A stretch of 64,000 nucleotides of DNA from NCBI GenBank assembly GCA_951406725.2, contig OX597818.1, positions 120,714,001 to 120,778,000 of the forward strand, given 5' to 3'. The notes below the pieces were generated by a model. The model worked only from the letters and a program-made list of their open reading frames with translations, did not search any database and was not told the origin of the DNA. Shown here one piece after another: positions 1-64,000 of this stretch. Position 1 is the stretch's first letter, and every line of letters starts with the position of its first letter. The DNA comes from Octopus vulgaris (lineage: Eukaryota). The translations under genes and the position numbers were made by a program.

Positions 1-475
1 GAAAAGGACATTCGCCCAAGATGTCATAGAGGGGGATATTGCGCAGAGCCTAATAACTGTCAGACGAACTTCTTAATTCTCCTGCTATGGCTTCATAAAT
101 ACATGCGTAATTCTACATAATATTTTTGAAAAATCGTATTACCACATATGAAACGCTTTTGGTCATATATCCGTTCGGTCAGTGCTGGTCTGGGACTAAA
201 GACTAACGACAGCAATAATACTGCCTTCCTTCGTACACATGCAAATAGGTAATGATAAAAAAGCTGTTGATCATGATATATTTTATTCCATACTGTAAAT
301 CATAAAAACTGCTCCAATGTTATTCTACTTCAGAAACGTATATAACATCAGGTAATATATTTGCTGTATTAATCTTTAAATTAGCCGATATACTGTACAT
401 GTGATTATAACTTTTTAAGACCTCTCCGTGTTTTAATGAATTATATTCAATATATATCTTTCAATGTGTTTTCAG

Positions 476-642
476 GACTAAGATTAGCTTATATGGAAAT
501 GAAAATCGTACTATCACGATTCTTCCAAAGATTCCATGTCAAAGCAACACAAAAGATAGAAGACATTCCACCATCTATGGAAATGGTACTCAGACCTACT
601 AAGGACATTTATGCCATACTTACCCATCGACAGTCGGTGTAA
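476..642 (+). CDS. Cytochrome P450 gene A, terminal coding exon (rest of gene upstream of window)
   Basis: ttcag| acceptor at 475; phase-1 exon (G)LRLAYMEMKIVLSRFFQRF...EMVLRP...THRQSV*, the post-heme C-terminus of a P450, homologous in phase and position to gene B exon 12; AATAAA at 807 and 819. Confidence 0.85.
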
Positions 643-806
643 TACTAAGCATGCCTTGATGTATTATTTTGAAGAAATATTATCACTTTTTAAATATTTC
701 TTAGAAATTATCATAAATTCAATAATCAAAATAGAAAATATTTCTTTTTGCTGAAGTGGAAATACATACTTGCTAGTATGACATATTTGTGTAACTTTCA
801 ATATTC

Positions 807-824
807 AATAAACTATTCAATAAA
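807..824 (+). terminator. Candidate poly(A) signals of gene A
   Basis: Two AATAAA hexamers (807-812, 819-824) ~165-180 nt after the stop. Confidence 0.45.
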
Positions 825-1237
825 ATATCTATTTTCTCAATTGGGATAATGTTGACTAACCGAAATGTTTTATTCTTTCATTACTCACTTTTAATAAACT
901 TACTGAATTCTATGGACTTCCTTATTATCTTATTTTGGGTGATACATATCACCACAATTTTACTCTTTAATATAAATGTCTGAAAAAGTAGGACTGATTT
1001 TAGAACTTCAACACTCGATTGTAGCTGTTACATTTCACTGATGTCGTTACAATTTTATGAATGTTGCTGATGTTTCTCAGCTAATGTCCTATGAAATATG
1101 TTCTTTAATAAATAATAAACCATAATCAATAAAATATTGTAACAAGTTTCATTTATTGTCATGTTTCTCATTAATCAAACGAATTTAGTATGAATATATG
1201 ATGCATTTCTGACTCGATATCCAAGAATTCATTTCAT

Positions 1238-1436
1238 GGATCTTTTAGGTTTGAACGGCAGGTTTTTAACATAATTTCTAGGTAACTAAAAAATTTTAAA
1301 CTTCGTATACTGGTAGAATGTGTTTATAAAACATCCTTTTCTCTTGGTTTTATTGAGAAAACTCTATAGTTTGTAAGATATTTGTTGTTTTTTTTCTTCA
1401 ATTTCTGAAATTTTAACCAATCAATGATGTCTATTG
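1238..1436 (+). mobile_element. Truncated copy of the GATC-ended MITE-like element seen whole at 42306-42734
   Basis: ggatcttttaggtttgaacggcag...cttcgtatactggtagaatgtgtttataaaacatc...gtctattg matches 42306-42500. Confidence 0.75.
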
Positions 1437-1844
1437 TGTGTATTATGTATTAGATGTATGTATGTATGTATCTAATGTATGTATGTATGTATTAGATGTA
1501 CCGAAAACTAATGCATTTCAAATAAGTATAATACGTATCGTTAATACATTTCTTCATTCAAGAGATAGTCATCATTGTTAGCAATAACAATTAACTCACC
1601 ACGAAACGAGTATTCCTGGGGGAAAATATGAAGATTCTTTAGAAAATAAAAATGTTTATAATGCTATATTGGTATCGCCCATAATTGTGAATGTTCGAAT
1701 GATCTGAATACGTGAAAGTCTAAGAAGGATACATGAGGTACCCTCTTCTCATCTGTATAGACTTTCTCAACCTATTTCAGCTAATTTTGCACTGTGGACC
1801 GAGGATTAATAAACCTCCGGGAAAAGTCAATACTTTGACGCGTG

Positions 1845-2080
1845 AGGAGACGGTGAGCTGGCAGAAACGTTAGCACGTCGGACGAAATGCTTAGCAGTAT
1901 TTCGTCCATCACTACGTTCTGAGTTCAAATTCCGCTGAGGTCGACTTTGCCTTTCATCCTTTCGGGGTCGATTAAATAAGTACCAATTACGCACTGGGGT
2001 CGATATAATCGACTTAATCCCTTTGTCTGTCCTTGTTTGTCCCCTCTATGTTTAGCCCCTAGTGGGCAGTAAAGAAATAA
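1845..2080 (+). mobile_element. tRNA-derived SINE family 1 (MetaSINE-like core); representative of many copies, e.g. 7925-8037, 19640-19866, 27160-27385, 43363-43592, 51720-51985, 57890-58280, 60040-60240
   Basis: A-box-like gagctggcagaaacgttag, B-box-like gagttcaaattcc, core gtcgactttgcctttcatcctttcggggtcgat...aagtacca, tail taaagaaata; recurs throughout the window on both strands. Confidence 0.85.
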
Positions 2081-2089
2081 ATACTTTGA

Positions 2090-2400
2090 CGCTCGACGTC
2101 CTCAGTTGCTAAAATTACAGTGTCATTAGTGAAAACGGATGGTTTTTCTAATAGATTGATATTTATCCAAAAGTTCGAAATTTCCTTCTTTAATTTCTTT
2201 TTTAAACCACCTTTCGCATTTTCCAATACTCAAACCATCAGGATATAAAGTACCTATGTTTTCCTTTGCACATGATACACTGTTGCCTTTACGAGATTCG
2301 TAAAGCATGCCATGCCGAATGTGCAGCTCACTAAAGTCCTTGTCTTCCAAAAATATCAGACAGAACATATGCACGCATATCATATAGCCACCTTAATGTG
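2090..2400 (-). mobile_element. Mariner transposase N-terminal (HTH) fragment
   Basis: ORF 2126-2383 HIRHGMLYESRKGNS...CERWFKK..GNFELLD resembles the mariner HTH domain; partial copy at ~26700-26818 (+). Confidence 0.7.
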
Positions 2401-3611
2401 CTTACTACTTTATGCTGATTGTTCGGACACTTTTTATTCGGTTCGTAAACAATCTGTGGTATGACGCAGCACTATCACTTAAAAAAAAAACAACGTTACT
2501 TTTCGGCAACGCTTAACTCTTTTACTCTTTCTTTTAGCCCTCTTCACACTTGTTTCGTTCTTTCCACTTTTCTTTTCCTCGCTCACCCTCTCTCACATTT
2601 CTTGGCTTTCGCTTCATTCTCACCACTTTTCCTCCTGCTTTACCCCACTCTGTCCCTTTCCTTTCTTTTTCTCTCTTTCTCGTCCCTCCCTAATTCTTCA
2701 ATCCCTCTGCCCCCTACCTCTTTCCTCTCCTTCCACGTGATCAGTGTTCTTCCAAAACTGCCCTTTCTTGATTCGACTACCATCCGTGTAGCATCCTCTT
2801 ATATTCCTTCCCATGACTTTCATCTCCTATGTTCCCGTTGTAAGGCTTCACTTCCACACACGCCAGCTTAATTTAATTCGTCCTCAGTCGAAAGAGATCT
2901 GTTGTTTGTATTTGTAATTATGTACCATTACTCAATTTTTTTCGTCTTTGATTTCGTATACATTCGCTTGCTTTCTTTCAAAGGATCTAGTGCTCTTATC
3001 TTAGAATTTTCTTGGGACTGGCCAGATTGGAGCAGTCTTGTGCGTAACCGGCGAAACTGCAACGACGATCTGGAACTCGACTGATGATAAAAAGGCTCCG
3101 AATAACCCGTCCTTGTTTTTGCCTGTCCTTTACTGTTTCTTCTGCCTGGATGGTTTCTTGTTGCCTCTTACGGCTTTGTTCCATATTTTGTTCATTATTA
3201 TTATTATTATTATTATTGTTATTGTTGTTGTTGTTGTTGTCATCGTCGTCGTTGTTGTTGTTGTTGTTGTTGCTGTTATTGTTGTTGTTGTTATTATTAT
3301 TATATTTATTATTATTATTATTATTATTATTTATATATATATATATGTATATATATATACAGACAGTCAAACAGATAGATAAATACATAGGTACGCATAC
3401 ATACACACACACATAAACATATATGTGTATGTGTGTATGTGTGTATGTGCGAGCGCGTATGTGCGTCCGTAATATACTTTATAATGTACTACAGCGCTAA
3501 CAGTCGAAAGCGACTCAAGACCCAGCGTGTTTTGTCAAGTAATACCTTTATGTTCATAATTAATTTCATTAACATTAACTAAATTAACGACAAATTGCAT
3601 AATGTTTTTAG

Positions 3612-3738
3612 GATAGCTGATCTAATTACTTACCAGTCAAAATCACCGTGGTTGTGGCCACAGTTTCTCTTCAATTTGCATCCTTACGGGAAAGAAGCAG
3701 CTAAATGCTTGAAATACCTACATGATTTCACGGATAAG
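3612..3738 (+). pseudogene. Orphan inverted copy of CYP4 gene B exon 6
   Basis: 127 nt, tttag|...|gtatac intact; IADLITYQSKSPWLWPQFLFNLHPYGKEAAKCLKYLHDFTDK, same peptide as B exon 6 (one synonymous CTA/CTT difference seen); no other P450 exons seen nearby on +. Confidence 0.88.
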
Positions 3739-5020
3739 GTATACGAATTATGTCTTATATTACTTGTATGTTGTGATCTTTTCCACAAGTCTATCTTTGT
3801 AAACTGTGGTCTTGCTGGTACATCGCTTGCTAGACCACGTCCATCGTAACAATTCCAATATTTATTTAAGTCCAACCTTTACTTCATCGATTTCTCTTTC
3901 TTAGTTATGTTTGAATTCTTTAACTAAAAGTTCACATGTACAATATAGCTCAACCACATATTCATAAACCCCAGGAATTCTTTTATCACAAAATGTCTTG
4001 TCACTTTGTTAGTAACAAGTTTGAACTCCTTGAAGAACTTAAATAAAAGTCTAAGGAAAAAAATCTACACGAAAAAGTCCTTAATCAACCATCCGTCATT
4101 ACACTCCTGGCTGGGTTCCCAAGCATGACCAAAAATGGACTATGGTTATCATCCAACCTTCTCGTTCTTGCTCTACCTTTAGGTCTCCTGTCAGTTAACT
4201 TCGCTTGAAGAATCCTTCTTGCAGTCCTTTCCTGCGACAGTCTAATCTCATATTCGTAGAGCTAGAGCTGCGATTTCAGCTTTGAGAATTTCCCTGGCCT
4301 TCGAGCTCCGCATTGTGTCAAGTAACGTTATTCCAGAGTCCCTTGGACGTACCTCATTTCCGCTGCATCTCTTTACGATCGTACTCCTTCGGTCATTACC
4401 CATCATTTATTTCCAAAGGTGACGGCAGACAGGAAACTGAAATGAAGACAGCGACTCTGGCTTTTTTTTTTTACCAAATTCTCTTCTGAGCATGGAATAC
4501 CGGAGCAGGTATTACTGAGCCAACGACTGCAATTCTGGCATCGAATTCAACATCATGCTTCCCATCACTCGTGAACGTGCATATGTTTGTATGTGTATGT
4601 GTGTATGTGTGTGTGTGTTAGAGAGAGAGACAGACAGAGAGAGAGAGACAGACAGACAGACAAACGGACGGACAGACAGACAGTGAGTGAGGGCACGTGA
4701 CTTAGGGTTAGCAAGGCACATTTTTCACGTTGTTCCAGTCGACTTAGCTGGCAAAAATGTGTTGTACCTGTATTTCACAGAGCCAGCCTAGTCACACTCT
4801 GTGTCAAGCTGAATCTCCCTAAGCACTTCTAAGGGGACGTGTGTCTGTGAAAAGCCCAGCCACTTGCTCCTTAATTTCAGAAGCAGGCTGTTCCGTTGAT
4901 CAGATCAACTGGAACATTCGTCGTCGTAATCGACGGAGCACTAGTGTGTGTGTGTGTATGTATGTATGTATGTATGTCTGTATGTATGTATGTATGTATG
5001 TTATTATTATTATTATTATT

Positions 5021-5564
5021 GAGTGAGAGAGCAGCGCATGCCATCAAAGTGACACTGGGGTAAAATATACAGAGCCAAGTATACCCATCATGACTACCTG
5101 TTTGATAAGGGTACACCAGGCACATGCATCACAACCATATGTGCGCGACATGGTGATCTCATATCAAGATAAACAGCACATGACCTTGCAGGTGGGGCCC
5201 AGTTAGAATTTTCTTCTGGTCGAGTAGCCCATCTCGCTCAAAAAGTCCCTGAATGAGGATTGTGTAAGGATGTTGAACGAACCACCCATGTTTCCAAAGA
5301 TGAATTATCCAAACCTCCAAGAATTCCTTTCAACACACGGCTATGATGCTCCCCCACTACTCCTGCTCGTGATTAGAGATGCACATATCGTCAGCCACCA
5401 AGAGACATGCTCAACTGGTTAAGGTCAAACAACTGACAAGCAAATCTGTGGTATTGAGCAGAATATTTGCTGTAGCCCATCTTTTATACCAAGACAAAAC
5501 AATGTACATGATAACACTTCCAATCAGTTAAGATCAGAAGCCATAAGACCCACTGCTTGGTACT

Positions 5565-5566
<2 letters not shown>
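5021..5566. repeat. Unclassified interspersed repeat embedded between (TAT)n and (TAA)n
   Basis: Sharp boundaries at microsatellites; its last ~60 nt recur inverted at 24951-25011. Confidence 0.5.
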
Positions 5567-5626
<60 letters not shown>

Positions 5627-6149
5627 TATTATTATTATTATTATTATTATCAACATCATCATCATCATCATCATCCTTATTATTATTATTACTTTTTTTC
5701 TTCTTCTTTCAAATTTGCTTCCATTTCTTGCCGAGTGTCTTCCCGACTCCTAGGGCAAAGAAACTCATAGTATACATTGGTAGGCCATTAAACCAAGCTC
5801 AATAGTTCGTTCATTTAAAAAAAAAAATTCTTATTTTTTATTTTTTTTAAAGTTAAATTAAAATACATGAGCAGCAACAGTTCTCACATCGACAATGCTC
5901 TTCTCAATACGTGTGATGTACCAGTTAAGACAATCTTTTGCACTTCTTGCAGGGATGGTAAGCCAGGGATCATTCCCATATAATTTTCGGTTCCCTTCTT
6001 GATCATTCCTAGTGCTCCTACGATCACTGGTATTGTAACCGCTTTGAGATGCCACATTTTCTCTATTTCAATGAGAAGGTTTTTATATTTTCTGAGCTTG
6101 TCAAACTCTTTCGCTGATATATTATATTATTATTATTATTATTATTACT

Positions 6150-7400
6150 GAGTGAGAGTGAAGAATTTAATCTGGAAGATTTGAGGGAGTTCAAGGAAAT
6201 GCTTGAAAGCGGGGTGGAAAGATATGAAGGTGTTCCACCCCCAAAACGTATCAAAGGACAAGGAAGAAAGAACAATCGTATACAGAGCACTACGCCACAG
6301 CAACTAGGAAAATTGAAGCGGTGTCGGAGGCACAGGTAGAAAAGGCACTGAGGTCAGTCTGGCAGGAGACAGCATACCTGGCCATGGGTCGAAAATATGG
6401 AACGGTGGAGGTGCAGTTTAAGGAGATAGCAACTGCTAAATTATACTCAGCCGCACCGTTGAAAACGGATGAAGTAGTACTGCTACCCATGTACCATGGG
6501 AGACTTACAACCAGGGTTCGGGTGGAGGACATACCACCGGAGGTAAATGTAGCCTGGCTGGTGGCTGCCATTCTGTTGGGCATGGAGGAGAAGGTGGTGG
6601 TCCTGCAGGCCACCAGAATGCCGCACTGGCATTGGGAAGGAGAAACCCATGAAATGGTGGCACAGGTCGCTGAGGAAGACTTGGAAAAAATGGTCGAAAA
6701 TATCACAGTAGGAGAGTCGACTTTAAAGGTCAGAGTGGAAGGGAGAATCCCGCGATGTTATAAATGTAGCATGAAAGTCCACATTAGAGCGGAATGCCTT
6801 CCACCACTAGAAAAGGACAAGGAGAGACAGAGGGGAAAAAGTGGTTGGTGTTACAGGTCCTGAAGAGGAAGAAGAAAGTGAGGTGGTACCACAGAAGAAG
6901 ACAGGTACCAGCGTCGAGAAGGAGGAAAAATCGAACGCAAGTAGAGAAGAAGAGCAAGAAGAAAAGGAAAAAGACACACATGGTAAAAAATGACCCCAAC
7001 CCACAACCATTCAGCCCTCAACCAAACCCACTCTACCCCAACCACTCCCTACAGACACCAACCCTCCCCATGCCCAGTCTGACAATTGCAGACACACAAG
7101 AGCCTTAAAAGTGCCCACCCCGCCCTGTAATGAAAAATTCGTATTAATGTACAATGGACAGATTCAGGAACTGTATAACGAAGTAAATTCGTGGGACGGA
7201 ATAGTGAAGTTGGATATAACAGGTGTAAGGGGCCTTCCCGAGAACGATTATTGTATGCCGACGGACCTGGATAACCTGTGGAACGTGCATGGGTATATGG
7301 AAAACTGTGACTGTGAGTGGTGGTCCAAAAAAGTGGACACCAGCACAATACGGAAAAATCAGTACGTGGACATTAAAATAAAAATAATATAGACATTTTG
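6150..7400 (+). mobile_element. Non-LTR (L1/Tx1-type) ORF1/gag-like remnant with CCHC zinc knuckle
   Basis: ORF 6321-6863 with RRM-like segments and CYKCSMKVHIRAEC (CX2CX4HX4C), then a frameshifted K/E-rich region; no RT visible. Confidence 0.7.
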
Positions 7401-7780
7401 GAGAAAGACCTGGATTAATTATTGTGTAAATAACTGTGTTCAAATTGTGTATCAAATTGGCTGCTGCAAAGGGTAATATAAATGGTGTTGCTACAAGTTC
7501 AATGAGGTCGCTCGGAGGTGGGGCCGACTGATTTCATTCCATCCTTCATTGTATAAATTCCTTCATTCCAATCGTTTTGTCTTTCTCCCCACCTTGTGCT
7601 GTTCCCTCTGTGTAAGGCCTTTATGGCCATTTCATAAAAAAAGAAGCTTGCTTTCGAACCACACGGTTCTGGGTTCAGTTGCACTGCGTGGCTCCTTAGG
7701 TAAGTGTTTTCTACTATAGCCTCGGGTACACCAAATCCGTTTGTGTGGATTTGGCTGACAGAAAAAAAAGAAGCCTGTCG

Positions 7781-7811
<31 letters not shown>

Positions 7812-8942
7812 GTGTATGTGTGTGTGCGCGCGCGCGTGTTTTTGTGTCTGTGTTTGTCCCACCAACATCGCTTGACAACAGATGTTGGTGTGTTTACATC
7901 CCCGTGACACTAGCGTTTGCGAAAGGATGAAAGGCAAAGTCGACCTCGGCAAAATTTGAACTCAGAGCATAGCGCCGGGCGAAATACCGCTAAGCATCTC
8001 ATCCAGCGTGCTAACGTTTCTGCCAGCTCGCCGCCTTTGAATTGGAATATATTGCGGTTGTTTGTCTAAAAAGTATTATTATTAAGGTAGCGAGATGGTA
8101 GGATAGTTAGTACGCCGGACAAAATGCTTAGCGGTAATTCGTCCGTCCTTAAGTTCTGAGTTCAAATTCTACCAAAGTTCACTTTTGCTCTTCATCCTTT
8201 CAGAGCCAATGAAATAAGTACCAGTTGAGCACTGGGGTAGATGTTATCATCTAAATCCCTCCCCTAAAATTTCAGGCCTTGTGCCTTTAGTAAAAAGGAT
8301 TATTATTTTTATTTCTATTTTACTTCTCAGAGCTCTCGGTTTTATTTGATATAGTTTATTCTGCAAGAATATTTATATATACAAGAGGGTCCGCGAAGAT
8401 TTCACGGAATTAATAGTAAACCTATTTGGTTATTTCTGAAAACTTTAACCAAGAAACCTGAAAGCGCAGCCTGTGATGCGTCTGTATCAAAAGACAGTCG
8501 CTCATCTGTAACTCATTGAAAAGTGAAAGAAATCGGAATACGATGATATAGACACTTTATATACTTTATGTACAATTTTATAGACTTAATGCATAGCACT
8601 CATAAAATGAATATTCATTCTTATTTTTACATTTTCCCCAAAAACAAAACCAAAAGAAAATATCGCCTTACATATGATACAACCTTTAGTTAAATTTCAT
8701 ATATCTGCCACGTAAATAAGTGTGAATATATCACGGAATTGCTCTTATGTGCATGCGTTAAGTGATAGGTGATATAAAAAAAAAACTAAGTTCAATCAAA
8801 AATAGATACACCTTTCTCTATTCACTTACCACGGCCACCTTCACCACCACCACCACCATATATATATATAAATCCGAAGAGTTTTTAAAATATGCTAAGC
8901 CACTGGTTTTCATTGATTAATATCAATTTCTACCCTTATTTA

Positions 8943-8989
<47 letters not shown>

Positions 8990-9101
8990 GAAATTCGGGG
9001 TGAGTACTTGATAATTATAAGCACCTGTGTATACCGTTTGGTGGTGTAGGTGGTGGAGTAAATTGTTCAAAATAAAATAAAAACATGATGCGAAGGATTC
9101 A

Positions 9102-9179
9102 GCGGTACATATGTTTCGGGCCTTTATTGGACAGATTTATAACAATGCATAATGTATGTCTGTGGCCTTCTTCAGCCGC
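9102..9179 (-). ncRNA. Type I minimal hammerhead ribozyme (left arm)
   Basis: Reverse complement reads GCGG-CTGAAGA-AGGCC...GGCCC-GAAAC-ATAT-GTA-CCGC. Confidence 0.75.
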
Positions 9180-11279
9180 GCACAACAGCTTCCACAAGGA
9201 CATGTGTTACATCAAAAATCCTTGGTTGGGGATGCAAATCCTCTCATTCACGTACGACATAATGCGGCAGCAGCATAGAATTGAAGCGTCCATCTCTTTC
9301 TTCTCTCAATGTAGAATGAGGAAACTTGGATGTTGAGGTAATGTAATGTAAATAAATAAATACATATATAGAGGTGAAGATGGAGGGGCGAGAGTTCGGG
9401 ACGAGGGATAAAAAATGTATAAAAAGTGTAAGTATAGAATAATATAAAAATGTAGAGGATAAAGATATAAAGAGTTGTAAGGAGATGTAAAGGGGGTATA
9501 AAGAAATATAAAGAAATATAAATAAATGTAAAGGCATAAGGTTATAAAGTAAAAATAGAAATAGAAATAAAAGTAAAAAAACCTGATAAAACCATGATAA
9601 AAGTGTAAAAGAATGTAAAGATAAGGGATGTATAGAGGTTACGGGCCAAGCATGGTGGTCATGAGATTGATAAAATTTAGTTGTAGAATTGTCAGTAATT
9701 CAACAGTTTCGTCTGGGGACTTAATGCGTTGTAAATCAGAGCTGATGAGCATTTAATCTGGTTCCTTGAATTAAATGGACTTCTAGTACATACATATCAT
9801 CATGGATACATACACCCACATACACGCGTACGTATACGCCTCCAAGCCTATAAGCATACACACGCACTCGCGTGTAAACACGTACATAAACACACACGCA
9901 CCCACACGCACGCGCGCACACACACATACATACAACAGAATATCCGCATATATACACGGACATTACGCGCGTACACGCTCACATGTATATACGCGCGCCC
10001 ATCACTACATACACACACGTATATGCCCACCACATCCCGCTTTTTTACTTTTATTTTTACTTTTATCCTACTTCCATTTATTTTTATTTTTAATTTTATT
10101 TTTACTTTTATTCTACTTCCATTTATTCTCATTTTCATTTTCATCCCTTACCTTAACTCTTATAATTTTTATAATTCTTATACTTCATTTCTAACTATTA
10201 CATTGTATTTCTTATTTTATACTGTATTTTTTATTTCTAATCTTTACCCTTACCCTCATTCTTACCCCTAACTTATCGCTTTACACCTCTATATATGTTT
10301 ATTTACTTACCTATGGATCCACCTTTTGAATATACGAGCGTCCGCATACGTGTGTATACGCATACATACATATGCACGCGCATATATGTACATGCATACT
10401 TCGATATCTTATAGCTATACCCATGTGCGCGTGTGTCTCTGTGTGTGTGTATATGAGTGTATATGTGCACGCACATACGGACACACAGCCGTGTGTGCGT
10501 GCGCATATTGACATGAGTACGGGATTCTTTACTTACGTTCTTATACACATCCTTTAATATCTTATACCTGGACCTAGAGGCGTGGGCATATACGTGTGTG
10601 TATGTAGTGATGGGCGCGCGTATATACATGTGAGCGTGTACGCGCGTAATGTCCGTGTATATATGCGGATATTCTGTTGTATGTATGTGTGTGTGCGCGC
10701 GTGCGTGTGGGTGCGTGTGTGTTTATGTACGTGTTTACACGCGAGTGCGTGTGTATGCTTATAGGCTTGGAGGCGTATACGTACGCGTGTATGTGGGTGT
10801 ATGTATCCATGATGATATGTATGTACTAGAAGTCCATTTAATTCAAGGAACCAGATTAAATGCTCATCAGCTCTGATTTACAACGCATTAAGTCCCCAGA
10901 CGAAACTGTTGATTTACTGACAATTCTACAACTAAATTTTATCAATCTCATGACCACCATGCTTGGTCCGTAACCTCTATACATCCCTTATCTTTACATT
11001 CTTTTACACTTTTATCATGGTTTTATCAGTTTTTTTTTACTTTTATTTCTATTTCTATTTTTACTTTATAACCTTATGCCTTTACATTTATTTATATTTC
11101 TTTATATTTCTTTATACCCTCTTTACATCTCCTTACAACTCTTTATATCTTTATCCTCTACATTTTTATATTATTCAATTCTATGCGGCTGCCGCATTAT
11201 GTCGTACGTGAATGAGAGGATTTGCATCCCCAACCAAGAATTTTTGATGTAACACATGTCCTTGTGGAAGCTGTTGTGC

Positions 11280-11357
11280 GCGGCTGAAGAAGGCCACAGA
11301 CATACATTATGCATTGTTATAAATCTGTCTAATAAAGGCCCGAAACATATGTACCGC
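11280..11357 (+). ncRNA. Type I minimal hammerhead ribozyme (right arm)
   Basis: Stem I GCGG(11280-83)/CCGC(11354-57); core CTGAAGA(11284-90); stem II GGCC/GGCC with a long loop; GAAAC(11342-46); palindromic stem III ACATATGT; cleavage triplet GTA(11351-53). Confidence 0.78.
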
Positions 11358-11395
11358 TGAATCCTTCGCATCATGTTTTTATTTTATTTTGAACA

Positions 11396-11485
<90 letters not shown>

Positions 11486-11486
11486 C

Positions 11487-11895
11487 AGGAGTGGCTGTGT
11501 GGTAAGTAGCTTGCTTACCAACCACATGGTTCCGGGTTCAGTCCTACTGCGTGGCATCTTGGGCAAGTGTCTTCTGCTATAGCCCCGGGCCGACTAATGC
11601 CTTGTGAGTGGATTTGGGAGACGGAAACTGAAAGAAGCCTGTCGTATATATGTATATATATATTATAAGTGTGTGTGTCTATGTTTGTGTGTCTGTGTTT
11701 GTTCCCCTAGCATTGCTTGACAACCGATGCTGGTGTGTTTACGTCCCCGTCACTTAGCGGTTCGGCAAAATAGACCGATAGAATAAGTACTGGGCTTACA
11801 AAGAATAAGTCCCGGGGTCGATTTGCTCGACTAAAGGCGGTGCTCCAGCATGGCCGCAGTCAAATGACTGAAACAAGTAAAAGAGTAAAAGAGTA
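11487..11895 (+). mobile_element. tRNA-derived SINE family 2 (other copies ~22083-22475 +, 32170-32600 -, 36998-37800 + interrupted, 53820-54205 -, 7640-7920 + partial)
   Basis: Head agtggctgtgtggtaag...gggttcagtcc; internal (TA)/(TG) tract; tail ggcggtgctccagcatggccgcagtcaaatgactgaaac(aagtaaaagag)n. Confidence 0.88.
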
Positions 11896-12313
11896 TAGGT
11901 ATGTATATATGATATTAAATGCCTCACTGGATATCTAATTGAATATTGAAAGTCACATGACACACACATAAATGTCATGCTAATGGGCATGATAACCTTC
12001 TAAGTTTTGGTTATTCATTTTTGGATAGTTTCTAAATAATGTTGCCATAAATTTTGAGGGGAAGTGCGTGATCTATACAATTGATTCCAGTAATTGACTG
12101 GCAGTTTATTTTATCGACATACATGTGATAATAAGTAATGTCGATTTGCACGGGATTTGAGCTCAGAATGTAAAGATCTGGAACAAATAACACAAAACGT
12201 TTTCCGACGGTTTAACGATTCTAAATCATATAAATTTGGAGAAAATATTTCTTGATGAAAATAACACCTGAAGACGTTTTAGTATTACATCTGGGTTGCT
12301 ATGATTACAGCAG

Positions 12314-12471
12314 TTATCGATGGCTAAGTTTGATACGAATACCATTGGAAGGATTGAGTACCAAGTCAAAAGATGGCTCAAGCTCTTCTATTGTCTGTGT
12401 CGTTTCAAGATTAAATTTGTGGATGATTCGTGATATTACGACTTTCTCCTCTAACATAGCGAATTTCTGAC
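12314..12471 (-). CDS. CYP4: CYP4 gene B exon 12 (terminal)
   Basis: ttcag|GT CAG AAA; GQKFAMLEEKVVISRIIHKF...DLVLNPSNGIRIKLSHR*; 158 nt. Confidence 0.95.
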
Positions 12472-12712
12472 CTGAAATCACAGAGAATAGATATTTTGAA
12501 AGTACTTTTGAATTCATTGAGTCACAGGAAAAAAATTAAAATAATTAGAGTAGCTTGTTAGATCAATCACATTTTTTAAATGCAAAATATCGCAAATACA
12601 TGAATGAATGATATTTACATTGCTGAAGCAAAATAAAAGAGAAACATATTTTCATATATTCTTATAATATTTATACAATAAGCTGAATAAAATTTACTAT
12701 GACGATAAAGGA

Positions 12713-13318
12713 GTACTCCGACGGTTACGACGACGAGGGTCCCAGCTGATATGATCAACAGAACAGCTTGCTCTTGAAATCAACGTGCAAGTGGCTGAGC
12801 AATCCACCGACACGTGTATCCTTAACGTAGTTCACAAAGAAATTCAGCGAGATACAGAGTGTGATAAGGCTGGCCCTTTGAAATACAGGTATAACTTATT
12901 TTCGCCAGCTGAGTGAACTGGAGCAACGTGAATTAAAGTGTCTTGCTCAAAAATAGTACGTCGCTTTACAATCGAATGCCCTAACCACTAAAAAAAGACT
13001 CCGCTGGTTACGACGACGAGGGTCCCAGCTGATACGATCAACGGAACAGCTTGCTCGTGAAATTAACGTGCAAATGGCTGAGCATTCCACAGACACGTGT
13101 ACCCTTAACGTAGTTCTCGGGGATAATCAGCGTGACACAGAGAGTGACAAGGCTGACCCTTTGAAATACAAGTACAACTCATTTTTGCCAGCTGAGAGGA
13201 CTGGAGCAACGTGAAATAAAGTGCCTTGCTCAAGGACACAACGTGTCGCCGGGAATCGAACTCACAACCTTACGATCATGAGCCGAATGCCCTAACCACT
13301 AAGCCACGCGACTTCACA
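12713..13318 (-). mobile_element. Tandem pair of tRNA-derived SINE family 3 (also ~4690-4940 +, 16410-16697 -, 62187-62555 +)
   Basis: Reverse complement: gtggcttagtggttagggcattcggctc...gagttcgattcccgg...gtgtccttgagcaag...ccctcgtcgtcgtaacc; two copies head to tail. Confidence 0.85.
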
Positions 13319-14117
13319 TTATGACCATAACTTCTCCCTTTACGTGTATACGAAGGAAGTAAAGAAGATAGTGTTGTTGTTGTTGTAATTGTTAAGTTCC
13401 AGCTAATGGTTAACCAGAACGATCAGTACCTAACGTCTGTGACAACATTTAGTAATTAGTTGCTCCTTGAATTCTTCGGATGTGTAATTCCATTTTCTCT
13501 TCGCTGGACAACAAAAATTGTCTGGAGTGTATATTGATATTAATAATAATAAATAGACTTGTCACATTCGTAAAATTTAGCTTTTGTAAAATTATCTTCA
13601 CCGTTCATACAAGGCGAGATAAAGAAATAAGTTGAAACGGAAATATTTAACAGAAAGTAAAGAATGCAATGATTTATAACAGGCAGAGGCTCTACACACC
13701 ATTAGTAAGGCACGGTTAATCCTAGTACCTGTGGCTTCCGGTGGAATAGGAACTTAGACTGAAAAGTGAAGCAAAGGTATGCAGACAAAATCTTCTTCCG
13801 ACTTTCTGATAGTAAATTATTCAATGTAAAATAGAACACATAAAAATATAAATACTATGTACATTAGACACCCTGATCTTTGAGCTACGCATCTTGTTGA
13901 GTATCCTACAAAGGAACCTCATTTTTGTTGCTTATATTTACGATCGTATTCTTTCAGTCACTACCAAACATTCGTGACCAAAGGTGAGAATAGGCAAGGA
14001 AACCGCTTTGAAGATAGCAAGTTGCAGTCCGCAAATATTTCTGAAAATTGACTCACTAAAAAGAGAAACATTTTTTTTTAAATGGAGTTTTTAAAGCACT
14101 TCCACCAAATCCCTATC

Positions 14118-14156
<39 letters not shown>

Positions 14157-14215
14157 CGACGACGACGACGACGACGACGACGACTACTACGACGACGACG
14201 ACTACGACGACGACG

Positions 14216-14246
<31 letters not shown>

Positions 14247-14268
14247 AAACGGCAACAACAGAACTTAC

Positions 14269-14445
14269 CTATGCAGTTACGAGGCCCTGCTGAGAATGGT
14301 ATAAAGGCATGCGGTGACCTGTCGGTATCTTCTAGAAGAAATCTATCAGGATCGAATGTGTCTGGGTCTGGAAAGTTTTGGGGATCTCTATGTAGAGAAG
14401 CAATCACTATTGAGATAGGAGTATCCTTCTTTACTTCATGATGAC
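14269..14445 (-). CDS. CYP4: CYP4 gene B exon 11 (PERF and heme-binding motifs)
   Basis: GHHEVKK...[17 protein letters not shown]...[13 protein letters not shown]; 177 nt; ag/gtaagt. Confidence 0.97.
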
Positions 14446-15270
14446 CTGTAAACATAATTTCAGCATTTTGAATCTTAATCACTACAATGTAAGATTGGTT
14501 TCAGATTTTGGCACAATGCCAGCAATTTCGGTGGAGGGTTTAAGTGGATTAAATCTACCCCAGTGCTCAACTGGTACTTATTTTATGGACCCCGAGAGGA
14601 TGAAAGGCAAAGTCGATCTCAGTGGAATCTAAGATTTTTTTTATGTCTGGATGAAAGACAAAATGATCATGGCTGGAGCGCTGTTCAATCAATGCTGACT
14701 TGAAGTTTAAGCCACATCATAATGATTTGAAATTTTCGCACAAAGCCAGCGATTTCGGGCAAGATGGTAAGTCGATTACTTCAACCCCAGTGTTTAACTG
14801 ATATTTATTTTATCGACCCCGAAAGGCAAAGTCAACCTCGGCGGAATTTGAACTCAGGGCGTAAAGACGGACGAAATGCCGCTAAGCATTTTGCCCGGCG
14901 TGTTAACGATTCTTCCAGCTCGCCTTAAGCCAGCCACTTCAATGATGATTTTAGCACAAGACTAAGAATTTCGAAGAGGGGATTCATCGATGACTTTGAC
15001 CCCAGTTTTTAACTGGCACTTACTTTATCGACCCCGGTTTCAACTTGAAAGAACAGGCCTATCATCAAATGCTTTTCAAACCTGACCGTTTCATCTTCCC
15101 TATATCTCTGACTATATTGATCATTATGTCATTACTTTAGTTAAGAATGTGGGATGTGATTTGAGTTATATTTGGCTGTTGTTACTGACTTATCAAACTA
15201 CTATCCAGAAGCCACCTCACTGGGTTGCCTGCCATTCGTGGTTATTCATCATAATAAGAAATAAACTTAC

Positions 15271-15337
15271 CAATTTTGAAATCCTCAGCAGACACACGTC
15301 CAATTATTGGTACAGATGGATAAAGACGTTGAACCTC
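15271..15337 (-). CDS. CYP4: CYP4 gene B exon 10 (K-helix ExxR)
   Basis: EVQRLYPSVPIIGRVSAEDFKI(G); 67 nt; taag|...|gtaagt. Confidence 0.93.
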
Positions 15338-16792
15338 CTTAAACAAAAAACACAGTAAATATTACTTTCAATTTATTATTAAATAATAAAGTATTCCAGC
15401 TCTTAACTTCATTTTTGTAGATTTATGTAAAAAGTCCTTAACAGCATTTATTGAATAAGGTGAAATAAACTCATTCAAGCGTTACTACTCTTCAATGTAA
15501 ACTTAGCCTCTTATCCCTCGGAATTGAAAAAAGAAAGTACCAGTTAAATATTGTGGGCGATCTAATCGACTAACACCGACTCGTAACTTTCCGGCTTTGT
15601 AATTCTGTGAGAAATTATTGTTGTGTGCAGGGTGGATCCGACTAACGTTTGAGTCCATCGCGAAAATTGTCACGTTGCTTTGATTTGGAGAGAAAGTATA
15701 AGCTGTCTTCCTTTGTTTGATGGCTTTCGTAAAAGAGATCTGAAAGGGCCGGAGTGTGGTTCAGACAACATGGTTAGAAACGGACCGGAAAAAGTTGTTC
15801 TTGAAAGGTCAGGAGGAACAGTATAATGCATACATTGATGATCTCGTTATGCTGTCTCTAATGATGCCCAGGAGCGCAATGAGAGTGATGTAGCTACAGA
15901 AATATTTAATGACGACGAAGAAAATGAGAATTAACAGTTGTGGTATCTGTCTTGCAACATGTCTCTCCACAGCTCGTGTCTTTGACAGAATTGCAATCAT
16001 GGGTCAAACGTAGAGCAAGGTTGAGCGTTTGTGATCTAAAATGTTGTGAGGATAGCACTGCATTTTTGCCATCGAGTTAGTAGAGGGTCTAAACAACAAA
16101 AGGAGGACATATGAAATTCCCCAGAACTTCTCCACTTCTGAATATCGTACAAAAAATTACACTATTTTACCCAAAATTGTTTTCTTTTTTCATTCATGAC
16201 AATAAATCGCATGCGACAAGAGCTCAAAATGGTTTGAATTTCGAACTTCAAAATCTGATTTTGCTACTAGTTTCTTTGGGTTCTAGTTCGTATTTTTATC
16301 TCTGACAATTTTCAGTCATATGTTAATAACCAGGCTTCATATTTAAGATACAGAAAATAGGACTGATTATACTATTTCAGTAATGTCTATTAGTTTAACG
16401 GTTGAACTGGTACTCCGTCGGTTACGAAAACAAGTGTGATATTTGATCCAATCAACGCATGTGTAAGCGGCTGAGCACTCTACACTCACGTGTGCCCTTA
16501 AAGTAGTTCCCACGTAGATTCAGTGTGACACCTGAGTGGCTCCTTCGAATTACAGGTACAATTAATTTTTGCCAGCTGAGGGGACTGGAACAATGTGAAA
16601 TAAAGTGTCATGCTCACGGACGTAACGCTTAGAATCGAACTTACGACCTTACGATCGCGATCAGAATACCCTAACCAATAAGCTACACACCTTCACAGTT
16701 TAACAGTTGTATTGTCCATATAAATTTGTCATCTCTAAAACAGGAATAAAAGAAAGCCTGAATTGCAACATCCTTATATAAATGGCTCAGAA

Positions 16793-16900
16793 TGAAATTA
16801 AAATATATATTAAATATCTCCTCCGTATTGAAATTAAAATATATATTAAATATCTCCTCCGTATTGAAATTAAAATATATATTAAATATCTCCTCCGTAT
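16793..16900. repeat. 36-bp tandem repeat x3
   Basis: tgaaattaaaatatatattaaatatctcctccgtat three times, no spacers. Confidence 0.95.
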
Positions 16901-17234
16901 TTTGTTTTACTGTTTATCATAAAATCTGAGTACTTTATTGACTCCATAATTTAGTAATTGTAATTAACGCATGCCTAGAATAAAGATACCTAACTTAAGG
17001 CGGCAAACTGGCAGAAACGTTAACGCCCCGGGCGATTTGTTTAGTGCTATTTCGTTTGTATTTACAATCTGTGTTCAAATTCATCCGAGGTCGACTTTTC
17101 CTTTCATCTTTTCGAGGTCGATAAATTAAGTACCAGTTATGTACTGGAGTCGATCTAATCGACTGGCCCTCTCACCAGAAAAGAATATGTTAAACATTTA
17201 TTTTGTTATAATTACTAATGGAATTTCTGTTTAC

Positions 17235-17296
17235 CTTGATAATACATTCCAAATAGACCAGTTTCTTAATATTTGACAGTGTGAGTTCTTCTTCAC
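17235..17296 (-). CDS. CYP4: CYP4 gene B exon 9
   Basis: (G)EEELTLSNIKKLVYLECIIK; 62 nt; caag|...|gtaaac. Confidence 0.92.
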
Positions 17297-17371
17297 CTTG
17301 AATAAAAAGAAAGCAGAAAAGTATGTGTTTACGAATATAGAACAACTTTACTACAACAATAATAATAATAA

Positions 17372-18787
17372 TAGCTCATCTAATACTTAGAGATACTTTC
17401 TAAAAGCCTTTCACGTATGTTTTACTTGTTCCGGTATTTGAACTTCTGTTAGAGTTCGCCCTTCAAGAATTTCAGTCAGTATATCGACCATGGAAATTAG
17501 TGTTATATTTACTGTGTTACTCAGACACGTGAGTTTTGTATACATTGAATCAGGCATGTATAGGAGATACAGCAAATGTGAGAATATCATATGAATCACA
17601 ACCACTTGGAATTAGGTTTAAAGTATTAATTCACTCCTCTAAATATATCCACCTGGCATTACTATCTATCTTCACATGTTACCTTATTTGTAATTCTAAC
17701 AACTGGAGAGTAGTAGTTAGAAACGTTATCATTATATATAAATATAAGAGTAATTTTTGAATATTTCATTTCTGGAGGCCAAACACTTAACTTCAGAAAC
17801 TTTTAAAACAAAACTGCAGTCCTAGGTCCAGTGAAGACCATGTTTGGGAGTATGGAAGCTGAAAGTCGATCAGCTACTCACAGTTCTTTGCCAAGAAAGG
17901 AAGCCAGGAATTGGCACTTCAACCCTTGCAGTGTATGAATGTTGGGAAAAAGTGAGAAAGTGGATATTCACGAGGATATTCTTGGAGTCAATGTGGGCAC
18001 CAGCAATTCCGGAGGATTATCAGACAAGAGACTACGGGCAACCTCTGCAAATTCCAATCCTAGAAGTGCTAACGGAGTGGAAGGGGAGTCCAAATTCGCA
18101 ATCAATACGGCAGGTACACCAGCACCGTCAACCGAGGACTCTCCGACACTTGTATAGATCGGTAAAACCATCTTGAACGTTTCGTTCATTTTCGAACCTT
18201 CCTGACATGTAGAGTTATGTGAAACAGCTGTGTAATTACGTTCAGGACGTGTTTTGCTATCCCTCGTGTCTATTGTAAGATCTTCCTGCTGTCCTCTTTT
18301 TACCGGGAATGGAAAATCTTGCTCCTTTTCCTTATAGCCACAATGAAAAGGGATTATATGGCGGACAAATTGAAATGATTGAATGCAGACACTTCAGCCC
18401 TCATGAAGAACATCATCTTTTCTAAGTTCCTTTTGAAATGGCCTGTATGAATTGACATAATTTCAACATGCACCCGTGGGTCGGAAAGCACATCTGGTAA
18501 AGATAATCTTGGCTTTGCTAGTTCCCTGTATTAGCTCATCTAATACTTAGAGATACTTTCTAAAAGCCTTTCACGTATGTTTTACTTGTTCCGGTATTTG
18601 AACTTCTGTTAGAGTTCGCCCTTCAAGAATTTCAGTCAGTTATATCGACCATAGAAATTAGTGTTATATTTACTGTGTTACTCAGACACGTGAGTTTTGT
18701 ATACATTGAATCAGGCATGTATAGGAGATACAGCCAATGTGAGAATATCATATGAATCACAACCACTTGGAATTAGGTTTAAAGTAT
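17372..18787. repeat. 255-bp direct repeats (17372-17626, 18532-18787) bracketing a decayed TE-like segment
   Basis: tagctcatctaatacttagag...ggtttaaagtat present twice, nearly identical. Confidence 0.9.
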
Positions 18788-19053
18788 CTGGTATCTGTCC
18801 CTTTTATGTTTTCCATACATATTTTTTATTCTCATAATAATCCAGTGAAAATCCCCAACTTTTTTTTATAATTTGACCCTGTATCGACCTGATTATCCGT
18901 CATCACTGTGGCAAATACAGGAATTCATTATGTTTAAATGCTGATAATCATTTTGTTCGGTGCAGCAACGATTTGTCCTGCACGCCGTTGCAACATTTGC
19001 AAAATATTAATCACAACAATAAAACGAGAGTTTGTATGAAGTTCACAACTCAC

Positions 19054-19156
19054 CATAAAAATCATCGACTTCTTTCTGTAACTTCTTTTGTACATGTGGA
19101 TAAGCGGCTATGAAGTATAATGTCCAGTTAATTCCTGCAGCCGTTGTATCATGACC
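19054..19156 (-). CDS. CYP4: CYP4 gene B exon 8 (I-helix)
   Basis: [34 protein letters not shown]; 103 nt; ccag|...|gtgagt. Confidence 0.96.
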
Positions 19157-21079
19157 CTGGAGGAACAGCGTAAACATTTCATTTTAATGGATACTGAACA
19201 GTTACCTGATAACTCGGAAAGTCAGATGCTATATTTCAGAATTATGCAACATTTAGCATAACTACGCACATCCTAATTAGGCTTACAAAATGAAAAATAA
19301 TATAATATGCATTTAGACTAATTCAATAGAGACAGTTCAGCAAACATTTGGTAATTAAATGCGGTGGAAAGGTTTACAGTGCAGTGTTTTTCACGTTGTA
19401 CTTATTAAATGTGGACACATACACCGGAAAATTCAATAACTATTGGCTTCAGATTTTAGTAGCCTGGGGGAAAGTCGATTGCATCAATCTCAGTGCTCAA
19501 ATGGTACCTATTTAATCGATCCCGACTCGATGAAAAAGTTGACCACGATGGATTTTGAACTCAGAACGCCTCGACGTAAAAAATGGCGTGCTAACGATTC
19601 TGCCAGTTCACCTTTCTTAAATGCAGTGTTTTCTTATCTTATTTCTTTATTGCCCGCAAGGGGCTAAACATAGAGGGGACAAACAAGGACAGACAAAAGG
19701 ATTAAGTCGATTACATCGACCCCAGTGCGTAACTGGTACTTAATCTATCGACGCCGAAAGGATGAAAGGCAAAGTCGACCTCGGCGGAATTTGAACTCAC
19801 AACGTAACGGCAGATAAAATACCGCAAGGTATTTCGCCCGGCGTGCTAACGATTCTGCCAGCTCGCAATGTTTTCTTATCTGCAGAAAGTAAGGTACAAC
19901 AGTTATTAGATTTGTTTTTCAAGTCTGACGGTAAAAATAAAAATTGTGTTTTTGAATGTAGACAGTAGAGAACTGTTCACATTATACGTATTAACTGTTG
20001 ATAAAGCAATCCTGTAAACATAATATTTATTAAATATCTATTAAATATAGGCGCAATCACAACTTTGTGGTCAACAAGCTCGTTTTGTAACTTCCTGGTT
20101 TCAAGTTCAGTATTACAGCACGGAACTTTGGGTAAGTATTTTCTGCCATAACTCCAGACCAATCAATGCCTTGTAGACAGCAATTGTGTGGATGTCCGTC
20201 GCAGACATGCACATGTGTGCCCGTGCGTTTGAGTTTGGTCCCATAGCTTGACAAGTGGTGTTGGTTTGTTTAAATAACCATAATAACTTAGCGATTCGGC
20301 GAAAGAGACCTTTATCATTATTATTATTGTTATTAGGCGGCATGCTGACAGAATCATAAATGCGTCAGGCAAAATGGTAATTTCTTCTTGCTATTCACAT
20401 TCCAAACTCAAATTACGCCAAGATCCACTTTGCCTCTCAGAGTCGATAAAACAAGTACTAATTGAGCACTAGGGTCGATTTAAAACTGTTGGCCTTCAAA
20501 ACTGTTGACCTTGTGTCTAAATATGAGACACTTATTATTTGCATACATTAAAAGTATCTAATGTGTTTTCTTAATCCAGTAGGAATCACTCGTAATTGAT
20601 GCCTCAGTATAAAGAATGTTCTAATCCAATTGAAACACGCAGGTGAGACACAAATCGCTCTTATGCAAAGATCCATAACGATATCAAAACTGCAAATAAA
20701 ACCAGAGATCGATGAATTTAATGGCTGTCTTCACCGGCAAAATTCAGTGCGTATACCTCACTGAGATGTGAGAACTGACGTTTCGAAGAAAACCGTCGTT
20801 TGGAAAACATTTTTGTTAATGTAGGATTAAAGTAACCGTTAGAATACATGTTTGAAAAAAGTGTGAGAGGGGGAAAACGTTAGCATGAAGAGTCAGGGAA
20901 GGCGACAGTAATTCGGACGTTTGCTTGTATTAGGTTGGAAAGAATTCCCTGTTACATTTTTGACCTGATCACTCAGGGTATTTTTTCAATATTTATGATA
21001 AAATGAGCATTAAGTTTTACATTAATGATTCTCTCTTTGTAGATTGAGGCTAAATGCATATTGATTTTAACCTTTAAAA

Positions 21080-21290
21080 GTGAGTTTAGATCAGAGCCAT
21101 ATCAGACACTGCACGTTGTGTGACTGCAAAAGGGGCCCTTAAGTAATAGAAGCTGCAAGAAATATTCGTCCTATCTGTGGCAATGAAGTGCCTGGATATG
21201 CCAGACATGGCTTGGCCAGATTCACTCGGGAGATATTTCTCTAGCGCTGGACGATCAAGTTCTGTCTAACGACCAACAATTTACCGAATA
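21080..21290 (+). mobile_element. Decayed mariner transposase N-terminal fragment
   Basis: HIRHCTLCDCKRG...EAARNIRPICG...CQTW...SGDISL across frameshifts. Confidence 0.5.
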
Positions 21291-22659
21291 GATAGGAGTG
21301 TGTTGTCAATAATCCTTTCTACTATAGGCACAAGGCCTGAAATTTAGTGTTTGGGTTTGGGGTGGGGGCTTGTCGATTATATCGACCCTAGTACTTCACT
21401 GGTACTTATTTCCTCGACCCCGAAAAGATGAAAGGCAAGTTGACTTCAGCAGAATTTATACTCAGAACATAAAGACGGACGAAATACTGCCAAGCATCTT
21501 GGCATAAGGTCGCTGCCTTATGAAGGGAAATGTCTTAATTAAATATGTCAATTAAGATCAAAGAGCCATTTGCTTCTCTTCCATCGTGAAAGGCAACGGG
21601 TCTTGGTATATATGGCTGATGGTCAGAAACCCCTTACTATAGCAATCGGACAATAACGAGAAGAGATAAGAGGTTTTTATGCTTTGCGTATTCTCACAAA
21701 ATTATTCTCTGATATGTGAGTTCCTGTCATGTTAATATGTTTGTCTTTGTATATGATGTGACGATTTCTTTGTTCTTTAAACTATCACTAGAACGGAATG
21801 ATTTTGTAGTAAGTTTATCAGAATTACTGATAAATATACTCCAGTTAAATTGACAAAATATTTTAATACAATAATAAATTCAATGTATGAATTATTACGG
21901 ACATATTTCAAACCGTAGTCTGATAAACAAATGATTGTGCCTCCATACATTTGGTCGACCTGATACTTATACTTAGATTAAGGATAATAACGATCTTATC
22001 TACCTGGACATTGATATATGTAAATACAGACATAATGTATACTGAATTGTCGGTGACAGATTCCACCTATAAACTGAAGTTAGTGGCTGTGTGGTAAGTA
22101 GCTTGTTTACCAACCACATGTTTCCGGGTTCAGTTCCACTGCGTGGCACCTTGGGCAAGTCTCTTCCACTATAGCCTCGGACCGACCAAAGCCTTGTGAG
22201 TGGATTTGGTAGACGGAAACTGAAAGAAGCCCGTCGTATATATGTATATATATATGTGTGTGTGTTTGTGTGTATGTTTGTCCCCTTAGCATTGCTTGAC
22301 AACCGATGCTGGTGTGTTTACGTCCCCGTCACTTAGCGGTTCGGCAAAAGAGACCGATAGAATAAGTACTGGGCTTACAAAAGAATAAGTCCAGGGGTCG
22401 AGTTGCTCGATTAAAGGCGGTGCTCCAGCATGGCCGCAGTGAAATGACTGAAACAAGTAAAAGAGTGAAGAGTATACATACACACATACATACGGTTTGG
22501 AGATGTGAGAAGAGAAAATACATTTATCTAACTATGACTTCCACATGATCACAACCGTTTCGTAACGACTGAACCAATTAAAAGAGTAAAAGAGATTTAT
22601 AGCCTTGAAAACTTTCAGATAGCATTTTAATGAATATCAATGTATATCAATAAACTCAC

Positions 22660-22836
22660 CTCGAACATAAATGTGTCTACTTCTTCTCTCAATGACTTTT
22701 TGTCTATTTCCCCTCTGTGTAAATGATCAAGGAGCGTATCTAAAAAAGCCATTTTCTTTCTCCGTGTGTCTCCCTCTTCATTATCAGTTTTTTGCTTCGC
22801 GTCTTTTAGATAGAGTGCACTGCGTTCTTCAATCAC
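22660..22836 (-). CDS. CYP4: CYP4 gene B exon 7
   Basis: VIEERSALY...RKKMAFLDTLL...LREEVDTFMFE; 177 nt; atag|...|gtgagt. Confidence 0.96.
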
Positions 22837-22910
22837 CTATAACAATTGAAACAAATTGGGACAATGATGAATAAAGAGAAAATTAAAGATGCACAGGCGT
22901 ATGCTAGTTT

Positions 22911-23470
22911 CGTCGTCGTCGTCGTCGGCGCCGGTGGCATCCGTCCGTCTCGAGAGACGATGGTGTAGCTCGGAAAAGGAGGTGGGTTTATCTGCACTCC
23001 CTGGTGTGGCTGTGCAGACCAATCATCGAGTGGCAGTCTCTACCACATCTAGTGCAAGTGAAAGGGAATGAGAGCTGAGCTTATCACCGGTAACTGTCCC
23101 TTCCCGTGTTGTGTCAGGATCTTACGATACTGTCCTCTTCGTTGAGCCACAAGGCCTGGGCAGGTTTATATGAGGGATCAGCTGTTGCCCATGCAGTTTG
23201 ATCCCCTCCTCTCCACGCAGCTGGTAGCTCCAAGGGAACGACGGGTCGATACAGCTTGGTACCAGATGCGTCGCAGGAGTTGCCGGTGATGGCGTGTTGT
23301 GTCAGGCCGCCTTAGGGACTCCGGCTCCGGATTTTCTGTCGGGGTTTACTCCCTTAGCCTTACGCAGTAGGGGGTCCTGCCGCAAGGCAGCGAAGGTTTG
23401 AAATCGGAATTTCCCTCTCCTAGTTGGGCTGCCAGCCAAGCTATCGAGTCCCAACTACCCGAAGCATGTT
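22911..23470 (-). mobile_element. Non-autonomous RTE-like element (5' UTR-like part joined to 3' end)
   Basis: GC-rich island; reverse complement begins cttggctggcagcccaactaggagagggaaattccgatttcaaacc and ends ccatcgtctctcgagacggacggatgcc followed by (GAC)n, resembling RTE termini as I recall them. Confidence 0.55.
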
Positions 23471-23854
23471 TAGGGTTATGTTTACTTGACGACCGTGTAT
23501 TTCAGGGATCGATCCCACTGCACGACAGTTTGGGTAAGTGTCTTCTTTTCTAAGTTTAACAAATTGTGTGGAATACTGTCGTTTATATCTGTGAATGACA
23601 GATTTGCATTTCGTAGCTGACGATGCTAAAGGGCACAGAAACCCTTGCCCCCTACGATCAAGTGGCGTCATTTACAACTCAGTGTCTTAACATAGATCTT
23701 GGAGAAGAAATTTCTTCCGGGATTATTTCCGCAGCGGAAGGTTTGCTCACGTCCGTTGAATGCACTTGAATGTGTTGAATATGATTTTACAAGAATAAAT
23801 TTTATTGAACGCTGACATCATACACACACACACACACACACGCACACACACACG

Positions 23855-23886
<32 letters not shown>

Positions 23887-23920
23887 CACACACACACTCT
23901 CTCTCTCTCTCATACGCACG

Positions 23921-23955
<35 letters not shown>

Positions 23956-24322
23956 CTTTCAGAACTTATAGTTCTGCCGATTGAAAGTTGTCTGTATGTG
24001 TGTTCACTTAATGTAGTTCTCAGGGAGATTTAATATGATACAGAAGGACAAAGCCGGACCTTTAAAATGCAGGTGTAATTCATTTTTGCCATCTGACTAG
24101 ATTGGAGCAACATATCAATTTTGAAAACAAATTAAAGTTTCTTATATTTTCTTAAACATTCTCTAGATTAGTGCTATGTGCAAAACCAACTATATGACGC
24201 CCTAGACATAACACCATCATGAACTTCTAACTTATTGTCTCTTGAGGCCCCTGGGTGAGACTTGGAGCCAACTTCTACAAATACAAAAGCAAAATTCAAG
24301 CGTATGATGATGATGATGATGA

Positions 24323-24372
<50 letters not shown>

Positions 24373-24374
24373 TA

Positions 24375-24772
24375 ATGGAAACTAGACATAGTGTTAATTG
24401 AGAAAAAAGCAAACGATGCTGGATCAAAGATGTAGCATACCCAGCTCTCAATAAAGTATGCGATAAGGAAGAAAGAGAAGTCGATAGATATAACAGGTTA
24501 GCTTGGGAGGTTAAGCAGTTGTGGTCAATGAAAAAAGTGGTAGTAGTACCAATAATTGTCAGAGCCCTGGGAACAGTGAGTAAAAATCCTGAGAAGCACA
24601 CAGAACAAATAGCGGCTGCAATAAGGGTGGAGCACTTGCAGAAAACAGCGCTGCCTGGAACCACTCGAATACTCCTGATGGAGCTCGAAAAATAAGGGGT
24701 GTTATCTTAGTTCACTGGAAGTGAACAGCTAACACCGTAGTACATCTCCAGCGTTAGAAGCTGTGCAAGGAC
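24375..24772 (+). mobile_element. R4/Dong-like (RLE) non-LTR 3' fragment inside (AAT)n
   Basis: CWIKDVAYP...DRYNRLAWEVKQLWSMKKVVVVPIIVRALG...LQKTALPGTTRIL. Confidence 0.75.
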
Positions 24773-24931
<159 letters not shown>

Positions 24932-25302
24932 AATAATTATTATTATTATTGCAGTACCAGGCAGTGGGTCTTATGGCTTCTGATCTTAACTGATTGGAAA
25001 TCTTATCATGTGGAGTTCAAACTTGTTACTAACAAAGCAACAAGACATTTTGTGATAAAATAATTCCCAGGGTTTATGAATATGTGGTTGAGTTATATTG
25101 TACATGTGAACTTTTAGTTAAAGAATTCAAACATAACTAAGAAAGAGAAATCGATGAAATAAAGGTTGGACTTAAATAAATATTGGAATTGTTACGATGG
25201 ATGTGGTCTAGCAAGCGATGTACCAGCAAGACCACAGTTTACTAAGATAGACTTGTAGAAAAGATCACAACATACAAGTAATATAAGACATAATTCGTAT
25301 AC

Positions 25303-25429
25303 CTTATCCGTGAAATCATGAAGGTATTTCAAGCATTTAGCTGCTTCTTTCCCGTAAGGATGCAAATTGAAGAGAAACTGTGGCCACAACCACGGTGATT
25401 TTGACTGGTAAGTAATTAGATCAGCTATC
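25303..25429 (-). CDS. CYP4: CYP4 gene B exon 6
   Basis: (R)IADLITYQSKSPWLWPQFLF...LHDFTDK; 127 nt; tttag|...|gtatac. Confidence 0.95.
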
Positions 25430-25878
25430 CTAAAAAACATTATGCAAATTGTCGTTAATTTAGTTAATGTTAATGAAATTAATTATGAACATAAAGGTAT
25501 TACTTGACAAAACATGCTGGGTCTTGAGTCGCTTTCGACTGTTAGCGCTGTAGTACATTATAAAGTATATTACGGACGCACATACGCGCTCGCACATACA
25601 CACATACACACATACACACATACACATATATGTTTATGTGTGTGTGTATGTATGCGTACCTATGTATTTATCTATTTGTCTGACTGTCTGTATATATATA
25701 TACATATATATATACATACATATATATATATATATAAATAATAATAATAATAATAAATATAATAATAATAACAACAACAACAATAACAGCAACAACAACA
25801 ACAACACCACCATCACCACCACCACCAACAACAACAACAACGACGATGACAACAACAACAACAACAACAATAATAATG

Positions 25879-25918
<40 letters not shown>

Positions 25919-26818
25919 ACAAAATATGGAACAAAGCCGTAATAGGCAACAAGAAAACATCCAGGCAGTTGATACAGAAAAGGACAGGCAAAAATAAGGA
26001 CGGGTTATTCGGAGATTTTTTATCATCAATCGAGTTCCAGATCATCGTTGCAGTTTCGCCGGTTACGCACAAGACTGCTCCAATCTGGCCAGTCCAAAGA
26101 AAATTCAAAGAAAAGAGCACTAGATCCTTTGAAAGAAAGCAAGCGAATGTATACGAAATCAAAGACGAAAAAATTGAGTAATGGTACATAATCACAAATA
26201 CAAACAACAGATCTCTTTCGACTGAGGACGAATTAAATTAAGCTGGCGTGTTACAACGGGAACATAGGAGATGAAAGTCATGGGAAGAAATATAAGAGGA
26301 TGCTACACGGATGGTAGTCGAATCAAGAAAGGGCAGTTTTGGAAGAACACTGATCACGTGGAAGGAGAGGAAAGAGGTAGGGGGCAGAGGGATTGAAGAA
26401 TTAGGGAGGGACGAGAAAGAGAGAAAAAGAAAGGAAAGGGACAGAGTGAGGTAAAGCAGGAGGAAAAGTGGTGAGAATGAAGCGAAAGCCAAGAAATGTG
26501 AGAGAGGGGAGCGAGGAAAAGAAAAGTGGAAAGAACGAAACAAGTGTGAAGAGGGCTAAAAGAAAGAGTAAAAGAGTTAAGCGTTGCCGAAAAGTAACGT
26601 TGTTTTTTTTTTTAAGCGATAGTGCGGCGTCATACCACAGATTGTTTACGAACCGAATAAAAAGTGTCCGAATAATCAGCATAAAGTAGTAAGCACATTA
26701 ATGTGGCTATATGATATGCGTGCATATGTTCTGTCGGATATTTTTTGGAAGACAAGGACTTTAGTGAGCTGCACATTCGGCATGGCATGCTTTACGAATC
26801 TCGTAAAGGCAACAGTGT

Positions 26819-27140
26819 GAAATCAAAGACGAAAAAATTGAGTAATGGTACATAATCACAAATACAAACAACAGATCTCTTTCGACTGAGGACGAATTAA
26901 ATTAAGCTGGCGTGTTACAACGGGAACATAGGAGATGAAAGTCATGGGAAGAAATATAAGAGGATGCTACACGGATGGTAGTCGAATCAAGAAAGGGCAG
27001 TTTTGGAAGAACACTGATCACGTGGAAGGAGAGGAAAGAGGTAGGGGGCAGAGGGATTGAAGAATTAGGGAGGGACGAGAAAGAGACCCCAAAACGATGA
27101 AAGGAAAGGGACAGAGTGAGGTAAAGCAGGAGGAAAAGTG
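26819..27140 (+). repeat. Local direct duplicate of 26155-26470
   Basis: gaaatcaaagacgaaaaaattgag...aggaaaagtg repeated at offset 664-670, with a short SINE-like patch at ~27087-27099. Confidence 0.85.
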
Positions 27141-28747
27141 TTTAGAAGAAATACCTATTTCTTTACTACCCACAAGGGGCTAAACATAGTATGGACAAAC
27201 AAGGACAGATAAACGGATTAAGTCGCTTATATCAACCCCAGTGCGTAATTGGTACTTATTTAATCGACCCCGAAAGGATGAAAGGCAAAGTCGACCTCGG
27301 CGGAATTTGAACTCAGAACGTAGTGACAGACGAAATACTGCTAAGCATTTCGTCCGGCGTGCTAACGTTTCTGCCAGCTCACCGTCTCCTCACGCGTCAA
27401 AGTATTGACTTTTCCCGGAGCTTTATTAATCCTCGGTCCACAGTGCAAAATTAGCTGAAATAGGTTGAGAAAGTCTATACAGAAGAGAAGTGGGTACCTC
27501 ATGTATCCTTCTTAGACTTTCACGTATTCAGATCATTCGAACATTCACAATTATGGGCGATACCAATATAGCATTATAAACATTTTTATTTTCTAAAGAA
27601 TCTTCATAGTTTCCCCCAGGAAAACTCGTTTCGTGGTGAGTTAATTGTTATTGCTAACAATGATGACTATCTCTTGAATGAAGAAATGTATTAACGATAC
27701 GTATTATACTTATTTGAAATGCATTATTTTTCGGTACCTCTAATACATACATAGATACATACATACATACATACATACATGCATGCATACATACATACAT
27801 ACATACATACATACATACATACATACATACATACATACATACATACATACATAATACATACATACACAAATACATACATACATACATATATATACATATA
27901 TATAAAATACAAAATGGGACAAAAAAGTATAACAAAACATCCAGATAGACGATACAAAGAAAACAAGGACAAGTCATTCGAAGTTTTCTTTCCTCAGTCG
28001 AGTTCCAGATTATCTTTGCAATTTCGGCTGGTTATACTCGAGATTGCTCCAATCTGGCCAACCCCAAGGAAAAACTAAGATAAGCGCGTTAGATTCCTTG
28101 GCAGAAAGCAGCAAATGTATACGAAAACAGGGACGGAAAAATAGGAGAATGTTATACAAATACAAATAACAGGACATGCATTCATACTTACATACACATA
28201 TACATGCATACATGCATACATATATACTTGCATGCATGCACGCACACACACACGCTTCAGTACTTTATTGTTTATCTATCTTGTATTATTTTACATGTGT
28301 ATATATTACCGAGGTACGCGTGCGTGCTCGTGTACGTGTATCTATTTATGTCCATTTTGTAAGTTTGTTACAGCAATTTATTGTCATACCTACTTAAGTG
28401 TATGTGTACCTATGTGTTCGTAACTAAATATCAAAATATCAAAATCTTTTCTTTAATATAGAAATTTTCATAGAAGACGTTCTGAAGAAGATTTATGAGG
28501 TTTTAATGACACTCAGCTCCGGTTACATGGTTTCTAGTAGTTGAAATTGTTGTAAGCTAATGAAGATGATTATGTAATTTATATTTTTTTCATTATTCAT
28601 TTATAATGTATGTATAAAGAGTAAAGACCCCTTTGGTCATGAATGACCATGGAATTGTATCGAGAAAGTTAACCGGGCAAGGTTATTTATGAATTATTTA
28701 CATTATTTACATTTGATGGATATTTGTCCTCATCTGGTTTGTTGTTA

Positions 28748-28791
28748 ACACAACGTTTTGGCTGATACACCCTCCAGCCTTCTTCAGGTGT
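28748..28791 (-). ncRNA. Minimal hammerhead with core mutation (G12->A)
   Basis: Reverse complement: ACAC-CTGAAGA-A-GGCTG-gagggtgtat-CAGCC-aAAAC-GTT-GTGT; stems I and II pair perfectly but GAAA reads AAAA. Confidence 0.65.
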
Positions 28792-28884
28792 CTTGGGGAA
28801 ATTTCGAATCTGGGTTCTCATTCCTAAGATATTTTTCGATATTATTGTTATTATCATCATCATTATTATTATTATTATTATTAA

Positions 28885-28952
<68 letters not shown>

Positions 28953-29056
28953 TCACTGCCTGGAATCGATCTCAGAATCTTGGGAGTCGTAGCCCCGCAC
29001 TATTAACCACAAGATTCTGAGTTCGATTCTAAGCAGTTACCTGAATAATAATGATG

Positions 29057-29205
<149 letters not shown>

Positions 29206-29220
29206 GTAGTAATAATAATG

Positions 29221-29282
<62 letters not shown>

Positions 29283-29376
29283 CCATCAGAGCATCACAAC
29301 AAATCACAGCACATACCCAAGGCACACAGAGCTGCGCTCGGTAGTGAAGTGAAAGCACGGTATAAAAATAAATCTA

Positions 29377-29462
<86 letters not shown>

Positions 29463-29545
29463 TGATGATGATGAGGATAATGATAATAACAATAATATCG
29501 AAAAATACCTTAGGAATGAGAATCCAGGTTCGAAATTTTCCCAAG

Positions 29546-29589
29546 AAACCTGATGAAGAGTGGAGGGTATATCAGCCGAAACGTTGTTA
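29546..29589 (+). ncRNA. Minimal hammerhead, core intact, stems eroded
   Basis: aaac-CTGATGA-agagtg-gagggtatat-cagcc-GAAAC-GTT-gtta. Confidence 0.55.
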
Positions 29590-30049
29590 ACGACAGACAA
29601 GATGAGGACAAATATCCGTCAAATGTAAATAATGTACAGAATTCCTGATCTCTTAAATATAGAATTGTTTATGGATGACCAGCATTCCTCCATGCAAATC
29701 AGCCTCCCCTCTCCACGCCACCAATGTCATACGCCGATACATCTTGACACCAGTGACGTCGCATCTCATTTCTACAGCTGTGTGAAATGGAGCAGCCTGA
29801 AAAAATATCTTGCTCAGGAACACAACAGACAGCCTTTTTCGGGAATGGAAATCACTATCTCGTGATTGAAAGCCCGACTCTCTAGCTCAGCGCACTCTCT
29901 CATGCTTGTAAGCCATGCGCATGTATACTCATACATATGTAAGTATAAATTTTATGTTTCATCATAACTTATAGCCATTAATGTATGTAAGATATTTATG
30001 AAACAACATACAGTATGTCTAATATAAAAATGTAATCATTACAACTTAC

Positions 30050-30119
30050 CTGCTAACACTTTCAATATATTCTGAATGTTCGTTGCCTTGTGCGTTCACA
30101 CATTTACCCATGGCAGTTT
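30050..30119 (-). CDS. CYP4: CYP4 gene B exon 5
   Basis: (E)TAMGKCVNAQGNEHSEYIESVS(R); 70 nt; ccag|...|gtaagt. Confidence 0.95.
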
Positions 30120-31041
30120 CTGGAGTAATATATAATTTACTTGTGAAATCAATGGCAAACAGCATAAGTTTTATAAAATAGCAAGAGAAGACAACTAAAA
30201 ATACACTGGGAAGTCTTTTCTCAGGAGACCAATGTCTCACTCTTCGCTGCACTTATTTTTAACTCTGTCTTGCAGCTCTCGGCAGCGTCCAACCTATTTA
30301 GTGCATGATGAAAATCACCTTCAGACGAGCCAAGTAGCACCATATCGTCTGCAAATATCAACTGACCGATCCAACATCCACTAATTGATACATCTTCAAT
30401 AACGCCTGCATATGTGTATTCCCTTCATCAAAGTATTATGTAATGAGTGAAAGAGTACGGTTGCTTCTTCTCCCGTTTCTTAAGTAATTTCTTACTTAAT
30501 GTTAATGTTTTCTATCAGAAAGCAACATATTTTATTGGTCAACGTTTACGTCTTGTGTAATTAAACTTGTTTCCCGTGCTTTGTTTATTATTTTGTACTG
30601 CTGCAATAACCTGACTTCCTCAGTGGAGCTTATTTCTCTAGAGGGAAGAGATCTTTGTGTGAATAGGAGTATATTCGACATGTGCAAAGCTGACAAACTT
30701 CATTTCTATCCTAGTATGGGACAGGTGTTCAGAGTGTCTCCAAGAAAATATTCAGAGAGAAATATATCTGGAGGGCGAAACAACGACTGACCATGGTAAA
30801 CAAATAATAATCTTTTCTAATCTAGGCACAAGGTCCGAAATTTTTTGGAAGGGGGCCAGTCGATTAGATCGACACCAATACGTAAATGGTACTTAATTTC
30901 TCGACTCCGAAAGGATGAAAGGCAAAGTCGACCTCGGTGGAATTTGAACTCAGAACGTAACGGCAAACGAAATACCGCTCAGCATTTCGCCCGGCGTGCT
31001 AACGATTCTGTCAGCTCACCGCCCTAATGGTAATAATAATG

Positions 31042-31107
<66 letters not shown>

Positions 31108-31216
31108 GTAATATTCATGCGGATGAGGAGGAGAATGATGATGATGATTGTGATAGTGATGTTAAATATAAGGTGAACATAAGGCAGAGTGGCAGCATAT
31201 AATGATATAACTTTAC

Positions 31217-31407
31217 CTGTTATAGTATCCAAAGCAAAATTTGTAATATACGGGCGAATATTGAATTCTCCCTTACCGACCATTTTGTCTAGTTTCTTAC
31301 ACAGTATATTTGATTGGTTCTGCATTACAGTAAGGAAATTGTTCAAAATGTTATAATGGAAGGATGGCGTCAACATCTTCCTCGATTTGAACCATTTTGA
31401 TCCTGAA
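31217..31407 (-). CDS. CYP4: CYP4 gene B exon 4 (C-helix WxxxR)
   Basis: SGSKWFKSRKMLTPSFHYNIL...FALDTIT; 191 nt. Confidence 0.96.
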
Positions 31408-32973
31408 CTGAAAATAGCAATCAAAGAATAACATTTGAATATTTCATAAATTTTAAGGAAGTTTTCTAAATAGTTATTTTTTCGAGAAATAAAATAACAG
31501 CAACTGGAAAATGAAAATCATAAGTAGCAGCTACTTTTGTTCTATTGATGTTCTCGTTTTTGTTAGTTCCCCCTTGCCAGCTCTGATTAAGTAGATTCAT
31601 GGCCAAAGGCATTCAAGCGTTGATCAAACAATTTGGTTTTAAGGACTCCTAACTTCCAGCTCGCATCTTTAACCTTTTACATGTTTCGGTCATGAGACTG
31701 CGGTCATGCTGGAGCACTGCTTTGTAGAATCTTTAGTCTTAATTCTTATCCCGTCTTACTTTTTTCCCTTGAGCCACGGGAGGGTGAAGATCCTCTGAGG
31801 GCGTTCATATGTGGAAAAAGCAGTACAGTATGTTTTTCTCTGTCGGCTTCCTTTTACTAACCAAATCAATGTGATTTAGTCCAATTCTGTAAATATAAAG
31901 AGGGAATTTTGTGTTGACATTTAGAGGTGAACCGTTGATATTTAGAGTTCAACTGGTGATCTGAAGTGTTAGCTTTTGTTAGTTGCATTGCTTTGTGAAT
32001 TTCCAATTGTATTATATAATGCTGAACAGACATATCAATGTAAATATATACGCATAATTTCTCGCTTACTGACATTAATACGGCATGAAGACGGTTACGA
32101 AACGGTTGTGATCATGTGGAAGTCATAGTTAGATAAATGTATTTTCTCTTCTCACATCTCCAAATGTGTGTATGTATACTCTTCACTCTTTTACTTGTTT
32201 CAGTCATTTCACTGCGGCCATGCTGGAGCACCGCCTTTAGTCGAAAGCAAATCGACCCCCAGGACTTATTCTTTGTAAGCCTAGTACTTATTCTATCGGT
32301 CTCTTTTGCCAAATCGCTAAGTTACGGGGACGTAAACGCACCATCATCGGTTGTCAAGCGATGTTGGGGGGTCAAACAGACACACAAACACACAAACACA
32401 CAAACACACACACACATATATATATATATATACATATATTCGACGGGCTTCTTTCAGTTTCCGTCTACCAAATCCACTCACAAGGCTTTGGTCGGCCCGA
32501 GGCTATAGTAGAAGACACTTGCCCAAGGTGCCATGCAGTGGGATTGAACCCGGAACCATGTGGTTTGTAAGCAAGCTACTTACCACACAGCCACTCCTGC
32601 GCCTATATTATTTATATTCTGTGTAAGTCGGACTTTAGATATGCATACACATACACATTTTTTGTATTAAATGAATTAAATGTATTTAATATTTTACGTA
32701 TATCGACTTGCCTAACTTGCTTCTCCTTACATTTACTGCTTTGTTTGTATGTATTTATGTATGTATGTATGTGTTTGAGTTTGTTCCCTCATCACTTGAC
32801 AACCGGTGTTGGTTTGTTTACGTGTCTGTGATTTAGAGGGTTGGCAGAAGAGATCGGTATAATAAGTACTCGGCTGACAAACATAAGTTCTGAAGTCAAA
32901 TTGTTCGATTAAACCCTTCAAGATGGTACCCTGGCAGGACCATAGTCAAATAAGTAAAAATAAAAATACGTAC

Positions 32974-33059
32974 CTTGTGAGCAGACCATTTCCTAGCCAA
33001 GGTTCTAACAATTTATAGAAAAAACTTTTTTCTATATGTTTCGTATTACCGATCACATC
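32974..33059 (-). CDS. CYP4: CYP4 gene B exon 3
   Basis: DVIGNTKHIEKSFFYKLLEPWLGNGLLT(S); 86 nt; ttcag|...|gtacgt. Confidence 0.96.
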
Positions 33060-33136
33060 CTGAAATCAAAACCACAATCTTACAATCATGACTGTAACCC
33101 CCCTTAACCAATAAGGCACACACTCCCACTATAATG

Positions 33137-33207
<71 letters not shown>

Positions 33208-33212
<5 letters not shown>

Positions 33213-33423
33213 TAATATTCAGACAAATACATAACAAAAACACCAGGACTTACAAACACATATAACATACAGAAAATTGCACTACTAGGCACCGCACACA
33301 TCCTACGCAGAACACTTTCCATACAATAACCATCAGAGCATCACAACAAATCACAGCACATACCCAAGGCACACAGAGCTGCGCTCAGTAGTGAAGTGAA
33401 AGCACGCTATAAAAATAAAACTA

Positions 33424-33458
<35 letters not shown>

Positions 33459-34027
33459 TAATAATAATAATAATATGATAAGTTGGAACTACATACATTG
33501 GAAGCTAAACATTATGGAATAACAACAGAAAAAAGATGGTATAGGCACACACCAGAAAAGGTACAGAAAACGAGAAAGCAACCATACTCTGGGATATGCC
33601 GATACACACAGATAGAGAAATTAAGGCCAACAGACCAGATATAGTTGTCAGAGACCATGAAGAAAAAAATGCTTTCTAATTGATGTATCAGTACCGGCAG
33701 ATGACAACGTGTCTCTAAAAGAAATGGAGAAACTCTCAAAATACAAAGACCTGGAAATAGAGGTAACTAGAATGTGGAATCTGAAAACAGAAACAATTCC
33801 TATCATAGTAGGTGCATTAGGCATGATAAAAAAATATTCAGACAAATACATAACAAAACACCAGGACTAACAAACACATATATTGCAATAACTACATATC
33901 CTACGCAGAACACTTTCCATACAATAACCATCAGAGCATCACAACAAATCACAGCACATACCCAAGGCACACAGAGCTGTGCTCGGTAGTGAAGTGAAAG
34001 CACGCTATAAAAATAAAAATAAAACTA

Positions 34028-34030
<3 letters not shown>
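33208..34030 (+). mobile_element. Two tandem 5'-truncated R4/Dong-like RLE retrotransposon 3' ends in an (AAT)n array (third, shorter copy at 29281-29380)
   Basis: ILWDMPIHTDREIKANRPDIVVRD/CFLIDVSVP...EKLSKYKDL...IPIIVGALG and IQKIALLGTAHILRR (PD..D..K restriction-like endonuclease); the same 3' UTR ends ctactg(aat)n in all copies. Confidence 0.85.
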
Positions 34031-34065
<35 letters not shown>

Positions 34066-34115
34066 TAATAATAATGATGATAATAATAATAATAATAATA
34101 ATAATGATAATAATG

Positions 34116-34188
<73 letters not shown>

Positions 34189-35182
34189 GAATAATAATCC
34201 TTTTTACTATAGGCACAAGGTCTGAAATTAGATCGAATCCCAGTACGCAACAGGTACTTAATTTATCAACCCCAAAATGATGAAAGACAAAGTTGACCTC
34301 GGTGGAATTTGAACTCAAAATAATTGCTAGGGCATAACAGACGCGACCTAGTGGTGTTGGACAAGGTGCACAACATATGCTATGTAGTTGATGTTGTATG
34401 CCCCCTTTGACCCACGAATAGTAAAGAAGGAAGGCGAAAAGTGATAGATACAACCCTCTTAAGTAGGAAAACAACCTCCTAGGAACTTAGGTGCCTGGAA
34501 TGGAGTTCACTCTGTTGCAAGCATTCGAACTGGTTTTTCAGCTTGAGAATATTTTAATTCCCCACCAAATCGCTTTCGTTGACTCAGCAAAGGCTCATTG
34601 GCACTGCCTTTCCCGCTCAAGTATAATGCAGAAAAAGACTCCAAATTTTTTTTGAGTTTACTCAGAGATTGTTCTGTCACTACCTCAAAATGTATCCGGA
34701 AAGCTATACTTCATTAAAGAGCACTGATAAAATAGGTGCACACTCAGATTTCTGTCCTGCACTTGTGGAAAAAAGAAGTTAATGACTAATATTTATCATA
34801 TTATTTTATTCAGCATTATAATAATTTATTGTTATTTAGCTTTTTGAAATCTGCTGCACTCAAAATGCTAACAGGGATTTTATGTATAGCTTTTGTTGGT
34901 GTTCAGTCCACCATGCCGGCACTGATTAAGCAGATCCGTGAACAATGATGTAACCATATTACGTTATCTAATGTAGATTGTTAGAACTTGCTAAGGACGT
35001 GGTCTGAGTGAGCTTTGTCTGCTATTTCTAGCTGGCCGAGTGGCTATATAGATCCTTCGTTGGCTCAACTATTCATTTAAGCAGATGATGTTTAACAGAA
35101 TTTTCCTGGCTAATATCAACTAAGTGAACATGAGCAATCATTTCCCTCCAATGATAACAGCATTAATTATAAAACCACTTAC

Positions 35183-35295
35183 ATGTACATATTTATCTTT
35201 GAAGACAAGAATGACTGGCTGGAAACAAAACCAGAGGCACAATAGACCATGTTCCCGATATTCTTCTGCGGATTGCATGATACACCTATAAAAGG
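35183..35295 (-). CDS. CYP4: CYP4 gene B exon 2
   Basis: (A)FYRCIMQSAEEYREHGLLCLWFCFQPVILVFKDKYVH; 113 nt; ttcag|...|gtaagt. Confidence 0.93.
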
Positions 35296-36419
35296 CTGAA
35301 ACAGATTGGTTAAAAAGAAGAAAAAGTTCGCTATGAAAATGTAAAACTGGTGAAAAATTAAACTTTAAACTTTAATCCAACTAAATTTCTTGTGGTTAAG
35401 GAGTTGCGTCCAGGAGTGAAACATTTTGTGTAGCGAAAGACGAGTACGTTGAGTAGGCTTTGTGGGATGGGTGGGCAGATGCAACAAGAAGCTGAGGCCA
35501 TTGAAGTAGCATAAATCTAGGCAGATCGAAGAGACAAAAAGTGTATGAATTAGATGTAGATTGTTAATGAGTCACAGTCAGAATATAAGTCTCTTTTGTA
35601 TGATTGTTTGTATAGCAATAGCGCTGTCCCAGATAAGAGAATAAAAAAAAAGGTATTCTGTAAAAGGTCAACAACAAGAAAAACTGAATTAATGTATATT
35701 TGTGTGTCCCAGAAAACGTTTACTTTTATTGATAAGAACAAGGTTAAGTGGAAACTGATGACAAAAAAGGAGGAGGGAGATAAACTAATATTTATTTGAA
35801 ATTTTGGCTCAAGGCCCGCAAAGATAAACTTATATTGTGAGATAGGTACACCAATATTTACTTTGTTGAATGATAGCCTCACCAGTCTGTAACCCCCGCA
35901 ACGTGACATCTAGTAATATGTCTATTAAATTACATGCTACCTACAAAAAACACTGAATAGTGGTTTTACTAACTTATATACAACCTGTAAAATATTGAGT
36001 GTAATTTGTGACAGTTTCCATACAAACCACGGGTATTATATAGAATTACAGAACCATTACATCGCATAAATTGATATATTACCTACAAAATACGTTAATG
36101 CAATATTTTGGAAACTGTCTAAGGATTTATGAAGGAAATACGGTAACTGCATAAATCATATTTGAATTTATAATTGATTTATCGATTTCTAGCATTGTTA
36201 CTAGATAATGGGTATGTAAGATGAGCAACGAAAATATTTCTCAGTTTGTATACAGCCATCATGAAAGAGGAAAAGACGCATTGGACAATGCATTCCGAAG
36301 CATATAAAAGAGGTGGAATAGTCTCTCTTTTTATCATAGCTTATATCCACCGAGGTTGAGCGCGGGCTATATATCAACACCATGAACAACAACTACAGAT
36401 ATCACACCAGTAAGAAATC

Positions 36420-36900
36420 GTGTGCGTGGACGCTTGACCCTTAAAAATTGAATTTCTATAATTACTCGTACCAACATAGCACTGTCAAATTCTCAATATT
36501 GAGAAGATGGACAAATTTATACTAATTCTAAAGGTCAACAAAAACCCAAATGAAATAAGATCATACAAATCTATAATCCTTATCTTCACTCACTCAAAAA
36601 ATCCTAGAAATTTGGGTCCTTTGCGTTATTAATGAAACGCCTCCGTTTCCAAATTAGACATATGGATTCAGTTAACTATATTCAACCACCTTATTACTAA
36701 TGAATCAAAAACAAAAATTACATAAGCCACCAGTAACAATAAACCATCCACAGATAACATTCTAGCTACCGTCGATTTCAGCAAAATAATTCCATTCCCA
36801 GCTATACACTCATACAAGCATACTCAAAGCAATCTTAAGAAGCGACACAAAATGCTGGGTAAAAAACAATCTGTTAAGAACAGCTTCCAAGCTTATTTAA
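36420..36900 (+). mobile_element. Heavily decayed LINE reverse transcriptase fragment
   Basis: Residual motifs NPNEIRSYKSII...KILE and TVDFSK across stops and frameshifts. Confidence 0.4.
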
Positions 36901-37559
36901 TGTGCAAGAACACTACTTCCAAACTTGCAATTTTCCGAATAGAGTACTCCAGAAACCTGTCTCACCCATCGAAGTTTTTCAAATTATATATGCACAGAGT
37001 GGCTGTGTGGTAAGTAGCTTGCTAACAAACTACATGGTTCCGGGTTCATTCCCACTGCGTGGCACCTTGGGCAAGTGTCTTCTACTATAGCCTCGGGCCG
37101 CCCAAGGCCTTGTGAGTGGATTTGGTTGACGGAAACTGAAAGAAGCCCATCGTATATATGTTTATATATAAAAACCAGCTTAGAGAAGAAGAAGAGACGA
37201 AACGAAACCAACGAAACCTCTGCAAAGGAATTTTATTTAATTCTTTCGCAGGAAGGATTAGTTCGACGAGACGTGTTCTGTCCTCACCTTTGAAACACGC
37301 TGGAGTTGAACTAGTGACAGCTGATGAAGGAGATTTTTCCTTGTGTAGCTGTCTTGTACTCTGTTTTTTCGTTGTTAAAAAATTGGTCCGTTCCATGCTG
37401 TTTTTACGTTTTCGTTTCTCGTTGAGTTCTACATCTATTTGTGGTGTCCTGTACACACGTATATATATTTATATATGAATGTATATATATACATGTAGAT
37501 GTAGGTACGTACATATATGTTTGTATGTATGCATATATTTTATTTATTACACTATTATT

Positions 37560-37608
<49 letters not shown>

Positions 37609-38960
37609 ATGTTTGTGTGTGTGTGTTTGTACCCCTAGTATCGCTTGACAACCGATGCTGGTGTGTTTACATCCCCGTAACTTAGCGGTTTGGCAAAAGA
37701 GACCGATAGAATAAGTACTAGGCTTACAAAGAATAAGTCCTGGGGTCGATCTGCTCGACTAAAAGGCGGTGCTCCAGCATGGCCACAAAGAGTAAAAGAG
37801 TAATGTTTCGACACCTCCACAAAACACACATACAACATCATATCCAGATAACATCTCACATATCCACATCCTCTGGACAAATGTCTCCCAATCACTTCAA
37901 TACAACATAAATCCCATTACAATGCTAGTGCCGCAGTAGCACCAGAGAGCATAAAATACAATCAACAATCAGTGCAGCAACATAAACATATCACAGAGAA
38001 AAGAAAAATATTAGTTGTTACATAGAACTCTTCTAGAGCGTAGAAAGACGCATAGATAGCAATATTATGGAAGCAAAACGATGGGTAGCATATACTTAGA
38101 GCAATTATAGGCATGGCGTTTGAGCAACAGAAAAGAACAATGTCCACGAGGCACAAAGTGTCTGAACAAACATTCTGAGACCCCAATCTTTCTGCAAGAA
38201 ACTGCAATAATGTATAAAATATATAAAATAGTGTACTACGTAAGAAACAATTTGAGCATCGATCACACCTATAGACCACCTACAAGAGAAATGAAGATGC
38301 TAGAAGTGAAAATATCTATTTAGACATGTGGAATTCTGTTTCCTGACTGGGTGAAAATGATCAAAATTTAAACCTCTATAAATTTTTACAAAAAAATTTT
38401 TGTGAAAAATGAAAGATCAGGAAGAAATGGGGTTACGCATTTTCTCCAGTGTAGTAGTGATTCTGTCAGCTCGCCACCTCATGGTCAGAAATAATCTTAT
38501 GTAGAACAGAATTTAATTCTTTGTAATTAATAATAAACAAACTTGTATCAGAGTATCACCCAAGAGAGTCATTGAATAAGGTTTGATTCCGATTTATGCC
38601 CTCTCTACAGCCCTTACATCACCTGAAAATGAAGAAGCCTCTACTAAAAAGACCTGCTAAAAATGGTAGCCAAATCACCACCCAGTTATACTTTACTACC
38701 TTTAAAATTGGAAAAAGCAGAGAGAATATTGCAATCCTAGATTTGCAATACCTGAGAGAAGGATGGAATATTCTTTGATGATAGGCCTACTCAATCAGCA
38801 CTGATTCTGGTGGGGTGGTTGAGTCAATTGTCAACAACATCAGCACACCCATCAACAACATCAACAAGAACAAAAATACACTTCCCGAAGATAGGAGATT
38901 TAGCTCATGCACATTTGACATTGCGTACACATTCAATGGGTTAAAATGAAGAAAACCAAC

Positions 38961-39120
38961 CTTTGTTATTTCCGATCAGTTTTGGTACATCACCGATTAT
39001 ATGCCAACTCTTCATGCTTGGTAGGTGTCTGCAATCCGACAGTAATTTCAAATATTTTCGTAGAAGATTTAGAAAACATCCGAGAACTATAAAGGTTACT
39101 AATAGGCCAGCGAACAACAT
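38961..39120 (-). CDS. CYP4: CYP4 gene B exon 1 (signal anchor and proline hinge)
   Basis: MLFAGLLVTFIVLGCFLNLLRKY...LPSMKSWHIIGDVPKLIGNNK; 160 nt; the 12 exons sum to 1491 nt (496 aa + stop) in frame. Confidence 0.93.
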
Positions 39121-39403
39121 GTTAGCAACTTGTCTCACTATTAACTGAAGTGACAATAAGAATGTGGTCAAAACCCGAATATGTCCCCCAGAAATTTAGG
39201 CAATGGAATATTATATGAAGTAGAACAGATCCCCCTGTTTCAGCCTCTTCTCTTCATAAACAAATGCGTGGCAGATATTGCTATTTCTGTCACTGCTGAC
39301 TTTATTGTCAGCTTTTAGCCTCGATATCAGTTAAATAAATATCCTGCTAAATTTAAACACATTTTTAGTTCTTATTCTCACGCACTTTGCTTGCATGTAT
39401 GTA

Positions 39404-39436
<33 letters not shown>

Positions 39437-40134
39437 TGTATGTATGTATGTATGTATGTATGTGTGCGTATGTATATATGGTATGTACATGTATGGATGT
39501 GTGTTAATGTATAAACATGGTACATGTCTATGGATGTGTGCATGTGTATTATGCGTGATCATCTTTGTATGTCTGTGTGTGGGGGAATGTCGAGTTCATT
39601 CACACGAAAATCTGGTACAAGAAAAAAGAAAAGATACTAAAACTTGTCTGCAATTTGAGGCAATATTGATATTTTTTAAAGAATTGCAATCATTTGTATA
39701 AGAATGAAATGCTGAAATATTTAAAATTATATCTGACATTATCAAGTTTAAAAAAAATATAATTGATACTTCAAATATTGGCACAAGGCCAGCAATTTTG
39801 ACGGGGGTGGCGAAAGAAAAAATCGATTTCTTCGACCGTCAGTCCTGAATTAGTAATAAAAAATTTCGATCCTGACAGGGTGGAAGGCAAAGTCAACCCT
39901 GGCGGAATTTGAACTCAGAACGTACGGCCAGACGTAATGCCACTAAGCATTTTGGATGATATGTTAACACTTCTGTCAGCTCACCACCCTATATACATTA
40001 AATATTGAAAGTACTTTATAATCACAGAAGTCGAAAGTTATGGTTCTTATAGCGTAAGCCAATGTCTGTCTTTGTTTCAGATTAAGAGAGAAAGATTTCG
40101 AAAAATATATAGAAGGAAATGGAGGTGTATATAC

Positions 40135-40201
<67 letters not shown>

Positions 40202-41143
40202 AAATTATAAAAGGAAAATACGCACACTTACATAGTTTTAAGATAATTTTAATATATCGACCGGTTTCGCTATCACTATTCATGATATTATGTTTTACTT
40301 ATTTGAATATATATTTTTTAAGAAGAAATTTTGTCCATGATGCGTTAGATGAAATTCATGAGTGAATGACTTCACATGCAGATAAATACAGGGAGGTAAT
40401 TGGTTATCGTTATTATTGTTATTGTTGTGGGTAGGGGAGATACTGTTGAGCTTTCAGTAATGGGTGGGAATTATATATGTGTACAGACAGAGACAAGTTT
40501 CAAAAACCTTGTTTAGTAGGGCATTTATGTACAGTGATATAATCGTGAATTGAAATATGTAAAAAGATAAAATTTGGTTATGCATGCATATTAAGACGTG
40601 TTTTGTATTTTTCAATGAAAAAAGTTTCTATATTTAAACGTTCTAGTTAAGAGATTGCGTCTTTGCACTGGTAGAAAGGGAAGACTGTGAAATTTGGTTT
40701 GATGTTACCTGCACATTTTTCTATATGTTCACAAAGAGGAATTTGTCTGTATTGCGGGAAACGGATTTGCTCTTTATGTAGAGTGGTTCTCTTTCTCAAG
40801 GTCATACTCTTTTGTCCAATATAGTAGTGTCCGGAACTTGTGCATCTGTGAACCTAATTTATGTAATAACCTGCTCGGGTATTTGCAGAATAAGTTTCTT
40901 CTTGTTCGTTTTTGGAGGACTGTTGCATAGTAGTGTGTATGTGTGTGTGTGTGTGTGTGTGTGTATTATTACCTCCACCTTAGCGAAGGTGAAAGTATCC
41001 TTTACAGTCGTGTTTGTTTTTCTATGGACAAGATATCTCAAGGACCACTGGATGGATTCGGATAAAACTCTCAGGGTTTTTTGACCTCGTTACTGGCACG
41101 AACTGATTGGCCTCGTTACTGGCACGAACTAGCAATAGTGCTA

Positions 41144-41190
<47 letters not shown>

Positions 41191-42305
41191 ACACACATAC
41201 TTACATTTCTCTGTGTTAATATTTGTACCCCCATCGCATGATAACTGCTGTTGGTCTTTTTACGTCCCCACAACTTAACAGTTTGACAAAAGAAACGGTA
41301 GAGTAAATAGCAGATTTAAAAGATTAGTACTCTGGTTGATTTATTTGACTGAACGCTTCAAAAGGCTTCCCGGGAATTTATGATTCTTTGGGTAATGTCC
41401 CTCAATTGTCCTTTATTCATTGATTGTGAAAATCACTAGCGATAAATGTAAACCGATTAAGACCTGTCTTGCTTACTTGTTTTTAAGTGTTCCAGTAACT
41501 TTTGAAAATTTGCCGCTATAAGGATTTTCATTATTTTTTTATATCTTCCCTTTTATGTAACAAAATACTACTAGAAGAAGCTGGATTGTTCTTTCTTGTT
41601 TCTTACCCATTGGTTCTGTAATTTAGGAACTACGTTCAGTTTGCTTTCGTTCATTGTAATAACAGCAACAACAACAACAAAAGCTAGTATATTCCAGCCA
41701 ATAAGTAGGACAAGCGGGTGGTTAGAGACTATATTGCTTTTACACTCTAAGCATCCCCAGCCTCTCAACCAATCAGTAACCCAAGTCTTTCTGCTACCAA
41801 AAGAGCAGTGGGAGTAGCAATAACAACATATAAAAATGTCTAAATCATAAGTTCAACACGAATAAGAATATAAAAAATAAATAAAGAGCAACAGCATGTT
41901 AAGGGACGACAACAGTTCCCGCAGTGACGCCCCCTCACTAATTTCTAGCAAACAGCTTCTTGCCGCTCCAAGAAGTATACCAATATCCATCAACACCACC
42001 ACCACAACCACCATCGCAACGACCACCGGTACCATTCCTACGTCAGCAGTTGGCTGTAGCCACGAAACACAAAACTGTCGCTACGAGCTCAATAGTGACT
42101 CTTAGAAATATCAGGTTTCGGCTGTAAGCAGACCCACCAGGACCACTCCATCTTTTGTAGCCGGCAACAACAGTCGAAACAACATTAACAGTAAAAGATA
42201 TAGCCAAGTAGCTGCAAAGGCTAGGTTCTTTTCCAGTGAGCTACAAAAAAACACTCAGATTATCGAATGAAGATCTAAATGACGACTTATCCAAAAAAAT
42301 GGGAG

Positions 42306-42734
42306 GGATCTTTTTGTTTTGAACGGCAGTCTTTAAAAATAATTTCAACGTAACTAAACACTTTTAAATTTCGTATACTGGTAGAATGTGTTTATAAAAC
42401 ATCTTTTTCTCTTGGCTTTATTGAGAAAATTCTATAGTTTGTAAGATATTGCTTTTTTTCTTCAATTTCTGTAATTTCAACCAATCAATGACGTCTATTG
42501 GAGGTGAAAACATTCTGTGCCGTATGAATATGTCCCTCGTTTAAGAAACAGATTGGGTTTATTTACATTTGTGAAGAAAAAAAGATGCCTTTCCCCCCAC
42601 CCCTAACCCTAACCCTAACAGACCCTAACCCTAAAACAGATTGAAATGCAATAGATCGATACTAGGGTCATAATTATGGCTAAGATTTTCCTATGACACC
42701 GCTAGAAAAAACTGCCGTTCGAACCGAAAGGATC
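42306..42734 (+). mobile_element. MITE-like element with ~25-bp imperfect terminal inverted repeats and internal (CCCTAA)n
   Basis: gatctttttgttttgaacggcagt ... actgccgttcgaaccgaaaggatc; telomere-type hexamers at ~42601-42635. Confidence 0.75.
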
Positions 42735-43727
42735 TCTTTGTTTATATGTTCTCCATCAACTCATTATTCTTTCTTCCTGCAACAGATAAGTTGTTAGAAT
42801 TCGTTTTTGACGTATTTTACTGTTGTTTTTTCTTTTAATAACGTAATGCTTGTATTTATTTCCTTTTTATTGATGGTGTGGTTGCAGCTTTGATTGGTTT
42901 GTTTTTCCTTTTCTTTTTATCTTTTGTAGTTGTTTTGATAGTCATACTACGAGCCCGTGACAGCTAAAAGGAAACTCTCCCTCTCGATCCACAAAGCTGC
43001 CTTTTTTTTTTCTCATATTTCTTTATTTTATTTAAATTTTCATTTTCTACGTTTTTGCTTTCATCTTCGATGACTGCCTTTCGTGACGGTTTGTGCCTTG
43101 ATTTCAGAGCATGAAGAGGGTTATAAAAAAAATATTCTGATGCGGGGGAGAATTGTCCATCTGCATATGTGTGCTTGTGTATTGCTGTGGAGAAAGTTAA
43201 ACAGCTTTGGCAAGTGTGCTTTACAGCAATCCGGAGCCGGCCGATGTCCTGTTAGTGAATTTGGTAGATGAAAACTGGAAGCCCGTCGATTATATATGTA
43301 TATGTGTGTGTGTGTGATTGTGTGTGTGTGTGCGTGTATGTATGTATATATATGTATGGATAAGGCGGCGAGGTGGCAGACACGTTAGCGCGCCGGGTGA
43401 AATGCTTAGTGATATTTTGTCTGTCGTTAGGTTCTGAGTTCAAATTCCGCCGAGGTCGACTTTGCCTTTCATCATTTCGGGGTTGATAAATAAAGCACCA
43501 GTTTCGCACTGGGGTCGATGTAATCGACTTAAACCCTTTGTCTGTCCTTGTTTGTCCCCTCTATGTTTAGCCCCTTGTGGGCAATAAAGAAATATATATA
43601 TGCATGGATACGTTACTAAAGGTGTCAAGACACTCTCAGTCACGTTTAGTTGACGACTATAATTCTCCTTAACGATATAACATTGCAATTAGCTGCTTTT
43701 ATTAATTTATGTATGTGTGTATATATG

Positions 43728-43773
<46 letters not shown>

Positions 43774-44502
43774 TACACACACACATACGCACTCACACAC
43801 GCATACACAAGCGCACACAAGTGAAGAGATTTAGAAAAACAATAACAAAACGCATTTTCCTCTTATATAGCTGTAAATTGATTCCAAAATTTGTTATTAC
43901 AGTCATATCGAAAATATGTTGCTACGATAAAGGCATTTCGAGATTACAAATCCCAAAGTACATTCAAATAAAGACAAAATACCTTATCAAACAATTCAAA
44001 GGCAGTAATTACAAAAATACATCCAAGTACTAAATTTTAAATCAGTTTCACTTCCTAGCGAAGATAGTCATTGTAATGTACATGTATAATGACTTACTGC
44101 TAGCCTTTCAATTAATATATAGTGCATCTATCGGAAGTAAGCCCATTATAGAATCACTAGGTAACAAGGGAGGTAATATTGTACATATTAGATCCAAAAT
44201 AAGAAGGAACGTAAATTTATGTCCTTTTAAATTACTCAGAAATATAAGGCGAAATATGTTATAAATATTAGAAAATGAATTAAAATTAGGTGTTGGTATT
44301 TGAGTAATGATTTACTATCAAAAAATATTTCTGTATTGATTTTTTTGTTGTTATTTTTATCATATTCTCTGCATACATGTGTAATGGGAAAAGTTTAAAA
44401 TTGGGTTGTCGCTGATATGTGCAAAAAACTGGTCGAGCTGGAATTAATTAACTATAGGTGAACGAGACATCGGTTTTTGAAATATAGGGATGTACTATTA
44501 TA

Positions 44503-45404
44503 CAGGGTGTTTCAGAAGTCTTGGGCACATTTCAAGTCCTCATATATGCTGGACTATGATTGGTAGGAAGATGAAACTGGTACCATTTTAAAGCTAAATT
44601 CATTACGTTTTTTGTAATGCTAACAATATTTTCATATTTTTTCAGATCCAGTAATGGCGTTCACTCATCCAGAAAAGGCGTTTTGCGTCCTTGAATTTGC
44701 AAAAACTGAATCATTGACATTTGTTCAACGTGCATTTCGCACAAAATTCCGAAAAGAGGCACTAGAAAGGAAGTCCATATTGAGATGGCATGGTAAATTC
44801 ATGAAGGATGGGTGTTTGCGCCTAGCTAAGAGAACGGGACGCCCCTCAACTTCAGATAATACGGTTGAGCGAGTTCGAACTGCCTTCGAGCGGAACCCCC
44901 GTAAATCGATCAGAAGAGCCAGTAGGGACTTCATTTTCCAACAGGATGGGGTGTCACTGCACTGGAGACTCAGGGTTAGACAGTATCTGAACACAACACT
45001 GCCAGACAGATGGATTGGACGGTCTGGGCGAGATGATCGCGTTCTCATGCCCTGGCCTCCCAAGTCTCTTGATTTCACATCCTGCGATTTCTTTTTATGG
45101 GCGTTTGTGAAAGGACTGGTCTATGTCCTCCCCTTCCAAAAGATGTGGATGAACTGAAGGCCCGAATAACGAGAGCTGTTGCAACCATCGACAACGCAAT
45201 GCTGGAACGCATTTGGCAAGAATTGGATTATCGGCTTGATGTGTGCCGTGTGACCAATGGTGCTCACATTGAACATCTTTCAACATTCCATAAAAAAAAA
45301 CTTGAAATTGCGGCTTTCAGAATATATCAGATGCGTTTTAATGTCCTTAATAGTTTTCGAGATATTCAATGTCAAAATATTCCCAAGACTTCTGGAACAC
45401 CCTG
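44503..45404 (+). mobile_element. Tc1/mariner (maT/DD37D-like) internal-deletion derivative
   Basis: TA|cagggtgtttcagaagtcttggg...cccaagacttctggaacaccctg|TA; HTH N-terminus joined to FQQDG...WPPKSLDFTSCDFFLW, then a frameshift. Confidence 0.92.
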
Positions 45405-45641
45405 TATTTAACACATTTGTTTCCGGTTGAGAGCGGAAAGGTTTTCGCTACAGAAATTGTCACATACATACATACATACATACATACATACATACATACA
45501 TACATACATACATACATACATACATACATACACACATTCATAGATACATAGATACATATTGTGACTTCGATCTTATCAGTTTACATTACACATGATCTAA
45601 CATACATTTCGCTATATCTGACAGCGTGACAAGTCGCTGAC

Positions 45642-45801
45642 ATGTTGTTCGCTGGCATCTTTATTTTGCTTACAATTCTCTGCTGCTCTCTTTACATTCT
45701 GCGATTGTATTCCAAGGCTTTGGCAAATTTTAGCCACCTACCATGCATGAAAAGTTGGCCTATAATTGGTGACATACCGAAGTTACTGGGAAATAACCGA
45801 G
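45642..45801 (+). CDS. CYP4: CYP4 gene C exon 1
   Basis: MLFAGIFILLTILCCSLYILRLY...LPCMKSWPIIGDIPKLLGNNR; 160 nt; |gtcagt. Confidence 0.93.
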
Positions 45802-46684
45802 GTCAGTGTTTCTCATTTTTACCAACCATTTACTTTTTACTTCTCTCAGTTACTGGACTGTGGCCATGCTGGGGGCCACAACTTAAAGGGGTTCAGGCGA
45901 TCAGATCAATTCCAGTCTTTTAAGTCTGGTAATTATTCCATTGGTCTCTTCTGCCGAACCGCTAAGTTACGGGGACATAAACAAACTAACACCAATTTTC
46001 AAGCGGTGGTTGGATAGACACAAACACAAAGAAGGCGCACGCGCACAGACATACACACACACACACGCGGACACACACAGACGCACACGCACACATATAT
46101 ATATATAGACTGTATATATACACATATATATAGACTCAAATTCATAAATTGTACATGTCATATATATACACACATATATATATATACATGTGTATATATA
46201 CACACATATATAGACTCAAATTCATAAATTGTACATGTCGTTGTTAAGCTCCAAGTTAACGAAGATTGATTAGCCATGACCTAAAATCAAAGGTGGTTTA
46301 GACATAATCGCCTCTCTTTTTAACCTCGGGTATTGTTTGCAACAGTATATGTAACAATTAATTTTCCTTTCTCTTTGTTTGCTTGTTTGTTTCTTTCTTT
46401 GCTTAGTAGACTTTGTAAAATGCTTACACTTCATGTAATTTCTTTAGGAAGCTCTAGAAAATCGTGGCTTCCTAAACGAGTCGTGCGTATGCTGTAATTT
46501 GTTTGTCTTTATCCTCCTACGGCATTCGCTCGTAATGGGCAAACAACTACACAATCGATGTAGTCTGTGTATACAAATTGACACTAAACGCACACAATGG
46601 TTTTCAGGCTGTATACGCATTGACAAAAACCAATACACAGTATTTTGTAAGCAGTATGTACTTTAATACAGCGATTAGATAATA

Positions 46685-47250
46685 TTGGGTTGTCCGGAGA
46701 GTTCGTGCCGATTTATAGTAGCTTACCTTTCGACTTATTTTAGAACATGGTTGAGTCCATAAAATAGGATTTGACTGCACCTCAATTTAGATTCCAGTTT
46801 AAGCTATATTTTCGTGGAAGAAGGTTTATGTTCCTATAATCTGTCTTAATTCTGTAACCCTTTAAAATGGAAGATAAGAAAGTTCATTTTCGGCACTTGA
46901 TGCTTTGGGAACCAGGTAAAAATTGCTGCAGCTCGGCTGGGATGTGTTACCCCACCCTCCATATTCACCAGATATTGCTCCTTCAGATTTCTACTTATTC
47001 AAGTCTCTGCAGAATAGTCTTAATGGTAAAAAATTCAATTCCTTGGATGACGTTAAAAGATACCTTGATGAATTCTTTGCCATGAAACCACCTCAATTCT
47101 GGGAAGAGGGTATTTTCAAGTTAAAGGAAAGATGGAGATGCATTGTGTAACAAAATGGTTCATATTTGGTTGATTAAAAATGTAATGGCAAGTATTTATT
47201 GATCTTTTTCTTTCCTTTAAAATTCGGCACGAACTTTTTGGACAACCCAA
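46685..47250 (+). mobile_element. Mariner (DD34D-type) internal-deletion derivative
   Basis: TA|ttgggttgtccggagagttcgtgccga...tcggcacgaactttttggacaacccaa|TA; MEDKKVHFRHLMLWE joined to WDVLPHPPYSPDIAPSDFYLF. Confidence 0.93.
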
Positions 47251-47660
47251 TATTTTGTTTGGGGCGTGTAGGATTGGTGCGGCGGTGCCTCAACATGGCC
47301 GCAGCTTCACGGTTGAAACAAATAAAAGAAAATATAAGCATATCATTTAATGTTTTGTTAACTTCATAAATATAGATAAAACTTCCTCGCTCGATTACCC
47401 TTGTTAATTTATCTGCTTCGTTTCTTATCCTTTTGTCTATTCATTATTTAACCTATTTATTCTATTATCACTTGTCCTTGTTTTTATCAGGCATGGTTAC
47501 GTGACTAAGAAGCTTGTTCTGAAAGCAAATAGTTTCAGATTTTGTCGCATTGCATCACACCTTAGGCAAGTGTTTTCTGTAGCTCAGAACCGCCCAATGC
47601 CTTGTGAGTGAATTTGCTAGGCAGAAACTGTGTGGAAACTTGTCGTATACACATACAAAT

Positions 47661-48021
<361 letters not shown>

Positions 48022-48995
48022 GTCTTCGGGTTCTGGTCGGTCCTGACCTCCAATTTGAGAACTGACACGAGATAAGGAGTTGAGTGGTCACTCTTACCCA
48101 GCTGTGGGCGAGAGAAAACTATCTCTAAAAGGTCGGGCTGAGGTGGCGAATGCGTACATCGCATCAGTCATCTACTACCGTCTGACCGTCCTGCCTTGAC
48201 CCGATCCTACCTTTACAAAACTGGAGCGCATACTCTTCCGCTTTCTATAGAAGGGTTCCGATTGTCAAGCGATCCGTTTGCTGCCAACATCCGCTAAATG
48301 GAGGGCTGGGTATGCTGTGGTTAATGATGCGCAGACTTGCGCTGAGACTGCGATATCTCTAGCGTTTCATAGACAACGGTGAACAGGTGTGGCCACCGTT
48401 TGTGAATCGTGCTTTCCCGCAGTTCGTCTCCTTCACCGAACTGCAATTGTGGATCAAAAGGTGACCGAGGTTGGAGAATGGCACCGCTAGTGCTGTCTTG
48501 CTCTCCAGCAACTCTGCCGTCCGGGATCAAATCTGTGCGACTTTAGTTCCACGAAGACATTCTATAGAGGACTATTTAAGGGGAGGTGCGACGAGATGCG
48601 GTCAAAACGAAGGAACATATTTCAGAGCTGTGGACCTATGTCGAACGGCTGCTGTTGCGTGTGGGACGAATCCGTTTGTCAGCCTTGCCTATCGTAAATA
48701 TTATTACCCCGCCACCTTCTTTTGACCGGGAATACAAGACAGCTTTCATCGTACTGGTGGCTATGGCGAAAGAATGTGTGTGGTGGAGTGGTGGACTCGT
48801 TTGAAAAGTTTAGAGACAAATACTTTCCTCTCTGGCCAATCTCTCATCAACTTTTTTGAGTATCACTTGAAAAGGAAGTTAAGGGTAGAGAAGAAAGTTC
48901 TGTCTAATGAATGATTTAATAAAAGGTGGGTGAATGTAGCAAAAATAGTACGCATGAATGACGAATCACTTTGAGTATTAACCTGTAAAATAAAC
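48022..48995 (+). mobile_element. Tx1/L1-type LINE ORF2 C-terminal remnant
   Basis: RKLSLKGRAEVANAYIASVIYYRLTVLP*..KLERILFRFL..QHPLNGGLG; multiple stops; ends near (GA)n. Confidence 0.8.
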
Positions 48996-48997
48996 AA

Positions 48998-49041
<44 letters not shown>

Positions 49042-50000
49042 CACTTTGCTCTCACAGATTTTTCCTTTTGCCGGAAAAACATCTATAAGCGTATCGGAGT
49101 AAATGCGCTAAGCAGTGTTTATGTATGTAGTGGTTATGTGTGTGTATCAGGTGAACAGATGCAAAAGGAATGTGTATGTCTTTGAAGTAAACAAATGAGT
49201 GAATCGATTTATAGTTAAAAATAATATAGTCACTGAACTTAATTTGTCTTTGGTACACATAATTCTTTACTACATGCAAAATGTTGACAACTGCTAAGAC
49301 TTGGTAGAAATAGAAGCAGGATACATCTGTGGAAGTGATGAGTCAGAAATGAATATGTTTGTGTGTGTGTGTGTGTGTGTGCGTGCGTAGTTCATCTGAG
49401 ATCAGTAGTCTACCGTGGAACTTCGAACATTTCTCTCGGATCTCTACGGTCAATCAAAACCTGTCGTCGTAGACCTTTCTCGTTTGCCTGCTAGGCCTTT
49501 CTCCTTCTTGGTCTGTCTGTTGACCACCGTATTTATAATAATCCTGGCAGCTAGAAAGATAGACATACTGCAGCAGAGTTTGTACCTAAATAGGTCAGCC
49601 CCTGTCCATTTGAACTTCGTCTGACATGGCTGAGGTCGTAGGTCAAAGGGAGATGATCAATCACTTTTTGACAGGACAAAGAAAACCTTTTTTCGCGCCT
49701 GTTGATTGTGGTAGTTTGGACAACCGAGAATTCTTAGATTCGGCTTCGAATCTAGGCTTGGAGAAGAAAATGTTAATTTTTACACGTATAATCACAATTT
49801 AGGTTAGTTGAAATATGTTTGTCAACATATTTCAACTGCTTTTAGCAGTTGAAATATGTGACAAATATGTGCCTTTAGCAGTTGAAATATATGATAAACA
49901 TATCAACTAACCTAAAACTATAAGAGTGTACTGAAATGACAAATACCAGCTTTAGGTTTTCCTCAGAAAGCTCTACTCTCTTTTAACAAATCTGTTCCAG

Positions 50001-50113
50001 ACTTTTACAACAGTATGGCGAAATATACAACTGAATATCGCGAGCCTGGTATATTGTGCTTCTGGCTTGGTATCCAACCAATTGTTGTAGTTTTTAAAGA
50101 TGAATATGTACAG
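50001..50113 (+). CDS. CYP4: CYP4 gene C exon 2
   Basis: (D)FYNSMAKYTTEYREPGILCFWLGIQPIVVVFKDEYVQ; 113 nt; ccag|...|gtaagt. Confidence 0.94.
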
Positions 50114-50651
50114 GTAAGTTATTATGGATTATTTATGTCAGGAAAGCTGATATTAAATGGGTTATTAATGCATTAACACAGAATAAATAATTAATTATGA
50201 GTACATAAATCAGTGAGAATCAAACAGATGATGTAAATATTCATTCCTAACACGTTTCGATAGATTTAAGCGTGATTAATAAATTAATCGCTGTTGTATT
50301 TTGCTTTTGGAGAACAACTTCTCCTTTCACATGATGTGTGCTGACAATATATTCGATTCAGGGACGTAGGGGGACTTTTAGACACCAGTATATCGACTGA
50401 ATAGTGTTTCTTCAGAATGGTGGTTTTCGTTTATAGAAATCAGCAAACAAATTATTTGCTGATGCGCGCTAATATTTGCAAGAGACACAGATATCTGGTT
50501 GTGAAGTAAAGAGTAGAACCACATGGTAGCGAATCACATTTTCATGTCTATATTACTAAGATATGTACTACTGTATCAAATCAGTTGATCTCTACTACAA
50601 TTAATCAATAACATTCATTTTCTCAAAGTAAACTTTTTACATGATTTTTAG

Positions 50652-50737
50652 GAAGTAATCGGCAACACGAAACACATTGAAAAAAATATGTTCTATAAAT
50701 TCTTATATCCCTGGTTAGGAAATGGCCTGCTAACTAG
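50652..50737 (+). CDS. CYP4: CYP4 gene C exon 3
   Basis: EVIGNTKHIEKNMFYKFLYPWLGNGLLT(S); 86 nt. Confidence 0.95.
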
Positions 50738-52828
50738 GTATGTATGAGACATTTTCTTTTTAATTATTTCTAATTATTAGCAATAAATTATAATCTTTTA
50801 TCTTGTACATGTTTCAGTCGTTGTACTGCGGCTATGTTGAGGCATTGCCTTGAAGAATTTTAGTTGAGCTAACTGATTCAAGTATTTCTGTTTAAGTTTG
50901 GTACTTATTTCTGTCTATTCTCTTATGCCGAACTGCTAAGTTACGAGGACGTAAACAAGCCAACATAGGTTGATGAGCGATGATGGAGAAGACAAATACA
51001 GACATACACGCAAATATGCACGAGTCTCTATGAGGGGCTGCCACGCAGTTTCTGTCTACCAAATTCACTCACAAGGAACCAGCCAGGTCGGGACTATAAT
51101 AGAAGGCTATTGCCCAAGATGCTGTGTAGTGGGATTGAACCCAAAACACGTGATTGTAAAACCTTCTTCTCGTCCATACTCCCATACCTGCATCTATACT
51201 TCAAAGAGTTATATTTATTTTTAAGTAAGAGTTCAAACATTGAGAATATATGCTAATATTTTGAGTATTGTTGTTGTTACTGTTGTGGTCATTTAGCCCA
51301 TGTCAGCTCTGGACAAGCAGCCCTATGAACAACGGAATTCTAGCTGTGATCATTTCGTCTTATTGTATATATAACCAGTATTACATTGTCTAATGTGTTG
51401 TCCGAATTTTTAAGACTGTTGTTTGTGATTTATGGAGATTTAGTGGTTGATATTCCCTGCAGGTCAAAAGATCGTATAGAAACTCTTTTGTGATTCATGT
51501 ATGTGTGTATGTCGAGCTAGTACTATGCGCAGGTATGGTTGTGCGATTAAGACGTTCGTATCGACTCCGGAGAAAGGATAATGGTAAAGTTAATCTCGGC
51601 GGAATTTGAACTCAGAACGTAAATATTCAGAACAAATACTGCGATACATTTTTGCCCGATGTTCTAATGATCTGGCAAACCACCGGCCGTAAGAGAAACT
51701 CATAATAATCCTTTTTATTAGACCTCAGAACGTAACGACAGGCGAAATACCTTTTTCTTTACTACCCACAAAGAGCTAAACACAGATAGGACAAACAAAG
51801 ACAGACAAACGGATTAAGCCGATTATATAGACCCCAGTGCGTAACTGTTACTTAATTTATCGACCCCGAAAGGATGAAAGGCAAAGTCGACCTCGGCGGA
51901 ATTTGAACACAGAACGTAACGGCAGACGAAATACTGCTAAGCATTTCGCCCGGTGTGCTAACGTTTCTGCCAGCTCGCCGCCTTTAAGGAAAACCCATGA
52001 TATTTTGTTTAGTTCCGGGACAGGTTTATGAAAAAAGTTTTAACTGTAATTATCACGTATGTTATAAGATGTAGTAATAATAATCTTTTATATTCAGGGA
52101 AGGGATTAAATTGATTACATGAACCCCAGTGCGTAACTGGTACTAATTTTATTGCCCTCGAAAGGATGAAAGGCAAAGTCAACTTCAGCAGAATTTGAAC
52201 TCGCAACGTGAAGACAGACGAAATACCGCAAAGCATTTTGCCAAACGTGCTATCGATTCTGCCAGCTCGCTGACTTAGTAGCATATCTAATAATACATAA
52301 TTAAACACGTTCTTTTCTAAGAATAGAGGCGAATTTACCTGTTAATTTCAGAAGACAGAACTCCATTATTGGTGTCTGATCAATGGCGTCTGAATTATTT
52401 ATAAGATGTGGGTGCTCAATATAGTTTACTATCTTGAGAAAACATTTCAGTTCAAGGCAACAAAAGTTATTCTATGGTTTTTTCACTTGCTAAAAATAGC
52501 AATGAAGTCTGTCAAATGAAACTTCACTGTCTTGTAAATGTGATATCTTGATCCGGAAAGTAATATTCCTTAAAATCCTACATAAACACACATAAGACAG
52601 TCAAGGCTTGAATATCTTTGATCTTGAGTTTTCCCAACAGGGACTGACAAGGGCTAATCAGTATCAAAAGCAAGACAAACATCGACAACTATATCTTAAC
52701 AACAGCAACAATAATAACTTTGGGCATTCCTTTTCCAGTTGTTGCTGTTCCACTTTCTCAAATTACAGGTTGTAAAACTTCATTAACATAAAATATTCAA
52801 ATATTATTCCTTGATTCGTTATTTTCAG

Positions 52829-53019
52829 TGGAGGATCAAAATGGTTCAAATCGAGGAAAATGTTAACACCATCCTTTCATTATAATATCTTGAACAGTTT
52901 CCTAATTGTTATGCAGAACCAATCAAATATATTATGTAACAAACTGGACGAAATGGTTGGTAAGGGCGAGTTCAATATTCGCCCTTATATTACAAATTGT
53001 ACATTGGATATTATAACAG
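52829..53019 (+). CDS. CYP4: CYP4 gene C exon 4
   Basis: GGSKWFKSRKMLTPSFHYNIL...CTLDIIT; 191 nt. Confidence 0.96.
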
Positions 53020-53369
53020 GTAATGTCCAAATTACTGCTATTTTTGTTGCTGTCGTTGTTGTTTTTGTTGCTGTTGTTGTTGTTCTTGTTTTGTTGTTGT
53101 TGTTGTTGTTGTTGTTGTTCTTCTTCTTCTTCTTCTTCTTCTTCTCCTCCCCTCCTTCTTCTTTTTCTTCTTTTTCTTCATCTTCTTCATTCCTTTCTTC
53201 CTTCTCTCTTCCTTTCCATCACTGTCGTCGTCGTCATCATCATCATTATAATCTTCATAATTTCTGCTTTTCCTATGATAACGATTAGATAGAAAAATAC
53301 CTGCCAAGCGACAGATAGTAACATAGGCTCTGCATTGTAATGTAATGTTATTATTCAGCACAGCATCTG

Positions 53370-53411
<42 letters not shown>

Positions 53412-53612
53412 AGGAAAATAAGACAAGGTAAAAATGCTAAAATAATTTTATCATGAAATATATTTTGTACCGGTTTCAGCCTTTTCGACTTTTTCAAATA
53501 TGAGTAAAAAAGGAAAAACAAATAAATCGAAGAAATAAATTCTAATGAAAGGTTTTTGCAAATATTTCTATAGTCTTCAAATAGGTAGAACATATATACA
53601 TATATTTTTCAG

Positions 53613-53682
53613 AAACTGCCATGGGTCAATGTGTGAATGCACAAGATGACCAAAATCCAGAATACATTCAAAGTGTTAACAG
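53613..53682 (+). CDS. CYP4: CYP4 gene C exon 5
   Basis: (E)TAMGQCVNAQDDQNPEYIQSVN(R); 70 nt. Confidence 0.95.
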
Positions 53683-54258
53683 GTAAGTTACAAGGGCTTC
53701 ATTTATTCAAGGATGTTCTAAAATGTAATTGTAGATATATGTTGAGTTGCCCCCTATATATATCTTACGTCGCGGTTGCATGCTATCCCGATTCTCTTCT
53801 TCCCGGCAACTTTTTACTCTCTTAACTCTTTTACTTGTTTCAGTCATTTGACTGTGGTCAGGCTGGAGCACCGCCTTTACTCGAGCAAATCGACCCCAGG
53901 ACTTATTCTTTGTAAGCCTAGTACTTATTCTATAGGTCTCTTTTGCTGAACTGCTAAGTTACGGGGACTTAAATACACCATCATCGGTTGCCAAGCGATG
54001 TTGGGTGGATAAACTCAGGCACACAAACATATACACACAAACACACACACACACACACACATACGTATATACGATGGGCTTCTTTCAGTTTCCGTCTACC
54101 AAATCCACTTACAAGGCTTTGGTCAGTCTGAGGCTATAGTAGAAGACACTCACCCAAGGTGCCACGCTGTGGGACTGAACCTGGGACCATGTGGTTCGTA
54201 AGCACACCTCCACTAACATGAACGAAGATATATTTTTCGAATAACTATTCTTTGTCTG

Positions 54259-54347
<89 letters not shown>

Positions 54348-55863
54348 ATGTCACCAACAACAAGCTAAGGTTTTTCTAAATTCTTAGTCGCTTGACATTC
54401 TCAGGCGCTCGCGCACGAACACACACGCACATAACACACAAGTTAATAAGCCTAACTGCTCACACTGTCTCTTATAATTACATATGCAAGCATATGCTCA
54501 CGCACGCTGACAGCCATAATTACTTTCCTTTTTGCGCTTCTCCAAAATTTCATCTCCAGCCAATAATAAATCTCCACCTTTTTATACCCAGAAACCAACT
54601 ACGTGCCTCTCCTTCTTTCAGCATCATTACCACCATAGCTCCTGAATACCAGCACACTGACCAATCTTATTCTTTTTCCTTGATACAGAACCTGATCCCC
54701 AAATGCTTCGGAATTGTTCCTTTCTTTCTGGCAACTTCATGTATTTTAACTATCACATCTCTTATGGATTAGTTGCTGCTGACTCAAACCCACACTGGTT
54801 AATTTCTCTCGACAGCGAAAATCCTTGTCTGAGTCTAATTCTGAACTTTAAAGTTCCGAAAGTGGAAGTTTGGTGTTTAAAACATTGGCGTGAGTTAATT
54901 ACGAATTTAAAGTGTTTCACTAAAATGTTGCAAAGTCCGTATATGTATAACTATATGCATGTCTATATGAATATGTAAGTATGTGTGTGTGCGTGTTCCT
55001 AATATTTTTATATCCCGTCATCTCTGCAGAGTGCGTGGTATTCTTAACCGTGCTGTTAAGAAATACTACGCAAACGGACACTGTTAAAAATGTTCAAGTT
55101 TCAATCAAGTGTTATTATTATGCTATGATTCTTCCATGGTAGCTTTCTCTCCGCAACTTACAAAGCCTTTCTGGTTTGTTTACAAATATTATATGTACTA
55201 TTAGACTGTTAAAGTATATATTTATTAAATTTGGCTGAAATTAATAGGTGAGCGATTGGCCAAATCGGACGCACAAGAGGCCATGTTAGCATTGATTTGT
55301 GGATTCAATTCTGCTTGGGGGTTAGCTCATCATTTTTCGGTCATTTGTTTGCATTTAAAAATTGTCGCTACAGATTGGAGAATATATATCATTATGATAT
55401 GAGTCTTCTAGGAGTCGATGGAATATGTACCAGATGAGCAATGCCGATCTAATTGACTTGTTCTCTATCCTCAACATTTCTGGTTTGATGCCATTAATAG
55501 AAAGAATATTATCATTATCTTTATTATTAAGGTGGTGACCTGGTCGAATTACTAACGCGTCGAGACAACGTTTTGCGACAGATAAAATAAGTACCAGTTG
55601 AGCTCTGGCGTCTATATAATAGACTTCCGTTTCCTCTCAAAGTAGTTGACCTTGCGCCAAAATTACAACTAGCTTCTGAGTCTGTGGAATACGCAGGAAC
55701 TTCTACACAAATGCAATTAGTAGATTGTTTCAGAGATCGAATACTTGGAACGCTTCTCATTGAAATCGACGGAAGATCCATCATATTTTGTTAAATGTTT
55801 ATTTTATGTTGATAAATTAATTTTTAAAATAATCAATAAATGTATTTTGTACAATATTTTTAG

Positions 55864-55990
55864 AATATCCGACATCATTATTTACCAATCAAAGTCTCCA
55901 TGGTTGTGGCCAGCTTTTCTTTTCAATTTGCATCCTTTGGGAAGAGAAGCAGCCAAATGTTTAAAATATCTTCACAGTTTCACCGATAAG
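55864..55990 (+). CDS. CYP4: CYP4 gene C exon 6
   Basis: ISDIIIYQSKSPWLWPAFLFNLHPLGREAAKCLKYLHSFTDK; 127 nt. Confidence 0.95.
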
Positions 55991-57280
55991 GTAGGCCAAC
56001 CATATTTTCGTACTTCACTTGTATGTCGTATTGATTCTTCTATACTTTTCCTACTTAAGACATTAGATTACAGCCATGTAGGTGCAGTGATTGCTAAAGT
56101 TGGTTCGGGAATGAATACTCAGTTTTGTACAGATATACATAAACTAAGACCAAGGCGAATACAAAAGTTTTCTCTCACACATGACAAAAAAAGAAGAAAC
56201 CAAATTATAGCTGCCCCTTGCATTCGGATATAACCTCGCAGCATGTATCATGATTTCAATAATTGTTATTAGTTCTTATATAGTCTTGAGCGGAAGTGGA
56301 CACCTCTCGGACCTCCGGCCCATGACCTGGTGCAACATCGTGTATATGAAAACTGGAGGGAAACAGAGCTATGCCAGTATCCGTCTAGTATCCATTTTGA
56401 GTTGACCAAACGAGCAATTTGAAACGAAGCGCCTTGGTCAAAGACAAAACATCACGACCGGTCCACGAATCATAACCACAAACTTAGATCTTTTATATTA
56501 AAAATATGTGTGTGTGTGTGTGTATGAATGCATGACTGTAACGAGACGTCCACAAATTAAAATCCCTTAAACAGGCATTAGTCTTACCAGAATTAGTATA
56601 TATACATACAATGGACTTACTCGTCGTATTAGATACATGAAGGGTAAAAAAATTTACTGTTTTCCTCGTTTCCTTTTCCTTTTTCAAGATGATCTTGATA
56701 AGTAAATCCCCTGAACAGTCCACGCAATGAAAGTGGTAATGGCTTGTATGGGACCATTCACACATCTTGGTACTGTTGATAGCAACAATTGATGCACGTA
56801 TGCCATGAGACTATTGAACAGTGGATCTCAAGTGGATGCCTCTTGACTCTCATGAGTTCCTCTGCCCTTTGATAGGTCTTGCATTTTTATACTCACCAAG
56901 CAAGCTTGGTGGGGTTGTCGGTGTACTGCCCGACGATTCAGCCATGTAAGACTTTGTACTGGGCTACATGTTGCCGGTAGCACTGAGAGCGACACACACA
57001 CACACTCACACACACACACACACGAATATATATATGTATATGTATATATATTATTCAAAGAAATTCCAACTCTGTTTTTTATGTTTTATTTATATTCTTT
57101 ATAATATAAATGTAGAATATAGAATATATAGTATAAATAATATATATAGTAAAATGAAATGAAGTATTAATTGTCTTATTGAATAGATGAAATGTTGAAT
57201 ATCAAATATTAAAGGGACTCGTATACTTTCTTGCATTAAAGCAGTCTTCAAGGTCTCAGGTTGTGACATGGGTGTTTCAA

Positions 57281-57344
<64 letters not shown>

Positions 57345-57607
57345 ACACATATGCACATACATACACTCACACATGCCGAGATTCCTGACAGGTTACATCT
57401 GCTAAATTTCATCCATAACATATTCGTGAATCTGAACTACAAAAGACGGAACGCTTCCAAAATGTCCTGCCGTGGAATCGAACCGTAAAACTTATGGTTG
57501 TAAATGAAGCTTGGTAGTCATACAGAGATACATGCGTTTGTTTATTTCGACTTTTTTTCTTTATCTCTGAGATTTATCACAGTGCTAACTTCTTTCAATT
57601 GTTATAG

Positions 57608-57787
57608 ATGATTGAAGAGCGCAAAACACTTTATCTAGAAAGCCTTCAGAAAAACTCCAACAATAAAGATGATGAGACGCTCGGAAAGAAAAAAATGGCT
57701 TTCTTGGATACTCTCCTTGATAAATTGCACGAAGGAGAAATAGACAAAAAGGATCTGAGAGAAGAAGTGGACACATTCATGTTCGAA
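57608..57787 (+). CDS. CYP4: CYP4 gene C exon 7
   Basis: MIEERKTLY...KKKMAFLDTLL...LREEVDTFMFE; 180 nt; atag|...|gtaagt. Confidence 0.96.
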
Positions 57788-59109
57788 GTAAGTTTATTCA
57801 CAACACTGACATTCATTAAATGACCAAATAGCAGAGAGGAATTCTTTGCAGTTAATAATATTGCTAATAATATTATAAATATTTCGTATTAAGGCTACGA
57901 GCTGGCAGACACGTTAGTGCGCCGGGCGAAATGCTTAGCGGTATTTCGTCTGTCGTTACTTTCTGAGTTCAAATACAGCCGAGGTCAACTTTACCTTTCA
58001 TCCTTTCGGGGTCGATAAATAAAGTACTTGTTTCGTACTGGGGTCGATGTAATCGACTTAATCCGTTAGTCTGTCCTTGTTTGTCCCCTCTATGTTTAGC
58101 CCCTTTTGGGCAATAAAGAAATAGGTATTTCGTCAGTCGTTACGTTCTCAGTTCAAATTCCGCCGAGGTCGACTTTACCTTTCATCCTTTCGGGGTCGAT
58201 AAATAAAGTACCAGTTACGCACTGGGGTCGATGTAATCGACTTAATCCGTTTGTCTGTCCTTGTGGGCAATAAAGAAATATATAAATATTTCGTATTATT
58301 AACCAGCTCTAAAGAGAGAATTTAATTTTGATATTTCGATGTACTTAAGGCGGCGAGCTGGCAGGATCGTTACTGCGCCGCATGCTAAACGGCATTTCGT
58401 CCATCTTTACATTCTAAGCTCAAATTTTGCCAAAGTCGATTTTGCCTTTCATCCTTTCGAGGATAATAAAATAAGTACCAGTTGAACACTGGTGCCGATG
58501 TAATTGACTCTCCTTCAAAACTGCTGATCTTCCACCAAAATTTGAAACCGATATTCCGATGTTCTCTACATTATGGTTTACATACACCACCGGTTTAGTG
58601 GATATGGACGTTATTATTCTTAATTTATATATAATGTAGCAGCTCCAATGATCAATTAGAACCTCAGTCGTTCTCACTGCAATTTGAAATAAGTCCGTGA
58701 TAATTCATGCGAAATATCTATTATCGGGGACAGTTAAACAACCTAGGCAAACTAGGTAATCGCATCGTTCAATGTAATCTGAGAGCGCCACACAAATAAC
58801 ACAAATATCTTTAAAAGAATTTCTTATTCCATTAAATACACGATATATCAATAATGATAAAAAGAATAGAGTCCGCTCCTAGAAGAAGAGTGGAGCGAAG
58901 AAGATGAGAGGGGCGTGTGGAGTGAAGACTTTTCAAATAATTCAGTATGAAATATTTCTAATTTTATCAGATAATAAATTTACTCGATAATATGCACCAT
59001 ATTAAAATTATATAGTTCTGGTGGGAAAGTTTATTATAGTTTTTCAATGGCATTTTTCAGCTCGTTTAAAGTAGGAGAAAACTAGAGAATTTTGCGGAAA
59101 AGTTTGTTA

Positions 59110-59560
59110 CAATGGGCATAGAGTGTAGGGCTGAAAAAGAGGGAGCGCATTGTAGAACTGGAAAAAGGGGCTGCATATTGTAGAGCTGATGACAGAAGGG
59201 GGGTACATTAGAGAACAAGAAGAAAGGAGCGCATGCTACAGAACTGAGAGAAAGCTGTACACATTACAGGGTCGGGAGAATGGGGCACAAATTGTAGGAC
59301 TGGAAGACTGGGGTGAATTATTGTAGGGTTGCGACAAGAGGTGCAGATTATAGAGTTGGAGGAAAAGAGAGTACATTGCAGTTGTGTGAGAATGGTGTGA
59401 ACCTTGTAGAGTTGGGAGAAGGAGGGTGCTCGTTGTAGGGCTGGAAGAAAGTGGGTGCACGTTGTAGGACTGGAAAAAGGGGATGCATATTGTTATATTG
59501 GGATAAGAGAGTGCAAACTGTTGGATTGGGTGAAGGAAACGTACATTATAGGAATGGACT
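59110..59560. repeat. Degenerate ~30-33 bp minisatellite
   Basis: Recurrent unit like attgtagggctggaaaaagaggggtgcac. Confidence 0.7.
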
Positions 59561-60591
59561 AACACGCTTAATATCATAGCACCAGTCCTCTTCATTTACT
59601 CTAAAGCAAATTTTTTCCCTACTTACGATGGAATACTTCTTTTTATCTTTAATTAGTGTAATTAACATTAATTCCGCATGCACAGCTATAAACTTACACC
59701 AATATCATCGCTCCTTAGGGCAGCGAGCTGGCAACATCGTTTGCACGCCGGGCGAAATACTTAGCGGCAGTTAGTCTGTTTTACGTTCTGACTTCAAATT
59801 CTGCCATGGTCGACTTTGCCGTTCATCCTTTTGGAGTCGATAAAATAAGTACCAGTTGAGAACTGAGGTCGATGTAATCGACTTACCCAAACCTCCGAAA
59901 TTGCTGGCCTCGAGCCAAAATTTGAAATCATGACCACCACTCCTTGACAGTATTTTAAGGAACACAGTTTTCTTTTGTGAAACACTCTCTTATGAAAAGC
60001 AAAAATATGAGACAATAAATGTGCGAAAATGCTCTTTTCAGGCACAAGGCTTGAAATTTTAGGGGAGCGGTCAGTCGGTTAGATCGACCCCAGTACGCAA
60101 CGGGTACTTAATTTATCGACCCCGAAAGGATGAAAGGCAAAGTCGACCTCGGCGGAATTTGAACTCAGAACGTAAAGACAGATAAAATACTGCTAATCAT
60201 TTCGCCCGGCGTGCTAACGTTTCTGCCAGCTCGCCGCCTTAACCCTTTTCGTTATTGTTGCAATGAAATGATTGCTATTGTACGTTTTCTGAAGGAATTA
60301 CCGCCACCCATACTTTCATCTTTATATCAACACGCAGCCGAATTACTCCCTGCTTCTCTTACTGCTCACGCATTTTAGTTTGAGGTAATGCATGTAGATG
60401 AGGTTTTATATCAATACTGCAGGAGGTTCTTGTGCCAAAGTCTATTGCGAATCATCTAAAAATCCCGCAGCGTGTTACTACTGAAATGCATGTTAAAAAT
60501 TTATCCTCTCATTTTTCTAGATTCGCCTCATTTACACCTGCGATTTTATAAATTTGTCGAAAAAAGTGAAATATTTATATTGTTCTACTAG

Positions 60592-60694
60592 GGTCATGAT
60601 ACAACGGCTGCAGGAATTAACTGGACATTATACTTCATAGCTGCTTATCCAGATGTACAAAAGAAGTTACAGAAAGAAGTCGATGATTTTTATG
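60592..60694 (+). CDS. CYP4: CYP4 gene C exon 8
   Basis: [34 protein letters not shown]; 103 nt. Confidence 0.96.
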
Positions 60695-61489
60695 GTGAGT
60701 TATGAACTTCTGATAAACTTTCGTCGTGTAACTCTTATGATGACTCTAATAATAATCCTTTCTACTGCTGGTACAACGCCTAAAAATTTGGGGGAGGGGG
60801 ATACTCTATAACATGACTGGTATTTATTTTATCGACCCCGAAATGATGAAAAGCAAAGTTGACCTCGGTGGAATTTTAATTCGGAACGTAAAGATGATTC
60901 TGCTAACTCGCTGCCTTAGACAGCACATCTCTTTTTAATAATAGACGATATAAATGTTGGTTGGTTGGTTGGTTGACTGACTAGTTTCTCCAGACACGAG
61001 AGAGAAACCTAAAAGACAGAGGAGTAAGTGGAGGAGGAGATAAATGACATTGTGGTTATGGGAAGAGTCATACAAATGAGAAATTCCTTTATTTAATTTT
61101 ATTTTAAAGTAATAAATATTACTCTTTTGAAAAATTAGTATTCATTTCATCATTTTGGTAAGTACAAAGAAGTGTAATAAAAGTCAGATTGTAAATATTG
61201 TATACATATCATATTACCCATGGTGGAAAAATAAACTTCCACAGTTCCACAGTTATCCACCATATGATGGGTAACACTCTAGTAATTATAAATATTTAAC
61301 TAAGTACTAAAGTTGGTATGATTGAGTAAAATATTTGGAGGCTGAGCACGCAGTATGGCGACAGCTCAAAGAGTGAAAGACTAAATCATATCAGAAATGC
61401 ACCAGAGGTTATCTTTAAAATATTGGATTTCGTGTTCTCGTAGACGCTTCTCTGTGAATATATATAAGTATTTTGATTTCTTATTTAAG

Positions 61490-61554
61490 GTGAATCTGAA
61501 GAAGTCACACTGTCAAACCTTAAGAAATTGACCTATTTGGATTGTGTTATCAAG
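61490..61554 (+). CDS. CYP4: CYP4 gene C exon 9 (gene continues past window)
   Basis: (G)ESEEVTLSNLKKLTYLDCVIK; 65 nt; taag|...|gtaaat. Confidence 0.93.
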
Positions 61555-63364
61555 GTAAATGAAAATTTCTTGAATAACTGTAATAAAATAAAAGTTAAAA
61601 CCAAGAATAAATCACAAATCATTATCATATCCAGATATGCGTTAGTTACAATTGGGTTCAGTACCCGTGCGCCACTGATTTGAGGGTTTAAGTAGACCGA
61701 TTGTTGTTGGGTGTAAGGTTTGATCGTAAGTATCCATCTCTCTTTAAAAAAAGAGGAAGATGTATGAAATTGTGTACTTGGTATTTAGAACCCAGGATTC
61801 TTTTGTAGGAAGTGTGGATAGTTTCTTCCTGCTTGGTAGAGATTGTGGAAGAAGTTGTGTGGTGGAGGCAACTGAGAAGGAGTGCAGCTTTTTATCAGTC
61901 AGTCTCCAACAAATTTTCAATTACCACTTGAAGAGCAAGACGAGTATAGGAAAAGAGGTGTTATTTTCCAGTAGATTTTAAATGAAAAGTGGGTGAGAAA
62001 GCAAAACTTGACGTGATTAAATGCGCTTATTCTATCGATGAAGTTCATGCTGAGAACATGAAGGCTCTTTCGTTTAGCTTTTCAAAGAAACTCAAGTTAC
62101 ACACAAGGTACCCCAAACGATCCTTTGTGGTTGTTCTCCTTTTCGAGAAGCGTTCTAGATGCTATTTTATTGTTCTATATTGTTAATGTGGAGGCACAAT
62201 GGCCTAGTGGTTAAGGCAGTGGACTCGCGGTCATAGGATCGCGATTTCGATATCCAGACCGGGTGTTGTGAGTGTTTATTGAATGAAAACACCTAAATCT
62301 CCACGAGGATCCAGCAAGGGGTGGTGGCGACCCATGTTGTACTCTTTCGCTCCAACTTTCTCTCACTCTTTCTTCCTGTTTCTGTGGTACCTGTCTTCAC
62401 AAAGGGCCAGCCTTGTCACACTCTGTGTTACGCTGAATCTCCCCGAGAATTACGTTAAGAGTACACATGTCTGTGGAGTGCTCAGCCACTTGCACGTTAA
62501 TTTCACGAGCAGACTGTTCCGTTGATCGGATCAGCTGGAACTCTCGTTGTCGTTTTATATTTTTTAAATCTAAATATTAATGTCTTTATGCATTGTTGAC
62601 CTCCGTTTTTGGCGAGATATAAATCCTCTGCTAATTCTCGCTTGTTTTAATTGGTATATTTACTATGGCCATCATCATGGATACCTATAGCTACAATAGA
62701 TCCGTTAAAGAAACAGAAAAAAATTCTTTACATCACTTAGGTACGGCCCTTTATGATCTGGGTTCAAATCCCACCAAGGTCAGCATTGACTGTCATCGAT
62801 TAAAAAACTAACATTCAAGTTGAAAGTAGATTTAATCAACCAATCCTCTCCCATCAAAAACTGGCCTTGTGCCTACATTATAAATTGTTATTTGAAAATG
62901 AATTCGCAGAGACTATAGAGCCTTGCGGTTTCGTTTCGGCTCTCTGCACTCTGAAATCAAATCGTGCCGAAATTTACTTTGTCTTCCATCCCTTGGGATG
63001 GGTAAACTAGAACATCAGTCAAGTACTGGGGTTGATTTAAGCAGCTAAATTCCCCACCACCAAATTTTCGGGCCTTGTGCCTATACTAGGAGCAATTTTT
63101 AAGCTGGGGAACAGGCAGAATTTTTGGAGCATCGCACAACATGCTCAATGGCATTTTCGCAGGCTCATTACGTAGTAAGCTCAAATCTCACATAGTCGAT
63201 AAATTAATTACCAATTGAGTGGGACCAATGTAATCAGCTAACCCACTCGCTTAAAAATTTCGGCCTTGTGCTAAAATATGAAATCGTTATTATTGCCAGT
63301 GCTTTCACCTTCATGGCAACGGAAATTTGTATCTCCGTAAGTTTTATATATATATATATATACT

Positions 63365-63679
63365 GTGATACTGTGATAGCCTGGGCTTCCGAGGCCCACA
63401 GCTCTTCAATATCCTCCCGAAGAATCTAAGAGACCTGCATGGGGTGGATGCAGATGTCTTTAAAATGAAACTGGATCTCTTCTTGTCAGGTATCCCAGAT
63501 GAACCAACTTCACGACAGGAGGTGCAGATGAGGGCAGCTGCATCGAACTCTCTCATGCACCAAATGGCAGTTGCCAAAAAGCATGCGTGAAGTAAAACCA
63601 TGTAGCAACACCAAATGGCGGTGCCTCAGCATGGCCACAGCTCATGAGCTGAAACTAGAATCAATCAATCAATCAATCA
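63365..63679 (+). mobile_element. CR1/L2-type LINE 3' end
   Basis: GPQLFNILPKNLRDLHGVDADVFKMKLDLFLSGIPDEP...RAAASNSLMHQ, short 3' UTR and (AATC)n tail. Confidence 0.75.
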
Positions 63680-63727
63680 TATATCTTTTGTTTTTGCTCT
63701 GAAAACTACTGGTATTTTGTTTCCCCA

Positions 63728-63823
63728 ATTATGCTGAGGAACTGATTCACAATGTGGCCGTAAGATTTTTGTTATCATTCATGACGGATTTTATGGGCCA
63801 TATACACACTGAAACGTTGTGCC
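63728..63823 (+). ncRNA. Degenerate hammerhead with long stem II
   Basis: CTGAGGA(63734-40)...atgtggccgtaaga/ttttatgggccatat pairing...cactGAAACGTT(63811-18); stem I poor. Confidence 0.4.
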
Positions 63824-64000
63824 TTAATAAAACTATAATTTCATCAAATTACAGCTTCCTGCCTATTTCTGAAGGAGACTGACCATGCTGCTTACGACCT
63901 CTTCCCCTTTAAAGGCCAGTCTGAACTAAACGGTATTCTCCACTTTAAAAGCCGGTCCGAACTAAACGGTGAGCACCTTCACTGCTGATACTAGCTGAAA

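Follow-up and report, generated by a model that had tools for sequence, protein, structure and literature searches.

The fold-back at positions 8987–11400 of the window (the whole analysed stretch of 64,000 nucleotides) is quite probably a two-armed copy of a high-copy repeat without recognisable ORFs, inserted into (TA)n DNA by the RT-endonuclease of a Penelope-like element (PLE); read-through RNA of such a copy would bury its hammerhead ribozyme in a duplex prone to ADAR editing. The features of the locus are given in Table 1.

Table 1. Features of the fold-back and its flanks (positions of the window).
Feature	Positions	Strand	Remarks
(TA)n tract	8948–8986	.	left half of inferred target site
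72-nt 3' tail	8987–9058	-	left arm only; AC-rich start; long 3' end of the family
Inverted arm	9059–10030	-	5'-truncated at 10030
Left-arm type I hammerhead	9102–9179	-	predicted cut after 9106
154-nt block	9286–9439	-	family norm, deleted from right arm
"Spacer"	10031–10581	+	5' part of direct copy; itself high-copy family sequence
Direct arm	10582–11400	+	short 3' end adjoining (TA)n
Right-arm type I hammerhead	11280–11357	+	
(TA)n tract	11399–11483	.	right half of inferred target site; then unrelated SINE-like repeat 11484–11835

The preliminary description, made from the sequence of the locus, had reported near-identical inverted arms lying between (TA)n tracts, and both observations stand: the 818 aligned columns of 9059–10030 and 10582–11400 contain seven substitutions and one 1-nt insertion, and a (TA)n tract adjoins the structure on either side. 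The arms are not equal. The 154-nt block of the left arm is missing in the right arm, with a 3-nt microhomology (TTC) at the join, and the left arm reaches 72 nt further before its (TA)n, while no such tail is seen on the right arm. Contigs of two public sequencing runs (X2 and X20) likewise pass from 8988/8991 into (TA)n. The block is not an intron, as splice-type ends are absent from it on both strands, whichever register is used; the left flank 8700–8947 was also considered as a relative of the tail and rejected (similarity 39.5, with the 95th percentile of random windows at 44).

The middle of the structure is the 5' part of sense family sequence and no neutral spacer. The strand composition of 10031–10581 is that of the right arm, and 10031–10330 resembles the sense block 9640–9286 (score 201.5 in the sense orientation vs 28 reversed; 1 of 1200 block shuffles reached 201.5). 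These two segments look like a diverged internal duplication of a pyrimidine-rich block of about 300 nt in the element body. The direct copy is 1.37 kb long and has one hammerhead; the approximately 1.4 kb upstream of the hammerhead are of low complexity, partly self-duplicated, and lack a protein match, yet they are high-copy. None of the contigs listed bridges the 10030/10031 junction, no target-site duplication is readable within the (TA)n, and within the 8987–11400 copy the hammerhead end is not repeated directly as a pLTR.

Each arm ends in a hammerhead motif, and the core, stems, and palindrome described earlier are all located. In the right arm, GCGG is found at 11280–11283, the CUGAAGA core at 11284–11290, and GAAA at 11342–11345; stem III is the palindrome ACAUAUGU at 11345–11352, and cleavage is predicted after A11353. 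Stem I has 4 bp, an extra A is present at 11291, and stem II (11292–11295/11337–11341) contains a 41-nt structured insert. The type I elements C3–A9, G12–A14, A15.1–U16.1, and H17 are all present together with the three stems; the mirror hammerhead of the left arm is read from 9179 to 9102 on the minus strand. A descriptor requiring the core words, stems I and II of at least 4 bp, and a palindromic stem III matches only the two arm hammerheads in the 64-kb window, and 200 block-wise dinucleotide shuffles give one match, a somewhat favourable figure, as the descriptor was drawn up after the motif was known. An Rfam search, proposed earlier as a check on the motif, does not return it: the 30 matches at E ≤ 1 in 6000–15000 include no hammerhead family.

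The minimum-energy structure of the 78-nt motif alone is the hammerhead (-11.8 kcal/mol); with flanks it is not the minimum-energy fold (z = +1.06 for 131 nt, z = +1.12 for 204 nt). The 41-nt "loop" of stem II is predicted to form a 3-bp hairpin besides another helix of 5 bp. A second copy of the motif could, by prediction, pair with the palindrome of stem III (-7.0 kcal/mol). Stem II can be drawn in two registers, one with an A·C pair followed by four G-C pairs, and the other with an unpaired A after A9, the pair G10.1-C11.1, and a bulged C, which is 3.4 kcal/mol less stable in the model. Hence, the A·C mismatch noted at the first stem II position is valid as one register only; the second, with its extra nucleotide, G10.1-C11.1, and bulged C, fits published PLE hammerheads, so that the A may be no mismatch but the extra nucleotide usual in PLEs. 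None of the 11 DNA-variable places falls in a constrained hammerhead position (31 constrained of 196, P = 0.14), contig depth is highest over 11340–11359, in the core's 3' half, and the divergence of related contigs lies either in the insert or 5' of stem I; conservation of the core across copies is suggested here, at a level that is not significant.

A second hammerhead at 9742–9777 was considered and rejected, with its core words on opposite strands and position 9745 varying among contigs. An 8-bp hairpin preceded by CTGATGAG occurs, antisense to the hammerhead, at 9742–9777 (+) and at about 10898–10905 (+); GACGAAAC lies near CTGATGAG on the other strand, probably by chance, since 9745 varies. 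Beyond this locus, the exact 21-nt hammerhead pattern has no matches in viral contigs and none in metagenome contigs. Degenerate patterns give 3 + 100 loci, none of which matches the element by blastn, and the stem test is passed by one of the 103 (L021). This motif, at L021:613–662 (-) in eukaryote-like DNA, has the same hammerhead layout, with the extra A, G10.1-C11.1, the bulge, and a long structured stem II, and it also has the ACAUAUGU stem III and GUA; no long ORF or repeat attributable to a PLE is found in its surroundings.

The family was sampled in public runs, of which 20 of the 24 listed, from nine studies and with three organism labels, contain at least half of the query words. Six runs were analysed in detail, at the level of contigs: X1 and X11 are DNA, X15 is labelled "DNA?", and X2 and X3 are probably RNA (the label is guessed), from individuals other than those of the DNA runs. 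Summed contig depth in X1 and X11 is 4.0–9.7e5 over 9095–9310, 3e3–2e5 over 9311–10012, and 4e3–9e4 over 10175–10552; over the tail (8987–9058) it is 1.5–2.4e5 in X1 and X11, and most of the diverged single contigs listed have depths near 30–300. From these values, which are no copy numbers, we infer thousands of copies, with 3' ends outnumbering 5' ends. The several-fold drop in depth 5' of 9310 has the direction expected for 5' truncation, although depth does not count copies and related subfamilies share the 3' part. The family is also homogeneous, with 6 (X1) and 10 (X11) places varying at ≥3% in 279 nt. The depths, this homogeneity, and the few differences between the arms suit a high-copy family and bear out the earlier view that the element is young.

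The 154-nt block is the family norm, being carried by loose ends at 11174 and 11176 in all four of four runs. One diverged X2 contig has a 10-nt loose end resembling the deletion join; hence, the deletion may recur. Beyond 11385, the loose ends of 22 contigs in X1 and of 18 in X11 go on in either a tail-like or a (TA)n-like manner. Over the whole element, loose ends passing into (TA)n are found in X2, X20, and X11; a variant linker ahead of the tail is also seen at 11385. One X3 contig joins the reverse-complemented tail to 11291 and is, thus, a second inverted junction. Loose ends at 11274, 11306, and 11330–11338 point to related subfamilies sharing only the hammerhead part or its 3' half. 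Both arms of the fold-back share alleles at 9066, 9592, and 9662 that are essentially absent in other contigs, among the variant rows listed (40 of 107). Private changes number at least four in the left arm (9129, 9220, 9645, 9699) and at least one in the right arm (11120). The shared alleles and the few private changes suggest that the arms were copied from one template, or a very close one, with short drift thereafter. The SINE-like repeat that adjoins the right (TA)n has 10 relatives in the window, at 68–91% identity.

The copy is not an autonomous PLE. None of its 17 frames has a Pfam match at E ≤ 5, and the earlier statements that it contains no visible RT or GIY-YIG ORF and is non-coding in the part seen are upheld. 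Two short frames, 10816–10917 (+) and 9247–9396 (-), bear a faint resemblance to PLE endonuclease motifs; as candidates for this endonuclease they were rejected, with no Pfam support for either and, for 9247–9396 (-), nothing from a word-index search or phmmer over 1.84 billion proteins. The best value for the latter frame in the Atlas is 0.77, a lead only. For the two best-looking 50-aa frames, one of them the tail frame 8987–9136, no homologue is found, and no ATG-led frame runs through the tail in this copy. An 86-codon open frame without a Pfam match lies at 9076–9336 (+), antisense to the hammerhead end. Membership in the PLEs is suggested by anatomy alone, and the element would appear to behave as a PLE passenger. 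The preliminary description had spoken of a PLE/retrozyme-like family; its PLE part agrees with the inverted truncated arm, the one-sided tail, and the (TA)n target, which match the accounts available in PMC8557442 and PMC4209133, while the retrozyme part is not retained, as discussed below.

The two-armed copy can be explained by the following series of events. The PLE enzyme would nick both strands of AT-rich or (TA)n DNA, as is suggested by the in vitro work, in the part available, on PAc, the Poseidon element of Anolis carolinensis, the protein of which, when purified, cuts AT-rich DNA on both strands and extends them, and whose cDNA begins at two internal sites, the interval between them being the tail (Frangieh et al. 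2024, PMC11167929). Here, too, the family RNA would offer two internal start sites for cDNA, 8987 and 9059/11400, with 72 nt between them. Synthesis of one cDNA would halt at 10030, that of the other would reach 10031 of the direct copy or beyond, and these truncated cDNAs would be joined back to back; a jump between microhomologies, either in the course of insertion or later, would have produced the 154-nt deletion. As part of the pLTR-like 3' end, the hammerhead would be carried along; it might act on source transcripts of a single orientation, where the palindromic stem III would allow a dimer or a protein would assist, and not in the fold-back copy, where the read-through duplex would likely be edited by ADAR instead of being cut.

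As the two hammerheads lie on opposite strands, read-through RNA holds one sense hammerhead preceded by its complement. For the whole 2414 nt the predicted fold has about -1610 to -1640 kcal/mol, and 78 of the 78 hammerhead nucleotides on the plus strand and 77 of 78 on the minus strand are predicted to pair with the other arm. Read-through RNA is, thus, predicted to bury the sense hammerhead in a duplex of about 820 bp with its antisense, and cutting by the hammerhead in the fold-back copy is unlikely under this model. With one motif on each strand, no dimer can arise in cis at the locus, and the dimer activity considered earlier is not expected here. The fold-back is situated approximately 0.9 kb past the stop codon and 0.7 kb past the AATAAA of a minus-strand gene, presumably cytochrome P450-like by its motifs; read-through from this gene into the fold-back is possible.

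Variation among the contigs of the runs points to editing of the family RNA. Rows specific for X3 (<1% in both DNA runs, ≥3% in X3) account for 18 of the 29 variant rows; A>G is seen in 13 of these 18, compared to none of the 11 DNA rows (Fisher p = 1.3e-4). At six of these 13 sites neither DNA run has any depth for the change, and the other seven show a trace of up to 0.3% in DNA. The core positions A6 and N7 (11287–11288, +) are read as G in 5% and 42% of the X3 contig depth, respectively, vs 0 and 0.1% in X1/X11, the count being family-wide; the A>G sites also include five positions and, in addition, 11302 within the insert of stem II, as well as two immediately beyond stem I. Among the 29 rows there is none for A9, the extra A, A13–A15, or A17. 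One X3 loose end corresponds to 11319–11343 with 7 of 10 A read as G, and site 11237/9222 is changed in both X2 and X3 (two studies). Together, A>G and T>C account for 29 of the 65 places in X2, compared to 40 of the 188 in the remaining three runs (p = 6e-4).

In the strand test, A>G prevails over T>C on the hammerhead strand near the 3' end (13 vs 2, p = 0.007; a T>C row at 11242, with depth 23 and matching one diverged contig, was left out). X15 carries one of the 13 A>G changes (11360) in one contig. Apparently, family transcripts undergo ADAR-type editing, mostly on the hammerhead strand near the 3' end; this signal is family-wide and not assignable to the present copy, with RNA labels guessed and individuals unmatched. 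An ADAR scar fixed in the DNA of the arms was considered and rejected, as no one-strand A>G pattern is seen among them in the seven substitutions. Lizard Penelope and octopus RNA are heavily edited according to the available text of PMC5625713, and that of PMC6962438 gives 235 hammerheads for the giant squid genome; our literature search, which covered listings and the openings of abstracts, found no report of ADAR editing of the core of a natural PLE hammerhead. A bolder proposal, in which the two-armed geometry makes the element's own transcripts double-stranded and ADAR editing of A6, N7, and the stem II insert is a host switch on the ribozyme and thereby on RNA processing of an active family, seems unlikely to us.

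Several other explanations of the locus may be considered. It could derive from an autonomous PLE whose non-coding 3' region is very long, the copy being its 3' end truncated twice, and no dedicated non-autonomous family would then exist; the direct copy is indeed cut at 10031, depth keeps declining 5'-ward, and truncated copies hold most PLE hammerheads according to the part available of PMC4209133. The character of the approximately 1.4 kb upstream of the hammerhead, which are of low complexity and still high-copy, argues against it, and we consider this origin quite unlikely. Even less probable is an incidental hammerhead within a DNA fold-back element, an inverted duplication of local origin, or a fold-back made by the assembly: the long inverted arms, 99% alike, with low-complexity internal blocks, and the central junction bridged by no listed contig would suit such an origin, but the arms are unequal (tail, deletion) and differ at places where one arm is the family majority, the spacer is sense family sequence, depth is polarised toward the hammerhead end, and another inverted junction is found in X3.

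Very improbable, too, is a large monomeric non-LTR retrozyme, whose unit of at least 1.6 kb would be cut by consecutive hammerheads, closed into a circle, and copied through a PLE enzyme. Its motif is intact, the family appears to be transcribed, and retrozymes have been proposed to be non-autonomous PLE derivatives, as far as the available text of 10.64898/2026.07.22.740005 goes. However, head-to-tail hammerhead repeats are absent from the window and from the listed contig joints, except one 48-nt and one short local duplication; no end at the cut site 11353/11354 is seen among the loose ends listed (23 of 110); and known metazoan units, in the part available of PMC7229834, have 150–450 bp. 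The "retrozyme-like" label given earlier is not adopted here, as the copy has no tandem unit of this size. A two-armed insertion of an ORF-less, PLE-mobilised family is preferred over these alternatives.

An insertion of this PLE type is to be expected, and known PLE biology accounts well for the structure. Being young and clean, with two 3' ends 72 nt apart, the copy offers a genomic test of the two-start-site model of PAc, and through the family one might trace an active PLE enzyme of this animal that targets (TA)n. Two questions are linked by the editing signal: the role of PLE hammerheads, which are dispensable for insertion in vitro in the account available in PMC11167929, and the source of heavy non-coding editing in such genomes.

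Elsewhere in the window, 12314–31517 (-) and 52800–60700 (+) contain exons of at least two divergently arranged genes with near-identical exons; these genes are presumably cytochrome P450-like, the name being given from their motifs. A mariner-like transposase remnant (Pfam HTH_32, E = 2.5e-4) and two LINE-looking frames are seen at 44624–45411 (+), 6228–6863 (+), and 24402–24695 (+), the LINE-looking frames having no convincing Pfam match. A 283-bp tandem dimer with units 85–87% alike occupies 12706–13244 and overlaps a sub-threshold tRNA-like match at 13244–13312.

Among known systems, the closest in layout are the EN+ PLEs, for which an inverted 5'-truncated copy, a tail at one end, and a (TA)n target are described in the available part of Craig et al. 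2021 (PMC8557442). As in their units (Penelope/Poseidon, Neptune, Nematis, Hydra), an inverted truncated arm here abuts a longer direct copy, the tail is one-sided, the target is (TA)n, and the hammerhead is near the 3' end; unlike them, this copy has no ORF or direct pLTR repeat and has a long low-complexity body, and its tail is 72 nt long vs 30–40 nt usually cited.

PLE hammerheads, as far as described in the part available of Cervera and de la Pena 2014 (PMC4209133), have a long helix II, a helix I of 4–5 bp, a small palindromic helix III, and an unpaired nucleotide before G10.1-C11.1, and dual motifs occur on opposite strands. The present motifs resemble these metazoan type I hammerheads in the short stem I, long stem II, small palindromic helix III, and opposite-strand pairing of motifs, and the possible unpaired nucleotide before G10.1-C11.1 with the helix II bulge is found also in a Drosophila virilis variant. 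They differ from the published ones in the 41-nt structured stem II insert and in stem III, predicted here as 2 bp plus a 4-nt palindromic loop.

Similar to PAc in the account available (PMC11167929), the family has two 3' ends with a tail between them, the inner one bearing an AC-rich stretch, and an AT-rich target. The PAc hammerhead requires protein and is dispensable for insertion in vitro; the PAc ORF begins inside the hammerhead, while the present tail is crossed by no ATG-led frame and the tail frame has no homologue. With non-LTR retrozymes, in the sources available (PMC7229834; 10.64898/2026.07.22.740005), the family shares its non-coding nature, type I hammerhead, high copy number, and probable mobilisation by PLEs, and it differs from them in having no tandem units, a unit of at least 1.6 kb, and a variant instead of a canonical hammerhead. 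Finally, the family is similar to ADAR hyper-edited repeats (Porath et al. 2017, PMC5625713) in its clustered A>G changes and in being a repeat able to form a long duplex; unlike the hyper-editing described in the available part of that paper, which makes no mention of hammerheads, the edited positions here include the core positions A6 and N7.
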